Assembly (NCBI GenBank): GCA_035501175.1
Contig: DATJWQ010000012.1
Coordinates: 14,424-78,423 of the forward strand
Direction of reading: 5' to 3'
Length of the DNA: 64,000 nucleotides
Source: Verrucomicrobiia bacterium
Lineage (GTDB): Bacteria; Verrucomicrobiota; Verrucomicrobiia; Palsa-1439
Positions 1 to 64,000 of the stretch are shown piece after piece. Within the stretch, counting starts at the first letter, position 1. The number at the start of each line of letters is the position of its first letter. The translations under genes were made by a program, and so were the position numbers. Below the pieces are notes generated by a model, which saw only the letters and a program-made list of their open reading frames with translations, was not told the DNA's origin and did no database searches.

Positions 1-1697
1 CCATCTGGATCACATCCACGGCCCTCGCTGATACTGCTCCGAATGCTGCGTTTTCGCCTGATCCGACCAATGCCGGGCTCAGCGAGCTGGATTCACCGAT
101 CTTTGCGGTCAACAGCGCCGCGGCGCAATTGAGTTTTCGACACAATTACAGCCTGTCCGCCAGCGCCACCAGCAACACGGTAGGTTACGATGGCGGCGTG
201 TTGGAAATCCAGATTGGATCGGGCTCCTACACTGATATCCTGGCTGCCGGCGGGTCGTTCGTCAGCGGTGGGTACAACCGCGTGCTCAGCGGAAGCTACG
301 CGAATCCGCTGGCCGGCCGCGCGGCGTGGAGCGGCAGTTCGCTGTCGTACACCACCACGGTGGTTAACTTGCCGGCCTCGGCGTCAGGTCAGAATGTGCA
401 ATTGCGTTGGCTCTGCGCCACGGGCAATCTCCCGCCAACCTCTCCTGTGACCAATAACGGCACGCTGGCGTTCTATAGCTTCGACGCGGCCACGGCCACG
501 CCCGACCTCACGGACTCAAACCTCACAGCCTCCGCGGTAACGGACGGCAATGCGGGCGCGATCACGTACTACGGCGGCAACCCAGGCGAAGCCGTCGCTT
601 CCACCAGTTTTACATTGACCGCAGGTCCGCCGACGACAAGCTTCAGCTACTTTGCATTTTCCCTGGCCATCTCCAATGGCTATCAGGCCGCTTTGTCACG
701 GTTTAGCTTCGACGACCGGGCGTCCAACACCGGGCCGACGAAATTCGACGTGCAAATCAGCACGAATGCCAGCTTCTTGTCAGTGATCTACGACAGCGGA
801 GAAAAAAGCGCGCACACAGCGTTTTCTACATCCCCGATGAATTCGCTTACCCTCAGCCTTTCAAACCTGACCGGCACGTTGTATTTCCGGATCTATGCCT
901 ATGCTGCCGGCGGCGCTGGCGGCACATGGCGCATCGACAACCTGAATGTCCAGGGCAACACCAACCCCGCAGGCGGCGCCCAAGGGGGCACCGGCTGGTA
1001 CGTCGACTCGATCTCAGTCCAGGATGCTGTCTGTTGCGTCTACGTGACAACCCCGCCCGTGGCAAGCTTCACCGCAACGCCGACCGTCGGCACAGCGCCG
1101 CTCATGGTGAACTTTACCGACACGTCGACCGGTACGATTACAAATTGGTTCTGGGACTTCGGCGACGGGGTCCAACTTAATTCCACGACGGGCACCGTGA
1201 GCCACGTCTACAATGCAGGCGTCTATAACGTGACCCTACTCGTCAGCGGTCCCAACGGAAGCTCGACAAATGTTCAGCCCAATTACATCACGGCGTACAC
1301 TCCATGGCAGGTGTGGCAGATGCAGTACTTCGGCTGCACCACCTGCCCACAGGCGCAGCCCAACGCCGATCCGCTTGGAAAAGGGATCAGCAATACCAAC
1401 CAGTTCCTAGCCGGGCTCAATCCGACCAACCTGGCCTCGGTGTTCCGCATCGTCTCGGTGGTGACTGACAGCAACAAGAATGTCCTCATTACGTGGTCCG
1501 CTGGCGGACTGCGAACCAACGCCGTGCAGGCCGTCTCCCTCACTGGCAACGGCAGCTTCACCACCAACTACATCGACATTACAACGGCACCGCACATCAT
1601 CCTGCCCAACACGGGGGATGTGACGACGAACTATCTCGATCTCGGCGGGGCAACAAACATCCCGGCCCGTTATTATCGAATTCGGCTGGTGCCGTGA
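1..1697 (+). CDS. Secreted PKD-domain protein, 5'-partial, with a conserved C-terminal ~75-aa module ending ARYYRIRLVP
   Basis: The frame is open from window position 3 with no start before 129, so the gene enters from upstream. PKD motif FTATPTVGTAPLMVNFTDTSTGTITNWFWDFGDG. The C-terminal module is homologous to that of the 16080-17495 protein. Confidence 0.6.
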   Translation, partial: IWITSTALADTAPNAAFSPDPTNAGLSELDSPIFAVNSAAAQLSFRHNYSLSASATSNTVGYDGGVLEIQIGSGSYTDILAAGGSFVSGGYNRVLSGSYANPLAGRAAWSGSSLSYTTTVVNLPASASGQNVQLRWLCATGNLPPTSPVTNNGTLAFYSFDAATATPDLTDSNLTASAVTDGNAGAITYYGGNPGEAVASTSFTLTAGPPTTSFSYFAFSLAISNGYQAALSRFSFDDRASNTGPTKFDVQISTNASFLSVIYDSGEKSAHTAFSTSPMNSLTLSLSNLTGTLYFRIYAYAAGGAGGTWRIDNLNVQGNTNPAGGAQGGTGWYVDSISVQDAVCCVYVTTPPVASFTATPTVGTAPLMVNFTDTSTGTITNWFWDFGDGVQLNSTTGTVSHVYNAGVYNVTLLVSGPNGSSTNVQPNYITAYTPWQVWQMQYFGCTTCPQAQPNADPLGKGISNTNQFLAGLNPTNLASVFRIVSVVTDSNKNVLITWSAGGLRTNAVQAVSLTGNGSFTTNYIDITTAPHIILPNTGDVTTNYLDLGGATNIPARYYRIRLVP

Positions 1698-1805
1698 GAT
1701 AACCCTGTGGAAGCGCAGCCGCGAGGAACGCGGCGAAAAGACAAACAACGGCGCTCGTTCACGACTCGGTGAATGGACCCGCGGTTGCGCTTCTTCCTTT
1801 CCCAA

Positions 1806-3470
1806 TTAACCTGCGGCCCGCGAATTCTCCCCCGGCGTTGTGCTTCCTAAAACCATCGCCAGCAGGATGCCGGCGAAGAATCCGCCCACGTGCGCAAGGT
1901 TGTCCACCTGAGGTTCCAATCCTCCGATCGTAAAATCCGCCGCCACCATCAACACCAATGCGAACAGCAGCCGTCGGCGCAACGCGGAGTACATCGGCGA
2001 CTGCAACCGCCACACGCCCACCGCAAACGCGCCGATCACCGCGAAGATGCCGCCGCTGGCGCCAATGGCCACATCGTAATGCGCCACCGACGCGCTTGCC
2101 AGGTTCCCAAGAGCGCCGCCGACCAGGAACACCACCAGCATCCGCCATCGTCCCATGGTCTTCTCCACCGCCGGTCCGAACAACCAGAGCCCCAAGCCGT
2201 TCAACCCGAGGTGCAGCAGGTTCGCGTGCAAAAACAACGCTGTGAACGCCCGCCACCATTCACCGTTCTTGATCGTCTCGGCGCTGTTCCCAGCCCATAT
2301 GAGAACTTTCTCCTGCATGTCCTCGCTCAGGAACGCGTCGAACACCAGATGCATCGTCGCCATTGCCAGTAGCAGCAACAATGTCACCAACTCCGGTCGC
2401 CCCATGTGCATCAGCGTGCGCCAGCCAGCCGAGTCCTTCTCCGCTCGCCGCAACAATTCCTGCCCGCGCACATAAGCCGGGTCCTGCGCCGCCCAAATCA
2501 CCGGCGTTTGTTCCCGCTCCGCCCGTTGCAGTTGCTCCCCGATCGCCTCACACCACAGGCGGTTCCCTCGATGCGTCAATCCAGATGCCTGCGTCAGCAT
2601 CCGCAGAGCGTCTTCCCGTTCGCCCCGCGCCAGCGCACACTGCCCGCGCCAGTACGCCGCGAATCTCGCAAATCGCCGGCCGTGCGTCGCAAATTCACTG
2701 TGGTTCAATAGTTCGTACAGGGTCTCGCGGTCGCCCGCCAGCGCCGTAACCGCCACGCGTGTCGCCCATAATTGCGTCTGCCGTGTGCCGACCGTCCGTG
2801 GCGACAACAACGCAAGCTGCAGGCTCCGCAGGGCGCGCTCAAACTGTCCCGTCTCAGCCAGCGCCCGAGCGGCAAGCAGTCGCGCCTGTGTTGCCAGCCC
2901 CAACATGCCCCAATCGTACACACTCTCGTAAAACTCCAGCGCCTGTCTCCACCTCCGCAGTGTGATCAGCAACGACAATTTCCAGAGGTGCACCAAACCG
3001 AACATGGACGGTGGCATCGGCCGGCGCCCCGGCTTTAATTCCGCGGGAATCAGAAGCTCCAATGCCCCGAGGGCTTCGTCGCACTCACCTCGCGCCATCA
3101 ATCGCAAAGCCGCGCCGTGGCGACGGTACAGCCGGCCCGTTTGTCCCCAAGTGAACCAACTCGCCAGTTGCCAGAACCTTGCGCTGCCCGGCCAACGCCC
3201 GCGTTGTTCCCGTCCCGTTGCCGCGGAGACCAGCGCCGGCGGGATGGCGACGAAGATCACGAACAATGCCGCCGAGACGATCACCCACACCCGATCGTAT
3301 TCGCGAAAGGAGGGATTGTAGCTGAAGCACAGCCCCCCGAGGCAGGCCAGCAGAATGACTCCCAATTGTCCGATCTGGGCCGCGTGCCAGCGACGGTCGT
3401 CCCTCAGCAACGGAACCAACTGCATCAGGGCGATAAACAGGATCGGATAAATGAAATAGCGTTGACTCAT
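1806..3470 (-). CDS. Rhomboid-family intramembrane serine protease with N-terminal TM segments and a TPR-like domain
   Basis: C-terminal rhomboid core with GASGGIFAVIGA (catalytic Ser) and LAHVGGFFAG (His), plus multiple TM helices. The middle helical-repeat region is rich in ALxxxG and R residues. Confidence 0.7.
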   Translation of the reverse strand: MSQRYFIYPILFIALMQLVPLLRDDRRWHAAQIGQLGVILLACLGGLCFSYNPSFREYDRVWVIVSAALFVIFVAIPPALVSAATGREQRGRWPGSARFWQLASWFTWGQTGRLYRRHGAALRLMARGECDEALGALELLIPAELKPGRRPMPPSMFGLVHLWKLSLLITLRRWRQALEFYESVYDWGMLGLATQARLLAARALAETGQFERALRSLQLALLSPRTVGTRQTQLWATRVAVTALAGDRETLYELLNHSEFATHGRRFARFAAYWRGQCALARGEREDALRMLTQASGLTHRGNRLWCEAIGEQLQRAEREQTPVIWAAQDPAYVRGQELLRRAEKDSAGWRTLMHMGRPELVTLLLLLAMATMHLVFDAFLSEDMQEKVLIWAGNSAETIKNGEWWRAFTALFLHANLLHLGLNGLGLWLFGPAVEKTMGRWRMLVVFLVGGALGNLASASVAHYDVAIGASGGIFAVIGAFAVGVWRLQSPMYSALRRRLLFALVLMVAADFTIGGLEPQVDNLAHVGGFFAGILLAMVLGSTTPGENSRAAG

Positions 3471-3538
3471 TGGAGGCCGTCAAAATGATGCAAATGCTGA
3501 AAACTGTCCCCAATGACCTTCGGCCCCAGTATCGTTCT

Positions 3539-4000
3539 TCACGGCACGATCACCACATCGTCGCCGATCTCCACCAAATCATACAACCTCTCGATCTGTT
3601 CCACGCTCATGGCAATACAGCCGTGCGTCCACGTCACATTTGGACAGGGCCCATGCAAGCCCACCTCGCCTCCCAGCGCTGTTTTCCAGGGTGGACACCT
3701 TTTCTCCATGATCGCGTCGCGAATCTCCTCATATTCGGCTTGCGTGATGATCTTCTCGCGTAGCCCGCGCTCCGCATCCTCGATGTTCGGATAGCTCAAT
3801 CCGAGAAATCGATGATACTTGCTCTCGGGGTTTTTGTAGCAAATGTAGAATTCGCCTTCCGGGGTCGCCAGATCGCCTTCACGCTGTTTATCCGCCGCGT
3901 TCTTCCCAATCACCACGGGAATCCGCAGCACCTCCTCCTCGCCGTCATACAACACCAGCGTTCTCGCGTGTTTCGTAATCACCAGCCGCCGCGCGCTCAT
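3539..4000 (-). CDS. L,D-transpeptidase (YkuD/ErfK family)
   Basis: Catalytic motif HGPCPNVTWTHGCIAMS (H...THGC) typical of the YkuD domain. Confidence 0.65.
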   Translation of the reverse strand: MSARRLVITKHARTLVLYDGEEEVLRIPVVIGKNAADKQREGDLATPEGEFYICYKNPESKYHRFLGLSYPNIEDAERGLREKIITQAEYEEIRDAIMEKRCPPWKTALGGEVGLHGPCPNVTWTHGCIAMSVEQIERLYDLVEIGDDVVIVP

Positions 4001-4244
4001 TACGCGGAATCCTGCCCACCCGTGCCACCCCGGTCAAGCCCGACATCATTCACCCCGCCAGCGGTCAAGCAAAGACTCATCTCGATTTGGCAGTGGAAAC
4101 CCTGCTGTCGGGAGTTTGAGTGAAGGTGAATACGTTGTCAGGAGAGCCCGAAATTTCGTTGACCCAATCCGATCCCGGGCTTACGCTGCCGCTGTGATGG
4201 CGGCCATTATGCTGCATCCCGTTCGATAACTTGGTACTTTCGCC

Positions 4245-5288
4245 ATGAAACTCTTTGCTGGGGTCGGCTTGATGCTGTCCGTGGCATTCGTCACTCCTTG
4301 CGGCGCCGTCCCTTCGCTTGATGACATCCTTGCGGCGATGAAGTACGCCGATGAACAGATCGGCGTCGTGAAGGTTGAGGGCTATATCCACGAATACCGG
4401 TGGGATGACACCAGCGCATCCCGGACTGTCACTCCGGAAACATCCACATTCACGCGCACGTACGAAAATAAACCGCAAGGCCCATACGTCCTGGATGAAC
4501 ATCCGACGGTCATGCGATGGAAAGACGGATCCGCTCCTTACTTGGCCGAGTGGAGAACACAATTTCGAGATTCCGACGGGTTTATCACGTGGTGGACTCG
4601 TACAAACCAATATCGCACGACCTTGCTCTCGTCCGTTACCCAGTGGTGGGACCACCCGTTGAAGCCTCACGACGATATTCCGTCTCCCCCTCGGTCGTTT
4701 ACAGTCAACAACGTGCGGCGTGGGAAGGTGTCGTCATTCTTGCAGTCAATGGCGGAACGCGTGGAGACAATGTACTCAGGCCTGGGCTTTACCACCCTGA
4801 AAGCCGCCCGTCGGACCCCGATTTGTTTTCCCGACCAATACCCGGGTATCGTGGTGTCTGATACCCCAGAGGGCATGACACAAATACAATACGTTTCACC
4901 GGACGTATGTGTGGCTTGGGATTTCATCCTCGATCCCAAAAAGAATTTTGCGCTCGTGCGTTATACCTATTCGCGGAATCGCGGGTTAACAACGACCGAC
5001 AACGAGATGACGATGACATACGAAGTTCGGGAGCACCGCCAGATTGCCGATGGCGTTTGGTATCCGGTTCGGTACACGACGAAAACTGAGTTTTCCGCGG
5101 AGTATGCAGCCGAGATGCTCTCACGCTATCCACCACCCCACGCGGACGAGTTGGACCCATACACATCCCAGGGAGAGGAAGTTGTCTTGACGAACGTTAT
5201 CATGTTGTCTGGTGCCGAGGCGGAAGCGAATCTCACCGTCAAACTACCCGATGGGCTGGATGTCATAGACGAAGACGCCCGCCAATAG
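4245..5288 (+). CDS. Hypothetical secreted protein
   Basis: N-terminal signal peptide MKLFAGVGLMLSVAFVTPCGA. Long ORF with coding-like composition and no recognisable motifs. Confidence 0.5.
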   Translation: MKLFAGVGLMLSVAFVTPCGAVPSLDDILAAMKYADEQIGVVKVEGYIHEYRWDDTSASRTVTPETSTFTRTYENKPQGPYVLDEHPTVMRWKDGSAPYLAEWRTQFRDSDGFITWWTRTNQYRTTLLSSVTQWWDHPLKPHDDIPSPPRSFTVNNVRRGKVSSFLQSMAERVETMYSGLGFTTLKAARRTPICFPDQYPGIVVSDTPEGMTQIQYVSPDVCVAWDFILDPKKNFALVRYTYSRNRGLTTTDNEMTMTYEVREHRQIADGVWYPVRYTTKTEFSAEYAAEMLSRYPPPHADELDPYTSQGEEVVLTNVIMLSGAEAEANLTVKLPDGLDVIDEDARQ

Positions 5289-5358
5289 ACATCGAGACAA
5301 GCTGCTCGATTCAATTCGGACCCGTTGCCTTGTCTGCCTTCTTCTCCCGCTCCCGCCG

Positions 5359-5387
5359 TTGACATTCTAACGAGCTATACCTATATT
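5359..5387 (+). promoter_or_regulatory. Sigma70-like promoter of the Rrf2-apbC operon (-35 TTGACA, 17-nt spacer, -10 TATATT)
   Basis: TTGACA at 5359-5364 and TATATT at 5382-5387, about 40 nt upstream of the Rrf2 start codon. Confidence 0.5.
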
Positions 5388-5395
5388 GGCGCAGA

Positions 5396-5420
5396 AAACA
5401 AGACAAACTGAGTCCGATTT
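5396..5420 (+). promoter_or_regulatory. Candidate Rrf2/IscR-type operator (25-bp dyad AAACAAGACAAACTGAGTCCGATTT, GAC-N7-GTC core)
   Basis: Lies between the -10 element and the Rrf2 start codon. It matches the motif upstream of sufC (62734-62758) at about 20 of 24 positions. The GAC-N7-GTC spacing equals the IscR type-1 core. Confidence 0.5.
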
Positions 5421-5425
5421 AACAC

Positions 5426-5884
5426 ATGCAAGTCACACGGGCAGGAGAATACGCAATCATTGGCCTGTTGTACCTCGCTAAACAACCAGCGGGGCGCACG
5501 GTCATGATCGACGAAATCAGCGAGGCCGAAGGCGTCCCGAAGAGTTTTCTGGCGAAGATTTTCCAGTCTCTCGCCAAAGGTGGCTTTGTGCTCTCCCATC
5601 GCGGCGCGGGCGGTGGATTCAGTCTCGCCAGGACCCCGGCCGAGATCACCCTCCTGCGCATCCTCCAATGCGTCGAAGGCGTCTTCGCCCTGCAGAAATG
5701 CGTCACCGACGATCCGGAGTGCGTCGTCTCAGTCACCCGCATGAGCAGTTGCACGCTCTGTGCCGTCTTCACCGAGGCACAGAACCGCGTCAATGAACTC
5801 TTTGCGCGCACCACTCTTGCTGATCTTCTGCAACCCAAACCGGCCGCCGTCCAGCCGGTCAAACCTGTTCCAGCGGTGAATTGA
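5426..5884 (+). CDS. Rrf2-family transcriptional regulator (IscR/NsrR-like, three-Cys Fe-S ligand set)
   Basis: N-terminal wHTH YAIIGLLYLAKQ...SFLAKIFQSLAKGGFVLSHRGAGGGFSLAR typical of Rrf2. Cys cluster CVEG..C..C in the C-terminal half. Confidence 0.8.
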   Translation: MQVTRAGEYAIIGLLYLAKQPAGRTVMIDEISEAEGVPKSFLAKIFQSLAKGGFVLSHRGAGGGFSLARTPAEITLLRILQCVEGVFALQKCVTDDPECVVSVTRMSSCTLCAVFTEAQNRVNELFARTTLADLLQPKPAAVQPVKPVPAVN

Positions 5885-5890
5885 GGCAGC

Positions 5891-6970
5891 ATGTCCGGCC
5901 GCGTTGAGCACCCCTTGAGCGAGGAGCAGGTTCGCGAACTCCTCAAGCAAATCAAGTTTCCCGGTTTCAGCCGCGATATCGTCAGCTTCGGCATCGTCCG
6001 TTCCGTGACCATCACTGAGAATAATGACGTAGCGGTCGCGTTGCACGTCATGACCCGCGATCCCGAAGTGCCCCGACACATCCAGCGCGATGTCGAATCT
6101 ATTCTCCGCGCCCATGACGGCATTGGACGAATCGACGTTCAAATGACCGCGCAACAACCGCCGCAACAGGGCCAGATGCCGATGGCTGGCGCGGGCGGCG
6201 TGCCGGCACGTCCGCAGATTGACGGCGTGAAACACATTGTGGCGGTCGGCAGCGGCAAAGGCGGGGTGGGCAAATCCACCGTCGCGGTCAATCTTGCCTG
6301 CGCCCTCGCCAAACTCGAGCAGCGCATCGGCATTATGGACGCCGATATCTATGGCCCGAGCGTGCCCAAAATGATGGGCGCGGTCCATCGTCCGACCATT
6401 ACTGAGGACAAACTCGATCCCGTCGAGAATTTCGGCCTGAAAATGATGAGCATGGCCCTTCTGCTCGACAACGATTCCCCCGTGATCTGGCGCGGCCCGA
6501 TGATCATGAAGGCCATTCGACAATTCAGTCTCGCCGTCAATTGGGGTGAGCTCGATGTACTGGTCGTCGACCTGCCGCCGGGCACCGGCGACGCACAGCT
6601 TTCCCTCGTCCAGACCATCGCGCTCGACGGCGGCGTGATCGTCACCACGCCCCAGGACGTGGCGCTCGAGGTCGCGCGTCGCGGCATCGCCATGTTCGAG
6701 AAGGTCAACGTGAAGATCCTCGGCATCATCGAGAACATGAGCTACTACGTCTGCCCGCATTGCGGCGAACACGACGATGTATTTGGCCACGGCGGCGGCA
6801 AACAGGAAGCCGCCCGACTCGAGGTCCCGTTTCTTGGTGAAGTCCCGCTGTTCTCCGACATTCGCGTTTGCGGCGACAAAGGCGTGCCCATTGTTGTCGC
6901 CGAGCCCGATAGCGACCCTGCCAAGGCCTTCCTGCGTTGCGCTGAATCCGTTTTCCGTCAACTAACGTGA
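5891..6970 (+). CDS. apbC: Mrp/NBP35 (ApbC) Fe-S cluster carrier ATPase with N-terminal DUF59/MIP18 domain
   Basis: Walker A VAVGSGKGGVGKSTVAVNLA, CPHCGE (CxxC) motif, N-terminal DUF59-like region. 7 nt downstream of the Rrf2 gene, consistent with an operon. Confidence 0.8.
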   Translation: MSGRVEHPLSEEQVRELLKQIKFPGFSRDIVSFGIVRSVTITENNDVAVALHVMTRDPEVPRHIQRDVESILRAHDGIGRIDVQMTAQQPPQQGQMPMAGAGGVPARPQIDGVKHIVAVGSGKGGVGKSTVAVNLACALAKLEQRIGIMDADIYGPSVPKMMGAVHRPTITEDKLDPVENFGLKMMSMALLLDNDSPVIWRGPMIMKAIRQFSLAVNWGELDVLVVDLPPGTGDAQLSLVQTIALDGGVIVTTPQDVALEVARRGIAMFEKVNVKILGIIENMSYYVCPHCGEHDDVFGHGGGKQEAARLEVPFLGEVPLFSDIRVCGDKGVPIVVAEPDSDPAKAFLRCAESVFRQLT

Positions 6971-6981
6971 GCGGTGATTCC

Positions 6982-8604
6982 TCAGGGTTGTTTCGCTTTC
7001 AATCGGGCCAGCGCATCCCGCGCCTTGGCGTAATCGGGATTGATCCGTAGCGCCATTTCGTATTGTTCGACCGCTTCCTGCGTCCGGCCCATTTGCGCCA
7101 GAGCGATACCCAGATTCAGATGCGCCTTCGCGTAGTTCGGGTAAAGTCGTAGCGCCTGTTTGTACTCCTGAATCGCCTCGGAAACGTTGCCTGCCTGAAA
7201 GAACGTTACGCCCGCAATATGGTGTGCTTCGGCGTGATACTCGACGCTGGATAACAGATTGAAGGCCACCGAAAAAACCAGGAGGGCGCCCCACGCCCCG
7301 CGCACTACGAACCTCAAAACTGTTCGGTCGGCCAATGCGCGTTCCAAACCGAGAACGCCCGTCGCAGCCAACAATACGAGCGCGGGCACGAATTCTACTT
7401 CGTATCGCACCGACGTGTAGTAAAACATCCCAATCGTCAGCGCTTCGATTCCAAAGAATAGTGTCACCGCCGCCAGAAACCAGCGCAACACCGCGCTCGC
7501 GTCCGCCGTCCGATGCAGACACGCCAGCGGTGCGGCCAGCGCCAGCCACACGAACGGCATATTCGCCAGTACTCCCAACGGCGCTTCCACATTTCCGTGC
7601 CCCGCCGGTGGGAGCGGCGCCGCCATCCTCTGGACAAACGGAAACCGCGCGCTCCAGCCCACCGATTTCAGAAAATACATGCGGAGATTGAACAACAGAT
7701 AACTCGCGTGGAAGTCCTCCACTGAACCCGAGGGCCGGTCTCCCGACAACAGGTAGCTCACGCCAAATTCGAATGGACTCCCAAACCGCCGCGCGTTGTA
7801 GATCATGACTCCAAGTCCGATCACCAACATCGGCGTTGCCGCCGTCACCAGTAACAGCCAGATTCGTCGCCGTTCAACCAGCGCCCGGACCACCGGCACC
7901 AGCAGGATGACCGCGCCGAGCACCAGGGAGGGCCGCGCCCCCACTGCCAGCCCATAGGCCAGGCTCGCCACCACCAGCCATCGACCGCACCGCTTTGGTT
8001 CATGTAGCGCGGACCACATCGCCGCCAGGGTCACCATCGCCAGCATGTACGCGCAACAAATGGGCACTTGGTATACATCGGCCTGTGACAATACCACGGG
8101 TACGCCTGTCGCCAACCCAAGTGCCAGGATACAAGTTTCCACCACCCAGATGCTCACGTCGCCAAAGTAGCGCCGCCACAACGCGTATAGTAACCCTGCG
8201 TTCGTCAGAAAACCGACCGCACAGAAAATCGCCACTGCTTCCCGATGCCACAGGTACCGGCCCGTTAGCGCTACAAATGGCCAGAACAACATCACGGCGG
8301 GCGTGACGCCGTGATACAGATACAGCCGACCATGGTAGTAGCTCAGATCGTGAAATCGGTACGGCAGCAACCGATACGTCGCGTTGGCCGCCGGGTCGTA
8401 CGGGTCCGACAATTGCGTGAGCCCGGGCGGGACCTCTTTGTCCAAACTGAGATGTCCGGCGCGAAAGCCGCGCACGAGCAAATTGTAATAGGTGTCCGCC
8501 CGGCTCGGGCTGAGCAGTTCCAGCAGACCCGACTGGCTTAGATACGCGTAGGCGCCGATCACCAACCCGCACACCACAAGCAGGTACGGCCATCCCCTTT
8601 TCAT
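6982..8604 (-). CDS. Polytopic membrane protein with C-terminal TPR repeats (GT-C/PMT-ArnT-like glycosyltransferase candidate)
   Basis: More than 10 predicted TM helices followed by TPR repeats (AIQEYKQALRLYPNYAKAHLNLGIALAQMGRTQEAVEQYEMALRINPDYAKA). The GT-C assignment is inferred from architecture only. Confidence 0.45.
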   Translation of the reverse strand: MKRGWPYLLVVCGLVIGAYAYLSQSGLLELLSPSRADTYYNLLVRGFRAGHLSLDKEVPPGLTQLSDPYDPAANATYRLLPYRFHDLSYYHGRLYLYHGVTPAVMLFWPFVALTGRYLWHREAVAIFCAVGFLTNAGLLYALWRRYFGDVSIWVVETCILALGLATGVPVVLSQADVYQVPICCAYMLAMVTLAAMWSALHEPKRCGRWLVVASLAYGLAVGARPSLVLGAVILLVPVVRALVERRRIWLLLVTAATPMLVIGLGVMIYNARRFGSPFEFGVSYLLSGDRPSGSVEDFHASYLLFNLRMYFLKSVGWSARFPFVQRMAAPLPPAGHGNVEAPLGVLANMPFVWLALAAPLACLHRTADASAVLRWFLAAVTLFFGIEALTIGMFYYTSVRYEVEFVPALVLLAATGVLGLERALADRTVLRFVVRGAWGALLVFSVAFNLLSSVEYHAEAHHIAGVTFFQAGNVSEAIQEYKQALRLYPNYAKAHLNLGIALAQMGRTQEAVEQYEMALRINPDYAKARDALARLKAKQP

Positions 8605-8735
8605 CGCGAGTTCGATCGTTTCGTCTCCATCCTCGCCTCCCCGGTCTTTCGAAAGTACCCAAACTCCCCTTCACCGGCGAGAGGAAACCGAGATGGGAGA
8701 TTGACAGACGCTCGATACGCCACTACACGATAAGC

Positions 8736-9056
8736 ATGGCCGTTACCGAGGAACAATTGATCGCGAAATTGAAAGAGTGCTACGACCCTGAGATTCCGTG
8801 CAATATTGTGGACCTTGGCCTCGTGTATGACGTTCGACGTGAACCCGTCGCCGGCACCTCCGACACGCGCGTGGATGTGAAAATGACTCTTACTTCGCCG
8901 GGGTGCCCGCTGGCAGGGCAGATCTCCGCCCAGGTCCAACGCAAGCTGCTCGAACTCCCCGGCGTCGGCGAAGCCAATGTCGAGGTCGTCACCGACCCGC
9001 CGTGGTCGCTCTCTCGCGTCACACCTGACGGCAAGAAGCTGCTCGGGTTGCCATAA
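8736..9056 (+). CDS. DUF59/MIP18-family Fe-S cluster assembly protein (SufT/PaaD-like)
   Basis: EEQLIAKLKECYDPEIPCNIVDLGLVYDV signature of the DUF59 family. Confidence 0.7.
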   Translation: MAVTEEQLIAKLKECYDPEIPCNIVDLGLVYDVRREPVAGTSDTRVDVKMTLTSPGCPLAGQISAQVQRKLLELPGVGEANVEVVTDPPWSLSRVTPDGKKLLGLP

Positions 9057-9134
9057 TCTCCAGTCAGCGCTTCCGCCCGTCCTTCCCCGTTGCTTTTTGC
9101 GCTCCACGCCGATATGCTGCCCGTGTAAGATACC

Positions 9135-10049
9135 ATGTCCGGTCGGGCAAACATCTGGCGTGTCCTGGTGGCGGTGGGCTCTGTGTCCGCCATCTCTTTG
9201 TCTGCAAATGCTGATGACACAAACACGCCTGCGCCTGTAATCGCCACCCGGCCGGCGATGATTTCAGCCACCTCGATATCCAATGCCGCTCCCAACCCCG
9301 CGGCACAACCCTCTGACCCCGAGCGCTTCTTCGGCCAGTACGCGAGGGCATCCGGTCTCGTTCGGCAGAATGCCCGGCAGGAAGCGTCCGTAATCATGGA
9401 CTTGCTGTGGCGCAACCTGACCACCTCTCCCTGGCTGGAGATCGCCCTGCTCAAACATGCCGAGCTTAACGAGGTTTCGAATCCGCAGGTCGCCTCGCAA
9501 GATTATGACGTTCTCCGTAACCGCGTGGAGAACGCGCCGTACTTTCAGGGCAACGCCGAGCGTGCCGCCGTGTTTCGCACTGCGCTTCTCGGTGCCGTGG
9601 GACGCGGGGTCGATCGCCTGCGCATCCAACTGATCCGCCAGGGACTCGACCGCTACAAGATGCGCTACCGGCAATACCCGGAATCGCTGGTCAAACTCGC
9701 CATCTTCAACTACGTCGATATGGAAACCATCTACGATTCCGATGGCCGCCTCTTCCATTATACGCCGACGGGGATGCAGCTCACGCCCGCAATTTCCTAC
9801 CAGCGCTATGATTTGCCGTCGCTACCTGCGGAGCCCTTCTACGTCACCTCGCCAAGAATCAGCGGCACGACGCGCGTCGAAGATCAGACTGCAGAATACG
9901 CCGCTGTCATTCTCGTGCCGGACCGAATCGACTGGCAATCCGTGGTCGAAGGCCAGACTCTGGGCTCCTATTTCGTCGCTGCCGTCGACCGCGGCGGCGC
10001 GATCATGTGCACGACCGACCGGATCCTCGTTCTGCCGGTTCCCCAATAG
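9135..10049 (+). CDS. Hypothetical secreted protein
   Basis: Signal peptide MSGRANIWRVLVAVGSVSAISLSANA. No recognisable catalytic motifs. Confidence 0.45.
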   Translation: MSGRANIWRVLVAVGSVSAISLSANADDTNTPAPVIATRPAMISATSISNAAPNPAAQPSDPERFFGQYARASGLVRQNARQEASVIMDLLWRNLTTSPWLEIALLKHAELNEVSNPQVASQDYDVLRNRVENAPYFQGNAERAAVFRTALLGAVGRGVDRLRIQLIRQGLDRYKMRYRQYPESLVKLAIFNYVDMETIYDSDGRLFHYTPTGMQLTPAISYQRYDLPSLPAEPFYVTSPRISGTTRVEDQTAEYAAVILVPDRIDWQSVVEGQTLGSYFVAAVDRGGAIMCTTDRILVLPVPQ

Positions 10050-10127
10050 ACAATGCAACCTGCGGCGCACCCAACCAACCTGCCCGACATCCCTTTCTCA
10101 CCCCGAAACTGATAGACTGAGACGACC

Positions 10128-11525
10128 ATGAAACTGACCTTCTTTGGTGCCACGCGCACCGTGACTGGCTCGAAGTACCTACTGCAAGCGAATGGCAAGA
10201 ACATCCTCATCGAGTGCGGCATGTATCAGGGCCACGAAACACAATGGCTCGACCGCAACGTGCATCTGCCTTTTGACGGCTCGCACATCGATCTCATGCT
10301 TCTGAGCCACGCCCACATCGATCATACGGGCATCATTCCCGTGCTCGGGAAAAGCGGGTTTTGCGGAAAGATCCATTGCACTGATGCCACCGCTGATCTC
10401 TGCCGCGTGATGCTGATGGATAGCGCCCATATCCAGGAACAGGACGCCGCGTTCCTCAACAAGAAACGCGCGAAGAAAGGCCTGCCCTTTATCGACCCGC
10501 TCTACACCCAGGCGGATACAACCGCTGTGCTCGGACAATTCGCCCCCATCGGTTCATACGATCAACCAACCGCCGTCGCGGATGGCATCACGGCCACCTG
10601 GTTGGATGCCGGCCACATGCTGGGTTCCGCCATGATCGTCATCGACATCGAAGAGGACGGCCGCAAAGTGCGCCTTGCGTTCAGTGGCGACCTCGGGCGC
10701 GGCCATAACGATATCCTGCGCGATCCGGATCATCCCAAGGACGTCGATTATCTCCTCGTCGAGAGCACCTATGGTAATCGCGTCCACGAGTCCCTGGACG
10801 ACGTCAATGACCGCGTCTGCGCCATCGCCAAGCGCGCGCTGGAAAAACACGGCAAGATTATCATCCCCTCATTCGCCGTCGGACGCACCCAACAACTGCT
10901 CTATACGGCCTATCAGATCACCCAAAGCGGGTGTCTCCCACCGTTGCCGGTCTACGTCGACAGCCCGTTGTCCCTGCAAGCCACGGAGGTCTTCAAACAC
11001 CACTTCGAGGCGTTCAACAAGAAATTCCGCGACGTGATGATGAGCGACAAGAATCCGTTCAGTGTCTCCAATGTCCATTACGTCCAGAGCGTCGACGAAT
11101 CGAAAGCCCTCAACGATCTGACGAAACCTTGCATCATCATCAGCGCTTCGGGAATGGCCGACGCGGGACGCATCCGTCACCACATCAAGAACAACATTGA
11201 AGACGACCGCAACACCATCCTCATCGCCGGCTGGTGCGCACCCCACACGCTCGGCGCGCAACTCGCGTCCGGTCATAAAGAAGTAAACATCTTCGGCGAC
11301 ACGTACAAAGTGAAGGCCACGATCGAGACCATCGATGCATTCTCCGGTCATGCCGATAAAAATGAATTGCGCGCCTGGGTGGAGCAGGTCACCGGTTCTC
11401 TGCGCGGAATCTTCGTGATCCACGGGGAGGAACCGCAGGCCATGGCTCTCGCGGAAGCACTCCGTGACCTTCGTCCTCAAGCAAATGTCCGCGTTCCCAA
11501 CTTCGCTGAATCCGCGGAATTGTAG
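10128..11525 (+). CDS. MBL-fold beta-CASP metallo-hydrolase (RNA-metabolising, CPSF/RNase J-like)
   Basis: N-terminal MKLTFFGATRTVTGSKYLL, HxHxDH motif (LSHAHIDHTG), and C-terminal beta-CASP/RNA-specificity region. Confidence 0.75.
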   Translation: MKLTFFGATRTVTGSKYLLQANGKNILIECGMYQGHETQWLDRNVHLPFDGSHIDLMLLSHAHIDHTGIIPVLGKSGFCGKIHCTDATADLCRVMLMDSAHIQEQDAAFLNKKRAKKGLPFIDPLYTQADTTAVLGQFAPIGSYDQPTAVADGITATWLDAGHMLGSAMIVIDIEEDGRKVRLAFSGDLGRGHNDILRDPDHPKDVDYLLVESTYGNRVHESLDDVNDRVCAIAKRALEKHGKIIIPSFAVGRTQQLLYTAYQITQSGCLPPLPVYVDSPLSLQATEVFKHHFEAFNKKFRDVMMSDKNPFSVSNVHYVQSVDESKALNDLTKPCIIISASGMADAGRIRHHIKNNIEDDRNTILIAGWCAPHTLGAQLASGHKEVNIFGDTYKVKATIETIDAFSGHADKNELRAWVEQVTGSLRGIFVIHGEEPQAMALAEALRDLRPQANVRVPNFAESAEL

Positions 11526-11534
11526 GCGCGATCG

Positions 11535-11569
11535 GGGAAAAAGAAAGAGCCCCGCGATTTGCGGGGCTC
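11535..11569 (-). terminator. Rho-independent terminator downstream of the HU gene
   Basis: Perfect 9-bp stem GAGCCCCGC-gattt-GCGGGGCTC, followed on the minus strand by UUUCUUUUU. Confidence 0.7.
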
Positions 11570-11594
11570 TCTCGATCCTAAACTTGAGGTGGTG

Positions 11595-11870
11595 TTACAG
11601 ACTCTCTTTAAGACCCTGACCGGCGCTGAACCGCACTGTCTTGGACGCCTTGATCTGAATCGGCTCACCCGTCTTCGGGTTGCGTCCAGCGCGCGCGGAG
11701 CGCTTGCTCACGCGGAACGTGCCAAACCCAACGATTTGCACCGGCCCGCCTGATTGGCATCCGCGCTGGATCGAACGAAGCACGGCATCCAATGCGCGCT
11801 CTGCCGCCGCTTTGCTCACTTCTTTCCCCATTTCCTTTTGCACCACTTCAACTAACTGCGCTTTATTCAT
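11595..11870 (-). CDS. HU-family DNA-binding protein
   Basis: MNKAQLVEVV...GFGTFRVSKRSARAGRNPKTGEPIQIKASKTVRFSAG. Perfect SD AGGAGGATAC before the ATG at 11870. The ORF-track N-terminal extension was rejected. Confidence 0.85.
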   Translation of the reverse strand: MNKAQLVEVVQKEMGKEVSKAAAERALDAVLRSIQRGCQSGGPVQIVGFGTFRVSKRSARAGRNPKTGEPIQIKASKTVRFSAGQGLKESL

Positions 11871-12045
11871 GTATCCTCCTAGGTTGCACGAAATGTCCTT
11901 CGCGGCTATCCGCTGCCCGTCTCGGTTTTTTCTGCCATAGACAAGCGTTACCGTCAATCAAATTCGGACACCGGTAGCATACTGGGGTACCGCAAACACA
12001 AACCCGTTTGCGCGAAAACGAGCACGGCTTGCACCCGCTACTCCT

Positions 12046-14268
12046 TCATCGTACCGGTTGAAATTCGGGCACTCCCATCTGCCACAACAGAAACGTCCAT
12101 TCATCTGCCGTCTGCTTCTCGATTTGTCGCCTCATCGTCCCGATGCCATGCCCCGCCTCATAATCCACTCGCAACAACACGGGTTTCCCGCTGGCCGTGG
12201 CTGCCTGCAATCGCGCCGCCATCTTCAGCAGCTCCCACGGCTCCACTCGCGGGTCGTTGATGCCTGTCACCAACATCATTGCGGGATAGTGCGTTCCGTC
12301 CGTCACATGGTGATACGGACTCATCTCATACAAGGCGCGAAAGCCATCTTCGGTCTTCACCGTCCCAAATTCCGGGATGTTCGGCACACCATTGGCCGTG
12401 AATTCCTGCCGCAACATGTCCGAACACCCGACCTCCGAGATCGCCGCCGCAAACAAATCGGGACGCTCGGTGATCGCCCGGCCAATCAGAATCCCGCCCG
12501 CGCTCCGACCGATTCCGGTCAGTCGACCTGGCGACGTGTACCGGCGATCAATCAGGTATTGTGCGCAAGCGATGAAATCCTTCCACGTGTTCGGTTTCGT
12601 CTGCTTGCAGCCTGCTCGGTACCAATCGTCTCCCCGCTCGCCACCGCCGCGGACGTGGGCAATCGCATAGACGCACCCCGTTTCATACCAGCCCAGCATG
12701 CGTGGGTCGAATTGCGGAGTGAGGGAAATCCCATACGCACCGTAGCCAAGCAGCAGTGTTGGGTTCATCCCGTCGAACGCGATCCCGCGTTTGTGGATGA
12801 TAGAGAGCGGAACCATCGCTCCATCGGAAGCGGGGACTTCGACCTCTTCCGATTCCAGATCGCCGGGCGCATCGAATGAACCCAGCGGCTGCAATCCCGT
12901 ATTCGAAAGCTTCCTCGTGCGTGGATCGAACGCATGGATCTGTGTCGCGCTCGTCCACGTCGTGACCCCAAGCAAGATGCCATCGCACAGTATGTTGGCC
13001 GCAGAGAACTGCACGGACCCCTTCAGGGGCAATGACACTTCCTCTGCCTTTCCCCGATAGGGAACCCGCCACAGACGGCTCACCGCGCCGTCCAGCTCGC
13101 GCACGTAGAGTGCATCCTTCGTGCTGGTTGTGGCGGTAGCAACTGCTTCACCTTCGGGGATTACGACTTTTGCCCGGGCAAGGTCAGGCTTCGTCACGCT
13201 GGTCGCGATGACCTTGTATCGAGGTGCATCCTTATGCGTCATGAGGAATACCTGATTACCACGCGTTGAAAACTGCGTAACATCATCATCAACGTCAAAA
13301 ACCCTTCGCCACGCGGTGTTCGGTTTGCCCACCGTTGTCAGCGGCGCGACGTACAGAGTTTCCTCGTCCCTAGTCCCATGCTCGATCACCCCAAACGCAC
13401 AAGGCGAATCCGGCGACGTCCGGACAAATGGTATATCCACGCGATCCATTTGGACCAGCGGCGACAGCCCGGACCCAAACACGGGTCGTTCCGTGTCGGC
13501 GTCCGCGCCGATGGTGTGGAGATACACGCAACTTCCCTGCTCCCGCTCCGTTGCTGGCATACCCGGCAAAAGCTTCTGAAGCCGATTGTAGAAGAATGAT
13601 CTCCCATCCGGTCGCCAAGAGATCCCGCCAAATCGTGCGCGATCGATCGGTTTGTCGACCTCCCTGCCTGTCGCCGCGTCGATCACGCGAATGACGGTAT
13701 CCTCCGAACCGGCTGCGGCGATTCCGCATGCCACATATCGACCATTCCAGGACGGCTCGTAATAATTGATCGCCTGAGGTTTGCCGGTCGTCTTGGCAAG
13801 CGCTTCAGGGTCGACCAGCAATGCCTCTTTCCCGCTCAAACCGTCACGCCGATACAGTTTCGGTGTGTTATCCGCTGGCAACTGCTTCAGGTAGAAATAT
13901 CGCTCGTGGGGCAGCCGCCGAATGCCGCTGACCCTCGCGGGGACTGCCCCATCCAGTGTCTGGATTCGTTTCAGCAGCTCCATCCGCGCGGGAATGCGAT
14001 CCAGTTGTGCGCTGGTAAACTCGCTCTGCGCTTTTATCCAGGCCGCGACCGCCGGGTCGGACAAGTTCTCCATGTAACGATACGGATCAGCCACCGTCAC
14101 CCCAAAGTAAGTGTCTGTGACATTCGTTACGGGCGCGACAGGCAGCGTTTGACCGAGCGCGGAAACGCACGCCGCCACTCCAAGACACACCCCGAGGGCG
14201 AAAAAGACCTTACGGAAATAACTCATGCAGGGGAGACTACGGTCACCGGGCCAAAGGCTCAAGCCCAA
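12046..14268 (-). CDS. Prolyl oligopeptidase (S9A family), secreted
   Basis: C-terminal peptidase domain with GRSAGGILIG (GxSxGG nucleophile) and N-terminal beta-propeller-length region. Signal peptide starts at the internal MSYFRKVFFALG (about 14226). Confidence 0.75.
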   Translation of the reverse strand: MGLSLWPGDRSLPCMSYFRKVFFALGVCLGVAACVSALGQTLPVAPVTNVTDTYFGVTVADPYRYMENLSDPAVAAWIKAQSEFTSAQLDRIPARMELLKRIQTLDGAVPARVSGIRRLPHERYFYLKQLPADNTPKLYRRDGLSGKEALLVDPEALAKTTGKPQAINYYEPSWNGRYVACGIAAAGSEDTVIRVIDAATGREVDKPIDRARFGGISWRPDGRSFFYNRLQKLLPGMPATEREQGSCVYLHTIGADADTERPVFGSGLSPLVQMDRVDIPFVRTSPDSPCAFGVIEHGTRDEETLYVAPLTTVGKPNTAWRRVFDVDDDVTQFSTRGNQVFLMTHKDAPRYKVIATSVTKPDLARAKVVIPEGEAVATATTSTKDALYVRELDGAVSRLWRVPYRGKAEEVSLPLKGSVQFSAANILCDGILLGVTTWTSATQIHAFDPRTRKLSNTGLQPLGSFDAPGDLESEEVEVPASDGAMVPLSIIHKRGIAFDGMNPTLLLGYGAYGISLTPQFDPRMLGWYETGCVYAIAHVRGGGERGDDWYRAGCKQTKPNTWKDFIACAQYLIDRRYTSPGRLTGIGRSAGGILIGRAITERPDLFAAAISEVGCSDMLRQEFTANGVPNIPEFGTVKTEDGFRALYEMSPYHHVTDGTHYPAMMLVTGINDPRVEPWELLKMAARLQAATASGKPVLLRVDYEAGHGIGTMRRQIEKQTADEWTFLLWQMGVPEFQPVR

Positions 14269-14296
14269 CTGAAGGGATCACCGTGCAGGAGCGCGA

Positions 14297-14638
14297 TCAC
14301 TCATCCCATTGCAGCGCGGCCACGACGGCCCACGCAATGGAAATGACCACCACCGTCATTGTCATCCACGGCACCAACACCTGGAAACTCAATGACAATA
14401 AGGCAGAGGAATCAAGCGACAGCAAACTCCCCCACGGCAGCCACTGCACGGCCAGGATCGACCCGATTGCCGCAGCCCCCAGCAGCACGATCTGGCGCAG
14501 CCAGCTCCGACGACGGCGCGGCAAGGCGGCCACAACCCGAGCCGTAAACCCGTCATCGTTCACGTACTGGTTCTGCTCTCGCAGAAGTTTCTCCACTGCA
14601 TCCCCTGTTTCAGGCTGGTTCATAATCATGATACCCAA
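14297..14638 (-). CDS. Putative anti-sigma factor (membrane protein) downstream of the ECF sigma
   Basis: Small protein with TM helices, overlapping the 3' end of the ECF sigma gene. Confidence 0.45.
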   Translation of the reverse strand: MGIMIMNQPETGDAVEKLLREQNQYVNDDGFTARVVAALPRRRRSWLRQIVLLGAAAIGSILAVQWLPWGSLLSLDSSALLSLSFQVLVPWMTMTVVVISIAWAVVAALQWDE

Positions 14639-15155
14639 GCAACCATCGCTTCAACTTCTCTTTGCCGCGTGCCACATTCGTCTTCACCGTGCCGAGTGGG
14701 CAATCCATCGCTTGTGCCGCCTCTTCATGCGTCAGTCCGTTTTGGCAGCACAGCACGACTGCCGCCCGCTCCCCAGAATGTAACCGTTTCATCGCTTCCG
14801 TCAAATCCAGATGCAACTGGCTCCGCGTGTCGGCGGCAGATTGGTTCTCTTCTGACGCGACCTCATCGATCTCTTCCAGTGCCAACTCCTTCCTCTGCCG
14901 GGCCACATTGCGAAACTCGTTGACGGCGATCCCAAACAACCAAGTCGAGAATTTCGAGCCCCCACGATACGTATGCAGTTTTTTCCATGCCTTCACGAAC
15001 GTTTCCTGCGCCAGGTCGTCCGCCAAATGCGCATCCCCACGCGTCATTCGCGCCAGAAACGCCCGTACCGGGGATTGGTACCGCCGCACCAGTTCCGCGA
15101 AGGCATTCTGGTCGTCCTGCGTCAACACCCGGGCAATGAGATCGGCATCCGTCAC
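14610..15155 (-). CDS. ECF (sigma-70 family, group IV) RNA polymerase sigma factor
   Basis: Region 2 ETFVKAWKKLHTYRGGSKFSTWLFGIAVNEFRN and region 4 HEEAAQAMDCPLGTVKTNVARGKEKLKRWL. Confidence 0.8.
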   Translation of the reverse strand: MTDADLIARVLTQDDQNAFAELVRRYQSPVRAFLARMTRGDAHLADDLAQETFVKAWKKLHTYRGGSKFSTWLFGIAVNEFRNVARQRKELALEEIDEVASEENQSAADTRSQLHLDLTEAMKRLHSGERAAVVLCCQNGLTHEEAAQAMDCPLGTVKTNVARGKEKLKRWLLGYHDYEPA

Positions 15156-15164
15156 GGCCAGGCG

Positions 15165-15896
15165 TTAGCGCTGTGGCGGTTGCGTGTTGTTGACGTCTTT
15201 CCGTTCCACGGCCCAGACCATGAGAAATGCCAGGCCAATGAACAAGACAATCCACCCACCTTTGCGATCTCCCCCGGTGCCGGACAACAATAGCGCGGTG
15301 CCAATTCCCGCCATCACCAACCCCGGCAATAGACGACCACCGGGTCCTCCCCATGCTCTGTTGCTGAGGCTTTTGCTCCGAACCTCCGCGACCAATTCCG
15401 GGGTGATGGGCATCCCCTTGTCGATCATCGCCCGCAACGTCTCATGCGCCAGCCTGGTGCGGCGATGCCCGAAATACCCGGCTAGGGCGACGATGGTCAC
15501 GACCATGACGAAGGGGCTCAGGACTGAGACGATTCCCAATACATTCCACATGCCCTCCCGATGTCGCAGGTACGATGGCACCTGAACGTCCACAGGATTC
15601 GCCCCGCCGATATGAATGCCGGTATCGTCGATCCGCACCTCGGGATTTCTGCCGCCTGACCGGCTCTTCACGGTCAGGTTGGTCTGCGCCGCGTGAACAT
15701 TGGTCTCCACCACCGGCGCGGATGCCGTCACGGCGTTATTGCTCGGAACGTCCTCCGCATACACCGTGACCGCCGCCCGAGATTGTGGCGCCAACATGAC
15801 CGCCGCCACTATCAGGGTTCCGCCAACGAATCTGGCAAATCGCATTGTCTTCTTCATATTCATACGCTCCTCCGCTTGTTGTCCAGTGTGACGCAT
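15165..15896 (-). CDS. Hypothetical membrane protein, first gene of the ECF sigma operon
   Basis: N-terminal signal/TM segment and C-terminal TM helices, 9 nt upstream of the sigma gene on the same strand. Confidence 0.45.
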   Translation of the reverse strand: MRHTGQQAEERMNMKKTMRFARFVGGTLIVAAVMLAPQSRAAVTVYAEDVPSNNAVTASAPVVETNVHAAQTNLTVKSRSGGRNPEVRIDDTGIHIGGANPVDVQVPSYLRHREGMWNVLGIVSVLSPFVMVVTIVALAGYFGHRRTRLAHETLRAMIDKGMPITPELVAEVRSKSLSNRAWGGPGGRLLPGLVMAGIGTALLLSGTGGDRKGGWIVLFIGLAFLMVWAVERKDVNNTQPPQR

Positions 15897-15997
15897 CGGG
15901 GAGCGATTTTGGATTCAGAAATCGCCATTCGTCTAATTTCCTCATACACAAGCGGATGAGCTGATTCTCACACCGATCCGCATTCAGGCCATTTCAG

Positions 15998-16026
15998 TTG
16001 ACCTTGACAAAATCAACCCTTACAAT
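15998..16026 (+). promoter_or_regulatory. Sigma70-like promoter (-35 TTGACC, 17 nt, -10 TACAAT) upstream of the nuclease gene
   Basis: TTGACC at 15998-16003 and TACAAT at 16021-16026, about 55 nt upstream of the start codon at 16080. Confidence 0.35.
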
Positions 16027-16079
16027 CCCGGGCGGAAAGGCGGTCTCCGCGTAGCAGATCGACAACGCGGTAGCTCGAT

Positions 16080-17495
16080 ATGACCAGAATCACCCGTTTC
16101 CTGGCTTGTTTGTTAATCGGCCTGTCTCTTTCACGTAGCGCATTTGGTTGGGGACAGGAAGGTCACATGGTCGTCGCGGAAATCGCCTACAATCACCTCC
16201 GCCCGGATGTTAAAGCCGATTGCGACGCTCTCATTGCGGTAAACTTGGGCACGTATTCGAGCAGCGCAACCAGCAATTTCATCATGGCCGCGTCTTGGGC
16301 CGACGATTTCAAAAGCCAACTCGGCACCGGCACTTCCCACTACATCGATCTGCCTCTCTGTATCAATGGCTTGGCGGCGTCGAATATTGGGACTTGCACC
16401 GGGACTTGTAACGATGGCGTGTGCACCAACAACGCTCCCCCCGGCGTACCCAACGTCGTGACGGCCATCAATCAGTACACCGCCACTCTACTTAATCAAA
16501 ACGCGGCGCTCACCGACCGCGCTATCGCGTTGCGCTACGTTCTCCACTATGTCGGCGATATTGAGCAGCCGCTCCATGCATCCAACGGCATTTCCACAAA
16601 CCACCCGCCCCCTGGTGGGGATGCCGGCGGCAACGATTTCACCATCCACGGCACGTGGAGTGAACTCCACGCCCTCTGGGATGCCGGCGGCGGATATCTG
16701 AATGACTCGGGGGTTTCGCGCCCGATGTCTGCCTCTGGCTACACCATCATCAGCAACAAATCAGCCGATGTCGAATCCACTTATCCGTACACTCCAAGTG
16801 TCGGTGCCATCCCAGATCCGATTACTTGGGCCACGGATAGTTACTACTATGCCGAGACCGTCGCTTATGCCAACATCACCGAGGGTGGCACACCCTCCAC
16901 AAGCTATCTGAATAGCGCAAGCGCCACCTCCAAACAGCGCATGGCCGCGGGCGGCAAACGCCTCGCCGATCTGCTCATGACGATCTTTGCCACCAATGCC
17001 GCGAGCTTCACTGCCAGCCCGACCAATGGCGCCGCCCCGCTCAACATAACCTTCACCGATGCATCCACCGGCAGCATCACCAACTGGTTCTGGAATTTTG
17101 GCGACGGCAGCACGACCAACCTCACCGCCTCTACCAATCCGTCGCACACCTACGCCGCCGGCACCTACACCGTGACTTTGATCGTCAGCGGGTATCCTGG
17201 CTCCAGCACCAACACCAGCTCAATCATCGCGGGAACATCTGCGCCACCGTCGCCCCCGGTGATCACGTCCATTACCGCACAAGATACCGACATCCGGATC
17301 ACATGGTTGACCACCGGCGGCACCACCAACGCCGTGCAAGCCACCGTCGGCACTCCCGACTACAACACAAACTTCCTCGATATCACTTCTCCGCTTCTCA
17401 TCCCCGGCAACGGCAACACCAGCACCAATTACACCGATCCCGGCGCCACTACCAACTCCTCCGCAAAGTACTACCGCATCCGGCTGGTGCGGTAG
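16080..17495 (+). CDS. Secreted S1/P1-family nuclease fused to a PKD domain and a C-terminal ~75-aa module ending AKYYRIRLVR
   Basis: Signal peptide, then WGQEGHMVVAEIAY (S1/P1 nuclease N-terminus). PKD motif FTASPTNGAAPLNITFTDASTGSITNWFWNFGDG. The C-terminal module is homologous to that of the ORF at 1-1697. Confidence 0.7.
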   Translation: MTRITRFLACLLIGLSLSRSAFGWGQEGHMVVAEIAYNHLRPDVKADCDALIAVNLGTYSSSATSNFIMAASWADDFKSQLGTGTSHYIDLPLCINGLAASNIGTCTGTCNDGVCTNNAPPGVPNVVTAINQYTATLLNQNAALTDRAIALRYVLHYVGDIEQPLHASNGISTNHPPPGGDAGGNDFTIHGTWSELHALWDAGGGYLNDSGVSRPMSASGYTIISNKSADVESTYPYTPSVGAIPDPITWATDSYYYAETVAYANITEGGTPSTSYLNSASATSKQRMAAGGKRLADLLMTIFATNAASFTASPTNGAAPLNITFTDASTGSITNWFWNFGDGSTTNLTASTNPSHTYAAGTYTVTLIVSGYPGSSTNTSSIIAGTSAPPSPPVITSITAQDTDIRITWLTTGGTTNAVQATVGTPDYNTNFLDITSPLLIPGNGNTSTNYTDPGATTNSSAKYYRIRLVR

Positions 17496-17608
17496 CGCCG
17501 CCAAGACGACGCCTACTTTTCTCTCCCTCACAGGCAGAGGATTAAGGTGAAGGCAACAAAAGCCGCAAGCCCGCGCGGTTGGCGTCAGATTCAAATCCCT
17601 GGGGCACC

Positions 17609-19129
17609 TCAAACCCACAACTGTCGATCCAATGTCCGGTACTGAATCGCTTCCGAAATGTGCTGGGACTGAATCGACTCCGCGCCCTCCAGATCCGCAA
17701 TCGTGCGTGACACTTTCAAGATGCGGTCGTAGGCGCGGGCGCTGAGATTCAGTTCCGTCATCGCCATCTTCAGCAACTGCTGACATTCCTCATCCAGCTT
17801 GCAGTATTCCTTGATCTCTTTCGGCGCCATCCGCGCATTGGTTTTCTCGAACCGCTTCCGCTGCACTGCCCGCGCCGATTCGACCCGCGCGCGAATCTTC
17901 TCGGACGGTTCGCCCGTTGCTTCGCCGGCCATCTCCTTGTATTTCACCGACGGGACCTCGACGTGGATGTCGATTCGGTCGAGTAATGGACCGGAGATTT
18001 TGTTCCGGTATTTTGTGATCATGTTTGGTGAACATCGGCATTCCCGCTTGGGATCGCCATAGAACCCGCAGGGACACGGATTCATTGCGGCCACGAGCAT
18101 GAAGTTCGCCGGGAACGTCATCGTGCCGGTCGCCCGCGAAATCACGACACGTCCTTCCTCCAATGGTTCGCGCAGAGCTTCGAGCACGTCCCGATGAAAT
18201 TCTGGCAGTTCATCCAGAAACAGCACGCCGTGATGCGCGAGGCTGATCTCACCCGGTGTCAGGTTCGCTGTGCCGCCGAGCAGCCCGGCGTTGCTTGTCG
18301 TGTGATGCGGCGCGCGGAATGGCCGCGTCGCCACCAGCGCCTGCCCCTTTGGCAACAACCCGAGAATGCTATGGATCTTCGTTGTCTCCAAAGCCTCGTC
18401 GAGTGTCGTTTGCGGGATGATCGTCGGCACACGCCGCGCAAGCAATGTCTTGCCGCTCCCCGGCGGTCCGATCATCAGAATATTGTGCCCGCCTGCCGCC
18501 GCAACTTCCAGCGCCCGTTTGACGTGCTCCTGGCCCTTGACGTCCACGAAATCTACGTCGTAATTGCGCTGCTGCTGGAAAATTTGCGACGGATCTTCAC
18601 GCAACGGCTGCAATTCGCGTTTACCCGCAACAAACTCCGCCACCTCCCGCAGGTTTTTCGCTGGATACACGTCGATCCCCTGCACCACCGCGGCCTCAGG
18701 CGCGTTGTCCCACGGCACAATCAGTCCGCGCTTCTTCTGGTCGCGCGCGCAAATCGCAATCGGTAGCACGCCATTGATGCTGCGTACCTCGCCGCTGAGC
18801 GCGAGTTCGCCGACAATGGAGAATTCGTTGAGGTTCGGCGCCACAATCTGTTCGTTCACCGCCAAAATCCCGATGGCAATCGGCAAATCGAAGCTCGGTC
18901 CTTCCTTCTTGACGTCGGCCGGTGCCAAATTGATCGTTGTCCGTCCCAACACGTATTTGAAGCCGCTGTTCTCGATGGCCGTCTTGACCCGGTCCCGTGA
19001 CTCCTTCACCGCCGCGTCGGGTAATCCAACAATAATAACTGCAGGCTGTCCCCAGCCCGAATTAACTTCTATCTCAATGGGATAAGAATCGATGCCCAGT
19101 ACTGCCGCAGAGTGGACTTTGGCAAGCAT
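17609..19129 (-). CDS. YifB/ComM-family Mg-chelatase-like AAA+ ATPase
   Basis: [23 protein letters not shown]-terminus, Walker A GPPGSGKT, and length typical of YifB. Confidence 0.8.
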
Positions 19130-19184
19130 CCCACCTTTCTAACTTAGAACCTGCGTCAAGTCGAATCCGTTTTGTCGGACTCCC

Positions 19185-20750
19185 TTATTCTCGCAGCTTA
19201 ATTGCGCGAATGGCCTCGCCCGCGTTTTGGTCCAGCATTTGGTCCGGGTCCGTCAACTGTTCCCTCAGCACATCCAGGCTATTGGTGCTGCCAATCTGCT
19301 GGAGAATTCGACATGCCTGCCGGCGCGTCTCGAGGTTCTTCTCCTGGAACATCTGCAGCACCGCCGCTTCCGCCGGGGGACCCATGGCCATCAACGCGGT
19401 TGCCGCCTCCTGCTGTCCGGGCTGTGAACCCCGCATGATGTTGTCCACCAACGGCTCAATGGCCCGGTCGTCTTTCAGGCGCGCAAGCCCCTTGATGGCG
19501 TTTTGTTGCATCATGTAGTCGGAGCTTTCCGCAAGCTTGATCAACAGGGGCACCTCGTTCGTTGTTCCGTACGTTTTCAGGAAACCCGAAACCGATTGAC
19601 GAATGGAAAAATCCGCATCGGTCGCCAGCGATGCCATGAGTCCTAACAATTCCGGTGGCACCGACTCGATTGTGGCATTGCCCAACCGATTCGCCGCGGC
19701 TCGTCGGAGGTTGGTATCTTCCGAGGCAAGGTCACCCATCAGTTTTTGGACGTCCGCCGCGGAGACCGGCGCCTGGCTCACGACGGGAACGGTCACGAAT
19801 GCCGCCGCCAGGTCCGCGCCCTCCAACAATCGGCAACTGAGACTGACCCTGGCGTCACGCGACGCCATTTCGGTCGACGCTCGCGAGTTTCCCTGCAATT
19901 CAATCTCGCGTAACATCCCGGCGGACGGGTCGAACGTGAGCGTCCCCGCCACAGCCGCACTGCAACGCGGGTCGTCTCCATTTCTTAGCAGACTGTGCAA
20001 TGCAAGCTCTTTGCGAATGCCAACGGCGTCCGCCGTCGCCGATGAAACCTGATACGCGGCGCGTCGAACCACCGTCAACACCGCCGGTACGGAACGCGGA
20101 CCATAGTTGAAATAAAAGGGTGGGCCGAATTGCGACGATAGAAACCCTGCGGCCGGCCCGAATGCGTACGGATAATCTATCACAGCCGAGTCACCGGATA
20201 TTTCCCATTTCTTGGCGGATGGAGATTCGGGCAATGGCTCGATTAACGCCGTCATCAAAGTCCCAAACGGGATTGGCAAAGGCTGATCCTCAGCATCCAA
20301 TAGCACCCGGCCGCGGTCGTCCACGCGGATTTGGCAACGGTCCGACATCGGTCCCATCATTCGCCCGGACATCACCGGCGGCATAAACATGCCGCGGTTG
20401 AATCCATCCTGGGTCCGGCGGTTCTGCAGATCCGTACGATAGGTCAGACGGAAGGCATTCGAGCCGACTTCGCTTGCCACAATAAACACGCTGCCTGAGG
20501 TGCTTTCCACGCCGGTCTCCCCGCGTACCTGCAGCTCGACGTGATACACGTTCGTCTGACCAAGCGGAAAGCGATAGCGCAGGTCGAGCGCTCCGGATCG
20601 CGCGGATGCGATCGATGCCGCGAGGAGGATCGATCCGATAACTGCTCCGCATTGGAACGCCCTTGGTGCCTGGCTCCGCTTTCGTGGCAAGAAGGGGGTG
20701 GGTGATGACGACGGCGAATCAGACACAAGCTCGGCGGATAGCATCGGCAT
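19185..20750 (-). CDS. Secreted HEAT/ARM-repeat protein
   Basis: C-terminal helical repeats (AIKGLARLKDDRAIEPLVDNI..., ACRILQQIGSTNSLDVL) and an N-terminal hydrophobic segment. Confidence 0.45.
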   Translation of the reverse strand: MPMLSAELVSDSPSSSPTPFLPRKRSQAPRAFQCGAVIGSILLAASIASARSGALDLRYRFPLGQTNVYHVELQVRGETGVESTSGSVFIVASEVGSNAFRLTYRTDLQNRRTQDGFNRGMFMPPVMSGRMMGPMSDRCQIRVDDRGRVLLDAEDQPLPIPFGTLMTALIEPLPESPSAKKWEISGDSAVIDYPYAFGPAAGFLSSQFGPPFYFNYGPRSVPAVLTVVRRAAYQVSSATADAVGIRKELALHSLLRNGDDPRCSAAVAGTLTFDPSAGMLREIELQGNSRASTEMASRDARVSLSCRLLEGADLAAAFVTVPVVSQAPVSAADVQKLMGDLASEDTNLRRAAANRLGNATIESVPPELLGLMASLATDADFSIRQSVSGFLKTYGTTNEVPLLIKLAESSDYMMQQNAIKGLARLKDDRAIEPLVDNIMRGSQPGQQEAATALMAMGPPAEAAVLQMFQEKNLETRRQACRILQQIGSTNSLDVLREQLTDPDQMLDQNAGEAIRAIKLRE

Positions 20751-20906
20751 GGGCTCTCCTCCTGTTGTTGGCTGGTCGGCATGTTATAGCGCCACGCCGA
20801 CTCTGACAAGTAGGAACCGCACCGGCACCCAATCGGCGCGCGACCCCGGGGCGCAGCTTGTCATCCCGAAGGCTGGCCGCTACACTCACGGGGAGGACAC
20901 CGAAGG

Positions 20907-22727
20907 ATGGAGCCAACTCAGACGAGGCCAGAGCGAACAGGGAGATGTTTGTGGGGCTCGGCCAGGCTCCTGGTGATCCTTACGTGCCTGGCCTACCTGC
21001 CCGCCCTGAGCGGTGGGTTTGTGCTGGATGACGGACCGCTCGTTATCCAGAACCGAGTGATCAAGGCTCAGGATGGCCTCTATCACATCTGGCTCACAAC
21101 TGATGCACCGGATTATTACCCGATCACCAACAGCTTCTGGTGGGTGCAGCGTCGTCTGTGGGGAATCCGTCCGTTGGGATACCATGTGGTCAACCTGCTG
21201 CTTCACGCCGCCAATGTCGTGCTGGTGTGGAGAATTCTACAGCGTCTGCGCGTTTCGGGAGCCTGGCTGGCCGCACTCGTATTCGGGATTCACCCAGTGA
21301 ACGCCGCCACGGTAGCATGGATTACCGAGCAGAAGAACACGCTATCAATGTTGTTTGCCGCGGCGGCCATACTTTTCTATTTACGGTTTTACGAAGAGGA
21401 ATCGAGGCGATGGTACCGGCTTTCGCTCGTGCTGTTTCTGCTGGCGTTGCTCAGCAAAACGGCGGTCGTCATGTTGCCGATCGTGCTTCTGGGATGCGTG
21501 TGGTGGTTGCGCGGCCAGTTGAGATGGAAGGATGTTCTCCATAGTGCGCCGTTCTTTGTCGCGTCGTTGATCATGGGATTGGTGACCTTGTGGTACGGCT
21601 ACCATCATCCTTTCGGCGAACCCGGGGCAGAAACGAGCAGCGTCGCCTCACGGTTGGCCGCGGCTGGTTACGCCCCCTGGTTCTACCTGCACAAAGCAGT
21701 TCTCCCGTATGATTTGATGGCGATTTACCCGAAGTGGCAGCCCGATCCCTCCCGGTTGATTTCGTACGTGCCCGGGCTGCTGCTCGTGTGCTGCTTCCTG
21801 GTTTTCTTGTGGAAGCGAGGAACCTGGGGGCGTCCCTTGTTGTTCGGCCTTGGATACTTCGTCGTGATGCTGTTTCCGGTGCTGGGAATCCTGAAGCAAG
21901 GACCCTATCGTCTGACGTTCATCTCCGATCACTGGGATCACTGGCAGTATTACTCCATCATTGGAGTAATCACGTTGACAGTCTCCGCCGGTACGGAAGT
22001 CGCCCATCACTTGGGCAGCCGCGCCAGTCGGTTGAAAACCCCTGTTATGGCTGTCGCATTGATTCTGCTGGGGGCTGCGACATGGTGGCGGAGCTCTTTG
22101 TACGCCTCCTCTCAAGCGCTCCTGCAGGATACTCTGGCAAAGAACCCAACCGCTTGGAGCGCCTGCATCGATCTCGGCGTGGAAATGAAGCAGGCCGGCC
22201 ATGTGCATGCGGCGATTGGGTATTACGAACAGGCCTTGCGTATCAACCCGCGTTTGGCCCAGGCGCACAACAATCTCGGCGACGCGCTTCTGGCTGAGGG
22301 GCGAATGCCCGAGGCCATCGATCACTTCAAGCAGGCGCTCAAGATCAGGCCCGAATATCCGGAGGCCCACGCCAACCTCGGAAATGCGTTGAAACGACTC
22401 GGCAGAATTCATGAAGCGATCGCTCAATATCAAGAAGCTGTACGGATTAATCCCGACTTCGCCCAAGCGCACAACAATCTCGGAAACTCCCTGCTGGCAT
22501 CGGGACAGGTTTCATCGGCGATCGAGCATTATCAGCGAGCTTTACAGATCGACCCTGGTTTTGCCGAAGCGGAATTCAATCTGGCAGTGGCATTGGAAAG
22601 GGCAGGACGATCCGCCGAAGCCGTCACGCATTACCAAGAGGTGCTGAGAATCCGGCCCGACTTTACCCCAGCCGGCGAGGCATTGGCCCGACTACGAGCA
22701 GAACCGGCGAAACCAGCCAACCAGTGA
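20907..22727 (+). CDS. TMTC/DUF1736-like polytopic membrane protein with C-terminal TPR repeats (GT-C-fold glycosyltransferase candidate), paralog 1
   Basis: Conserved N-terminal motif FVLDDGPLVIQNR...YYPITNSFWW...GYHVVNLLLHAANVVLVW. About 10 TM helices and 6 or more TPR repeats at the C-terminus. Confidence 0.65.
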   Translation: MEPTQTRPERTGRCLWGSARLLVILTCLAYLPALSGGFVLDDGPLVIQNRVIKAQDGLYHIWLTTDAPDYYPITNSFWWVQRRLWGIRPLGYHVVNLLLHAANVVLVWRILQRLRVSGAWLAALVFGIHPVNAATVAWITEQKNTLSMLFAAAAILFYLRFYEEESRRWYRLSLVLFLLALLSKTAVVMLPIVLLGCVWWLRGQLRWKDVLHSAPFFVASLIMGLVTLWYGYHHPFGEPGAETSSVASRLAAAGYAPWFYLHKAVLPYDLMAIYPKWQPDPSRLISYVPGLLLVCCFLVFLWKRGTWGRPLLFGLGYFVVMLFPVLGILKQGPYRLTFISDHWDHWQYYSIIGVITLTVSAGTEVAHHLGSRASRLKTPVMAVALILLGAATWWRSSLYASSQALLQDTLAKNPTAWSACIDLGVEMKQAGHVHAAIGYYEQALRINPRLAQAHNNLGDALLAEGRMPEAIDHFKQALKIRPEYPEAHANLGNALKRLGRIHEAIAQYQEAVRINPDFAQAHNNLGNSLLASGQVSSAIEHYQRALQIDPGFAEAEFNLAVALERAGRSAEAVTHYQEVLRIRPDFTPAGEALARLRAEPAKPANQ

Positions 22728-22845
22728 CACGGGTCGGCAGGTCCACTACGGGGCGAACCGGACGCGTTGGCAATATTGCTGAAGTTTGCGCTGCCGTGTA
22801 AATCAACGTTGACAGAATCATGGGAACTTCCGCAACAATCAGCCC

Positions 22846-25026
22846 ATGACGATCACGAGTTCCTCCAGTAGCGGACCCCAGGAAGGCCAGACGGAGGTGA
22901 ACAGACCATTCGGAATGGCGACACTCCAGAGGATTCGGTGGCTTCCCGGGCTGGCGCTTATTCTACTCGTGTTTATCGCCTACCAACCGGTGTGGCGCGT
23001 GGGTTTCATTTGGGATGATAACTACTATGTCACCGATAATCCGGTGCTCAGATCAACCCGAGGGTTGGAGAGGATTTGGTTCGAACCGTCGTCAACCGTC
23101 CAGTACTACCCACTGGTCTTCACCAGTTTCTGGACGGAGTATCATCTATGGAAGTTGCAGCCTCTCGGATATCATTTGATCAACGTTCTCCTGCACGCTC
23201 TGAATGCAATCCTTCTCTGGTTCGTTCTGCGGCAGCTCAAGGTTCCCGGCTCGTGGGTGGCGGCGGCCATCTTCGCGCTTCATCCGGTATGCGTCGAGTC
23301 CGTTGCCTGGGTCACGGAGCGGAAAAACGTTCTCTCCGGCCTGTTCTATTTTTTAACGATCCTGGTATATCTTCGATTCCGACCGTTGACGACCGGATCG
23401 GAAGCTCGTCCGTGGGATTGGCGGTACTACCCTCTCGTTTGCGCGCTCTTTCTTTGCGCCTTGTTCAGCAAGACAGTGACAGCTTCGTTGCCGGCTGCGC
23501 TCGCATTGCTGATCTGGTGGAAGCTGGGCCGGGTATCCAAGGAAGATGCTGTTGCGCTGGCACCGCTGTTTGCAGCCGGTGCAGCTTTCGGGTTCATGAC
23601 CGCATGGATCGAGAAGCATCACGTAGGCGCTAGGGGCGCGGAATGGGTGTTGTCCCCTGCGCAACGCTGCCTTCTGGCAGGACGCGCGCTGTGGTTTTAC
23701 GCCGGAAAAGTCTTCTGGCCACGTAACCTCACCTTCATCTATCCGCGGTGGGAAATCGACGCTCGAAAAATATGGCAGTACCTGTTTCCAATCGCGGCGA
23801 TGCTGGCGCTCGCGGCGTTGTGGTTGCTACGCTCCCGAATTGGCAGGGGGCCGCTGGTCGCGGCGCTGTTTTTCGCAGGGACGTTGCTGCCCGCGCTTGG
23901 CTTTGTCGATATTTTCCCGTTTCGCTATTCCTACGTCGCCGATCATTTTCAATACTTGGCCAGTATCGGCTTGATCGGCCTGGCGGTCGGGATTGGTGCC
24001 ACGGTCTGCCGACGGGCTGGCGAAGGGCTTCCCCGCCTTGGGGCGATTAGCGTGGCAGTTGTACTCCTGTTGCTGGGCGCATCCACCTGGAAACGCGCGA
24101 AGGTGTATTGGAACTTGGAAACCCTGTGGGAGGATACGATCACCAGGAATCCCAACGCCTACATGGCCTACACCAATCTGGGCGACGCTCTTCTTCAGAA
24201 AAACAAAATACCGGAGGCGATTGAACGCTACAAACAGGCGCAGCGGCTCGAACCCAACGAGCCCGACGCGCTCGCCAGTCTGGGAAATGCTTACCTGCAT
24301 CTGGACAAGGTACCGGAGGCCATTGGCTATTTCCGTCAGGCCATACAGCTCAAACCCAGCTTTGGCCCCGCATACACAGGGCTGGGGCTGGCATTGGAAC
24401 GCGAAGGCAAAATCCCCGAAGCCATCGCGCAGTATGAACAAGCGGTCCGGACCGACCCTCACGATGCACAAGCGCACAGCCGGTTGGGACTCCTCGTGGG
24501 CGGCACAGGGAATGCGACGGAAGCAATGCGGCACTATCATCAAGCGCTTCTCATTACCCCGGACGATCCCCAGATCCATAGCAATCTGGCAACCCTCCTC
24601 GAGCAAATCGGACGCACCGTGGAGGCCATCCAGCAGTATGAACTGGCGATACAGCTCAGCCCGGATCTGGCGCAGGCGCACAAGAACCTCGGCATAGCTT
24701 TCTTGCGGACCGGACGGGTTCAGGAGGCGCTCGCCGAACTCCAGCGCGGCGTGCAGCTCGCCCCTGAGGATGCGGATGGACACAATAATCTCGCAATTGC
24801 GCTCGCCGTTTCGGGCAGGACGCAGGAAGCCATGACGCAATGGGAGCAGGCAATCCGTCTGAGACCGAGCGATGCGAAGGCGCAACTCAATCTGGCTATC
24901 GCATTGGAAAAGACCGGACGGGTTTCGGAAGCTGTTGAGCATTATCAGGAGGCGCTAAAGGCCCAGCCCGATCTCACTGCGGCAAGAGACGCGTTGGTCA
25001 GGCTCCGATTAGATCAAGGTCAATAA
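22846..25026 (+). CDS. TMTC/DUF1736-like membrane protein with C-terminal TPR repeats, paralog 2
   Basis: FIWDDNYYVTDNP...GYHLINVLLHALNAILLW motif, TM region, and 8 or more TPR repeats. Confidence 0.65.
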   Translation: MTITSSSSSGPQEGQTEVNRPFGMATLQRIRWLPGLALILLVFIAYQPVWRVGFIWDDNYYVTDNPVLRSTRGLERIWFEPSSTVQYYPLVFTSFWTEYHLWKLQPLGYHLINVLLHALNAILLWFVLRQLKVPGSWVAAAIFALHPVCVESVAWVTERKNVLSGLFYFLTILVYLRFRPLTTGSEARPWDWRYYPLVCALFLCALFSKTVTASLPAALALLIWWKLGRVSKEDAVALAPLFAAGAAFGFMTAWIEKHHVGARGAEWVLSPAQRCLLAGRALWFYAGKVFWPRNLTFIYPRWEIDARKIWQYLFPIAAMLALAALWLLRSRIGRGPLVAALFFAGTLLPALGFVDIFPFRYSYVADHFQYLASIGLIGLAVGIGATVCRRAGEGLPRLGAISVAVVLLLLGASTWKRAKVYWNLETLWEDTITRNPNAYMAYTNLGDALLQKNKIPEAIERYKQAQRLEPNEPDALASLGNAYLHLDKVPEAIGYFRQAIQLKPSFGPAYTGLGLALEREGKIPEAIAQYEQAVRTDPHDAQAHSRLGLLVGGTGNATEAMRHYHQALLITPDDPQIHSNLATLLEQIGRTVEAIQQYELAIQLSPDLAQAHKNLGIAFLRTGRVQEALAELQRGVQLAPEDADGHNNLAIALAVSGRTQEAMTQWEQAIRLRPSDAKAQLNLAIALEKTGRVSEAVEHYQEALKAQPDLTAARDALVRLRLDQGQ

Positions 25027-25308
25027 GGCGACGGAACGCCTTCCCCCGCGACCAGCCTGGCTCTTCCTGACCGCTCGACAATCGCGGTCCTCAGCCCTGT
25101 GGTATTCATTGTGGCCACATGAGTCCTGGCCCGCCCTCGGAGACTCCGGCTGGTTGCCCAGTTTGACCTTCGGCGGCAGCCCAAAGACCCCAATCGCAGG
25201 AAGTCCAATGCAACAAGGCAAGAAAATCGCAGGGCAGGCGGCTCCCGCCGAATCCAATCAGATTTGTCTCGTTATTCCTCCAGTCCACTGGAGTTCCCGT
25301 CAAAAGCA

Positions 25309-25350
25309 AACGGGTCGCCCCGAACTTCCCGGGGCGACCCGTCAGACTGA
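25309..25350 (-). terminator. Rho-independent terminator downstream of the PEP-CTERM gene
   Basis: Perfect 11-bp stem GGGTCGCCCCG/CGGGGCGACCC with a 7-nt loop, followed on the minus strand by UUUGCUUUUG. Confidence 0.6.
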
Positions 25351-25368
25351 AACAGCTATAGTCGCAGT

Positions 25369-26235
25369 TTATGAGCGACGGCGGCGCAATGCCAACAGTC
25401 CGCCAATCATGCCCAAGCCCGCCAGCACAAGCGTCGAAGGCTCAGGAACAACCGCCAATGGCGTGAATTCCATCGGTCCAGTCGTTCCGTTGTAGGAAAC
25501 GAATCCGAAGACGTCGTACGTGTACCCGTTACCGATTGGGGTTCCAGCCAACTGCGTCGACGCAGAATAGGAGGTTGTCCAGTCGAAGCACGTCATGCTG
25601 CCAGTGCTATCAGCGATTGTAAAGGTCTCACTGCTGATGTTCGAGTTGTAGCTTGGTAGAGTCGTCATACCAATGGAAGACGTGATCACCGCATTGGTAA
25701 TTTCCAAGTAGTAGCCAGCGATGCTCAAGCTGCCCGGCTGGTAGTTGGCGCCCATGCCCGAACTGGTGAGGGCGCTGACGCTGAATGCAGGTGCCGCCGG
25801 CACCGTGTTTCCGGTCGATAGAGTGTTGATGAAGTTATTCGAAGCCGCAACTGAGGAGAAGGCAATCTCTGGAAGCGAATGGAACGGACTCCACTGCCCA
25901 TTCAGCTTCAGCATATCTCCCACGCTAAACGAACTGGGAGCGCCGGGCAAGGCCGCCAAGGTCGACGCTGAGACGAAGACATCCATTGAACCCGGGCTTG
26001 TATCCGCAGCGAAGATTGACCAACCAGTAAACGTATGGCCGCCAAATACCCCTGGCTGCGAACCGATGGCTGTCACGATCGGAGAGCTGTCCCACGTTAC
26101 GTTTGCATTGTTCCCGTAAAACTGCTCAATGTCGTTCGCATTATCGGCGTACGCCTTTACGCCACCCAACACTACAGCCGCTGCGATTGCAACGGTGACA
26201 AAACTCTTACTCATACCCGCCAAAGAAATTTCCAT
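25369..26235 (-). CDS. PEP-CTERM sorting-signal protein (secreted; exosortase substrate)
   Basis: C-terminus VPEPSTLVLAGLGMIGGLLALRRRRS (PEP motif, TM helix, Arg cluster) and an N-terminal signal peptide. Confidence 0.8.
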   Translation of the reverse strand: MEISLAGMSKSFVTVAIAAAVVLGGVKAYADNANDIEQFYGNNANVTWDSSPIVTAIGSQPGVFGGHTFTGWSIFAADTSPGSMDVFVSASTLAALPGAPSSFSVGDMLKLNGQWSPFHSLPEIAFSSVAASNNFINTLSTGNTVPAAPAFSVSALTSSGMGANYQPGSLSIAGYYLEITNAVITSSIGMTTLPSYNSNISSETFTIADSTGSMTCFDWTTSYSASTQLAGTPIGNGYTYDVFGFVSYNGTTGPMEFTPLAVVPEPSTLVLAGLGMIGGLLALRRRRS

Positions 26236-26328
26236 TCTTCTCCCTACCCTTTCTTGATACCATTAGTTGCTCGGTTCTCACCACGCCCTCCCTCGCTGGG
26301 GGGCGGCCGCCTTCCTTATCCGTGCGCC

Positions 26329-26356
26329 ATGATACGGAAACGGGGTATTTTTGCAA
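26329..26356 (-). promoter_or_regulatory. Candidate sigma70-like promoter for the PEP-CTERM gene (-35 TTGCAA, 16 nt, -10 TATCAT on the minus strand)
   Basis: Located in an AT-rich island, about 100 nt upstream of the start codon. Confidence 0.3.
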
Positions 26357-26548
26357 GACTTTTTTTCCAAAATATGTGTGAAGAACCGTAGCCGATCCGG
26401 TGACAAGTCTGTGTCAGATCGGTGGTAACCTGCCGGCTCTACCAACAAAATTGAGCATTCTGGGGTAGACAGATGCATATTTCACTCTTTTGCCAGCGGG
26501 AATCCCCTCTTACGAAGCCAACACCCGGTACCCAGTTCTGGTTGTCGG

Positions 26549-27289
26549 TCAGCCACGGACCATCAAACAATCAAATTCGATCGCCCGACACCCGTCCATC
26601 GCGACCGGAAACATTCCCGCAACGACAAATCCCGCCCGTTCGTACACCGCCACGCCTTCCGTCCATTGAGGCATTCCATCGTAAATGGGAATTACGGACA
26701 CCTCGGATTGGAGGGCGACCACACGTTCCACTTGCCGCCCCATTCCGCGAAACACTTCCTGATCACAGCCCTGGGTGTCCATCTTGAGAAAGATCCGCCG
26801 CGCATGGCAGTTGGGAACGACTTCCTTCAACACTTGCTCCAGCGGGCGAACCGAAACCATCTCCTCACCCTCCTCGCTCGCCCCCGGTCCCCACCGCCGT
26901 GTGGCAAATTCATTTACGCGCAAGAATGAACTGAGCACGGTCTCCCGAAATACATGAATGGCTCGCGTGGCATTCTGTTCCCCCAAAGCCCACGGATAGC
27001 ACTTCCATTGTCGGTCGCCAGCAACAGACTTGCTCAGACGATCAAACGCCCGGGCGACAGGTTCGAATGAGATGATCTCACCCCTGTAAAACGAGCGCAC
27101 ACCCCGGGCAAATTGTCCCTCATTGGCGCCCACGTCCACCACGAGATCAACGCCGTATTGTTCGAACACGCTTCGAATATGCATCTGGTAGGCAAGATCC
27201 ATGACGGCTCTGACCTTCTTCCGCAATGGTCTCGTACCGGCCACCATCCCGCAGCACCGCTTGATGCCCTCTTTCACGCCGTCCATCAT
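26549..27289 (-). CDS. FkbM-family SAM-dependent methyltransferase
   Basis: DLVVDVGANEGQFARGV motif typical of FkbM/Methyltransf_21. Confidence 0.7.
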   Translation of the reverse strand: MMDGVKEGIKRCCGMVAGTRPLRKKVRAVMDLAYQMHIRSVFEQYGVDLVVDVGANEGQFARGVRSFYRGEIISFEPVARAFDRLSKSVAGDRQWKCYPWALGEQNATRAIHVFRETVLSSFLRVNEFATRRWGPGASEEGEEMVSVRPLEQVLKEVVPNCHARRIFLKMDTQGCDQEVFRGMGRQVERVVALQSEVSVIPIYDGMPQWTEGVAVYERAGFVVAGMFPVAMDGCRAIEFDCLMVRG

Positions 27290-27450
27290 CGTGTCACCGC
27301 CATGTAGGTGCTTTCCCCGTCACGCCAGAGAATGCCCAAAGCCGCGCGCTACAGACAAGCACGAATCGCAATGTGGTCCAACGCCGCCAAGTTGGGGAAA
27401 AAAGGCCTCTCGTCCTCGAAAGAGCGCGCGGTCGCCACTCCTGCAATCCC

Positions 27451-29895
27451 TCACCGGGTAGTCCGGACTTGCGTTCCAGCGGCGGGTTGGCGGTACACCC
27501 GTCCGGCACGATACAACCGCTGCCGAATCTCAATCTTTGCCGCCAGCTGAGAATGACCGTCGCCACGCGCCAATTCGATTGCCCTCTCGGCCGTCGCCAC
27601 CGCATCGGTGAATCGGCCATCCGCAGCGTAGGCAGCGGCAAGAGTATCCAGATACACAGCCACACGATTATCCGACAATCGGCAGGCTTCTTCGGCCAGT
27701 CCGACGGCTCGAACGGCATTTGTCGCGTCCACCGCCGCGCGCGTGGCTAATACCCACGCGAGATTGTTCAACGCCTCGGGATAATCCGACTTGATCCGCA
27801 ATGCCTCCTCGTATTGCCCGATCGCGTCTTCGAGCCTCCCCGCCCCTTCCAGAGCCTCCCCCAGTCGGTAGTGCGCCTCCGGGAAGGACGGCTGGAGTCG
27901 GAGAACCACTTCAAGGTGTTTGGCAGCCTCCCCGCTCTGTCCCAGCGCCAAGAGGACCTTTGCCAGGTTAAACTGCGCCGCTGGATAGTCGGGCTTGATC
28001 CCGACCGCCGCCTTGTACTTTTCCTGCGCCTGCGTCAAAAGCGATTCCGCCTCTGTCCCCGTTCTCGTTCTCGCCTGCTCCCAAAGCACGGAACCCCAAT
28101 TGTTCAACGCCTCGGCAAGATCGGGCTCGATCCGCAACGCCTGCTGGTATTTCTCTGTCGCCTCCTGCAATAACGCCTCGGCCGCCTCACCTCTCCTGGC
28201 TCGCGCCGAATCCTCCAGCGCGATCCCCCAATCGTTGTAAACCCCGGGATCATCAGGCGCCAGTCGCGCCGCTTGCTGATACTGATCGATCGCCTCCGCC
28301 GTTCGCCCCGCACGCTCCAGCGCAACTCCCAGATCGCGATGGGTCTCGGACGAATCAGGCGCAATCTGCAGGGTGCGCTGGTACTGCGCAATCGCCTCCT
28401 CCATTCTTCCCGCCCGCATCAGGGCATCCGCAAGGTTCTTGCGAGCCGTCACGAAATCGGGCTCGATCCGCAACGCCTCTTCATACTGCCGAATCGCTTC
28501 GTCCAATTCGCCCAGCTTTTCGAATGCCGCGCCAAGATTGACTCGCGCTTCCGGGTAGTCGGCATTCAGCTCCAACGCCCGCCGATACTGCGCCATCGCC
28601 TCCTCGACTCGCCCTTTATGCCACAGCGCAAGTCCGAGATTCAGGTGCGCCAGCCATGCCGTCGGATTCTTCTCCAGGTTGTCTCGCCAAAGCGTTTCCG
28701 CATCGCGATAGATCCCCGCGCGTGTCCACGTCGCCATTCCCAACACCACCAGCATCGCCGCCGCGACCAATGCGCCCACGGGCCGCCCCCGTTGCCCCCA
28801 GCGCCGAAAAACCGTCACCCCTCCGGCCGCCACAAGCGCAATGATTCCAACCACGGCGTGATATTGCCAATGGTCGGCCACAAACGCGTACCGATGAAAA
28901 CTCTGATGGAACAATCCCGACACCGGGAAAAGTGTCACGACGAAATACCCCAACCCGAACAACATTGGCCGTCCCCATGACCCTCGCTTCAGCCAAAGCA
29001 CCACGAAGCACGCCACCAAAAGAATCCCCGGCACACACCACATCCATCCCGCACCCCCAACATCCCATCTCGGGTAAATCACCATCGCGTTCCACGGCGC
29101 CAACGCCTTCCACAAGTAAAACCACGGCGTCGCCCCCGCCACCGCCACGCGCGCAAGAATCCCGCCCGCGGAGACCGCCTGCCCCTCCGTCGCCTTGGGA
29201 TACTGATACAAGATGGTTACCAACCCCATCACCAGCGAAAGCGCGAAGAACGGTATGGTCCGACCGATATCCTTCGCCTGCACCCGGCCCCGCATCCACC
29301 ACACGCAACCCAACAGCACCACCGGCAGCATCACCACCGCCGTCTTGCTCAGAAGCGCCAGCACATACGCCCCCAGCGCCAACCCGTACCACTTCCACCT
29401 CCCGCCCTCGCAAAACCGCAGGTAGCACAAAATGCCGATCGCATAGAACAACATCGATAGCACGTTCTTCTGTTCGCTGATCCACGCCACGCTCGCACAG
29501 TTCAGCGGATGCAACGCGAACACAGCCCCAGCCAACCACGCCCCGGGAATTTTCAACCTTCGCAGAATCAGCCACACCATCGCCGCGTTGATCGCGTGAA
29601 GGAACACATTCGCCACGTGATATCCCGTCGCATGGTCGCCCCAGAGCCGCCACTCCAGCCACCACGCGGTCGAGGTCATCGGCCAGTAATCCGGCGCGTC
29701 CGTCGTAAACCAGAACTGACGAAGTCCATCGCGCGCATGAACCATCCGGTTTTCAACAATCAGTGAATCATCATCCCAGATAAACCCGCCACGCAATACG
29801 GGCGCATACGCCAGAAACGTGATCGCCATCAACACGATGGCGAGAAGCCAGTCGCGATTGGGATATCCCTGAGTCCTTGATGCGTTTGCCACCAC
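27451..29895 (-). CDS. TMTC/DUF1736-like membrane protein with a long C-terminal TPR array, paralog 3
   Basis: GFIWDDDSLIVENR...YWPMTSTAWW...GYHVANVFLHAINAAMVW motif, TM region, and about 12 TPR repeats. Confidence 0.65.
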   Translation of the reverse strand: MVANASRTQGYPNRDWLLAIVLMAITFLAYAPVLRGGFIWDDDSLIVENRMVHARDGLRQFWFTTDAPDYWPMTSTAWWLEWRLWGDHATGYHVANVFLHAINAAMVWLILRRLKIPGAWLAGAVFALHPLNCASVAWISEQKNVLSMLFYAIGILCYLRFCEGGRWKWYGLALGAYVLALLSKTAVVMLPVVLLGCVWWMRGRVQAKDIGRTIPFFALSLVMGLVTILYQYPKATEGQAVSAGGILARVAVAGATPWFYLWKALAPWNAMVIYPRWDVGGAGWMWCVPGILLVACFVVLWLKRGSWGRPMLFGLGYFVVTLFPVSGLFHQSFHRYAFVADHWQYHAVVGIIALVAAGGVTVFRRWGQRGRPVGALVAAAMLVVLGMATWTRAGIYRDAETLWRDNLEKNPTAWLAHLNLGLALWHKGRVEEAMAQYRRALELNADYPEARVNLGAAFEKLGELDEAIRQYEEALRIEPDFVTARKNLADALMRAGRMEEAIAQYQRTLQIAPDSSETHRDLGVALERAGRTAEAIDQYQQAARLAPDDPGVYNDWGIALEDSARARRGEAAEALLQEATEKYQQALRIEPDLAEALNNWGSVLWEQARTRTGTEAESLLTQAQEKYKAAVGIKPDYPAAQFNLAKVLLALGQSGEAAKHLEVVLRLQPSFPEAHYRLGEALEGAGRLEDAIGQYEEALRIKSDYPEALNNLAWVLATRAAVDATNAVRAVGLAEEACRLSDNRVAVYLDTLAAAYAADGRFTDAVATAERAIELARGDGHSQLAAKIEIRQRLYRAGRVYRQPAAGTQVRTTR

Positions 29896-29914
29896 AGGTT
29901 CCTTCGCCGCTCGC

Positions 29915-30337
29915 TCAGTAGATGTACGGTTCGGCCAGATCGAAGGCGTTTTGAATCAGCCGAATGTCCGTCGGTCGACGCGCACCCTTAGGTTGCACGA
30001 CTTCCACCACGTCGAACCGAAAATGAATGCGGGGATTTCCCAGAAGCCTCAAATAATCCAGCGCCGCCCGGCTCACGTTCCGCTGTTTGTCACGATCCAC
30101 CTTCTCGCTCGGCGTCCCAAAGTCCTCCGTCTTGCGTGTCTTGACCTCCACGAACACCAGCCAGTCCTTGTGCCGCGCAATGATATCGATCTCCGCCTTG
30201 CCGCTGTGGAAATTGCGAAGCAGAACTTTGTAGCCCTGCCGCCTCAGGAACCGCGAGGCCGCTTTCTCCCCACGGTCGCCCAGGATCTGCCGCTCGGTGC
30301 GGTGATCAACTCTTTGTTTAAACCAGCCCTCAAACAT
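29915..30337 (-). CDS. YraN-family (UPF0102) endonuclease-like protein
   Basis: GEKAASRFLRRQGYKVLLRNFHSGKAEIDIIARHKDWLVFVEVKTRK. Start taken at the internal MFEGWF. Conserved rnhB-yraN adjacency. Confidence 0.7.
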   Translation of the reverse strand: MFEGWFKQRVDHRTERQILGDRGEKAASRFLRRQGYKVLLRNFHSGKAEIDIIARHKDWLVFVEVKTRKTEDFGTPSEKVDRDKQRNVSRAALDYLRLLGNPRIHFRFDVVEVVQPKGARRPTDIRLIQNAFDLAEPYIY

Positions 30338-30338
30338 G

Positions 30339-31004
30339 TCACGAGGCCCCAGCCTGCGCCGGGCTATTGGTGCTCGCAAACAGGTCCACTTGCACCGGTT
30401 CGATGGTCTCGCGCACGGGCGCAAACGACCGTCGGTGCACGGGCGACGGACCATATCGCCCCAGCGCCGCCAGGTGTTCGGGCGTCCCGTAGCCCTTGTG
30501 TTGGGCGAAATTGTACTGCGGGAATTGCTCGTGAATCCGCACCATCATCCGGTCCCGCGTGACCTTGGCGATCACACTGGCCGCGGCAATGGAATAACTC
30601 TTCGCGTCGCCCTTCACGATCGCCGTCTGCGTCACCCCCATCAGCGGCACGCGCAACCCATCCACCAGCACGTGGTCGGGTCGCACCTTCAATCCATCCA
30701 GCGCAAGCTGCATCGCCCGCCAGGTCGCCCGCAGAATGTTGTAGCTGTCAATAATGTCGACATCCGACACCCCCACGGCCCAGTGAAACTCTTCGTTGGC
30801 TGTCAGCTCGGCGTAGATGTCCTCGCGCTGCTGTTCGGTAAGTTGCTTCGAGTCGTTGAGGGTCTTGTGTCTGAACTCCGAAGGTAAAATCGCCGCCGCC
30901 GCCACCACCGGCCCCGCCAACGGCCCCCGCCCGGCCTCGTCAATCCCCGCAATAATCTTCGCCCCCTTTGTGTACGCTTTCTTTTCGTAACGGAGCGTTG
31001 GCAT
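30339..31004 (-). CDS. rnhB: Ribonuclease HII
   Basis: IAGIDEAGRGPLAGPVVAAA N-terminal motif. Start taken at MPTLRYEKK. Confidence 0.85.
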   Translation of the reverse strand: MPTLRYEKKAYTKGAKIIAGIDEAGRGPLAGPVVAAAAILPSEFRHKTLNDSKQLTEQQREDIYAELTANEEFHWAVGVSDVDIIDSYNILRATWRAMQLALDGLKVRPDHVLVDGLRVPLMGVTQTAIVKGDAKSYSIAAASVIAKVTRDRMMVRIHEQFPQYNFAQHKGYGTPEHLAALGRYGPSPVHRRSFAPVRETIEPVQVDLFASTNSPAQAGAS

Positions 31005-31685
31005 GGCGCTGCCCCGCAGTGTGCGGATTTCCCCGCCGGGAGTCAACACCGCGCCTGCGGTGGCAGAATACTGCGGTATTGTAGCCGCGAAACTTTTTCG
31101 CGGGATAACAAGGCTTGGAATAATGCCGCGAATGAGATTCGCCGCAACAAATCACTTCATCCGCCAAGTTCCGCCGCAATGCGCTCCCATCCATGGCGCA
31201 GGACGGCGCGCGCGTCGGCACACATACCGACGCGATCAGGATGCGGTACGCGGATTACATACGCGCGGCGAAACCGACCGTGGCGGATTTTGCAGTGAAG
31301 TTGCATTGAGGGGAAGCGGGGCGGCTGGCGAGAAGAGTGCCTCGGCCCTTCTGAGCGGAACGACGGACAAGGTGGCGGGTAGGTGCGGGGGATACCTGTC
31401 AGTGACAGGCATCGAATGAGGATGCGTTTGTGAGAGGATGATGTCAGGGAGCGGGGCTGATTTGGAAGACTTGGGATTCTGCGGGTTGTGAAGAGCTGTC
31501 TTTGACTGATCCACTACCTAGTACTACCAGGCAGCAGGTGACAGACGGCGAATTTGCAGGTTGTGAGGCGTGGATCCCCTCGGGGTTTACAATTGTACCA
31601 ATGATCAGACCGGCCCCCTACAACGCATTCCCAAAGCGAGATGTCACGAATACAGGTCTGACCCTGAAAACACTGACCCTCAGAC

Positions 31686-33065
31686 CTGTCCAAAATGACT
31701 TTCAAGACGCGGTAGAAAAGGCCTCCGTTTCGGGTGATAACGGTTGATGGAAATGATCGAACCATCAACACCCAGCCACGGAGGCCGTCTCCATGCTACG
31801 CTGCGCCAGTCTGTTCAGCCAAGTCTTATCGTTGATCAACCGCCATCAGTTTGCCGCTGCCGCCAAGACGTTTCGCGCCGAGAAGGGCGCCAAGGGGTTC
31901 CGTTGTTGGGACCAGTTTGTGGCGATGTTGTTTTGTCAACTGGCCCAAGCCAAGAGCCTGCGAGAGATCGTCCAAGGTCTGCTCTGCTGCGAAGGCAAGC
32001 TGCAGCATCTGGGCGTGCGTGCGGCTCCGAAGCGCTCCACTCTCAGTTACGCCAATGCCCATCGTCCGTGGAAGCTGTTCGAGGCGGTGTTCTATCAACT
32101 GCTGGAGCAGTGTCGGCAGGCGGCCCCCACCCGCACCAAGTTTCGGTTCCAGAACAAGCTGCTGTTGCTGGACGCCACGGTCATCGAGTTGTGCGTGACG
32201 ATGTTTGACTGGGCGCGGTTCCGCCGCAGCAAAGGGGCGATCAAGCTGCATCTGCTACTCGATCATGACGGGTATCTGCCGGTGTTTGCCCACCTCAGCG
32301 AGGGCCGCCAGCACGAGATGAGGCTGGCCCGGGGCTTGTGTTTGCCGCGTGGCAGCGTGGTGGCGATGGACCGGGCGTATGTGGATTACCGCTTGTTTCA
32401 GAACTGGACAGAGCGGGGCATTTACTTTGTCACCCGGCTCAAGCGGAAAGCCAACTACTGGGCGGTGCAGAGACGGCGGGTGCGCAAGCAGGCTCTCATT
32501 CGCAAGGACGAACTCATTGAGTTGACGCCGCTGGCAGCCGGTCGGGTCTGTCAGGCCACGTTGCGTCGCATCGAAGTGTGGGTGCCCGACAAACAGGAGA
32601 CGCTCGTGCTGGTGACCAACCAGTTGCAGTGGAGCGCCGCGACCATCGCGGCCATCTACAAGGACCGCTGGCAGATCGAGCTGTTCTTCAAGGCGCTGAA
32701 GCAATACCTCAAGATCAAGAGCTTTGTCGGCACCAGCGTCAACGCCGTGCACATCCAGATTTGGACAGCCTTGATTGCCATGCTGTTGGTCAAGTACCTG
32801 CAACTGCGGGCCAAGATCGCTTGGGCGCTGAGCAATCTGGTGGCCCTGCTGCGCTGGAATCTATTCACGTACCGCGATCTGTGGCGCTGGATCGACGCGC
32901 CGTTTGATACCCCGGCGGGCTCCGAACTGGCCGTCCAAACCTGGCTCATGTTGGACAGCATCCAGCCCGCACAACCGACAACCTCCACCTGAGACGAGCC
33001 TCAGACCAATGAAACCAGGCCGAAAAACAACTGCCCTCTGTCCCAAATCAGATTATCTTGGACAG
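31686..33065 (+). mobile_element. IS4-family insertion sequence (boundaries approximate)
   Basis: Single DDE transposase ORF. Candidate imperfect terminal inverted repeats CTGTCCAAAATGA (31686) and the reverse complement of TCATCTTGGACAG (33065). Confidence 0.5.
31793..32992 (+). CDS. IS4-family DDE transposase
   Basis: N-terminal DUF4372-like region (FRAEKGAKGFRCWDQFVAMLFCQLAQAKSLREI) and a DDE_Tnp_1-like C-terminus (LLLDATVIEL...VAMDRAYVDY...KDRWQIELFFKALKQ). Confidence 0.8.
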   Translation: MLRCASLFSQVLSLINRHQFAAAAKTFRAEKGAKGFRCWDQFVAMLFCQLAQAKSLREIVQGLLCCEGKLQHLGVRAAPKRSTLSYANAHRPWKLFEAVFYQLLEQCRQAAPTRTKFRFQNKLLLLDATVIELCVTMFDWARFRRSKGAIKLHLLLDHDGYLPVFAHLSEGRQHEMRLARGLCLPRGSVVAMDRAYVDYRLFQNWTERGIYFVTRLKRKANYWAVQRRRVRKQALIRKDELIELTPLAAGRVCQATLRRIEVWVPDKQETLVLVTNQLQWSAATIAAIYKDRWQIELFFKALKQYLKIKSFVGTSVNAVHIQIWTALIAMLLVKYLQLRAKIAWALSNLVALLRWNLFTYRDLWRWIDAPFDTPAGSELAVQTWLMLDSIQPAQPTTST

Positions 33066-33167
33066 CAGTGCCGTCCACCAGCATCAGGGTCACATCTAAA
33101 CAAAGGTACATTCGCCATTGCGACACTCACGCCCAAGTCCCCTCCGCTTACCGGATCGCCCCCCGCT

Positions 33168-33221
33168 GCCCCGTATCCGTCCCATCCGTCCCATTCGTCC
33201 TATCGGTCCCATTCCGCTCCC
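33168..33221. repeat. Imperfect 9-bp tandem repeat (CCGTCCCAT)x~6
   Basis: ccccgtat ccgtcccat ccgtcccat tcgtcctat cggtcccat tccgctccc, visible directly in the sequence. Confidence 0.7.
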
Positions 33222-33338
33222 GCCCCCTCCGCTCAACCGATCGCCTGCCGCGCCATCGCCCGCCGTATTCGTGCCATGCGTGCTCATTCATGGCTCCGCC
33301 CGCCGCTGTGCTGCCTTGAGCGGGCGACGCTATGACTC

Positions 33339-34619
33339 TTGACATCTCCCGGATCCGATCTTGAAGTCGCAAAAAGGCTTGATAGCGGCGTCCGGGCGGA
33401 TAAAATATACTCAGGTGCAGCCGAATGGCCCCGGAGGTCGCGGGCCGCAGGTCATATGGAAAGGGTCGGTCCAATTTCTGCCATGCCCGCCAACCAATCC
33501 GTCGAGACACAGACACCACCAGCAAGCTCCGGCAACGGCCCGGCATCCAGGGACAAACAGCACGTCGAATCACGGTTGATCGAACTCTGGGAAGCGGCAT
33601 TCGGGCGGCATCCAATCCGTGCCGACCAGGATTTCTTTGAGTTGGGTGGAGATTCACTCCTCGCGGCGCGGTTGTTCGCGCAAATCGAGAAGGCCTTCAA
33701 AACGAAGGTGCCGCTGACTGCGCTCGAGAAATCGCCCACGATTGCGCAACTGGCGGAGATTCTGTCCGCTCCCACGGCCCCGTCGTCGACTTCCTGCCTC
33801 GTCGCGGTCCAGCCCAACGGAACGCTTCCTCCTCTTTTCTGTGTTCACGGCCACAGCGGCGAAATCTTTTTCTGTTGGACCTTGTCCCGCTGCATGGGAA
33901 CGGACCAACCCTTGTTCGGGTTGCGCTCCCAGGGTCTCAGCGGGAAAACCGCGCACCACACGGTCGAGGAAATGGCGGCCCATTACCTCCAGGAGATTCG
34001 CGCCGTTCAGCCGCACGGTCCGTATTATTTGGGCGGCTTTTGCTTCGGCGGCATGGTCACCTACGAGATGGCCCGGTCGTTGACCGCGCAGGGCGAGAAC
34101 GTGGCCGTGCTCGCCATGTTCAACACCCCCGCTCCGGGTTCCCTCGAAGGTTGGCCCCTGCGGCAGGGATATCTCGCGAAGAGAATCATGCACGAACTGC
34201 GAAAACTCGCCGCACTCGGAATCCGCGATAAACTGAAGGTTTTCTACACCAAGACGAAAGGACTCGGTCGGCTTCTTCTGGGAAGTGTCCGGGCAATAAT
34301 CTGCAGGATCTCCGCCAAATCCCGTCTCGGCAGCGCCCAAAAATGGACACAGCGCATGTTGAGCGTTCCGGATCTCAATGTCGCAGCGGCCAAGGCGTAC
34401 TCGCCCGGGCCGTATGCCGGACGAAGCATCCTCTTTATCACGGAAGAAGCCCCGTCTCTGTACACCGTCGACCCGAGATCCGGCTGGACTCCGCTGATCC
34501 AGGGCGGAATCGAGGTGCACGACGTCGAAGGCGATAACCTTACCATGTATGACACACCCTACGTTGAGGGTTTGGCCAGGAAAGTGAAGGCCTGTCTCGA
34601 TCGCGCCCGTAGCGCCTAG
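33339..34619 (+). CDS. Standalone peptidyl-carrier-protein (PCP) plus type I thioesterase didomain with a Cys nucleophile
   Basis: PCP FFELGGDSLLAARLFAQIEK (phosphopantetheine-attachment Ser). Alpha/beta-hydrolase TE with LGGFCFGGMVTYEMA, where Cys replaces Ser in the GxSxG motif. Confidence 0.7.
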   Translation: MTSPGSDLEVAKRLDSGVRADKIYSGAAEWPRRSRAAGHMERVGPISAMPANQSVETQTPPASSGNGPASRDKQHVESRLIELWEAAFGRHPIRADQDFFELGGDSLLAARLFAQIEKAFKTKVPLTALEKSPTIAQLAEILSAPTAPSSTSCLVAVQPNGTLPPLFCVHGHSGEIFFCWTLSRCMGTDQPLFGLRSQGLSGKTAHHTVEEMAAHYLQEIRAVQPHGPYYLGGFCFGGMVTYEMARSLTAQGENVAVLAMFNTPAPGSLEGWPLRQGYLAKRIMHELRKLAALGIRDKLKVFYTKTKGLGRLLLGSVRAIICRISAKSRLGSAQKWTQRMLSVPDLNVAAAKAYSPGPYAGRSILFITEEAPSLYTVDPRSGWTPLIQGGIEVHDVEGDNLTMYDTPYVEGLARKVKACLDRARSA

Positions 34620-34641
34620 CCAACGGGAAGAGCCAATCACG

Positions 34642-35559
34642 ATGACACCCCGATTCAGCGTGGTGGTTCCCACGTTCAACCGCGAGAAGCTCGTCGGTTC
34701 CACCATTGATTCCGTGCTCGCCCAGACGTTGACGGATTACGAGTTGATCGTGGTCGACGACGGTTCGACCGACGCCACACCCGAGGTGCTGCGGTCCTAC
34801 GGAACAAGGATCAAGACCGTTCGTCAGGCAAACCAGGGACCAGAAGTCGCCCGCGACCGGGGCATCGCGTTGGCCGCGGGTGAATACGTCGCGCTGCTGG
34901 ATAGCGACGATCTTCTCTGGCCCCGCGCGCTGGAGACATACGAGCGGATCATCCAAGCCTGTGGTTCACCCGCATTGATTCTGGGGGCCACGATACATTT
35001 TCAAGAGCACCCGGTGATCCCCAACGACGACGGCACGAGCGCCATCGAGGTCTTCCTGTATCGCGACTACCTGGCAAAGGACGTGGAGGTTGGCCTGAAT
35101 GGAAGCAATATGGTGATGAAGAAATCGGTCGTGGAGCGGGCCGGCGGTCTGCGCCAGAGCACGCCCACCACATTCCACATGGACCTGCTGGATACCATTC
35201 TGCGCCTCGGCGTTTATGGTCCATGCGTGGTGGTGAGGCAGCCGACAACCGTCTCCTATCGGGTTCACCAGACGAACTCCGTCCGGGATGTCGAGAGAAT
35301 GACGGACGGCATCTATCCGATCGTTCGGGCCGAGTGGCGTGGACAGTATCCGGGCGGAACGTCACGGCGGTTTGCCCGGTTCGCCTGCATCGGGGGCATC
35401 GCCTGGTACTGGCTCAAGCGCGCGCGGGTCGCTCGCCGACCCCGCATCGTGTGCAAATACCTGGTGTACTGCGCGCCGATGCTCCTCGCCGGTGCGCTGA
35501 AGAAAATGTGGGGACGCGCCCGTGGGACCAGCCGTCCCGTCCGCGTGCCTCGTGGGTAG
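34642..35559 (+). CDS. Family 2 glycosyltransferase
   Basis: FSVVVPTFNREKLVGSTIDSVLAQTLTDYELIVVDDGSTD and a DSDD motif. Starts 22 nt after the PCP-TE gene. Confidence 0.8.
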   Translation: MTPRFSVVVPTFNREKLVGSTIDSVLAQTLTDYELIVVDDGSTDATPEVLRSYGTRIKTVRQANQGPEVARDRGIALAAGEYVALLDSDDLLWPRALETYERIIQACGSPALILGATIHFQEHPVIPNDDGTSAIEVFLYRDYLAKDVEVGLNGSNMVMKKSVVERAGGLRQSTPTTFHMDLLDTILRLGVYGPCVVVRQPTTVSYRVHQTNSVRDVERMTDGIYPIVRAEWRGQYPGGTSRRFARFACIGGIAWYWLKRARVARRPRIVCKYLVYCAPMLLAGALKKMWGRARGTSRPVRVPRG

Positions 35560-35831
35560 GGAACGGAACAGAGGGAAACAGGGATCAGGGAACCCCTGAG
35601 CAACTCATCGGGAAAGCCGACTCCCGGCGACCTTGTCGAAGTCCGATCCTGATTCCGGGGTCTCATCTGATTCATGTCATATTTGCCATCCGGATCCTCT
35701 CGCGCCCCGTTCCCCGCCCGCCTCGCATTTTGTCCTATGCGAGAATCATCTCTCGCCCGTATTGCACAGTGCCTGTTGCGTGGTAGGGTTCACTGTTCAA
35801 GGATCGCAGTCCGTTAACTCAAACCGAAGGA

Positions 35832-36140
35832 GTGTGTATCATGTTCGTTGCCGTTCATCACAACATCACCGATCCCGGAAAATGGGAGGAAGCCACCAGC
35901 AGGATCGGCCCGATGGTCATGCAAAACCGTCTGCCGAAAGGCCTCAAAGGAATCTCCTATCTGCCCAGCACCGACGGCCGCCAGGCCAACTGTCTGTGGG
36001 AAGCGGATTCCGTGGAGAACCTGAAACGCTTTCTCGACCCGATGACGTCGCCCGCCGCCAGGAACGAGTACTTCCAGGTCAACACCGAGCACGCGTTCGG
36101 CCTGCCCGAACACGCCCAGGAGGCTGCCGGAATTCATTGA
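35832..36140 (+). CDS. Small hypothetical protein
   Basis: 102-aa ORF with coding-like codon usage and no recognisable motif. Confidence 0.35.
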   Translation: MCIMFVAVHHNITDPGKWEEATSRIGPMVMQNRLPKGLKGISYLPSTDGRQANCLWEADSVENLKRFLDPMTSPAARNEYFQVNTEHAFGLPEHAQEAAGIH

Positions 36141-36270
36141 GCCGGCACAAGGCGAGACATCAGCCTTCCGAAGGCTGGGCATCGGAGGGGCCACTGCGGC
36201 CTCTCCGTTGTTTTTGAATCAGTCCCGATTATTCGCCCAAGCACACGCAACACATGCCGCGGGAACCGCG

Positions 36271-37509
36271 TCACGGACTCAGGACAACTTCGTTGCCATC
36301 TTTGTCTTTGAGCGCGCAGGGCAACGTGCGATACCAACCGACATGCCCATCAATAAAACCAATGTTGCCGCCGATGCATCTGTGGTTCCCAGCGGGTTCC
36401 CACTCGCTGCCTGCCGCCGTTGAGTCGATCCGATCCAGAACGATAGGGGAGTCGGGCTTATCCTGCCATTGCAGATTGGGCACATACGAATAGCTGATGT
36501 TCAATCGGGTCAATTTACGGAAATCTTCTTCCGGCCGCGCATCCGGACGGGAATCGTCGGGACAGAAGAGTATCTTCGCGCTCGGCACAACATTGCTCAG
36601 CAGTTGCATGCTCCCCACGAGCGTCGGTTTCGCCGAGTCCATCGGACACCGCCCCCCGTTGTTGTCCGCATACATCGCAATCGCGATCAGTATCTGCTTT
36701 TCATTGCTCATGCACATCGCCCGCCGCGCCTTTTCTCGCGCCTGGTTCAACGCGGGTAACAGCATGGCCGCAAGGATCCCGATGATGGCGATGAAAATCA
36801 GCCCGCAACCGCCAATCGCCAGCGCCACTACCACTCCCGACATGGCGGGCGCAGCCTCCGCCGCGCTGGGTAGGGTCCCCCGAGGCTGCGTGGTCGCGCT
36901 GGTCACCACGAGACGGTTGACGCTCGATTGCATCATCCCGAGGAAAACCGGAAACATGATGGTATACCCGAGCAGTAGGTTGATGTACGGAATCACCTGG
37001 AAGATGCACGCCGTGGTGGCCAACCCTTTCAGATTGCTCGGGGGTAGACCATAGAGACTTCGCTGTTCGTCGACGCGCACGCACAACCGCCGAAAGGTAA
37101 AGAATATCCAGTAGAGATTGAAGAACGGTATGAAACAGAAGCCGACCGCCCGGCCCGCCGTCGGGTCATCCTGCCGGACCCGTGGAAGCTTGCCGTGCAT
37201 CAGGTTCAGCCAGACAATACCGAAGATACCGCACGTGAGATAGTGCAGAATGATCACCACTGCCACGGGAAATTTCGTCAGCTGATGCGGCCCAGCCGGT
37301 GCAGGTATGGTCGGCGGACCGGATGCCGGCGAAACGGCGGCGAACGCCGCCGCAAGCTCGGGAAATTCCCGCAGCGGTTTCCATCCGGTTGTTCCTTCCG
37401 CTTGCGTCCGCGTGTCGAGGTTCACGCTGCCGCTGGACATCCACTGGCGGATTTGATCCACAGTGGCCGGCCCGTATTCCTTGCCGTCTGCACCAATGAT
37501 CTTGTACAT
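36271..37509 (-). CDS. Membrane protein: N-terminal DUF4339 (GYF-like) domain, polytopic TM core, internal pseudopilin-like helix, and H-X9-DG domain
   Basis: [27 protein letters not shown] (DUF4339), several TM helices, then [24 protein letters not shown] and [14 protein letters not shown] (H-X9-DG family). Confidence 0.6.
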
Positions 37510-37647
37510 GGCTGGAACCGATCCTTTCTACGTTCGTAAGCCAGGCCGTAGACAACAGGCCTCTAACGGGATGACGGGCAGTTCTATACGCCCACATTTC
37601 GTTGGAACGCAAACCAAATCCCTGAAGGTGAACCCCTCACGGGGCGA

Positions 37648-39234
37648 TCACGCCGCCAGCGGATCCACAGAATGCTTCAATTGGCGCGACGGCGGCGTCA
37701 TCCCAGCGTTCGCCAGCAGGGCGTTGATCTCCTTCCGCATCTGCTTGCGATACCAAAGAAAATGTTCGATGTGCGCCGCCGTGCAGATGTATTGACTCAC
37801 CAGCCGCGGGTTGCGCCGGCCAAGACTGATCAGGTGATGCCACCATTTCCACCGCGTCCGACGAATCACTCCCTGCCGCCAGCACATCGTCAGCAGGGCG
37901 CGGATATCCGTCCACCCGTGTTCGATCGGTATCCGCTCGGATGGCTGCCACCGCGGCGGCCCCATCATCAGGAAGTGCCGGTACGTCCGGTCGAGAAACT
38001 TTCGCGGATCGTACAGCTGCCACGTCGTGTCCGCGTACTCGCGCGCAATCTCCTCAATCGGCCGCGTCGGCACGAAGTTCATCAGCGTCTCCTGATTGAG
38101 CCGCGAATCTTCACCCCGCAGCCGTCCTGCCTGCTCGAGCCGATGCCACAGCGGCGTGTGCGGCAGCGCCTGCAGCATTCCAAACAGGATCGTCGGGATG
38201 GAATTGCGCTCCACAAATTCCCGGATCCGTTCGCCCGCGCCCGCCTGCTCGCCATCGAACCCGATGATGAATCCGCCCATCACCCGCATCCCGGCCTGGG
38301 TAATCTTCTGCACCGCCGTATCAAGCGACAGGCGCGTGTTCTGCATTTTGTGCGCCGCGTTGAGGCTCGCCTGGTCGGGCGTCTCGACTCCAAGAAAAAC
38401 GCCGTGGAAATTGCAGTCCGCCATCAGCTCCAGCAGTTCCTCGTCGCTGGCGAGATCCACGGACGCTTCGGTCTCGAGAAAAAACGGATACCGTTGCCGC
38501 TTCATCCACGGCTTCAATTCCTTCAACAGCTCGCGCGTCTTCGCCCGATTGCCGACGAAATTGTCATCGACGATGAAGACGTGCCGATTCCAGCCCAACT
38601 CGACCAGCCGGTCCAGCTCGCGCAGCACTTGCGCCGGCGTTTTCGGGCGCGCCCGCCGGCCGTAAATGGCCGTCACGTCGCAGAATTCGCATTGGAACGG
38701 ACAGCCGCGGGAGAATTGCACCGACAGCGAGTCGTACAAGCTCAAATCCACCAGGTCGAACCGTGGGATCGGCGATTGCGTCAGGTCCGCAAATTGCCCA
38801 CCGGCATGGAACCGGCCCGTGGCGTCACCCCGTTGCAGCGCCGCGACGAACGACGGTATGGTGAGTTCGCCTTCATCCAATACCAGGTAGTCCGGCCCAA
38901 CCGCCGCCACTTCGTCCGGCAACGTCGTCGGATATGGCCCGCCCACCGCGACGCGTTTGCCGCGCCGTTTGGCCTCGCGAATCAGCGCCAGACAATCGGT
39001 CTTCTGCACCGACATCGCGCTGATCAGGACAATATCCGCCCAGTCCCAGTCCGCCTCGTTCGTCGGCTCCGCATTCCGATCGCTCAGGCGAAACTCCCAA
39101 TCCTGGGGCAGCAGCGCGGCCACGGTCAGGAGACTCAACGGCGGCAGCGGCGACTTGCGTTTGATCAACGCCAGCGCCCGTTCGTAGGTCCACATGTTCC
39201 GCGGAAATCGCGGGGACATCAGCAAGGCTCGCAC
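37648..39234 (-). CDS. B12-binding radical SAM protein (class B, DUF4070-type C-terminus)
   Basis: N-terminal cobalamin-binding Rossmann region (LLTVAALLPQDW...VLISAMSVQ), rSAM CxxxCxxC variant FSRGCPFQCEFC, and a long C-terminal extension. Confidence 0.75.
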   Translation of the reverse strand: MRALLMSPRFPRNMWTYERALALIKRKSPLPPLSLLTVAALLPQDWEFRLSDRNAEPTNEADWDWADIVLISAMSVQKTDCLALIREAKRRGKRVAVGGPYPTTLPDEVAAVGPDYLVLDEGELTIPSFVAALQRGDATGRFHAGGQFADLTQSPIPRFDLVDLSLYDSLSVQFSRGCPFQCEFCDVTAIYGRRARPKTPAQVLRELDRLVELGWNRHVFIVDDNFVGNRAKTRELLKELKPWMKRQRYPFFLETEASVDLASDEELLELMADCNFHGVFLGVETPDQASLNAAHKMQNTRLSLDTAVQKITQAGMRVMGGFIIGFDGEQAGAGERIREFVERNSIPTILFGMLQALPHTPLWHRLEQAGRLRGEDSRLNQETLMNFVPTRPIEEIAREYADTTWQLYDPRKFLDRTYRHFLMMGPPRWQPSERIPIEHGWTDIRALLTMCWRQGVIRRTRWKWWHHLISLGRRNPRLVSQYICTAAHIEHFLWYRKQMRKEINALLANAGMTPPSRQLKHSVDPLAA

Positions 39235-39311
39235 GATCGCATTCTCCCGGCGGGAAGAGTAGGGTTCAGATTCCAGCCCGTCAACCGGGATTATCGTTTG
39301 CTTTCTGGAGC

Positions 39312-40712
39312 GTGGTTCCTAATATCGGGTTCATGCCTTCGCGGATTCTGTTGATCAGCAGCAATCGTTGCGACCAGCCGTACCCGGTATTCCCGCTTGG
39401 GTTGGCCCATATTGATACCGCCTTGCGACACGCAGGTCATCGTACCCGCGTGTACGACGCCCAGGCCAGTCAGGATCCCCTCGAGAAAATCCTGGTGGAT
39501 TTCCAGCCCAATGTCGTCGGCGTTTCGCTGCGCAACGTCGACGATGTCCAATCTGTCACCCGCGAAACTTATTTCGGTGACGCGGTCACTCTTTGCCACA
39601 CGATCCGCCGTCTGTGCCGCTGCCCGATCGTTCTCGGCGGCACCGCCTTTTCCATTTTCCCCGAGCAATTGCTCAATCTGACCACTGCCGATTACGGTAT
39701 CCACGGCCCCGGTGAAGCCGCCTTCAATCACCTTGTCGACGCCCTTGCCAACCATACCGACCCGGGCGCCATCCCGGGTCTGGTCTACCGCCGTGGAGAC
39801 CGGGTCGTCATGAATCCGCGCGACCCGTGCGATTCCGCCTCCCTCGGCCCCGCTGAACGTCCCCAGGACCTGGTCGACTTCTATGTCCGACGCAGTTCGA
39901 TGGTGAGCATCTCCACCCAGCGGGGTTGCGCGCTGCCATGCTGCTTTTGCACCTACCCGCTGATCGAAGGACGGGAGAACCGCCAGCGCCCGCCCGAAGA
40001 AGTTGCTGACGAGCTGGCAGCCATTGAGCGGCAGGGCGCAAAGCATGTCTTCATCGCCGATGCCGTATTCAACCTGTCCAACGATCACGTCGTCGGCGTG
40101 TGCGAGGCCATCCTGCGCCGCCGCGTCAAACTGACGTGGACCTGTTTCCTGCGTCCGAAGAATCTGACGGCCGAATTGATGACGCTGATGGCGCGAGCGG
40201 GATTGACGCACATCGAATTCGGCGCCGACAGCTTCTGCGATGACGTGCTCGCCGAATACGGCAAGACGTTCGGCTTCGACGATATCGCTCACTCAACCAA
40301 ATTGGCCCGCGCCGCCCGGGTTCATTGCAGCCATTTCATCATCTGCGGCGGCCCGGGCGAAACGCCGGCAACGTTGCGGACCTCCTTCGAGAATTCACAG
40401 AGGCTGATGGGCGCAATCATTTTCGCGTTTGTCGGGATGCGCATCTATCCCGGTACCCCGTTGTTCGCGCGGGCCGTTCGCGAGGGGATCGTCCGGGCGG
40501 ACGCCGACCTGCTGGATCCCACCTTCTACATATCGCCCGCGCTTACCGAGCCGCGACTGTTGGACCAACTGGCCGGGTTCGCGAGGCTCGCCTCGAGTTG
40601 GATCGTCGGCCCGTTGCCGGCCACGTTCGCCCCGATTGCCGAGCGGCTCCGCCAGCGAGGAGTGGTCGGTCCGTTGTGGGAATACTACACGGCGCTCCGC
40701 CGGACAAACTGA
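39312..40712 (+). CDS. B12-binding radical SAM protein (paralog; divergently transcribed from the first)
   Basis: B12-binding N-terminus (ILLISSNRCDQPYPVFPLGLAHI...VVGVSLR) and an rSAM cluster motif (STQRGCALPCCFCTY). Confidence 0.75.
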   Translation: MVPNIGFMPSRILLISSNRCDQPYPVFPLGLAHIDTALRHAGHRTRVYDAQASQDPLEKILVDFQPNVVGVSLRNVDDVQSVTRETYFGDAVTLCHTIRRLCRCPIVLGGTAFSIFPEQLLNLTTADYGIHGPGEAAFNHLVDALANHTDPGAIPGLVYRRGDRVVMNPRDPCDSASLGPAERPQDLVDFYVRRSSMVSISTQRGCALPCCFCTYPLIEGRENRQRPPEEVADELAAIERQGAKHVFIADAVFNLSNDHVVGVCEAILRRRVKLTWTCFLRPKNLTAELMTLMARAGLTHIEFGADSFCDDVLAEYGKTFGFDDIAHSTKLARAARVHCSHFIICGGPGETPATLRTSFENSQRLMGAIIFAFVGMRIYPGTPLFARAVREGIVRADADLLDPTFYISPALTEPRLLDQLAGFARLASSWIVGPLPATFAPIAERLRQRGVVGPLWEYYTALRRTN

Positions 40713-40713
40713 G

Positions 40714-43014
40714 ATGATGGATGGCTCCAATGCGATCGTGGTGATCACCGGCATCGGCGCCGTAACGCCGCTGGGCGCTGATGTGGCCACCACGTGGCAA
40801 CGGCTCATCGCCGGCGCCGACGCGCGGGCTCCGATCACGCTGTTCGATGTCTCCGGCTGCCGTTGCCGGCACGGTGCCCAGGCGCGGATACCGGAATTGC
40901 CCGAGGTTGACCCGCGCCGGCTGCGGCGGTGGTCGCGGGCAACCCGCTTGGCGGCTCCGGCATTCCGCGAGGCGCTGGCAATGGCGGCGTTGCTCGACGG
41001 AAACGGACGTTCCAAACACAGGCAACTGACGTTGTCGGTCAGCACCACCGGCGGCGCCATGGCGCTGGGCGAGCGCTTCCTGCGGGGACTGCTCTCGCGC
41101 CGTCGCGGACCCGGACGCATCTTTGACGTATCGCACTATCAGGGCCAACACCAACTCCTCGACTTGCAGGATCACTTCGCGTTTCGCGGCCCGGTCACAA
41201 TCATCACGAATACCTGCGCCGGTGGCGCCAACGCCATCGGTCACGCGGCGGACCTGATCCGGGCCGGGCAGGCGGACCTGGTGGTCACAGGGGGGTACGA
41301 ACCGTTGACCGAACTCATCTTCGTCGGCTTCGACTGCCTGCAGGCGATGAGCACCGACCAATGCCGTCCGTTCGACACCACGCGCAGCGGTCTGATGCTC
41401 GGCGAGGCGGCGGCGTTCCTCGTCCTCGAATCCGAGCAGCGCGCCCGCCAACGCGGCGCGAAGATTCTCGGTGTGTTGGCCGGCTACGGGCATGGGACCG
41501 ATCTCTATCATCTCACACAACCGCATCCGCGCGGCGCCGCTCTGGTCGCCGCGATGCGTCAGGCGCTTGCCCGGTCGGGCGTGGCTCTCGCCGACGTCGG
41601 CTATCTCAACGCCCACGGCACGGGCACGCCGCTCAATGACGCCAGCGAATGCGTGGCGTTCAGCGAGGTGTTCGGCGCGAACAGCCATCTGCGCCTGAGT
41701 TCCACGAAAGGAGCCATCGGACACACCCTCGGTGCCGCAGGCGCCATCGAGGCCGTGTTCGCGTTGCAGGCGCTGACCACAGGCGATTTGCCTCCCAATC
41801 TTCATGTGCGGCAACCAGAACCCACCGTCGCTTCCCAACTGGTGACCGGCCACGAACGTGCTCCGTCAATCCGCGCGACGATGAGCGTGAATCTTGGTTT
41901 CGGAGGACCCAACGCCGCGTTGGTGTTTGCACGGTATGTTGACCCGCCTGCGGGAATGAAGTCCGTGTCGCGATCGACGCTTCTGGCTGCTGAACCGAAT
42001 GCCACGATTGGCGTTGGTACCACGAAGTTTCCGCGGCCCCTGGCGATCTGCGGAACAGGCGTGGTCTTGCCGGAAGGCGAACCGAAACGGATGGCTGGTC
42101 TGGCCGGGCACGAATTTCCGGTGAGACGCGTCGACGTACTACGCCCTGAGTTGGCGCGCTGGCAGAAGCTGCCGTCCGTCCGTCGGGCAAGTCCGCTGAC
42201 GTTGTTCATGATTGAGGCGGCGCAGCGCGCACTGGATGCCGCCGGCGGGATCACGGTGGTAAAGCCTTCCACGCTTGGGATCGTTGCCGCCTATCACACC
42301 GGCACGCTGGTCCCGACGGGCCAATTCTTCCAGGGTGTCGTGAAAAATGGCCAGCGCTTCGGCAGCCCGAACGTGTTCCCGGAGACCGTATTCAACGCGC
42401 CCACCAGCCACCTCGCGACCGCCCTGGGGGTTGCCGGGCCAGCGTACTCCGTGCTCTCGGATGACACCGCGTGGGTCGCAGCGATCAATGTGGCCGCGAC
42501 GTGGCTCGCCAACCGCCTGGTCGAGCACGTGCTGGTTGTTGCCGGCGAAGAACTGGATCCCATGGCCGTGGATGCCTACGCAACGGTGCGATGGTTGCGC
42601 CGAAATAACGGATTCGTGCCCGCGGAAGGTGCTGGCGCCTTGGTGTTACGCGCGGCAAATCCCGATGATCCGGTGCAAATCATCGCGTCTGCCGAAGGGT
42701 TTACTCATCGCAATAAGAGACAATCCCGAACCGCTGCGGAAGACTTGTTCTCTCAGTTCCCAGATGTGCGCCATGTGGGGCGGACGGCCGCGGGCACGTT
42801 GTGGGATGCGCTCGAATCCGAAATCCACAAATCCCGCGGGTTCGATGCGCCAGCCGGCGGCGCGAATCCGGGTGCGGCATTTGTGGCGTCGGCTGCCTGG
42901 CATACAGTCTCGGCAGCGGAGGATGTCCGATCAAACGCAAAGGAACTTTTGGTCCCGATTTGGGGCCATAGTCAGCAACATTCCGCACTGCTGCTCGCCG
43001 GATCTTCGGCTTGA
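40714..43014 (+). CDS. Fused beta-ketoacyl synthase (active KS, Cys-His-His) plus KS-like chain-length-factor domain lacking the active-site Cys
   Basis: Domain 1 has TNTCAGGANAIGHAADL (Cys), NAHGTGT, and KGAIGHTLGAAG. Domain 2 (from about LAICGTGVVLPEG) has the KS fold with SVLSDDTAW in place of the Cys motif. The ATG at 40714 follows the rSAM stop by 1 nt. Confidence 0.75.
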   Translation: MMDGSNAIVVITGIGAVTPLGADVATTWQRLIAGADARAPITLFDVSGCRCRHGAQARIPELPEVDPRRLRRWSRATRLAAPAFREALAMAALLDGNGRSKHRQLTLSVSTTGGAMALGERFLRGLLSRRRGPGRIFDVSHYQGQHQLLDLQDHFAFRGPVTIITNTCAGGANAIGHAADLIRAGQADLVVTGGYEPLTELIFVGFDCLQAMSTDQCRPFDTTRSGLMLGEAAAFLVLESEQRARQRGAKILGVLAGYGHGTDLYHLTQPHPRGAALVAAMRQALARSGVALADVGYLNAHGTGTPLNDASECVAFSEVFGANSHLRLSSTKGAIGHTLGAAGAIEAVFALQALTTGDLPPNLHVRQPEPTVASQLVTGHERAPSIRATMSVNLGFGGPNAALVFARYVDPPAGMKSVSRSTLLAAEPNATIGVGTTKFPRPLAICGTGVVLPEGEPKRMAGLAGHEFPVRRVDVLRPELARWQKLPSVRRASPLTLFMIEAAQRALDAAGGITVVKPSTLGIVAAYHTGTLVPTGQFFQGVVKNGQRFGSPNVFPETVFNAPTSHLATALGVAGPAYSVLSDDTAWVAAINVAATWLANRLVEHVLVVAGEELDPMAVDAYATVRWLRRNNGFVPAEGAGALVLRAANPDDPVQIIASAEGFTHRNKRQSRTAAEDLFSQFPDVRHVGRTAAGTLWDALESEIHKSRGFDAPAGGANPGAAFVASAAWHTVSAAEDVRSNAKELLVPIWGHSQQHSALLLAGSSA

Positions 43015-43255
43015 GCAATCCCCCGGATGGTCCGTTGCGCTCCGCGCAATTCCGCCAAACAACGAACGGAGGGGATTCGGATGGTGATAATTATTGAGGC
43101 TAATATCACGTGTTGCGGATCAATATAGCAGGACCAATCACTGATCGGGGTCGCTCTCAAGACGACATTGACTTTTGGTCAAACCGAGTATTAAAAACAC
43201 GCCTTGGGATTTTCGACCAGGGTGTTTTCCCTGACCTTAAGGAGAAGCGAGTTAA

Positions 43256-44761
43256 GTGCGCGAGTGGTGTCATGCCATTATCGGCCTTGTACTTGTAACA
43301 GCGCCCGTCAGCGCAGCTACCTTCTATGTCGCCCCCACGGGCAACGACGCAAACTCTGGCGCCATTGACGCTCCATTATCCAACATCGCCGTGGCCGTCA
43401 ATCTTGTTGGGGCCGGCGACACCATCTATCTCCGGGGGGGGACGTACTCCTACTCGACCACGATCAACCTCACAAATGCCGGTACGCCCGCCGCCCCCAT
43501 CAAACTCTGGGCCTACCCGAACGAACATCCGTTCATCGATTTTTCCTCGATGGCCGACAACGACGCCAATCGCGGGTTTCGCATCACCACGAACGCGGCA
43601 TCGGGACTTGGCGGTTGTTATTGGTACATCAAGGGGCTGGAAGTGTACCGGGCCGGCGACAACGGGATGAAGATCGAGGGCAGTGGCAACATCATCGAGT
43701 TCTGTTCGTTCCACCATAACCACGATAGCGGCCTGCAGATCGGCCTCGGCGACAGCGACCTGGATCTCCCGTTCCGTGTCTGCTCCAACCAGATTATCAA
43801 CTGCGATTCCTACCTGAATTACGATCCGCGGCATGGCGGTGGAAATGCCGATGGCTTCTGCTGCAAGCTTCATCCGGGACAGGGCAACGTGTTCCGCGGC
43901 TGTCGTTCGTGGGAAAACTCCGATGATGGCTGGGACCTCTACAAAAACCAATACGATGTCACGCTCGATAATTGCTGGACGTGGCACAATGGCGACCCCG
44001 CCAGCTTCGGAACGAATTCAGCCGGCAACGCCGAAGGCTTCAAGCTCGGCGGTGATACGGATTTCTACGGCCCGCGCATGGTGACGCGATGCATCGCCTT
44101 CATGAATCATTTCGGCGGCTCGGGCGCCGGCAAGGCCTTCCACCAAAACGATCATCAGGGCCCGATCACGCTGCTCAACTGCCTGTCGTTCTCCAATAAC
44201 TACGATTACGCCCTCAACAACAGCGGCGGCACGCACACCGTGGAGAATTGCGTCGGCTTCGATCCGTATGGTCCGGACCACAAGCTTGTTTCCAGCAACA
44301 GCACCAGCAGTGACATTTATATCAATAACAGTTGGAACCTGCCGGTCACGCCCAACATCGCGGATTACGTCGTTCTCACCGAAGACGCCGCCAAAGCGCC
44401 GCGCCAGGCCGACGGCAGTTTGCCCAACAACGGCTTTGCCCGGCTGGTCGCCGGCAGCGATTTGATCGACAAAGGCGTGAACGTCGGGTTGCCGTTCAAC
44501 GGCCCGGCACCGGATCTTGGCCCGTTCGAGTTTTCATTCCCGCGTATGGTGCTGATCGATGCCATCTCGATGACCGACACGGGCCTCAACTTGCACGTGA
44601 CCGGACTTACCAGCGACGGACCCATTGTCGTGCTTGCCTCGCCCGATCTTGCGGCGTGGACGCCGATTTTCACCAACCCGCCCGTCACGGGAGGCTGGAC
44701 GTACGTCGACCCCAACGCGGCGAATATGACACAGCAGTTCTATCAGGTAGAGGAACAATAG
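43256..44761 (+). CDS. Secreted right-handed beta-helix (pectate-lyase-fold) polysaccharide lyase-like protein 1 with C-terminal ~70-aa module
   Basis: Signal peptide. FYVAPTGNDANSG...GAGDTIYLRGGTYSY N-terminal signature of beta-helix lyases, repeated NxDG/GFKLGG turns, and a C-terminus ending QQFYQVEEQ. Confidence 0.6.
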   Translation: MREWCHAIIGLVLVTAPVSAATFYVAPTGNDANSGAIDAPLSNIAVAVNLVGAGDTIYLRGGTYSYSTTINLTNAGTPAAPIKLWAYPNEHPFIDFSSMADNDANRGFRITTNAASGLGGCYWYIKGLEVYRAGDNGMKIEGSGNIIEFCSFHHNHDSGLQIGLGDSDLDLPFRVCSNQIINCDSYLNYDPRHGGGNADGFCCKLHPGQGNVFRGCRSWENSDDGWDLYKNQYDVTLDNCWTWHNGDPASFGTNSAGNAEGFKLGGDTDFYGPRMVTRCIAFMNHFGGSGAGKAFHQNDHQGPITLLNCLSFSNNYDYALNNSGGTHTVENCVGFDPYGPDHKLVSSNSTSSDIYINNSWNLPVTPNIADYVVLTEDAAKAPRQADGSLPNNGFARLVAGSDLIDKGVNVGLPFNGPAPDLGPFEFSFPRMVLIDAISMTDTGLNLHVTGLTSDGPIVVLASPDLAAWTPIFTNPPVTGGWTYVDPNAANMTQQFYQVEEQ

Positions 44762-44772
44762 GAATACCATAT

Positions 44773-46227
44773 ATGACCGACTCACTCCGACGAACCGCGA
44801 TGTTCGTCATCGGCTCGCTGGTCGTCGTTTCGGTAAACGTGGGTGCCACCGTCTACTACGTCGCCACCAACGGGAATGACTCGGCCTCGGGTACGTCAAC
44901 CAACACACCTTGGCGGACACCAGAGCGGGGAGTCATCTCAATCCTCGCCGGCGATACACTCTATGTCCGCGGCGGCACCTACATGCTGACCAACCAGGTC
45001 AAAGTGGCCAAGGCCGGCGTGGCGACAAATTACTGCCACATGTGGGCCTATCCCGGAGAGCATCCTGTTTTCAATGCCACCAACCTGCCTTCCGGCGACC
45101 GCGGCATTTATATCGGCAAGGATTTCTGGCACGTCAAGGGAATCGAGGTGGAGTTCGCCCCGGACAACGGCATCATCATCACCAGCGGCTCGAACATCGT
45201 GGAAGGTTGCGTGATCCACGATTGCGGCAACGACGGGATGACCATTGGCAGCACGTCGGCCCTGGGCCATGACAACCTTATCCTGAACTGTGATTCCTAC
45301 CGCAACTATACACCCGGCAGCAGCGGCAACGACGGCGACGGGTTCTCGGCCAAGACCGGTTGCGGCCCCAACAATGTCTTCGAAGGGTGCCGCTCCTATC
45401 TGAATTCCGACGACGGCTGGGATTTCTATGACAATGACGCTAATACCGTCATCCTTTCGAACTGCTGGTCCTTCATGAACGGCTCGAACCAGTGGAACGT
45501 GTCCGGGTTTCAGGGGAACGGGAATGGTTTCAAGTTGGGCGGCTCGGGCACCCACGCCCGTCACACCCTCAAACAGTGCATGGCCTTCGACAACCACTCC
45601 AAGGGCTTCGACTATAATCTCAGTGTCGGCGGCCACACGTTGCTTAACTGCACCAGCTTCCGTAACGTTAACCCCAATTACGAGTTCCCCGTCACGCCGA
45701 GTACCGGCACCGATGTGTTCGAGAATTGCATCTCCTACCTCGGCGTCGTCGACATCATCGCCGGCTCCATCCAGGTATCCAACAGTTGGCAAAATGGCCT
45801 GACCGTGAGCGGCTCGGATTTCGTCAGCCTGGATTCGTCGCTGGCATTTGCGTCGCGCAACCCCGATTACAGTTTGCCCACGAACGGCTTTGCGCGGCTG
45901 GCCGCGGGCAGCGACCTGATCGATGCCGGCATCAATGTCGGTCTGCCCTACAACGGCAGCGCGCCCGACCTGGGGGCGTATGAGTTCGTTCCCGTCGCAA
46001 CACCGCAACAAGCCATCTTTATCGATGCCGTCAGTCAAACGACAACCGGCCTGTTCCTCGAGGTCGTTGGATTGACCAGCCACGGACCGGTGATCGTGTA
46101 CTCATCGCCGGACCTGATGGTTTGGACCCCGATCTTCACCAACCCGCCCGTCACGGGAACCTGGCAATTCACGGACCCGTCGGCAACCAACTCGCAACAG
46201 CAGTTCTACCAGGTACAGGAGCAATAG
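44773..46227 (+). CDS. Secreted beta-helix polysaccharide lyase-like protein 2 (paralog of 1)
   Basis: Start MTDSLRRTAMFVIGSLVVV. YYVATNGNDSASG...GDTLYVRGGTY. C-terminus ending QQFYQVQEQ. The ORF-track extension into gene 1 was rejected. Confidence 0.6.
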   Translation: MTDSLRRTAMFVIGSLVVVSVNVGATVYYVATNGNDSASGTSTNTPWRTPERGVISILAGDTLYVRGGTYMLTNQVKVAKAGVATNYCHMWAYPGEHPVFNATNLPSGDRGIYIGKDFWHVKGIEVEFAPDNGIIITSGSNIVEGCVIHDCGNDGMTIGSTSALGHDNLILNCDSYRNYTPGSSGNDGDGFSAKTGCGPNNVFEGCRSYLNSDDGWDFYDNDANTVILSNCWSFMNGSNQWNVSGFQGNGNGFKLGGSGTHARHTLKQCMAFDNHSKGFDYNLSVGGHTLLNCTSFRNVNPNYEFPVTPSTGTDVFENCISYLGVVDIIAGSIQVSNSWQNGLTVSGSDFVSLDSSLAFASRNPDYSLPTNGFARLAAGSDLIDAGINVGLPYNGSAPDLGAYEFVPVATPQQAIFIDAVSQTTTGLFLEVVGLTSHGPVIVYSSPDLMVWTPIFTNPPVTGTWQFTDPSATNSQQQFYQVQEQ

Positions 46228-46234
46228 GTATTCC

Positions 46235-48745
46235 ATGAAGAAGATTCTTGTCCCCCTCGTCGTGGGAATGTTGTTCACCTCCACCGCGCACGCCGCCGTT
46301 CAGAGCCTCCCGTTCACGGATCATTTCAGTTACACAAACGGCAATCTCTACACCGTGGGAGCCGGTGTCTGGGATGCCGGTGGGAATGCCGGCCCTGAAA
46401 TCCTGGTGACCAATACCGCCGCGCTGACGGCCCCCGCGAATTTCACCAACTCAACCGGTAACGGCGTCAAGTGGACTCCGAGCGGCACCGCCCGCCGCGC
46501 CATGGTCCAATTCACCGCAATCTCCAGTAACACCCCGGGGACAACCTTGTACGCCTCGTTCCTGGTGAACCTCGTCTCGGTTTCCGGCACAAAGTTGTTC
46601 GCCTATTTCGATAATTCCACTTCGCAGCCGTCGAGTCCGCAACTGGGGATTTTCGCGACCAGTACCTCCATTGGTATCGGGAAAAAAGCCAGCAGTCCCG
46701 CGGCCTCCATCACTGTCGGCAGCGGCACGCATTTGGTCGTTGTCCGCTATACGTTCACGGGCACGTCCACCGATCAGGCCGATTTGTGGGTCGACCCGAC
46801 CAATACAACCTACAGCGCCACCAATGCCCCAACCTCCATGGGCACGGCCAGCGGTGGCAGTAATCCATCTTCCATTCCCTACTTCGGAATTTACGCCATC
46901 AGTGGCAGCGGTCCGACGCTCAACATGGATGAAGTCCGCATCGGTACCAACTGGTACGACGTCGTCGTCGGCACGCCCCCGGCTCCGCCTCCGCCGCCGG
47001 CCAGCGCGCTGCAGGTCACCCAGGTGCAAATGACCGACCAAGGGTTTGTCATGCAGGGAATTGGCGGATCATCCAACGGAGTGTTCTCGGTTCTTGCTTC
47101 GACGGACATGACCCTGACCACCGATCAGTGGACGACCGTCGGGACGTATAACTTCGATGCCAACGGCAACTTCAACGTCACGAATCCAGTGCCGGATGGT
47201 ACAGCCAACGAGTTTTTCATTTTATACACGTCCAGCGCGGCCACCACTACGCCGCCTTCCATCTCGTCCGAGCCGTCGGATCAGGTCGTCCAACTCGGCG
47301 AAGGCGTGAGCTTTGGCGTGACGGCGGACGGCTCGCAGCCGTTGTTCTATCAATGGTATGTGACCAGCAACACCGTGCTGTCCGCGGGTACGAATGCCAC
47401 CTATACGATCGCCAGCGTCTCCTCGAACGACGTGGGTGGTTATTTCGTCATTGTGTCGAACATGGCTGGCTCGACCACCAGTACCGTGGCTCAGCTCACG
47501 TTGGGCGTACCGGTCACCAACGGCGATTACTATGTCTCGAACACCGGCACCGATACCAACGACGGCTCGTTCGCGCATCCATTCTACAACATTCAAACCG
47601 CGGCCGATCTCGCGCAGCCGGGCCAAACGATCTATGTCCGTGGCGGGACCTACCCATACGTCAACACGATCCGACTCCAGGGCCATCCGGGTGCGAACGG
47701 CGCGATGATCAATTTGTTCGCGTACCCTGGCGAACACCCGATCCTCGATTTCTCGTCTCAGCCAATCGGTGATTCCAGCCGCGGAATCTACCTGACCAAC
47801 GACTACTGGTACATCAAGGGGCTCGAGGTTGAGCATTGTGGCGATAACGGCATGAAGGTCGAAGGAAGTCACAACATCATCGAACAATGCATTTTCCACG
47901 ATAATCAGGACAGCGGTCTGCAAATTGGGTTTAGCCATCCCACCGTCAATGACGGTACGCGGGCCGCTTACAATACGATCCTCAACTGCGACTCGTACCA
48001 CAATTACGACAACGCGACGCATGGCGGCAACGCCGACGGCTTTGGCTGCAAGATGCATCCCGGCGTCGGCAACATCTTCATCGGCTGCCGTTCCTGGTAC
48101 AACTCCGATGACGGCTTCGACTTCTTTGAGACGGATTCCACCGTCATCCTGACCAATTGCTGGACTTGGCACAGCGGCGACAAGAGCCAGTTCAACACGA
48201 GTTCCTTTGGCGGCAATGGCAACGGCTTCAAGATGGGCGGCAACGGCTCGGGCGGAGACTCGAAAGGCACCCACTACGCCTACAACTGCATCGCCTTTAA
48301 TAATAGCTACGGCAACAGCAAGAACGACTTTACCGACAACAATCATGCCGACGGCGAAAATCTCTACAATTGCGTCGCTTGGGGCGGCAATTACAACTTC
48401 TTCTTCGAGCAAAACGTCAATAGCGGCAAGAGCAACGTCTTCAAGAATTGCGTGAGCTTCGCGCCCGCCGGCAATTCCGGCAACCCCGTCAAGGGCGTCT
48501 CGTTCGGCGGAGGAACCGTCATCCAGGACCACAACACCTGGACCATTCCGCTGAACGCCAGCTCCGCGGATTTCAATAGTATTGCCGAGGCCGACGCGGC
48601 CGCGCCACGCCAACCCGATGGCAGCCTGCCGACGAGTTTTGGACATCTTGTTGCCGGGAGTCAATTGATCGACTCAGGCGTCGATGTCGGGCTGCCATAC
48701 TGCGGCAGCGCCCCGGACCTGGGTGCCTACGAATATTGTCCATGA
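46235..48745 (+). CDS. Secreted modular protein: N-terminal lectin-like domain, 70-aa module, Ig-like domain, and beta-helix lyase domain (paralog of 1 and 2)
   Basis: The N-terminal domain is shared with genes 4 and 5. The beta-helix region (YYVSNTGTDTNDGS...GQTIYVRGGTYPY) is homologous to genes 1 and 2. Confidence 0.6.
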   Translation: MKKILVPLVVGMLFTSTAHAAVQSLPFTDHFSYTNGNLYTVGAGVWDAGGNAGPEILVTNTAALTAPANFTNSTGNGVKWTPSGTARRAMVQFTAISSNTPGTTLYASFLVNLVSVSGTKLFAYFDNSTSQPSSPQLGIFATSTSIGIGKKASSPAASITVGSGTHLVVVRYTFTGTSTDQADLWVDPTNTTYSATNAPTSMGTASGGSNPSSIPYFGIYAISGSGPTLNMDEVRIGTNWYDVVVGTPPAPPPPPASALQVTQVQMTDQGFVMQGIGGSSNGVFSVLASTDMTLTTDQWTTVGTYNFDANGNFNVTNPVPDGTANEFFILYTSSAATTTPPSISSEPSDQVVQLGEGVSFGVTADGSQPLFYQWYVTSNTVLSAGTNATYTIASVSSNDVGGYFVIVSNMAGSTTSTVAQLTLGVPVTNGDYYVSNTGTDTNDGSFAHPFYNIQTAADLAQPGQTIYVRGGTYPYVNTIRLQGHPGANGAMINLFAYPGEHPILDFSSQPIGDSSRGIYLTNDYWYIKGLEVEHCGDNGMKVEGSHNIIEQCIFHDNQDSGLQIGFSHPTVNDGTRAAYNTILNCDSYHNYDNATHGGNADGFGCKMHPGVGNIFIGCRSWYNSDDGFDFFETDSTVILTNCWTWHSGDKSQFNTSSFGGNGNGFKMGGNGSGGDSKGTHYAYNCIAFNNSYGNSKNDFTDNNHADGENLYNCVAWGGNYNFFFEQNVNSGKSNVFKNCVSFAPAGNSGNPVKGVSFGGGTVIQDHNTWTIPLNASSADFNSIAEADAAAPRQPDGSLPTSFGHLVAGSQLIDSGVDVGLPYCGSAPDLGAYEYCP

Positions 48746-48793
48746 ATTGAGCCAGAACAAATCGTCAATGCGGAATAACCCGTGAGGTAAGTC

Positions 48794-57933: not shown

Positions 57934-59205
57934 TCAATACCCCATCGCGCGGCCGGTCGGACAGGCGCCAAAGAACTTCTTGGCCTTGTGCAGCATTTCG
58001 ATGAAGGCATCGACTTCGTCGCGCGTGTTGTACAAGTAAAAGCTGGCGCGCGCGGTGGCGGCGAGCCCGAGCTTCTTGTGCAACGGCATGGCGCAATGAT
58101 GCCCGGCGCGGATGGCGACGCCATCCTGGTCGGCAAACGTCGCGATGTCATGCGGGTGGACATCGCCAAGAGTGAACGCGATCAAGCCGCCGCGTTTCTC
58201 GATGTCCTTTGGGCCGTACACGGTGATTTCGGGAAACTCCTTCAGGCAATCCAGTGCGTACTGCGTGATTTCCTTCTCGTGCTGGCGAATTTTCTCCATG
58301 CCGATGTGCGTGAGGTAATCGACTGCAACGCCGAGTCCGATGGATTCCGCGATGTTTGGCGTGCCGGCCTCGAATTTGTAGGGCAGATCGTTGTATTTCG
58401 CGTGATCAAACCACACTTCCTTGATCATCTCGCCGCCGCCCATGAATGGCGGCATTGCCTCGAGAAGCGGGCGTTTGCCGTAGAGCACCCCGCTGGCGGT
58501 CGGCCCGCACATCTTGTGTCCGCTGAACGCGAAGAAATCACAATCCATTGCCTGCACATCGACTGCCATGTGAGGAACACTCTGCGCGCCGTCCACGAGC
58601 ACGACAGCCCCGCTCTTGTGGGCGGCGTCGGCGATTTGCCGGACGGGATTGATCGTGCCCAGGACATTGGACTGTTGCGTGACCGCCACGAGTTTCGTGC
58701 GGTCGGTGAGCAGCCTGTCCAGATCATCAAGGCGCAACGTGCCGTCTGCATTCAGTTCGATCCGTTTGATGACTGCGCCCGTGCGCTCGCAGACCTGATA
58801 CCACGGCACGGTATCGCTGTGGTGCTCCATGAATGTCGTGAGAATCTCATCGCCCTTCTTCAGGTTGGTCAGCGCCCAGGAATAGGCCACGAGATTGATC
58901 GACTCGGTTGTGCCACGGGTATAAATAGCCAGTTCCGTCGACGGTGCATTAATGAATTTCGCAATCTTCTCTCTCGCGCGCTCATACTCCCGCGTCGCGC
59001 GTTCGGCCAAGGCGTGGATGCCGCGATGAACGTTGGCATTGTAGCGCTGATAATAATCGTTGAGCGCCTCGATCACGACCCGCGGCTTCTGCGAGGTCGC
59101 CGCATTATCGAAATAGATCAGGGGTTTGCCGTGGACTTTCTGACGCAGGACCGGAAAGTCGTCGCGGATTTCCTCCAACTCCACCGCATCGAGGACCTCA
59201 ATCAT
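57934..59205 (-). CDS. sufS: Cysteine desulfurase SufS
   Basis: FPVLRQKVHGKPLIYFDNAATSQKP N-terminus, PLP-lysine region SGHKMCGPTASG, and active-site HHCAMP. Confidence 0.85.
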   Translation of the reverse strand: MIEVLDAVELEEIRDDFPVLRQKVHGKPLIYFDNAATSQKPRVVIEALNDYYQRYNANVHRGIHALAERATREYERAREKIAKFINAPSTELAIYTRGTTESINLVAYSWALTNLKKGDEILTTFMEHHSDTVPWYQVCERTGAVIKRIELNADGTLRLDDLDRLLTDRTKLVAVTQQSNVLGTINPVRQIADAAHKSGAVVLVDGAQSVPHMAVDVQAMDCDFFAFSGHKMCGPTASGVLYGKRPLLEAMPPFMGGGEMIKEVWFDHAKYNDLPYKFEAGTPNIAESIGLGVAVDYLTHIGMEKIRQHEKEITQYALDCLKEFPEITVYGPKDIEKRGGLIAFTLGDVHPHDIATFADQDGVAIRAGHHCAMPLHKKLGLAATARASFYLYNTRDEVDAFIEMLHKAKKFFGACPTGRAMGY

Positions 59206-60440
59206 CCCTTGCGTACTACCTTATCGTGAACCAGCCTGGCAAACTCCTTTTGCACGCTCTCGACCTGGATGCGTGACAGCACCGGCTCCAGAAACGCCTC
59301 GATCAACACGTCCCGCGCCAGTTCGGGCGTCAGGCCGCGACTCCGCAGGTAGAAGAGCTGCTCCTCTTCCAATTGCCCGACGGTCGCTCCGTGCGTGCAA
59401 CGAAGCTGGTTCGATTCGATCTCCAGAATCGGTCGGGTATCGCAACGTACTTCCTTGTTGAGCACGAGGTTGCGGTTGGCCTGGTAGGCATTTGTGCCGT
59501 TGGCGTTCTTCTCGACTTTGATCACGCCGGCGTAATTACTGACGGCAGAATCGCGCAACACGTTCTTGAACAACAGATCGCTGGTCGTGTTGCCCGTTTT
59601 GTGGTGCTGCTTGGTAAACTGGCCAAATTGCTGGTTGTGATCGAGCACCCCGACCGCATACATGAAGCTCGTGCCGCCTTCGCCTTCCATGATGCACTGC
59701 ACGTCGTACCGCTGGAACGAGGCGCCGAACATGCCGAGCACCCAGTCGATCTCCGCGTCATGAGCGACGTGCGCGCGTTTGAGCGTGAAATCGTACACGT
59801 TGGGCGAGAAATTCTGCTCGCTGATGTAATGGAGATGCCCGCTGTCTTTGAGGAACACCTCGGTGCCGCTGGCGTGAATGCTCGGCGCGCCATTCGTGCC
59901 GACCGGTGGTCCGCCCACGAACTTCTGCACGAGCGTCGCCTCCGCGCCCGGCTCGACAACGACCAACGTGTGGGAGAAGCCCGCAATGTTCTGCCCCGCG
60001 AGTTCGTAGGTCACTTCCAGCGGCTGGTCGATGCGAACATCCGCGGGCACATACAGGAACGCGCCACTTTTCCACAGCGCGGTATGCAACGCGGCGAACT
60101 TCGCCGGCTCGTCCGCCCCGATGCTCTTGCCCAGATACTCCTTCAGAACATCGCCGTGCCTGGCAACCGCCGTGACCATGTCGCAGAAGATCACACCCTT
60201 CCTGTCCAATTCAGCAGAGAGCGCAGAAAGACGCTCGTGAATGGCCGGCTTGCCGTCGGGCAACGACACCTTGTCCAGTTTGAGTGCGCGGATATCGAAT
60301 CGCTGCCATTCCAAATCCCGCCTGGTCGGCAGGGGAAGCTTTTCGAATGTGTTCCACGCGTTGAGACGCCGGGACCTCAACCATGCCGGCTCGCCGGAGC
60401 CGACGGCTTCGAGTGTCTGCTGTGTAAATCCAGTTGTCAT
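59202..60440 (-). CDS. sufD: Fe-S cluster assembly protein SufD
   Basis: Paralogous to SufB, position between sufB and sufS, and a 4-nt overlap with sufS. Start taken at MTTGFTQQT. Confidence 0.8.
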   Translation of the reverse strand: MTTGFTQQTLEAVGSGEPAWLRSRRLNAWNTFEKLPLPTRRDLEWQRFDIRALKLDKVSLPDGKPAIHERLSALSAELDRKGVIFCDMVTAVARHGDVLKEYLGKSIGADEPAKFAALHTALWKSGAFLYVPADVRIDQPLEVTYELAGQNIAGFSHTLVVVEPGAEATLVQKFVGGPPVGTNGAPSIHASGTEVFLKDSGHLHYISEQNFSPNVYDFTLKRAHVAHDAEIDWVLGMFGASFQRYDVQCIMEGEGGTSFMYAVGVLDHNQQFGQFTKQHHKTGNTTSDLLFKNVLRDSAVSNYAGVIKVEKNANGTNAYQANRNLVLNKEVRCDTRPILEIESNQLRCTHGATVGQLEEEQLFYLRSRGLTPELARDVLIEAFLEPVLSRIQVESVQKEFARLVHDKVVRKG

Positions 60441-60505
60441 CGTAAATTGGGGTGGGGGACGGGGCCACACCGTCCCCCACGGGTTCTCGATCAGCCGTTG
60501 CCCAT

Positions 60506-61912
60506 CTACCCGACTGATCCTTCCATCTGCAAGTTGATGAGTCGATTGATTTCAACCGCGAATTCCATGGGCAATTCCTTCACGATCGGCTCAATGAAAC
60601 CGTTCACGATCATCGATACCGCGTCTTCTTTCTTGATACCGCGGCTCATGAGATAGAAGAGCTGTTCCTCCGAGACATTCGAAACGCTTGCCTCGTGTTC
60701 CACCGTCGCGAGGTCGCCGTCGATCTCCATCACGGGATACGTGTCGGAACGGCTGATCGGATCGAGGATCAACGCGTCGCAATTGACCTGCACGCGGCAA
60801 TTCTTGGCCGCCTCGTTCACCTGAACCAGACCGCGGTACGAGGACCGTCCGCCGTGGCCACTGATCGACTTGGAATTGATCCGGCCGGTGCAATTCGGCG
60901 CGTGGAACACCAGCTTCGCGCCGGCATCCTGCCACATGCCTTTGTCGGCGCTGGCGAGGCTGAGGATTTCGCCGTGAGCCCCTTCGCCGACCATGTAGCA
61001 CGACGGATATTTGACCGTGCGTTTCGAGCCGAGGTTGCCATCGACCCATTCCATGACGGCGTTCTTGTACAGATACGCCCGCTTGGTCACGAGGTTGTAA
61101 ACGTCGGTTGACCAATTCTGGATCGTCGTGTAACGGCACCGGGCCCGGTCTTTCACGAAGATTTCAACGACAGCCGAGTGGAGTGAGTTGGTGGTGTACA
61201 CCGGCGCACTGCAGCCCTCGACGTAATGGCAGAAGCTGTCATCTTCACAAATGATGAGCGTGCGCTCGAACTGGCCGAACTGCTCGGCATTGATACGGAA
61301 GTAGACCGAGAGGGGAATGTCGCATTTTACGCCCTTCGGAATGTACACGAACGAACCGCCGCTCCAGAACGCCGAGTTGAGCGCCGCGAACTTGTTGTCC
61401 TCGGGCGGAATCGACTTGGCGAAGTGTTCCTGGAAGATGTCGGGGTACTGCTTCAAGCCATCATCGCAACTGAGGAAGATGACGCCCTTCTTGGCGAGCG
61501 ACTCCTGGATGTTGTGATACGCCATCTCGCTGTCGATCTGTGCGCCGAGACCGCCAAGGAGCTTCTGTTCTTCCTTGGCGATCCCGAGCTTGTCGTACGT
61601 GCGGCGGATTTCCTCGGGCACGTCCTCCCAGCGGCGCGCCGATTTCTCGACGGGACTGACGTAATAGGTAATTTCTTCGTAATTGAGCTCGTCCCGCAAC
61701 CCGGGCAGCCATTCCGGCAAGCCCTGGCTGATGAACAAATCGAGGCTGCGATGGCGAAACTGGCGCATCCAATCCGGTTCGCCCTTGATATCGCACATGT
61801 AATCCACAACATCGTGCGAGAGTCCTTTCGGGACCCTGTGAACGGCCTTCAGATTGTCGTGGAAGCCTTCCTTGTAGGCGCCACCCAAAATGGGTTCCGC
61901 GGGAGTGCTCAT
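60506..61912 (-). CDS. sufB: Fe-S cluster assembly protein SufB
   Basis: Characteristic SufB length (468 aa) and conserved C-terminal beta-helix region (EQLFYLMSRGI). Overlaps sufC by 4 nt. Confidence 0.85.
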   Translation of the reverse strand: MSTPAEPILGGAYKEGFHDNLKAVHRVPKGLSHDVVDYMCDIKGEPDWMRQFRHRSLDLFISQGLPEWLPGLRDELNYEEITYYVSPVEKSARRWEDVPEEIRRTYDKLGIAKEEQKLLGGLGAQIDSEMAYHNIQESLAKKGVIFLSCDDGLKQYPDIFQEHFAKSIPPEDNKFAALNSAFWSGGSFVYIPKGVKCDIPLSVYFRINAEQFGQFERTLIICEDDSFCHYVEGCSAPVYTTNSLHSAVVEIFVKDRARCRYTTIQNWSTDVYNLVTKRAYLYKNAVMEWVDGNLGSKRTVKYPSCYMVGEGAHGEILSLASADKGMWQDAGAKLVFHAPNCTGRINSKSISGHGGRSSYRGLVQVNEAAKNCRVQVNCDALILDPISRSDTYPVMEIDGDLATVEHEASVSNVSEEQLFYLMSRGIKKEDAVSMIVNGFIEPIVKELPMEFAVEINRLINLQMEGSVG

Positions 61913-62691
61913 GTGCCCTGACCTTTCGCCACGGCGGGAGCCGCCGCATCCTCATCCTTGATGATCCAATCGTAGCCGTGCTCTTCCAGGTGAGCGGCCA
62001 GATCCGGTCCGCCTGACTTCACGATCTTGCCGTCGACCAGGATGTGAACGAAATCCGGATTGATGTAACGCAGAATGCGTTCGTAGTGGGTGATGATCAG
62101 AATGCCCAGCCCCGGCCCGCGCAACTCGTTCACGCCACGCGAGACAATCTTCAGCGCATCGATGTCGAGGCCCGAGTCCGTCTCGTCCATGACCGCGAAC
62201 TCAGGTTCGAGCATCATCATTTGCAAAATCTCGTTGCGCTTCTTTTCGCCGCCCGAAAAGCCCTCGTTCAGATACCGTTTCAAGAACTTCTCGTCGATGT
62301 CGAGGACCTTCATTTTCTCCTCGAGCTTGCTGTAAAACTCCGTGACCTCCATCTCGCGTCCCGTACGCGCATTACAGGCGAGCCGAAGGAAATTGGACTG
62401 GCGGACGCCCGGGACCTCGCACGGATATTGAAACGCGAGGAACAATCCTTTACGGGCGCGCTCGTCGGTCTCCATTTCGAGGATGTCCTCGCCTTTCATG
62501 AGGACCTTGCCGCCGGTGACCGTATACTTCGGATGGCCCAACAGCGCGTTCGCGAGCGTGCTTTTTCCAGAGCCGTTCGGCCCCATGAGCGCATGGACCT
62601 CGCCCTTGCGGACGACGAGATCGACGCCCTTGAGAATCTCGCGTTCCTCGATACTGACATGTAAGTCCTGAATCTCGAATGTATCAGTCAT
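61909..62691 (-). CDS. sufC: Fe-S cluster assembly ATPase SufC
   Basis: Walker A GPNGSGKSTL, ABC signature LSGGEKKR, and Walker B. Start taken at MTDTFEIQD. Confidence 0.85.
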   Translation of the reverse strand: MTDTFEIQDLHVSIEEREILKGVDLVVRKGEVHALMGPNGSGKSTLANALLGHPKYTVTGGKVLMKGEDILEMETDERARKGLFLAFQYPCEVPGVRQSNFLRLACNARTGREMEVTEFYSKLEEKMKVLDIDEKFLKRYLNEGFSGGEKKRNEILQMMMLEPEFAVMDETDSGLDIDALKIVSRGVNELRGPGLGILIITHYERILRYINPDFVHILVDGKIVKSGGPDLAAHLEEHGYDWIIKDEDAAAPAVAKGQGT

Positions 62692-62733
62692 GATGATCGA
62701 CTTTCTCAAACTGAGGTCGGACGAGCCTCACGT

Positions 62734-62758
62734 AAACACGACAAATTTTGTCCGATTC
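62734..62758. promoter_or_regulatory. Candidate Rrf2/IscR-type operator upstream of sufC (AAACACGACAAATTTTGTCCGATTC, GAC-N7-GTC palindrome core)
   Basis: 13-bp perfect palindrome GACAAATTTTGTC. About 20 of 24 positions match the motif at 5396-5420. Lies immediately downstream of the predicted -10. Confidence 0.5.
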
Positions 62759-62765
62759 CAATTGC

Positions 62766-62793
62766 ACTATATCGCTACTACGGGAAGTGTCAA
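62766..62793 (-). promoter_or_regulatory. Sigma70-like promoter of the suf operon (minus strand: -35 TTGACA, 16 nt, -10 TATAGT)
   Basis: Plus-strand tgtcaa at 62788-62793 and actata at 62766-62771. Confidence 0.45.
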
Positions 62794-62853
62794 GCGCGCA
62801 ACGTATAACGCGCCTGCCGCCAGAGAATGGCGTTCCGACTGGAGGGAAGACCG

Positions 62854-62888
62854 TTGCCCGTCAAGCCACGCATGAGCTTGACGGGCAA
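62854..62888. other. Perfect 12-bp inverted repeat (TTGCCCGTCAAG-N11-CTTGACGGGCAA), hairpin between the His-rich peptide gene and the suf promoter
   Basis: Visible directly in the sequence. There is no flanking U-tract, so it may be a rho-independent-like attenuator, a protein-binding site, or an insulating terminator. Confidence 0.5.
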
Positions 62889-62906
62889 CGGGTAGAAGCG
62901 GACGAC

Positions 62907-63041
62907 TTACTTGGCTTGGTGGTGGCGCAGGTGATGATGACGCTTGGCGTGGTGACGGTGCGTGCTGGTTGCCGCAAACGCGCCTGTTGTGAACATGCCA
63001 AATACCACCGCTGCCAAAAGAAGCCCCATGAACTTTCGCAT
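62907..63041 (-). CDS. Small secreted His-rich peptide (45 aa)
   Basis: MRKFMGLLLAAVVFGMFTTGAFAATSTHRHHAKRHHHLRHHQAK. Strong SD AGGAGACAGATCGGT-ATG, a signal peptide, and 9 His in the last 17 residues. Confidence 0.55.
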   Translation of the reverse strand: MRKFMGLLLAAVVFGMFTTGAFAATSTHRHHAKRHHHLRHHQAK

Positions 63042-63185
63042 ACCGATCTGTCTCCTTGTCTGCTCCGAACACTGCGTTTCTGGTTGATGCTGCTGTCCGC
63101 CGTCCCCACTGCATACCGCGGCGGATGAAGAGACAAACACCCCGATGCCGGAATAGTTTCGCGGATTCTTTGCGGAGTTCCCGAG

Positions 63186-64000
63186 CTACTGCAACAACTG
63201 GCGCAGGACGAACGGGAGGATGCCCCCGTGGCGGTAGTATTCGACCTCGATGGGCGTGTCGATGCGGACAGTGATCGGAACCTTTTGCTCGGTGCCGTTG
63301 GCCCGATGGATTACCAGCGTCAATTCCTGGCGGGGCTGGAGGTTTTCCGAGAGCCCGAGAATATCGTAGGTCTCGGAGCCGTCGAGCCTCAGGGTCTGGG
63401 CGGTGGTGCCATCCTTGAATTGACAGGGGAGCACTCCCATACCGACCAGATTGGAGCGATGGATCCGTTCGAAACTTTGGGCCACCACCGCGCGCACCCC
63501 AAGCAGACGCGTACCTTTGGCCGCCCAATCGCGGGAGCTGCCCGTGCCGTATTCCTGTCCCGCAAACACGACGAGCGGAACGGCGGTCTCATGGTACTTC
63601 ATCGCCGCGTCGTAAATGGTGGTCGGCTGGCCGTTGTACTTGCTCACGCCACCCTCGACCCCGGGCAACATCAGGTTCTTGATCCGCACGTTGGCGAACG
63701 TGCCGCGGGTCATGACGCGATCATTGCCGCGTCGGGCGCCGTAGCTGTTGAAGTCGGGAGGCTCAACGCCATGGCTGATCAGGTATTTGCCGGCGGGCGA
63801 ATCTTTCTTGATGCTGCCGGCGGGGGAAATATGGTCGGTCGTAACGGAGTCACCGAAGATTGCCAGCGCCGCCGCGCCGCGGATTTCCATGATTGAGCCG
63901 GGCTTCATCGAGAAATCCTCGAAGAACGGCGGCTCCTGAATATAGGTGCTCTTCTGGTCCCAGCGATAGACATCGCCGACGGACGATGGGATCTCGTTCC
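63186..64000 (-). CDS. acnA: Aconitate hydratase A, C-terminal (swivel) domain, 3' part of the gene. The N-terminus lies beyond the window end.
   Basis: Conserved aconitase C-terminal sequence [28 protein letters not shown] ([20 protein letters not shown]) and the SRDW motif. Confidence 0.75.

Follow-up and report, generated by a model that had tools for sequence, protein, structure and literature searches.

Genomic setting of the rrf2-apbC and suf operons

The DNA analysed here is a stretch of 64,000 nucleotides (hereafter the window) from an uncultured member of the Verrucomicrobiia. Its nearest Rrf2 loci in public genomes come from peat, bog and soil MAGs. The window carries a gene for an Rrf2-type regulator, a gene for an Fe-S carrier immediately behind it and, 57 kb away from the regulator gene, a suf operon on the opposite strand. 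The relevant genes are as follows.

5426-5884, plus strand: rrf2, encoding a winged-helix regulator of 152 aa (PF02082, E=1e-33)
5891-6970, plus strand: apbC/mrp, encoding a P-loop Fe-S carrier that has a DUF59 domain at its N terminus (PF10609, E=1e-100; ApbC model, 304 bits)
6982-8604, minus strand: convergent gene for a 540-aa TPR/membrane protein, separating apbC from the DUF59/SufT-like gene
8736-9056, plus strand: DUF59/SufT-like gene, without an operator of its own
61909-62691, minus strand: sufC (TIGR01978, 362 bits)
60506-61912, minus strand: sufB (TIGR01980, 639 bits)
59202-60470, minus strand: sufD, start codon uncertain (TIGR01981, 227 bits)
57934-59205, minus strand: sufS (TIGR01979, 612 bits)
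57438-57908, minus strand: gene for a DUF2721 membrane protein, between sufS and sufU
56634-57062, minus strand: sufU, distal gene of the suf cluster
56228-56614, minus strand: DUF2203 gene, after sufU

The gap between rrf2 and apbC is 6 nt, from which we read that the two genes are cotranscribed. We compared the locus with 37 orthologous verrucomicrobial rrf2 loci whose regulators share 50-88% protein identity. apbC directly follows rrf2 in 33 of these 37 loci, so that the pairing, which the original prediction had described as atypical, is instead the norm of the lineage. A DUF59/SufT-like gene comes immediately after apbC in 17 loci; the window and loci L004-L006 have it 1.3-1.8 kb further on. 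The window copy, having no operator, may no longer belong to the regulon. A different arrangement is found in three deep-branching loci (about 3000-5900), with rrf2-nifU-nifS in L033 and L035 and rrf2-nifS in L034; both L034 and L035 also have apbC, at a more distal position. This arrangement may be the ancestral form of the rrf2-apbC operon. From the gene orders, rrf2-apbC looks like the remnant of an isc/nif-type operon after loss of the desulfurase and the scaffold, which would back an IscR-like functional reading of the regulator. The hallmark of IscR, to head an isc operon, is absent from the window, where rrf2 heads apbC, and nifU or nifS follow the regulator gene only in L033-L035.

At the suf end, the 375-nt gap before sufU (57063-57437) holds no strong promoter or operator, and for the distal DUF2721, sufU and DUF2203 genes together neither a strong promoter nor an operator of their own was found. 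The sole Rfam match in the window is a tRNA gene at 54242-54328.

Two matching dyads lie just downstream of the rrf2 and suf -10 boxes

Both operons are preceded by a near-consensus promoter and a 25-bp dyad.

5359-5364, plus strand: -35 hexamer of the rrf2-apbC promoter, TTGACA
5382-5387, plus strand: -10 hexamer of the rrf2-apbC promoter, TATATT, with a 17-nt spacer to the -35 hexamer
5396-5420, no strand assigned: candidate operator O(rrf2), 25-bp dyad AAACAAGACAAACTGAGTCCGATTT, arms AAACAAGAC-N7-GTCCGATTT
62793-62788, minus strand: -35 hexamer of the suf promoter, TTGACA
62771-62766, minus strand: -10 hexamer of the suf promoter, TATAGT, with a 16-nt spacer to the -35 hexamer
62734-62758, no strand assigned: candidate operator O(suf), 25-bp dyad AAACACGACAAATTTTGTCCGATTC, in gene orientation GAATCGGAC-N7-GTCGTGTTT
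62717-62722, minus strand: isolated extra half-site GTCCGA, in the suf leader and 11 nt past O(suf)

The two promoters are the sole sigma-70-like matches of 11/12 in their regions. Both dyads were found exactly where they had been predicted, downstream of the -35 and -10 hexamers; the distance from the -10 box is 8 nt for O(rrf2) and 7 nt for O(suf), instead of the 8-9 nt originally given. O(rrf2) ends 5 nt before the ATG, in a leader that has no Shine-Dalgarno sequence. Across related loci the dyad likewise begins 7-9 nt after a near-consensus -10 box. With a start 7-8 nt past this box, the dyads of the window would span roughly +1 to +25 relative to the predicted start sites, which is the position of a repressor.

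O(rrf2) and O(suf) are identical at 20 of 25 positions. When the bases common to both were made into a degenerate pattern, with at most three mismatches allowed, it matched these two dyads and nothing else on either strand of the 64 kb, and had no match in 100 dinucleotide-preserving shuffles. Two dyads in 64 kb with none expected rule out a chance similarity, an explanation rejected on the shuffle counts and on the matrix scores given below.

The two dyads align with each other on the plus strand. Because the suf operon is transcribed from the minus strand, the asymmetric dyad faces opposite ways with respect to transcription at the two promoters, as expected of a site in duplex DNA. The consensus of the dyad is AAAnnRGAS-N7-STCYnnTTT, in which G7, A8, T18 and C19 never vary and the terminal AAA and TTT hardly do. 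The half-sites are consistently unequal, one reading AAATCGGA(C/G) and the other AAA(C/T)A(A/C)GAC; the stronger of the two lies away from the promoter at rrf2 and next to it at suf. This inequality is not accounted for by a simple homodimer model.

The extra half-site GTCCGA in the suf leader is kept only in the closest relatives (SufC at least 89% identical). As RNA it can pair with the AATCGGAC of the operator in the predicted minimum-energy fold, a fold that is not significant (z = 0.0).

The dyad is conserved upstream of rrf2

In 33 of the 37 orthologous loci the dyad is present between a TTGAC-N17-TATATT promoter and the ATG. Among the 37 loci TTGAC is conserved and TATATT is nearly invariant. 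Judged by information per position, the arms of the dyad are kept constant, while its central N7, the spacer of the promoter and the DNA preceding the -35 box vary between loci. Even the orthologs of L033-L035, which share only 50-53% identity with the window protein, have the same dyad upstream.

A weight matrix was trained on 27 distinct sites that lie ahead of rrf2 in other genomes, with the window's own sequences excluded. Scanned along the window, the matrix scored 38.3 bits at 5396-5420 and 29.3 bits at 62734-62758; the next best position of the window reached 8.2 bits, and the best score in 50 shuffles was 17.4 bits. Scored on the opposite strand, both sites still reached about 18 bits, a sign of the dyad symmetry. 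A search for more operators gave nothing above 8.2 bits in the rest of the window, the regions ahead of sufU and of the DUF59/SufT-like gene included, and no further site above 13-14 bits was found in about 236 kb of rrf2 flanks together with the suf flanks.

The four loci without the dyad (L027 and L030-L032) retain the promoter, the cysteines and the recognition helix of the regulator; a displaced operator was sought in them and not found, the best score being 4.8 bits. In these rrf2-apbC-DUF59 operons the ATG stands only 7-10 nt after the -10 box (about 2900-3006), so that the mRNA is possibly leaderless. Autoregulation has apparently been lost in this sub-clade and the regulator may be constitutively expressed; the four loci without a site imply that autoregulation is dispensable.

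The dyad is conserved upstream of related suf operons

A metagenome search with SufC gave 80 loci, 41 with SufC at least 75% identical and 39 with SufC at most 67% identical to that of the window. In 40 of the 41 closer loci a site of 17-35 bits was present 9-41 nt upstream of sufC, and it was the sole match above 14 bits in each locus (up to 8.8 kb long). About 36 of these 40 show the layout cTTGACa-N16/17-TATAGT-N7-dyad, as in the window. The 39 distant loci, which have the sufCDSUB order of other phyla, served as the negative control and contained no site above 16 bits. The expectation that a matrix search upstream of Fe-S genes would find the motif again was therefore borne out when the search was done comparatively across related loci (40/41 versus 0/39).

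The one related suf locus without the dyad is L080 (560-770). There a same-strand ORF ending in ...HHEFTLRGLCPRCAAG precedes sufC; it may encode a Fur-family regulator that has taken the place of Rrf2 control.

An Rrf2-superfamily regulator distinct from IscR proper

Superfamily membership of the 152-aa protein was clear from PF02082 (116.7 bits, cut-off 30) and TIGR00738 (113 bits, cut-off 73.3), and its relatives in the PDB are the IscR proteins of T. potens and E. coli, RsrR, CymR and NsrR. Many homologs carry the JGI pipeline label 'Rrf2 family iron-sulfur cluster assembly transcriptional regulator'. None of the models for individual regulators was reached. The IscR models gave 68.8 bits against a cut-off of 207.55 (TIGR02010) and 50.9 against 275 (NF008110), the model for the Xanthomonas-type SUF regulator gave 66.3 against 110.65 (TIGR02944), and those for RirA, NsrR and CymR gave 76.8 against 193, 55 against 182 and 50.2 against 195, respectively. 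The identities IscR, RirA, NsrR, CymR and Xanthomonas SUF regulator were rejected on these NCBIfam cut-offs.

The cluster ligands of IscR are Cys92, Cys98, Cys104 and His107 (PMC3899308). The numbering of the E. coli IscR sequence used for comparison fits the ligands in PMC3899308, and its N-terminal half fits PDB 4hf0. The window protein has five cysteines, not the three originally counted; C92, C99, C109 and C112 are invariant in the 37 orthologs and C82 is variable. The four invariant residues align to C92, C98, C104 and H107 of IscR, so that a cysteine stands in place of the histidine ligand, with a spacing of C-X6-C-X9-C-X2-C versus X5/X5/X2 for the IscR ligands. Glu8 is also invariant in the orthologs, at the position of the ligands Asp8 of NsrR and Glu8 of RsrR.

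Ser40, Arg59 and the GxxGGG wing are retained. At the Glu43 position the window protein has Ala, as has every one of the 37 orthologs, and Gln44 is replaced by Lys. In E. coli, Glu43 bars apo-IscR from type-1 sites (PMC3899308). With Ala at this position and an altered ligand set, neither the cluster type nor the apo/holo switch of IscR can be transferred by homology. The protein is thus, as judged from its sequence, a member of the Rrf2 superfamily that is not IscR proper: the equivalog models remain far below their cut-offs, His107 is a cysteine and Glu43 an alanine.

Comparison with known operators and regulators

As predicted, the core spacing of the dyads equals that of the IscR type-1 site, whose consensus is ATASYYGACTRWWWYAGTCRRSTAT (PMC3899308), with GAC-N7-GTC in both. 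The two dyads match the E. coli consensus at 16 and 17 of 25 positions, which places them in the top 0.14% and 0.03% of the window's 25-mers; 180 other 25-mers of the window, counted on both strands, match it equally well. The E. coli type-1 consensus was therefore rejected as a search model, as it does not discriminate at 16-17/25. The dyads of the window are type-1-like in architecture and, as sequences, probably not type-1 sites.

Another experimentally defined operator is that of RisR from Myxococcus xanthus, which in its holo form represses isc and suf; its DNase footprint T(t/g)GAC-N7-GTCC(t/a), with AT-rich flanks, lies over the -10 box and the start site (PMC9973013). Both sites of the window contain GAC-N7-GTCC, as do 35 of 40 related suf sites; the exact flanking T(t/g) and (t/a) of RisR are unmatched, and the placement of the dyads directly past the -10 box is comparable to that of the RisR site. 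The closest experimentally defined operator is RisR's as much as the IscR type-1 site.

The system shares with the IscR of E. coli and Pseudomonas, which represses its own iscRSUA operon from type-1 sites, the Rrf2 winged helix, three equivalently placed cysteines and a 25-bp GAC-N7-GTC dyad with A/T-rich ends, and it would also share negative autoregulation tied to Fe-S supply. Unlike IscR, the regulator is paired with apbC rather than iscSUA, falls below the IscR cut-offs and has Cys for His107 and Ala for Glu43. Moreover, apo-IscR of E. coli activates suf from an upstream type-2 site, whereas here suf bears the same repressor-type site as rrf2.

RisR, which belongs to group IS6, is similar as a single cysteine-bearing Rrf2 repressor of its own Fe-S operon and of suf, the arrangement proposed here, and it also lacks the base-contact residues Glu43 and Gln44 of IscR (PMC9973013). 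The RisR gene heads a full isc operon, whereas the regulator of the window heads apbC(-sufT), and the RisR cysteines are C92, C102 and C108 versus C92, C99, C109 and C112 here. The verrucomicrobial Rrf2 proteins sampled by Sourice et al. (2023) fall in group IS2, together with CymR (PMC9973013, Table S3). Groups IS2-IS5 are experimentally uncharacterised and their Fe-S binding is unproven, and three conserved cysteines are held in the same study to suggest cluster binding strongly (PMC9973013).

Alphaproteobacterial IscR (Caulobacter, Rhodobacter) and the Xanthomonas-type regulator of TIGR02944 are likewise Rrf2 repressors of suf. In those systems the regulator gene lies inside the suf operon, whereas here it is remote and paired with a carrier gene. 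The cyanobacterial and actinobacterial SufR is an analogous Fe-S-binding, autoregulating repressor of sufBCDS, with unrelated folds (DeoR or ArsR type) and a different operator. A Rhodospirillales rrf2-sufBC locus (L039, about 2930-3000), a distant hit, likewise shows GAC-N7-GTC, in the dyad CAGGACCCAAATGGTCTGG directly ahead of its -10 box, which suggests that the core spacing is widely common to suf-linked Rrf2 regulators.

A model for shared control of Fe-S biogenesis

We consider it likely that the dyad is the operator of the adjacent Rrf2 protein, that this protein represses both operons, and that the Fe-S-loaded form is the one most likely to bind. That one Rrf2 repressor serves rrf2-apbC and suf through a shared dyad, as had been proposed, is supported by the comparative genomics of the two loci (33/37 and 40/41). 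Binding of Rrf2 to the dyads, repression, the Fe-S cluster and the holo protein as binding form are what we infer from these patterns.

In the proposed mechanism an Rrf2 dimer would sit on the dyad with one recognition helix in each GAC/GTC arm and its wings in the A/T flanks. Bound at about +1 to +25, the dimer would exclude or trap RNA polymerase, and no productive complex would form. The regulator would thereby repress sufCBDS(-sufU) and, by negative autoregulation, its own operon rrf2-apbC (in ancestral form rrf2-apbC-sufT). The Fe-S-loaded form would be the one that binds and represses; when lack of iron or oxidative damage cuts the supply of clusters, the apo form would leave the DNA, and SUF together with the ApbC/SufT carriers would be induced. 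For a repressor of Fe-S assembly genes, binding as holo protein and departure as apo protein is the sole logic that gives homeostatic feedback, and it parallels that of RisR and of IscR at type-1 sites.

A more far-reaching version of this model is possible, though we hold it doubtful: the regulator would represent a separate verrucomicrobial Rrf2 subfamily, probably IS2, for which the present sites are the first operator and regulon, with an all-Cys candidate ligand set (C-X6-C-X9-C-X2-C) plus Glu8, no Glu43 switch, a coupling of SUF to ApbC/SufT instead of a scaffold operon, and flipped half-sites whose differing affinities rank the derepression of the operons. The equality of its GAC-N7-GTC core with those of IscR and RisR would then suggest that this recognition is ancestral to the Rrf2 regulators of Fe-S biogenesis, although these are thought to have been recruited independently.

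Alternative explanations

Among the rival readings, the one that survives best keeps the operator and the regulator and changes the signal, the cysteines forming a thiol, redox, quinone or NO switch or a structural metal site instead of reporting Fe-S occupancy. In that case it would be oxidative or nitrosative stress itself that induces SUF and ApbC. The Rrf2 family offers precedents, as SifR and HypR are cluster-less and NsrR is a sensor of NO. The scores below the IscR, RirA and NsrR cut-offs fit this reading, as do the departures in the ligand set (Cys for His107, C-X6-C-X9-C-X2-C, Ala for Glu43), and the placement of verrucomicrobial Rrf2 proteins in IS2 beside CymR, among groups with unproven Fe-S binding, points the same way (PMC9973013). 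It is harder to reconcile with the targets, which are exclusively Fe-S assembly and carrier genes, with three invariant cysteines that align exactly to the universal cluster ligands of Rrf2 proteins, and with deeper relatives that head nifU-nifS operons; three conserved cysteines are also a strong argument for cluster binding (PMC9973013). On balance we judge a signal other than Fe-S occupancy to be improbable.

Far less probable still is that another transcription factor occupies the dyad and that its adjacency to rrf2 is coincidental. The four rrf2 loci without the site would fit this reading, and the link between Rrf2 and the dyad comes from sequence comparison. Yet the dyad accompanies rrf2 in 33 of 37 genomes, including those with orthologs only 50% identical, and a 25-bp GAC-N7-GTC dyad with A/T flanks is the very architecture footprinted for Rrf2 proteins. 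Autoregulation is, moreover, the rule in this family, which favours the neighbouring regulator as the binding protein.

Activation of suf by a bound apo form, in the manner of E. coli IscR at Psuf, has a marginally smaller chance again. The Ala at the Glu43 position is what could permit it, since in E. coli IscR this change would allow apo binding to type-1-like sites. At both promoters, however, the site lies past the -10 box and over the predicted start, which is incompatible with class I/II activation, and promoters matching the consensus at 11/12 positions should need no activator.

A role of the conserved sequence as RNA, that is, as a 5' UTR hairpin controlling translation or stability, has a negligible chance and was rejected: although both sites would be transcribed if the predicted promoters are right, and the rrf2 leader lacks a Shine-Dalgarno sequence, with the dyad ending 5 nt ahead of the ATG, folding is no better than that of shuffles (z = +1.1, 0.0, -0.06 and -0.9; -1.1 kcal/mol for site 1), compensatory covariation is missing (for example, 8 of 28 rrf2 sites have a Watson-Crick pair at positions 9/17 versus 12.8 expected), the flip of the asymmetric motif would make the two RNAs differ, and the dyads match no Rfam family.

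Significance of the locus and neighbouring observations

Repression of both operons by the adjacent, probably Fe-S-loaded Rrf2 protein would amount to a circuit of known type, as seen with RisR and with IscR at type-1 sites; it is a solid inference, unsurprising in kind, and leaves the current picture unchanged. Its interest lies in the lineage. We found no literature on the regulation of Fe-S biogenesis in Verrucomicrobiota, nor on an operator, a regulon or an apbC-sufT pairing for the phylum; the literature searches turned up only the phylogenomic placement of its Rrf2 proteins (PMC9973013). The Rrf2 groups that adjoin Fe-S genes, besides IscR and RisR, are described in the same study as uncharacterised (PMC9973013). 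For an abundant, uncultured lineage of peat and soil, the locus supplies a candidate operator, a core regulon of two operons and a conserved promoter layout. Annotation of MAGs could use the operator as a search model, and in metatranscriptomes it could mark iron or oxidative stress. The locus is also a data point on whether GAC-N7-GTC recognition is common to independently recruited Rrf2 regulators.

Two further features lie next to the suf promoter. A long, GC-rich, terminator-like inverted repeat occupies about 62848-62888, between the suf -35 box and the following small ORF.

62907-63041, minus strand: 44-aa ORF (MRKFMGLLLAAVVFGMFTTGAFAATSTHRHHAKRHHHLRHHQAK), immediately upstream of the suf promoter, with a signal-peptide-like start and a His-rich tail

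The ORF is kept at suf in 10 related metagenome loci, with 57-89% identity, and its product may be a small periplasmic metal-binding peptide.

Follow-up and report, generated by a model that had tools for sequence, protein, structure and literature searches.

What brings three large membrane proteins of one family together around a single exported protein? The question is raised by a 9-kb stretch within a 64,000-nucleotide piece of Verrucomicrobiia DNA (the window, meaning the whole of that sequence), in which genes for three polytopic proteins with tetratricopeptide repeats (TPR), here called paralogs A, B and C, bracket genes for a PEP-CTERM protein, PEP-X, and an FkbM-family methyltransferase. 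An earlier, sequence-only reading had proposed a glycosylation island from these proteins of 606, 726 and 814 aa and their two companions, and all five open reading frames were recovered, with the positions and sizes it had given. The relevant features are as follows.

20907..22727, plus strand: paralog A, 606-aa ORF of subfamily 1a; membrane domain, then TPR domain
21027..21032, plus strand: DD motif of A (residues 41-42), of GT-C catalytic type, in the predicted first periplasmic loop
22846..25026, plus strand: paralog B, 726-aa ORF with the architecture of A; separate subfamily 1b
23014-23019, plus strand: DD motif of B (residues 57-58)
25309..25343, minus strand: terminator-like hairpin from a consensus scan; 16-bp stem, 11 G-C pairs, T-rich tail
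25369..26235, minus strand: PEP-X, 288-aa ORF; signal peptide, two OB-fold domains, sorting signal
26549..27289, minus strand: FkbM-family SAM methyltransferase, 246-aa ORF, between C and PEP-X
27451..29895, minus strand: paralog C, 814-aa ORF of subfamily 1a; longest TPR domain of the three
29770-29775, minus strand: DD motif of C (residues 41-42)
6982-8604, minus strand: polytopic protein with TPR, unrelated to the A/B/C family
34642-35559: generic GT2 glycosyltransferase

A family HMM finds three members of the GT-C/TPR family in the 64-kb window, all inside the 9-kb stretch, while a strict C-terminal pattern places the window's sole PEP-CTERM protein between A/B and C; the remaining 55 kb contain no further member of either family. 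The clustering of A, B and C with the PEP-CTERM gene is not due to chance. C starts 19 nt downstream of yraN, and the hairpin lies 26 nt downstream of the PEP-X stop codon, inside the convergent gap with B, as a call made by consensus scan alone in a region where the total of such sites does not exceed that in shuffles. The protein at 6982-8604, previously counted as a fourth relative, does exist on the minus strand but lacks the DD loop and is unrelated (hhalign probability 1%).

A, B and C belong to the GT-C fold superfamily, sharing the polytopic fold of PMT, ArnT and STT3. In A, a GT-C-fold membrane domain of about 11 helices occupies residues ~1-400 and TPR repeats residues ~402-598; the AF2 model likewise has about 11 membrane helices, with TPR helices from residue 402. 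The many TPR repeats ascribed to each protein are borne out by profile search, which matches multiple TPR families in all three with scores far above cut-off, and because the helix count is odd and the DD loop periplasmic, the TPR domain is predicted to be on the periplasmic side. The N-terminal polytopic domain is common to all three (A-B 38% identity, A-C 51%), and B and C score 498 and 634 bits with the family HMM. PMT_2 (PF13231) is matched by A (34.0 bits) and C (32.1 bits), above its gathering threshold of 26.1; B has no PMT_2 match on its own, though it is a member by the family HMM. All 35 close and all 28 divergent family members compared have D41-D42 (A numbering). Across paralogs merely 21-63% identical, D41, D42, H129, P130, K184 and P191 are invariant and P72, H93, H100, Y260, Y274, R304 and Y348 nearly so; with catalytic-type residues kept despite such divergence, the enzymes are likely to be catalytically competent.

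A local triplication is not supported: the three paralogs are ancient, and every one of them is closer to genes of other genomes than to its neighbours here. B clusters with genes at other loci (L005:7738, L006:12061 and L001:20495) at 42-45% identity, and C is nearest to L007:5279, at 67% identity versus 51% to A. Five subfamilies are seen in arrays across loci, of which two occur in this window (1a, A and C; 1b, B). The family comprises 59,755 clusters at 50% identity and is thus a huge, uncharacterised, bacterial group of putative membrane sugar-transferases related to animal TMTC (GT105).

This relationship is evident in comparisons with TMTC3 (BLASTP E 2e-14; hhalign 99.25%, E 5.5e-20), where homology is detectable over TM1-TM6, the hhalign alignment ending at TMTC3 residue 193. 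D41-D42 of A aligns with D31/D32 of TMTC3, which is motif M1 of PMC7801869. The DUF1736 label is not supported: A, B and C have no PF08409 match at E<=10, none of 10 divergent array paralogs is matched at E<=1, and the TMTC3 alignment stops before the segment concerned, while human TMTC3, the positive control, scores 109 bits over residues 259-330. The DUF1736/DW (M5) segment is unrecognisable in A, B and C by profile search and hhalign. Similarly, the quoted signature is a real motif, with GYHxxNxxLHxxN in all three proteins, but its actual spacing is DDxxx(V/I)xxN, one residue more than the DDxx(I/V)xxN first described, and B carries YYPLV where Y(Y/W)P(I/M)T was given; its counterpart in TMTC is the loop-1/TM2 region (TMTC3 residues ~31-100), outside the DUF1736 segment.

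Ligand-binding motifs described for TMTC are M2 SHKSYRP, M3 RxD, M4 KE(T/Q)xxT and M7 ERxxY (PMC7801869, Table 4). Of these, A, B and C preserve Y-x-P (M2), Lys (M4) and Tyr (M7), but they lack the SHK of M2, read QKN or RKN in place of the M3 RxD, and have Thr for the metal-binding Glu of M4 (KT) and His for the Arg of M7 (DHxQY); other subfamilies, in arrays at other loci, retain RxD/E (M3), KE (M4) and (E/D)RxxY (M7). Shared with TMTC are an N-terminal GT-C domain with about 11 helices, a TPR domain after it on the predicted non-cytoplasmic side, the loop-1 DD (M1), YxP in M2, 'HPxxxE/A-V' and an M4 Lys in register. The differences are the missing PF08409 match, with nothing alignable past TMTC3 residue 193, and the occurrence of A, B and C in bacterial, multi-paralog gene arrays adjoining a candidate substrate gene. 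Being bacterial, they cannot use dolichyl-phosphate-mannose as such as donor. As a precedent, TMTC1-4 act on folded beta-sandwich domains (PMC7801869; PMC11292533).

The closest functional analogy, drawn from published description rather than sequence, is TfpW, the pilin D-arabinofuranosyltransferase of Pseudomonas aeruginosa/paraeruginosa. In P. aeruginosa this GT-C protein is predicted to have 11 TM segments; periplasmic loop 1 contains a DDX motif that is essential, the C-terminal part is a TPR domain in the periplasm, and the adjoining gene is pilA, which encodes the substrate (bioRxiv 10.1101/2020.04.19.049825). A, B and C resemble it in their TM segments, loop-1 DD-type motif, periplasmic TPR and neighbouring candidate substrate gene, whereas TfpW is a single gene and not an array, modifies a type IV pilin and has a dedicated D-Araf donor pathway. 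The nearest structural relative is Pmt4, a protein O-mannosyltransferase like TMTC, the nearest by sequence. Unlike the PMT family (GT39: yeast Pmt1/2/4, actinobacterial Pmt), A, B and C have no MIR domain and possess a C-terminal TPR domain, and PMT chains in the PDB give no significant sequence match to them. ArnT (GT83, the lipid A aminoarabinose transferase) shares the GT-C fold and DD/DE loop and is the best modelling template for both TMTC and TfpW (PMC7801869; bioRxiv 10.1101/2020.04.19.049825). Finally, PrsT (TIGR02917), the TPR lipoprotein of the XrtA/PEP-CTERM system, is also genetically tied to PEP-CTERM systems but has no GT-C membrane domain; we reject this identity for A, B and C, whose TPR regions yield partial matches of 91, 178 and 128 bits respectively, all under the cut-off of 312.2.

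The identification of the 288-aa protein as a PEP-CTERM protein is secure, since it passes two curated cut-offs (PF07589, 30.0 bits versus 20.7; TIGR02595, 24.9 versus 16). Its C-terminal sequence, VPEPSTLVLAGLGMIGGLLALRRRRS, combines a PEP motif, hydrophobic helix and basic tail (VPEPST...RRRRS), and its N-terminal hydrophobic segment is consistent with the signal peptide required of PEP-CTERM cargo. In a confident structural model it consists of two beta-barrel domains of OB fold; Lys and Arg are nearly absent from the protein, making nucleic acid binding unlikely. No named PEP-CTERM subfamily in NCBIfam (PepA, XDP1, THxN and others) exceeds its equivalog cut-off, the best being PepA at 22 bits versus 80; PEP-X is an undescribed small family with two OB folds, of 56 clusters at 90%. 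The enzyme family is vastly larger and so cannot, as a whole, be dedicated to PEP-X. The 64-kb window contains no exosortase gene. Glycosylation of PEP-CTERM proteins has been suspected since their first description, and we know of no modifying enzymes. They are described as enriched in glycosylation-associated residues (PMC12188702); Ser/Thr richness is common to other secreted proteins of the window (20-23%).

Counts from both sides demonstrate that TMTC-like enzymes are genuinely associated with a PEP-CTERM protein and that this linkage is kept in different lineages, which is firmer evidence than the sequence-only reading had. Among the 20 informative PEP-X lineages (de-replicated at 90% identity and with enough flanking DNA), 17 have a family neighbour within 10 kb, and at 70% identity 11 of 12 do, 10 with the GT-C domain itself (P about 1e-7, assuming 40 such genes per genome). 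These arrays usually comprise 2-6 GT-C/TPR genes from the five subfamilies, and PEP-X is mostly their immediate neighbour, within about 200-1000 nt. From the enzyme side, of the eight loci selected by their homologs of A, seven encode a PEP-CTERM protein no more than 10 kb away, which is PEP-X in four cases (P about 2e-5 to 1e-2, by assumed background). Outer flanking genes differ between loci, and the linkage holds despite different flanks at L004, L008, L010, L011, L033, L038, L060 and L067; part of it is inherited, since the window, L001, L005 and L007 share flanks (rnhB-yraN or ComM). There are exceptions in both directions: three of the 20 PEP-X lineages (L023, L051, L057) have no enzymes nearby and L009 has a TPR protein alone, while arrays without PEP-X occur at L006, L012 and L013, the last adjoining another GT-C gene, YfhO. 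At some arrays PEP-X is replaced by PEP-CTERM proteins of about 200-220 aa, a 686-aa PATR protein or small secreted beta-helix proteins. Gene tables of the enzyme-chosen loci include no polysaccharide polymerase, flippase or export genes, and we found no linked donor-synthesis gene (polyprenyl-phosphate glycosyltransferase) or flippase, the GT2 at 34642-35559 being generic.

We read the stretch as a single example of a module conserved in Verrucomicrobia, a GT-C/TPR array beside a PEP-CTERM protein gene, and the recurrence of this pairing across many uncultured Verrucomicrobia points to the enzymes glycosylating PEP-X, the candidate acceptor. We propose, giving it an even chance of being correct, that the module uses polyprenyl-phosphate sugars to O-glycosylate exosortase cargo in the periplasm, as TfpW glycosylates pilin and TMTC cadherins. 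Once exported via Sec, PEP-X would adopt its fold of two OB-type beta-barrels in the periplasm and remain tethered by its C-terminal helix, and the periplasmic TPR domain of each enzyme would bind the folded protein. The membrane domain would then move a sugar from a polyprenyl-phosphate-sugar donor onto Ser/Thr hydroxyls, using residues at the periplasmic face (the invariant DD loop, H-P, Lys184 and the (D/E)(H/R)xxY loop). Different paralogs may supply different sites, different sugars or chain elongation. Exosortase would subsequently cut off the PEP-CTERM tail, and the final location of the glycoprotein would be the cell surface.

The same linkage might reflect a shared product rather than an enzyme-substrate pair. 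With polyprenyl-phosphate sugars as donors, the arrays could build or modify a polysaccharide or glycolipid of the periplasm or the cell surface, like the Emb/Aft arabinosyltransferases or ArnT, and PEP-X would be a surface-anchored protein that binds that glycan, much as the PEP-CTERM floc protein PepA links exopolysaccharide to cells. Divergent paralog arrays are reminiscent of the Emb/Aft multi-enzyme sets, oligosaccharides can be ligands of OB folds, and YfhO at L013 fits the same picture; many GT-C enzymes use lipid or glycan acceptors (PMC7801869). We nevertheless consider this unlikely, given that both nearest relatives, TMTC and Pmt4, are protein O-mannosyltransferases, that the TPR domains of TfpW, TMTC and OGT are associated with protein substrate binding, and that no Wzx/Wzy/Wza-type or GT2/GT4 polysaccharide genes are found in the loci.

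Rather doubtful, too, is a general periplasmic O-glycosylation system in which the family modifies many exported proteins, with a paralog per fold class, and PEP-X is one client that stays adjacent through the strongest dependence on modification or through inherited synteny. The enormous size of the family, the arrays lacking PEP-X, its replacement by other secreted proteins and the four loci with shared flanks all accord with such a system, yet the linkage persists at the eight loci with differing flanks and PEP-X is usually the immediate neighbour.

The original proposal in full, a DUF1736/TMTC glycosylation-plus-methylation island in which FkbM O-methylates PEP-CTERM sugars and the fourth TPR protein takes part, is improbable and, for the conserved module, largely refuted. 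FkbM-family enzymes often methylate sugars, and the family identity is confirmed (TIGR01444, 68.7 bits versus 37.7; PF05050, 41 versus 22.7); the gene is flanked by C and PEP-X and shares their strand, in an arrangement stable within the species. It is found solely in the same-species contigs L014 and L015, however, with no homolog at the 12 other PEP-X/array loci searched, and its cytoplasmic product has no TM segment or signal peptide, while PF08409 is unmatched and the fourth protein unrelated. FkbM is a species-specific insert, not a conserved module member; if involved at all in the glycosylation we propose, it would be an accessory of this species only and, as the periplasm has no SAM available, would have to methylate the donor sugar in the cytoplasm. 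Chance adjacency of two families numerous in Verrucomicrobia, where TPR proteins are everywhere, the GT-C/TPR family is very large and Verrucomicrobium spinosum has 65 PEP-CTERM proteins (PMC1569441), is highly improbable against de-replicated counts far above expectation in both directions under generous background densities, and 55 kb of the window without either family.

In metagenomes, GT-C + TPR proteins, usually labelled just 'tetratricopeptide repeat protein', make up about 60,000 clusters at 50% identity and so are one of the largest families of membrane proteins without annotation; PEP-CTERM proteins are a major surface-protein class in soil, sediment and biofilm bacteria. Their conserved pairing offers a concrete, testable enzyme-substrate hypothesis, with PEP-X a defined candidate acceptor for bacterial TMTC-like enzymes, and a bacterial comparison point for how TMTC-type enzymes choose folded domains. 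We suggest, tentatively, that Verrucomicrobia possess a combinatorial, domain-specific O-glycosylation in which TMTC-related arrays drawn from five subfamilies each have their own exosortase cargo, such as PEP-X. If true, this would fill a long-standing gap, the lack of an enzyme system for the glycosylation suspected in PEP-CTERM proteins, and would be the bacterial counterpart of TMTC-cadherin O-mannosylation in animals, to which it may be related by evolution.

The locus consists of five genes, which are flanked by housekeeping genes: a ComM/Mg-chelatase-like gene and a HEAT-repeat gene on the left, and yraN, rnhB and an IS transposase on the right.

Features of the five-gene region
20907-22727 (+), paralog A, 606 aa
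22846-25026 (+), paralog B, 726 aa
25369-26235 (-), PEP-CTERM protein PEP-X, 288 aa, curated thresholds passed
26549-27289 (-), FkbM-family methyltransferase, 246 aa, curated thresholds passed
27451-29895 (-), paralog C, 814 aa

A, B and C have a common N-terminal polytopic domain followed by many TPRs, with identities of 38% between A and B and 51% between A and C. The NCBI call of A (584 aa) is 22 residues shorter than ours and would remove part of the first membrane helix, which is conserved. Counts of predicted promoters and terminators did not exceed those in shuffled sequence, and the sole feature to stand out was a 16-bp hairpin with a T-rich tail directly 3' of the PEP-X stop codon. 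The listed ORFs of yraN (29915-30454, minus strand, 179 aa) and rnhB (30339-31049, minus strand) overlap by 116 nt; the yraN ortholog at L001, a related locus in another genome, is 140 aa long, so the true start in the window is probably further downstream. The cluster's immediate left neighbour, a HEAT-repeat protein (19185-20750, minus strand), looks, by eye, like one at L009 (4602-6455, plus strand), a locus in a Planctomycetaceae-labelled MAG that carries PEP-X a few kb away and has no GT-C gene.

The principal observation is that this arrangement recurs. On long contigs, orthologs of A occur in arrays of two to six GT-C/TPR genes adjoining a PEP-CTERM protein: L001 has rnhB-yraN, one enzyme, the PEP-CTERM protein and four enzymes on the opposite strand; L004 has five or six enzymes and then the PEP-CTERM protein; and L005 has six enzymes, the PEP-CTERM protein, one further enzyme and ComM. 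The linkage was counted after de-replication by PEP-X sequence, a cluster being informative where at least 3 kb of flank was available on one side.

Linkage of PEP-X to the enzyme family
90% identity: 56 clusters, 20 informative, 17 with a family neighbour within 10 kb
70% identity: 27 clusters, 12 informative, 11 with a family neighbour within 10 kb, and in 10 of these 11 the neighbour includes the GT-C domain

Approached from the enzyme side, seven of eight loci picked solely through A homologs encode a PEP-CTERM protein no more than 10 kb away, and at four of the eight it is PEP-X. Under generous assumed background densities, the linkage is far beyond chance both ways, and the association proposed in the sequence-only reading is borne out. 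The window, L001, L005 and L007 are orthologous loci with common flanking genes, and the linkage persists at loci with different flanks; the other 55 kb of the window hold no additional member of the enzyme or PEP-CTERM family. L012 has a PEP-CTERM protein of another kind (217 aa), L013 a 686-aa PATR protein, and P0051, another array locus, two PEP-CTERM proteins of about 220 aa each, which may or may not be relatives of PEP-X. At the eighth enzyme-chosen locus, L006, two small secreted Pel9A-like beta-helix proteins (16725-18580; 268 and 271 aa) occupy the PEP-CTERM position within a six-gene array; considered as PEP-X relatives, they proved unrelated (15% identity, no PEP-CTERM). At L013, a YfhO-family protein of a different GT-C family (16205-18391, minus strand) directly follows three tandem GT-C/TPR genes.

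PEP-X has other recurrent neighbours. An N_methyl + DUF1559 (SBP_bac_10) pseudopilin-like protein often comes after it (also at L008 5801-6757, L009 10726-11847 and L010 8709-9617), and a BACON_2 protein, about 900-1050 aa long, does so in three loci (L004 13748-20366; L011 13883-17830; L023 4872-9050, the last without a GT-C gene). These genes may provide PEP-X with a further set of functional partners, or their presence may be chance, since DUF1559 genes are very numerous in those phyla.

The motif shared by A, B and C had been read as a DUF1736 signature, and this did not hold. PF08409 (TMTC_DUF1736) matched none of their membrane domains even at E<=10, and with E<=1 it missed all ten divergent paralogs taken from related arrays, yet it found residues 259-330 of human TMTC3 with 109 bits. 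This positive control was the N-terminal 396 residues of TMTC3, whose register agrees with all residue numbers in Table 4 of PMC7801869 (D31/D32, S66-P72, R143/E145, K188-T193, D303/W304, P358/P361, E375/R376/Y379). The shared motif therefore corresponds to the loop-1/TM2 part of TMTC, outside DUF1736. The relationship to TMTC itself stood for the first half of the domain: BLASTP aligned A residues 33-199 with TMTC3 23-201 (E 2e-14), DD on DD, and hhalign of a 28-member family profile gave a probability of 99.25% (E 5.5e-20) over TMTC3 residues 10-193 only, that is, motifs M1-M4. The family has the GT-C fold, is TMTC-homologous over its first half and lies outside DUF1736 by the Pfam criterion. 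No NCBIfam model matches these membrane domains, and neither phmmer nor the 28-sequence profile found anything among PDB sequences; JGI auto-annotation labels many homologs "protein O-mannosyl-transferase".

An alignment of 28 membrane domains from the window and nine related loci (21-63% identity) splits into five subfamilies. D41, D42, W62, H129, P130, K184 and P191 (paralog A numbering) are invariant, and P72, H93, H100, Y260, P267, Y274, R304, P324 and Y348 nearly so; the conserved set includes the GT-C catalytic DD, the M2 proline, the phosphate-binding lysine of M4 and the tyrosine of M7. This level of conservation argues for catalysis. Compared with TMTC, A, B and C have derived forms of M3 (QKN or RKN), M4 (KT) and M7 (DHxQY), whereas other subfamilies within the arrays retain RxD/E, KE and (E/D)RxxY; with ligand-binding residues altered in this way, the sugar and donor of A, B and C are not readable from TMTC.

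What had been called a triplication is ancient, because A and C are 63-67% identical to proteins of other genomes against 51% to each other, and B is a member of a different subfamily. Nor does the supposed fourth member belong to the family: the protein at 6982-8604 (minus strand, 540 aa, about 10-12 hydrophobic segments, two to three C-terminal TPRs) lacks the DD loop and has an hhalign probability of 1% to the family. It is a second, distinct 'polytopic + TPR' architecture, its membrane domain matching no Pfam or NCBIfam model.

PEP-X is a small family, with 34 clusters in a 5.8-billion-protein database, 54 metagenome loci, and 4 loci among 185,579 species genomes, the last scanned with a tight alignment. 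Homologs in A-ortholog arrays are about 290-320 aa long, and those of L001, L004 and L005 are 36-47% identical to the window's, the whole mature domain being homologous. The mature part has one Lys, no Arg and 14 acidic residues, which makes nucleic-acid binding unlikely. Its Ser+Thr content is 26%, with Ser/Thr conserved at 19 columns that include the invariant T221-S222-x-S224; other secreted proteins in the window reach 20-23%, so that composition alone is not diagnostic.

Other parts of the window have features of their own. At 1806-3470 (minus strand) a rhomboid protease, extended at its N-terminus by about 360 aa, scores 52 bits against rhombosortase TIGR03902, under the 84-bit cut-off. 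At 43256-53868 (plus strand), five successive genes encode large secreted proteins that have Pel9A-like or pectate-lyase beta-helix domains, preceded by Ig-like domains in three (836, 823 and 851 aa); the group resembles a cluster for degrading pectin or polysaccharide. Within 31793-43014, an IS transposase (DDE_Tnp_1 + DUF4372) lies between the conserved rnhB-yraN block and a lipid- or polyketide-like cluster.

Genes of the lipid- or polyketide-like cluster
33339-34619, carrier-protein/thioesterase gene
34642-35559, GT2
39312-40712, B12-binding radical SAM gene
40429-43014, ketosynthase

We propose that the adjacent exported protein would be O-glycosylated in the periplasm with sugars from polyprenyl-phosphate donors, the folded acceptor being selected by the TPR domain of the enzyme. 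This is the best-supported reading, and we give it about even credence. There are two precedents with a common architecture: TfpW, a protein-glycosylating enzyme with 11 TM segments, a TPR domain in the periplasm and, in periplasmic loop 1, a DDX motif that is essential, whose gene adjoins that of its substrate, pilA (bioRxiv 10.1101/2020.04.19.049825), and TMTC1-4 (PMC7801869). The main rival, that the arrays make a glycan or glycolipid which the two OB folds of PEP-X bind, we consider unlikely. No exosortase, donor-synthesis or polysaccharide-export genes were found in the window or related loci; the GT2 was considered as a donor synthase and rejected, its NCBIfam matches being generic and far under every cut-off. 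Slightly less probable again is a general glycosylation system with PEP-X as one client among others, in favour of which the enzyme family is huge (59,755 clusters at 50% identity, E<=1e-3). That the locus is a methylation island, as the sequence-only reading had it, is poorly supported and quite improbable: the FkbM gene has no homolog in the other related loci searched, recurs only in same-species contigs where PEP-X is 100% identical, and is a species-specific insert; any contribution by its product, which lacks both a signal peptide and membrane segments, would have to be made in the cytoplasm, on the donor. Adjacency by chance is poorly supported too, and scarcely credible given the linkage.

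Protein-glycosylating GT-C enzymes with TPRs are a known kind, exemplified by TMTC and TfpW. Full-text literature, covered in part, yielded no prior account of the arrays or of a PEP-CTERM link, and it is PEP-X as a family of two-OB-fold proteins, the multi-subfamily arrays and the conserved pairing of these arrays with exosortase cargo that appear to be undescribed.

Follow-up and report, generated by a model that had tools for sequence, protein, structure and literature searches.

Aryl polyene (APE) clusters carry a gene naming that runs from the ligase ApeH through the acyl carrier proteins (ACPs) ApeE/F, the KS-CLF proteins ApeO/C/R, the dehydratases (DHs) ApeI/P and the acyltransferase ApeD to a LolA-like protein and a glycosyltransferase (GT). 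B12-binding radical SAM enzymes (B12-rSAMs) are not part of the described APE clusters. Such an enzyme closes the candidate 'ladderane' cluster of anammox bacteria, which consists of amxACP, amxFabZ, a FabF pair, a PDH-like gene and the B12-rSAM (PMC2649909, PMC10139942, PMC13459092), and a review lists B12-rSAM as a candidate cyclobutane-forming enzyme (PMC13459092). The NCBIfam family TIGR04072 (rSAM_ladder_B12) bears the title "lipid biosynthesis B12-binding/radical SAM protein". In Verrucomicrobia, antiSMASH 'ladderane' calls, already reported as common, and arylpolyene calls have been published without a product (PMC7298704, PMC8692599, PMC9902471); the pathway class is thus already flagged in this group and is orphan of its product.

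The window (the whole 64-kb stretch of verrucomicrobial DNA that was analysed) contained seven neighbouring ORFs that the original prediction had grouped into one biosynthetic system. Pfam and NCBIfam bore out all seven and their domains, at or near the positions first assigned (Table 1). We compared about 60 related loci, collected via the KS-CLF or via the rSAM. The sole recurrent unit of the seven genes was a trio, at 37648-43014, in which a DUF4070-type B12-rSAM gene diverges from a TIGR04072 B12-rSAM gene that is followed by a fused KS-CLF gene. The other four genes showed no such co-conservation.

Table 1. Features of the locus, in window coordinates.
Feature	Position	Strand	Evidence
IS4-family insertion sequence	31654..33097	+	transposase ORF 31793-32992; Pfam DUF4372 + DDE_Tnp_1
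PCP-thioesterase (PCP-TE), stand-alone, Cys nucleophile, 387 aa	33456..34619	+	Pfam; GGDSL and GFCFGG motifs
GT2 glycosyltransferase	34642..35559	+	Pfam Glycos_transf_2, 1.6e-29
G+C-rich hairpin, then T run	36183..36207	+	10-bp stem, 8 GC pairs
Membrane protein, GYF_2 + DUF4234, prepilin-like/DUF1559-like C-terminus	36271..37509	-	Pfam
Class-B (B12-binding) radical SAM, C-terminal DUF4070	37648..39219 (or 39234)	-	Pfam B12-binding, Radical_SAM, DUF4070 (7e-46)
B12-rSAM, TIGR04072	39333..40712	+	NCBIfam 416.4 bits, cut-off 360
Fused ketosynthase/chain-length-factor-like protein (KS-CLF), 766 aa	40714..43014	+	Pfam, NCBIfam

The KS-CLF gene started 1 nt past the stop codon of the TIGR04072 rSAM gene; the TTG at 40429 given in the ORF list was rejected as a start, as it falls within the rSAM gene. 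The predicted fusion was confirmed by three features. The KS half kept Cys168, His301 and His337, invariant in 16 homologues, and the C-terminal half had a degenerate KS fold with Asp replacing the Cys. The AlphaFold (AF2) model (pLDDT 85, pTM 0.92) matched over its full length the KS-CLF didomain of the PUFA synthase protein PfaC (6riw; TMq 0.78, E 3e-39), the only solved single-chain KS-CLF, and superposed over both halves. The sequence identity was 18%, and PfaC lies within a multidomain megasynthase whereas the window protein is a free-standing didomain. The KS scored 344 bits, below the NCBIfam cut-off of 494 for the FabF equivalog; this score, the fusion to a CLF-like half and the translational coupling to a TIGR04072 rSAM gene set it apart from a housekeeping FabF. 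Among PDB chains, the KS half was best matched by 9s5h_B (9e-73); FabF chains gave 1e-69 to 1e-73, 7f28_B 1e-47 and 7f27_A 2e-40. The latter two, which we take to be solved aryl-polyene ketosynthases, were more distant from the window KS than FabF.

The two rSAM genes were separated by 98-113 bp, close to the predicted 110 bp. The DUF4070 enzyme carried the motif CPFQCEFC and the TIGR04072 enzyme CALPCCFC; in the latter family CxxxCxxC was present in 120 of 120 homologues, and PGAP gives the verrucomicrobial homologues the identical name. Among characterised proteins, the TIGR04072 enzyme was closest to BzaD (220 bits), the B12 lower-ligand methyltransferase, and to the Trp 2-C-methyltransferase TsrM (151 bits; PDB 6wte, 7e-38), both cobalamin-dependent C-methyltransferases. 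In TsrM, Arg69 lies under the corrin and Glu273 caps the Fe-S cluster. The equivalent of Arg69 was conserved in the window enzyme. At the position of Glu273 it has Val, and 119 of the 120 homologues have Val, Ile or Leu there, so the enzyme is expected to use canonical radical SAM chemistry and not the polar route of TsrM.

The spacing from rSAM stop to KS-CLF start was 1-10 nt in the window and in four related loci (L082, L085, L086, L087), and the same adjacency was further seen in L091, L098, L101, L102, L105 and L108. The second rSAM belongs with this pair, as predicted: DUF4070 orthologues, 65-79% identical, occupied the same divergent position in nine further loci (L082, L085, L087, L095-L098, L101, L102). 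In L085, L086, L101, L102 and L105 the trio was surrounded by genes for GT21, an epimerase, YdjC, an ACP, Lip_A_acyltrans, a LolA-like protein, ApeI/ApeP-like DHs (PF22818/PF22817) and an AMP-binding ligase, sometimes with an FkbO/Hyg5-type chorismatase and a flavin halogenase-like enzyme. No ketoreductase (KR) was seen in these clusters. They resemble the type II PKS-like aryl polyene/xanthomonadin-type clusters, and the label APE-like is based on this gene context, not on KS phylogeny. APE-like clusters without rSAMs also occurred (L083, L084, L058); a class I methyltransferase took the position of the rSAM in L083 only. Conversely, the trio was detached from such clusters, in independent contexts, in L082 and L098, and was accompanied by an ACP only in L087. 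The TIGR04072 rSAM lacked a KS-CLF within 10 kb in several close relatives (L090, L092, L093, L097 and L116 among them), so that the substrate of the rSAM need not be the KS-CLF product. On one 1.78-Mb contig, a 73%-identical rSAM lay about 430 kb from the APE-like cluster; this coexistence of unlinked parts in one genome indicates that dispersal is normal for the pathway.

A wider circle of loci combined a KS, a KS-like protein and a B12-rSAM: a deltaproteobacterium (L010), Methylomirabilis (L023) and a planctomycete (L024) with the cluster ACP-FabZ-KS-KS-PDH-rSAM. The KS pair of the planctomycete corresponds to the heteromeric PDB 9s5h (E 1e-199 and 1e-167), the chains of the solved pair 9s5h/9s5i being near-identical to its two KS proteins. 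The window locus shares with the anammox 'ladderane' type the core of KS, catalytically degenerate KS-like protein and class-B rSAM, at identities to the L024 proteins of 33% (KS half) and 26% (rSAM), and differs from it in the absence of amxACP, FabZ and PDH and in its host, a verrucomicrobium and not an anammox bacterium. Likewise it agrees with the TIGR04072/antiSMASH 'ladderane' class in family score, N-terminal B12 domain, CxxxCxxC motif and coupling to KS and KS-like functions, but these two are fused into one 766-aa protein, a DUF4070-type second rSAM is conserved in divergent position, and ACP, FabZ and desaturase are lacking. The rSAM/KS pair is a recurrent orphan module of lipid type, as had been proposed. 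To call it the best candidate for an undescribed system was an overstatement, since PGAP already names the rSAM family and the antiSMASH calls are published.

The accessory proteins of the related clusters (ACP, DH, acyltransferase and others) gave no tblastn match in the 64-kb window, where no KR was seen either; the trio was flanked by unrelated genes, for beta-helix pectate-lyase-like proteins and the GYF protein. The expected absence of AT, KR, ER and A domains held for roughly 37 of the larger window ORFs, a set that leaves out several of at least 200 aa: within it Pfam, the sole search for AT and ER, matched neither of these, nor any A or KR domain.

The PCP-TE and GT2 genes form a separate, conserved two-gene unit under purifying selection. 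Relative to a peat contig (L114), the unit showed 88% nucleotide identity and a dN/dS of 0.16. GT2 begins 22 nt 3' of PCP-TE, and in L114 this junction and spacing are identical and the first 54 codons of GT2 are conserved. The PCP-TE reading frame extends back to 33339; homologues favour the ATG at 33456 as its start, which gives the same length, 387 aa, as the 89%-identical homologue P0122. Pfam recognised the PP-binding (1.4e-15) and Thioesterase (1.4e-23) domains, and the predicted Cys nucleophile was shared by all of the closest homologues and by 77 of the 120 overall. In its PCP motif GGDSL and its alpha/beta-hydrolase TE motif GxCxGG the protein resembles the NRPS/PKS termination modules with Cys thioesterases; a 55%-identical homologue (L115) closes a line FAAL-ACP-type I PKS-C-PCP-TE beside an Sfp-type PPTase. 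Unlike these modules, the window PCP-TE is preceded by no C, A or KS module, and its closer relatives have only a vestigial C-domain tail or are half-C/half-PCP chimeras. The PCP-TE is an evolutionary leftover of a hybrid PKS/NRPS termination module. Some homologues adjoin an Sfp-type PPTase, GT87 and another GT2; in the contexts examined (L112, L113, L115) no rSAM or KS-CLF was found nearby.

Between this unit and the convergent GYF gene, the hairpin is likely a terminator separating the units; across the region, hairpin and T-run sites were not more numerous than chance. The small ORF at 35832-36140 gave no family match and no evidence of conservation. In the GYF protein the DUF1559 match was sub-threshold (Pfam); this GYF/DUF4234 gene is typical PVC-superphylum cargo and a bystander to the trio.

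We consider it probable that the trio is the elongation and radical-tailoring core of a verrucomicrobial ladderane-type/aryl-polyene-like lipid pathway with partners in trans, the PCP-TE/GT2 unit, the GYF gene and the IS4 element being unrelated to it. Detached from the accessory genes of an APE-like cluster, the module would have to draw on an ACP and partners whose genes lie elsewhere in the genome. As no ACP, DH, KR or acyltransferase partner was detected within the 64 kb, this action in trans is assumed, and is plausible. The active KS half, with its Cys-His-His set, would perform decarboxylative Claisen condensation with malonyl-ACP, while the Cys-less CLF-like half, paired with it intramolecularly, would shape the acyl pocket; together they may extend an ACP-bound unsaturated or aryl-primed chain. 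Both cobalamin-dependent rSAMs would then modify the chain or head group, by family resemblance most probably by C-methylation.

It is also conceivable, if unlikely, that the rSAMs act on another substrate, such as a different lipid, a cofactor or a peptide, and adjoin the KS-CLF through shared regulation only. In many close relatives the rSAM orthologue has no partner, or the DUF4070 enzyme as its only one (L095 in addition to the five loci named above), and an RRM_1 protein adjoins the rSAM in L116 and L117, with an ECF/CbiQ transporter near it in L116. Yet 11 loci show the rSAM coupled to KS-CLF at 1-10 nt, the adjacency of KS, KS-like protein and B12-rSAM recurs in four phyla, and the NCBIfam curators based TIGR04072 on lipid-cluster context. 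That the trio is the inactive remnant of an APE-like cluster broken by rearrangement through IS activity seems rather improbable to us. The whole accessory set of L085, L086, L102 and L105 is missing, the flanks are unrelated, and the IS4 element lies 4.5 kb upstream; against this, none of the three ORFs is truncated, the catalytic Cys-His-His set and the two CxxxCxxC motifs are preserved, the detached arrangement is repeated in L082, L098 and L087, and one genome has both an rSAM and an APE-like cluster at unlinked sites.

The original prediction, in which all seven genes serve one pathway, the KS-CLF building on the PCP, the rSAMs tailoring, GT2 glycosylating and the Cys-TE releasing the product, appears very unlikely. 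The genes lie within 9.7 kb, no other carrier protein was found in the window, PCP-TE and GT2 are intact under purifying selection, and the APE-like relatives also have a glycosyltransferase and YdjC, the latter being found near one PCP-TE relative (L113) as well. However, no homologue of PCP-TE, of this GT2 or of GYF occurred near the core in any of the about 60 related loci, and PCP-TE relatives were found with PPTase/GT87 or following a type I PKS, and in no case beside rSAM/KS-CLF. The conserved partner of the KS-CLF, a 90-aa type II ACP that follows it in relatives, speaks against assembly on the free-standing PCP, and the window carrier is an NRPS-type PCP. The likely terminator and the convergent gene divide the units, and the PCP-TE/GT2 pair is flanked by the IS and a synteny break. 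A ladderane-like (cyclobutane) or otherwise cyclised lipid product, as proposed for the anammox cluster, is hardly credible. It would agree with the core common to L024 and PDB 9s5h and with the candidate role of B12-rSAM in cyclobutane formation, but the resemblance of the window rSAM to that of L024 is low and the DUF4070 enzyme gives the best match to L024; amxACP, amxFabZ and the PDH-like desaturase are absent; no source of ladderanes other than anammox bacteria is known; the ladderane pathway itself is unproven; and antiSMASH 'ladderane' calls outside anammox are regarded as function-unknown (PMC9902471, PMC7298704).

The IS4 element, predicted upstream of PCP-TE and recovered there, is a bystander outside any biosynthetic unit. 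Its candidate terminal inverted repeats (31654-31667 and 33084-33097) were 14 nt long and 86% complementary. Homology to L114, the closest PCP-TE relative, began at position 33353, about 250 bp from the right end of the element.

The window was a chromosomal segment of an uncultured verrucomicrobium with a G+C content of 59–60%, and the region of interest was flanked by housekeeping genes (on the upstream side RNase HII, YraN and a ComM-like protein, on the downstream side Fpg and the suf operon). The original prediction had described a seven-gene glycolipid or polyketide cluster, and all of its listed genes were found in the window by ORF, Pfam and NCBIfam scans. The G+C content of the core formed by the radical SAM enzyme (rSAM) and KS-CLF genes (38001–42000) was 0.62–0.65, slightly above the 0.57–0.61 of the remainder of the window. 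Directly downstream of KS-CLF, at 43256–53868, were five tandem same-strand genes for Pel9A-like/pectate-lyase right-handed beta-helix proteins (501, 484, 836, 823 and about 850 aa), several with Ig-like domains, which look like a paralogous polysaccharide-lyase/adhesin array. Further upstream, at 20907–29895, there were three large fusions of PMT_2 (GT-C mannosyltransferase-like) and TPR domains (20907–22727, 22846–25026 and 27451–29895), and between them the genes of a PEP-CTERM protein (25369–26235) and of an FkbM-type methyltransferase (26549–27289).

Features of the studied region (window positions)
Feature	Position	Strand	Length
IS4-family transposase	31793–32992		
PCP-thioesterase (PCP-TE)	best start 33456		387 aa
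GT2	34642–35559		
GYF_2/DUF4234 membrane protein	36271–37509	minus	
B12-binding rSAM with DUF4070	37648–39219	minus	
Second B12-rSAM (TIGR04072)	39333–40712	plus	
Ketosynthase fusion KS-CLF	40714–43014		766 aa

Gene neighbourhoods came from exact-protein look-ups of KS-CLF homologues (L082–L087), from a genome scan (L002–L081) and from a metagenome scan based on the second rSAM (L088–L111). Two sets of queries were then run against these loci, the window proteins and the accessory proteins of the relatives L085 and L086. The genome scan used generic KS motifs; most of its hits were plain FabF loci, and only some 25 of the 80 loci were informative. Among the compared loci, only three window genes recurred together, the two rSAM genes and that of KS-CLF (the trio). 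The gap between the TIGR04072 rSAM and KS-CLF measured 1–10 nt in the window, L082, L085, L086 and L087, and the same adjacency was present in L091, L098, L101, L102, L105 and L108, giving a total of 10 loci besides the window. The DUF4070 rSAM was located divergently upstream in the window, L082, L085, L087, L095–L098, L101 and L102. No relative of PCP-TE, of the window GT2 or of the GYF protein was seen near the core in the 80 genome loci, the 24 metagenome loci and the six contig look-ups. The original interpretation is thus supported in part: of the seven-gene cluster first proposed, the trio is conserved as a group, and PCP-TE, GT2 and the GYF gene had no relative at any of these loci. 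A detached trio similar to that of the window was also present in L082 and L098, and L087 displayed the trio with an ACP only. Linkage is loose in general: several rSAM orthologues 71–80% identical were found with no KS-CLF within 10 kb (L090, L092, L093 and L097).

The ATG of KS-CLF is located 1 nt past the rSAM stop codon. The KS triad Cys168/His301/His337 was invariant in the N half of the protein, and the C half showed a degenerate thiolase fold with an Asp at the Cys position (D/E/A/S in homologues). The N half has the full triad of a decarboxylating KS and the C half is unable to form an acyl-enzyme, so that the two should act as an intramolecular KS/CLF pair. The AlphaFold model (pLDDT 85, pTM 0.92, with a disordered linker at residues 415–434) superposed on the PfaC KS-CLF didomain (6riw) across both halves with a TMq of 0.78, which, together with the triad and the Cys-less C half, bears out the predicted fusion. 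The likeness to the KS/CLF heterodimer of type II PKS lies in a Cys-His-His KS associated with a partner devoid of Cys, but the heterodimer consists of two polypeptides and the window protein of one 766-aa chain. The original prediction saw no canonical fatty-acid locus here, and KS-CLF indeed differs from a core FabF: the score against the FabF equivalog TIGR03150 was 343.7 bits, below the cut-off of 493.75, and no fab genes were found near KS-CLF. In the PDB sequence search the best match of the KS half was 9s5h chain B (9e-73); FabF entries matched with E-values of 1e-69 to 1e-73, and 7f28_B (1e-47) and 7f27_A (2e-40), which we take to be aryl-polyene ketosynthases, were also recovered.

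The second rSAM matched positions 1–406 of the 443 of NCBIfam TIGR04072 with 416.4 bits (E 1.1e-124), the curated cut-off being 360 bits. The family is named “lipid biosynthesis B12-binding/radical SAM protein” (model rSAM_ladder_B12), and PGAP assigns this name to the verrucomicrobial homologues. Pfam B12-binding (6e-15) and Radical_SAM (5e-19) domains were detected, with the motif CALPCCFC; CxxxCxxC was kept in 120/120 homologues. The nearest characterised families were BzaD (220 bits) and TsrM (151 bits; PDB 6wte, 7e-38), both of them cobalamin-dependent enzymes that C-methylate aromatic carbons. When the family was aligned with TsrM, the equivalent of Arg69, the Arg beneath the corrin, was kept, and the equivalent of Glu273, the Glu blocking the unique iron, was Val, Ile or Leu in 119/120 family members. 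The enzyme thus resembles aromatic C-methylases, yet it keeps a radical-competent cluster site. Retention of the Arg together with loss of the Glu suggests that cobalamin donates the methyl group and that the reaction starts by ordinary radical SAM chemistry; these residues point to a class-B C-methylase. For the DUF4070 rSAM the only matches were to generic class-B families, and none of these (PhpK, HpnR, the Mcr Gln methylase) reached its cut-off. Our literature search on TIGR04072 and on PDB 9s5h found no publication.

The trio occupied the centre of a larger conserved cluster in L085, L086, L101, L102 and L105. This cluster comprised genes for a NAD-epimerase, GT21, a small membrane protein, a 90-aa ACP, Lip_A_acyltrans, a LolA-like protein, an ApeI/ApeP-like dehydratase, an AMP-ligase, YdjC and DUF8321/8322, sometimes with a flavin halogenase-like enzyme and an FkbO/Hyg5-type chorismatase. 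Such a content is the parts list of an aryl-polyene (APE)/xanthomonadin-type pathway. The same cluster was present in L083, L084 and L058 with a KS-CLF 56–57% identical and with the B12-rSAM absent. In L083, the gene of a class I SAM methyltransferase (9213–9941) lay between the GT21/small membrane gene and KS-CLF, at the position of the B12-rSAM of L085/L086. Positional replacement of such a methyltransferase by the rSAM was considered and not retained: apart from L083, such a gene was seen in L058 alone, at another place in the locus, and two loci are too few to count as evidence. When the proteins of L085, L086, L024 and L010 were compared by tblastn with the whole 64-kb window, the trio alone was matched, with no counterpart of the ACP, DH, acyltransferase, LolA-like protein, AMP-ligase, GT21, epimerase, YdjC, FabZ, PDH or FabG. 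The window thus shares with the APE clusters a KS and its CLF-type partner, here as a fusion, but it is devoid of the ACP(s), ApeI/ApeP, aryl-acid AMP-ligase, LPLAT-type acyltransferase and LolA-like protein present around the orthologues in L083–L086, L101, L102 and L105. Pfam scans of about 37 of the larger ORFs, not the full set of those with 200 aa or more, detected neither AT nor ER, and taken with the accessory-protein tblastn they gave no sign of an A or KR domain or of a cluster-type ACP or DH, which agrees with the absence of AT, KR, ER and A domains noticed initially. The literature search on aryl polyene ketosynthases in Verrucomicrobia returned only genome-mining surveys.

A core made of a KS, a KS-like protein and a B12-rSAM was also encountered in other phyla, in L010 (deltaproteobacterial, with FabG and a dehydratase), L023 (Methylomirabilis) and L024. 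The latter, a planctomycete locus, consisted of an ACP-FabZ-KS-KS-PDH-like-B12-rSAM cluster, the same layout as in the candidate “ladderane” cluster of anammox bacteria (PMC13459092, PMC10139942, PMC2649909). Its two KS genes had near-identical counterparts in PDB 9s5h/9s5i, chains B and C (E 1e-199 and 1e-167), entries which look unpublished and for which no paper was found. At L024 2205–8460, the adjacent KS pair corresponds to the two “ketosynthase” chains of these entries, and the second KS is without the active-site Cys motif. The window has in common with the anammox cluster a KS, a non-catalytic KS-like partner (fused to the KS in the window) and a class-B rSAM, but the dedicated amxACP and amxFabZ that lie beside the anammox KS pair are missing: by tblastn, the L024 FabZ had no match in the window, nor had the PDH-like (phytoene-desaturase-like) protein, and the L024 ACP matched only weakly, to the PCP domain. 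Ladderanes are reported solely from anammox bacteria (PMC9902471). Clusters called “ladderane” by antiSMASH are well represented in Verrucomicrobia, their function being not known (PMC7298704, PMC8692599, PMC9902471), so that the trio belongs to a known, uncharacterised class. It is a real, non-housekeeping “ladderane-type” module, already catalogued as an orphan class, of which the window holds an incomplete, detached copy and an ordinary representative.

PCP-TE and GT2 constitute a unit of their own. L114, a peat-metagenome contig, showed 88% nucleotide identity over a stretch that starts at window position 33353, about 250 bp from the IS, covers PCP-TE and reaches into GT2; the 22-nt spacer was unchanged. 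The PCP-TE protein carried the phosphopantetheine motif GGDSL and a Cys for Ser in the hydrolase motif (GFCFGG); this nucleophile, conserved in the clade, was kept in 77/120 homologues, including all the close ones. Pfam recognised only PP-binding and Thioesterase, with no adenylation or condensation domain upstream. The gene shares carrier and hydrolase motifs with an NRPS termination module (C-A-PCP-TE), but not its C and A domains. Truncation by the IS was envisaged and rejected. Homology to the relatives with a C domain ended at the PCP, the C-domain parts of the homologues had no match in any frame of the window, and the dN/dS of 0.16 indicated purifying selection; PCP-TE is thus an intact stand-alone gene, with no fresh truncation. 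In L115 (55% identity), PCP-TE stands last in a FAAL-ACP-acyl-CoA dehydrogenase-type I PKS-C-PCP-TE line beside an Sfp-type PPTase, probably the ancestral context of the window gene. This verrucomicrobial hybrid line (L115 63–11161) included 3HCDH, an ACP, an acyl-CoA dehydrogenase, a FAAL-like AMP-ligase and a 1973-aa type I PKS, whose gene end is overlapped by (C-tail)-PCP-TE(Cys); the Sfp-type PPTase was present. In L112 and L113 (70–77% identity) the set is down to PCP-TE (chimeric in L112), the PPTase, GT87, a GT2 other than that of the window and YdjC. In the L112 gene (8001–9686, 561 aa), a condensation domain cut down to its N-terminal half (HHLVYDDWS) runs straight into a PCP of which only the C-terminal half, without the Ser motif, is left, followed by the Cys-TE. 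The gene is an NRPS relic with an internal deletion, retained beside PPTase, GT87 and GT2. Of the condensation domain, the homologous protein P0124 has only the final helix. The GT2 of L112/L113 was dismissed as an orthologue of the window GT2, with 29% identity over about 120 aa only.

GT2 and the convergent GYF gene lie approximately 700 bp apart, and the intervening segment (35560–36270) contained only an unsupported ORF of 99–102 aa with no Pfam or NCBIfam match, and a hairpin terminator. This strong hairpin (36183–36207), separating the GT2 unit from the GYF gene, was alone noteworthy in the sigma-70 promoter and terminator scan, whose counts were at chance level. The GYF gene was not conserved beside the DUF4070 rSAM in other loci.

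Neither rSAM nor KS-CLF was found beside the PCP-TE relatives (L112–L115, P0124), and PCP-TE and GT2 never lay beside the trio in the compared loci. The PCP-based glycolipid pathway is thus left without comparative support and is very unlikely to hold; the apparent link of the trio to PCP-TE and the glycosyltransferase is coincidental. We propose that KS-CLF would extend an ACP-bound chain with malonyl units, the carrier being the type II ACP conserved downstream in the relatives, and that the rSAMs would C-methylate this chain, during its growth or once it is complete, or else its aryl head. This C-methylation is the most probable chemistry, as an inferred step. A more speculative reading would make the TIGR04072 enzymes radical C-methylases of polyene or aryl lipids, replacing class I methyltransferases in anoxic habitats. 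The detached trio could also be imagined as a portable, self-contained “elongate-and-radically-modify” cassette plugging into varied carriers. Placed here beside an orphan PCP-TE and a GT2, it would let an acyl chain methylated or cyclised by the rSAMs be assembled on the PCP or passed to it, then set free by the Cys-TE and glycosylated. To this version, essentially the idea of the original prediction, we give very little credence; if true, it would represent a new glycolipid route.

The TIGR04072 B12-rSAMs and the ketosynthases that accompany them are the usual candidates for ladderane chemistry. This core is also widespread outside the anammox bacteria, and in genome mining it is labelled “ladderane” there too. 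In its verrucomicrobial form, a fused KS-CLF with two rSAMs, the core is located inside, beside or far from an APE-like cluster. Matched clusters exist with the rSAMs (L085/L102) and without them (L083/L084), and the most useful outcome is that such pairs could reveal the function of TIGR04072. On one 1.78-Mb contig the rSAM was situated about 430 kb from an APE-like cluster. On that contig, L116 (ERZ25039540 contig_15775, 819762–841141) held a lone TIGR04072 rSAM, 73% identical, near an ECF/CbiQ-type transporter and DUF364. The gene of a small RRM_1 RNA-binding protein preceded the rSAM in L116 and in a further locus, L117.
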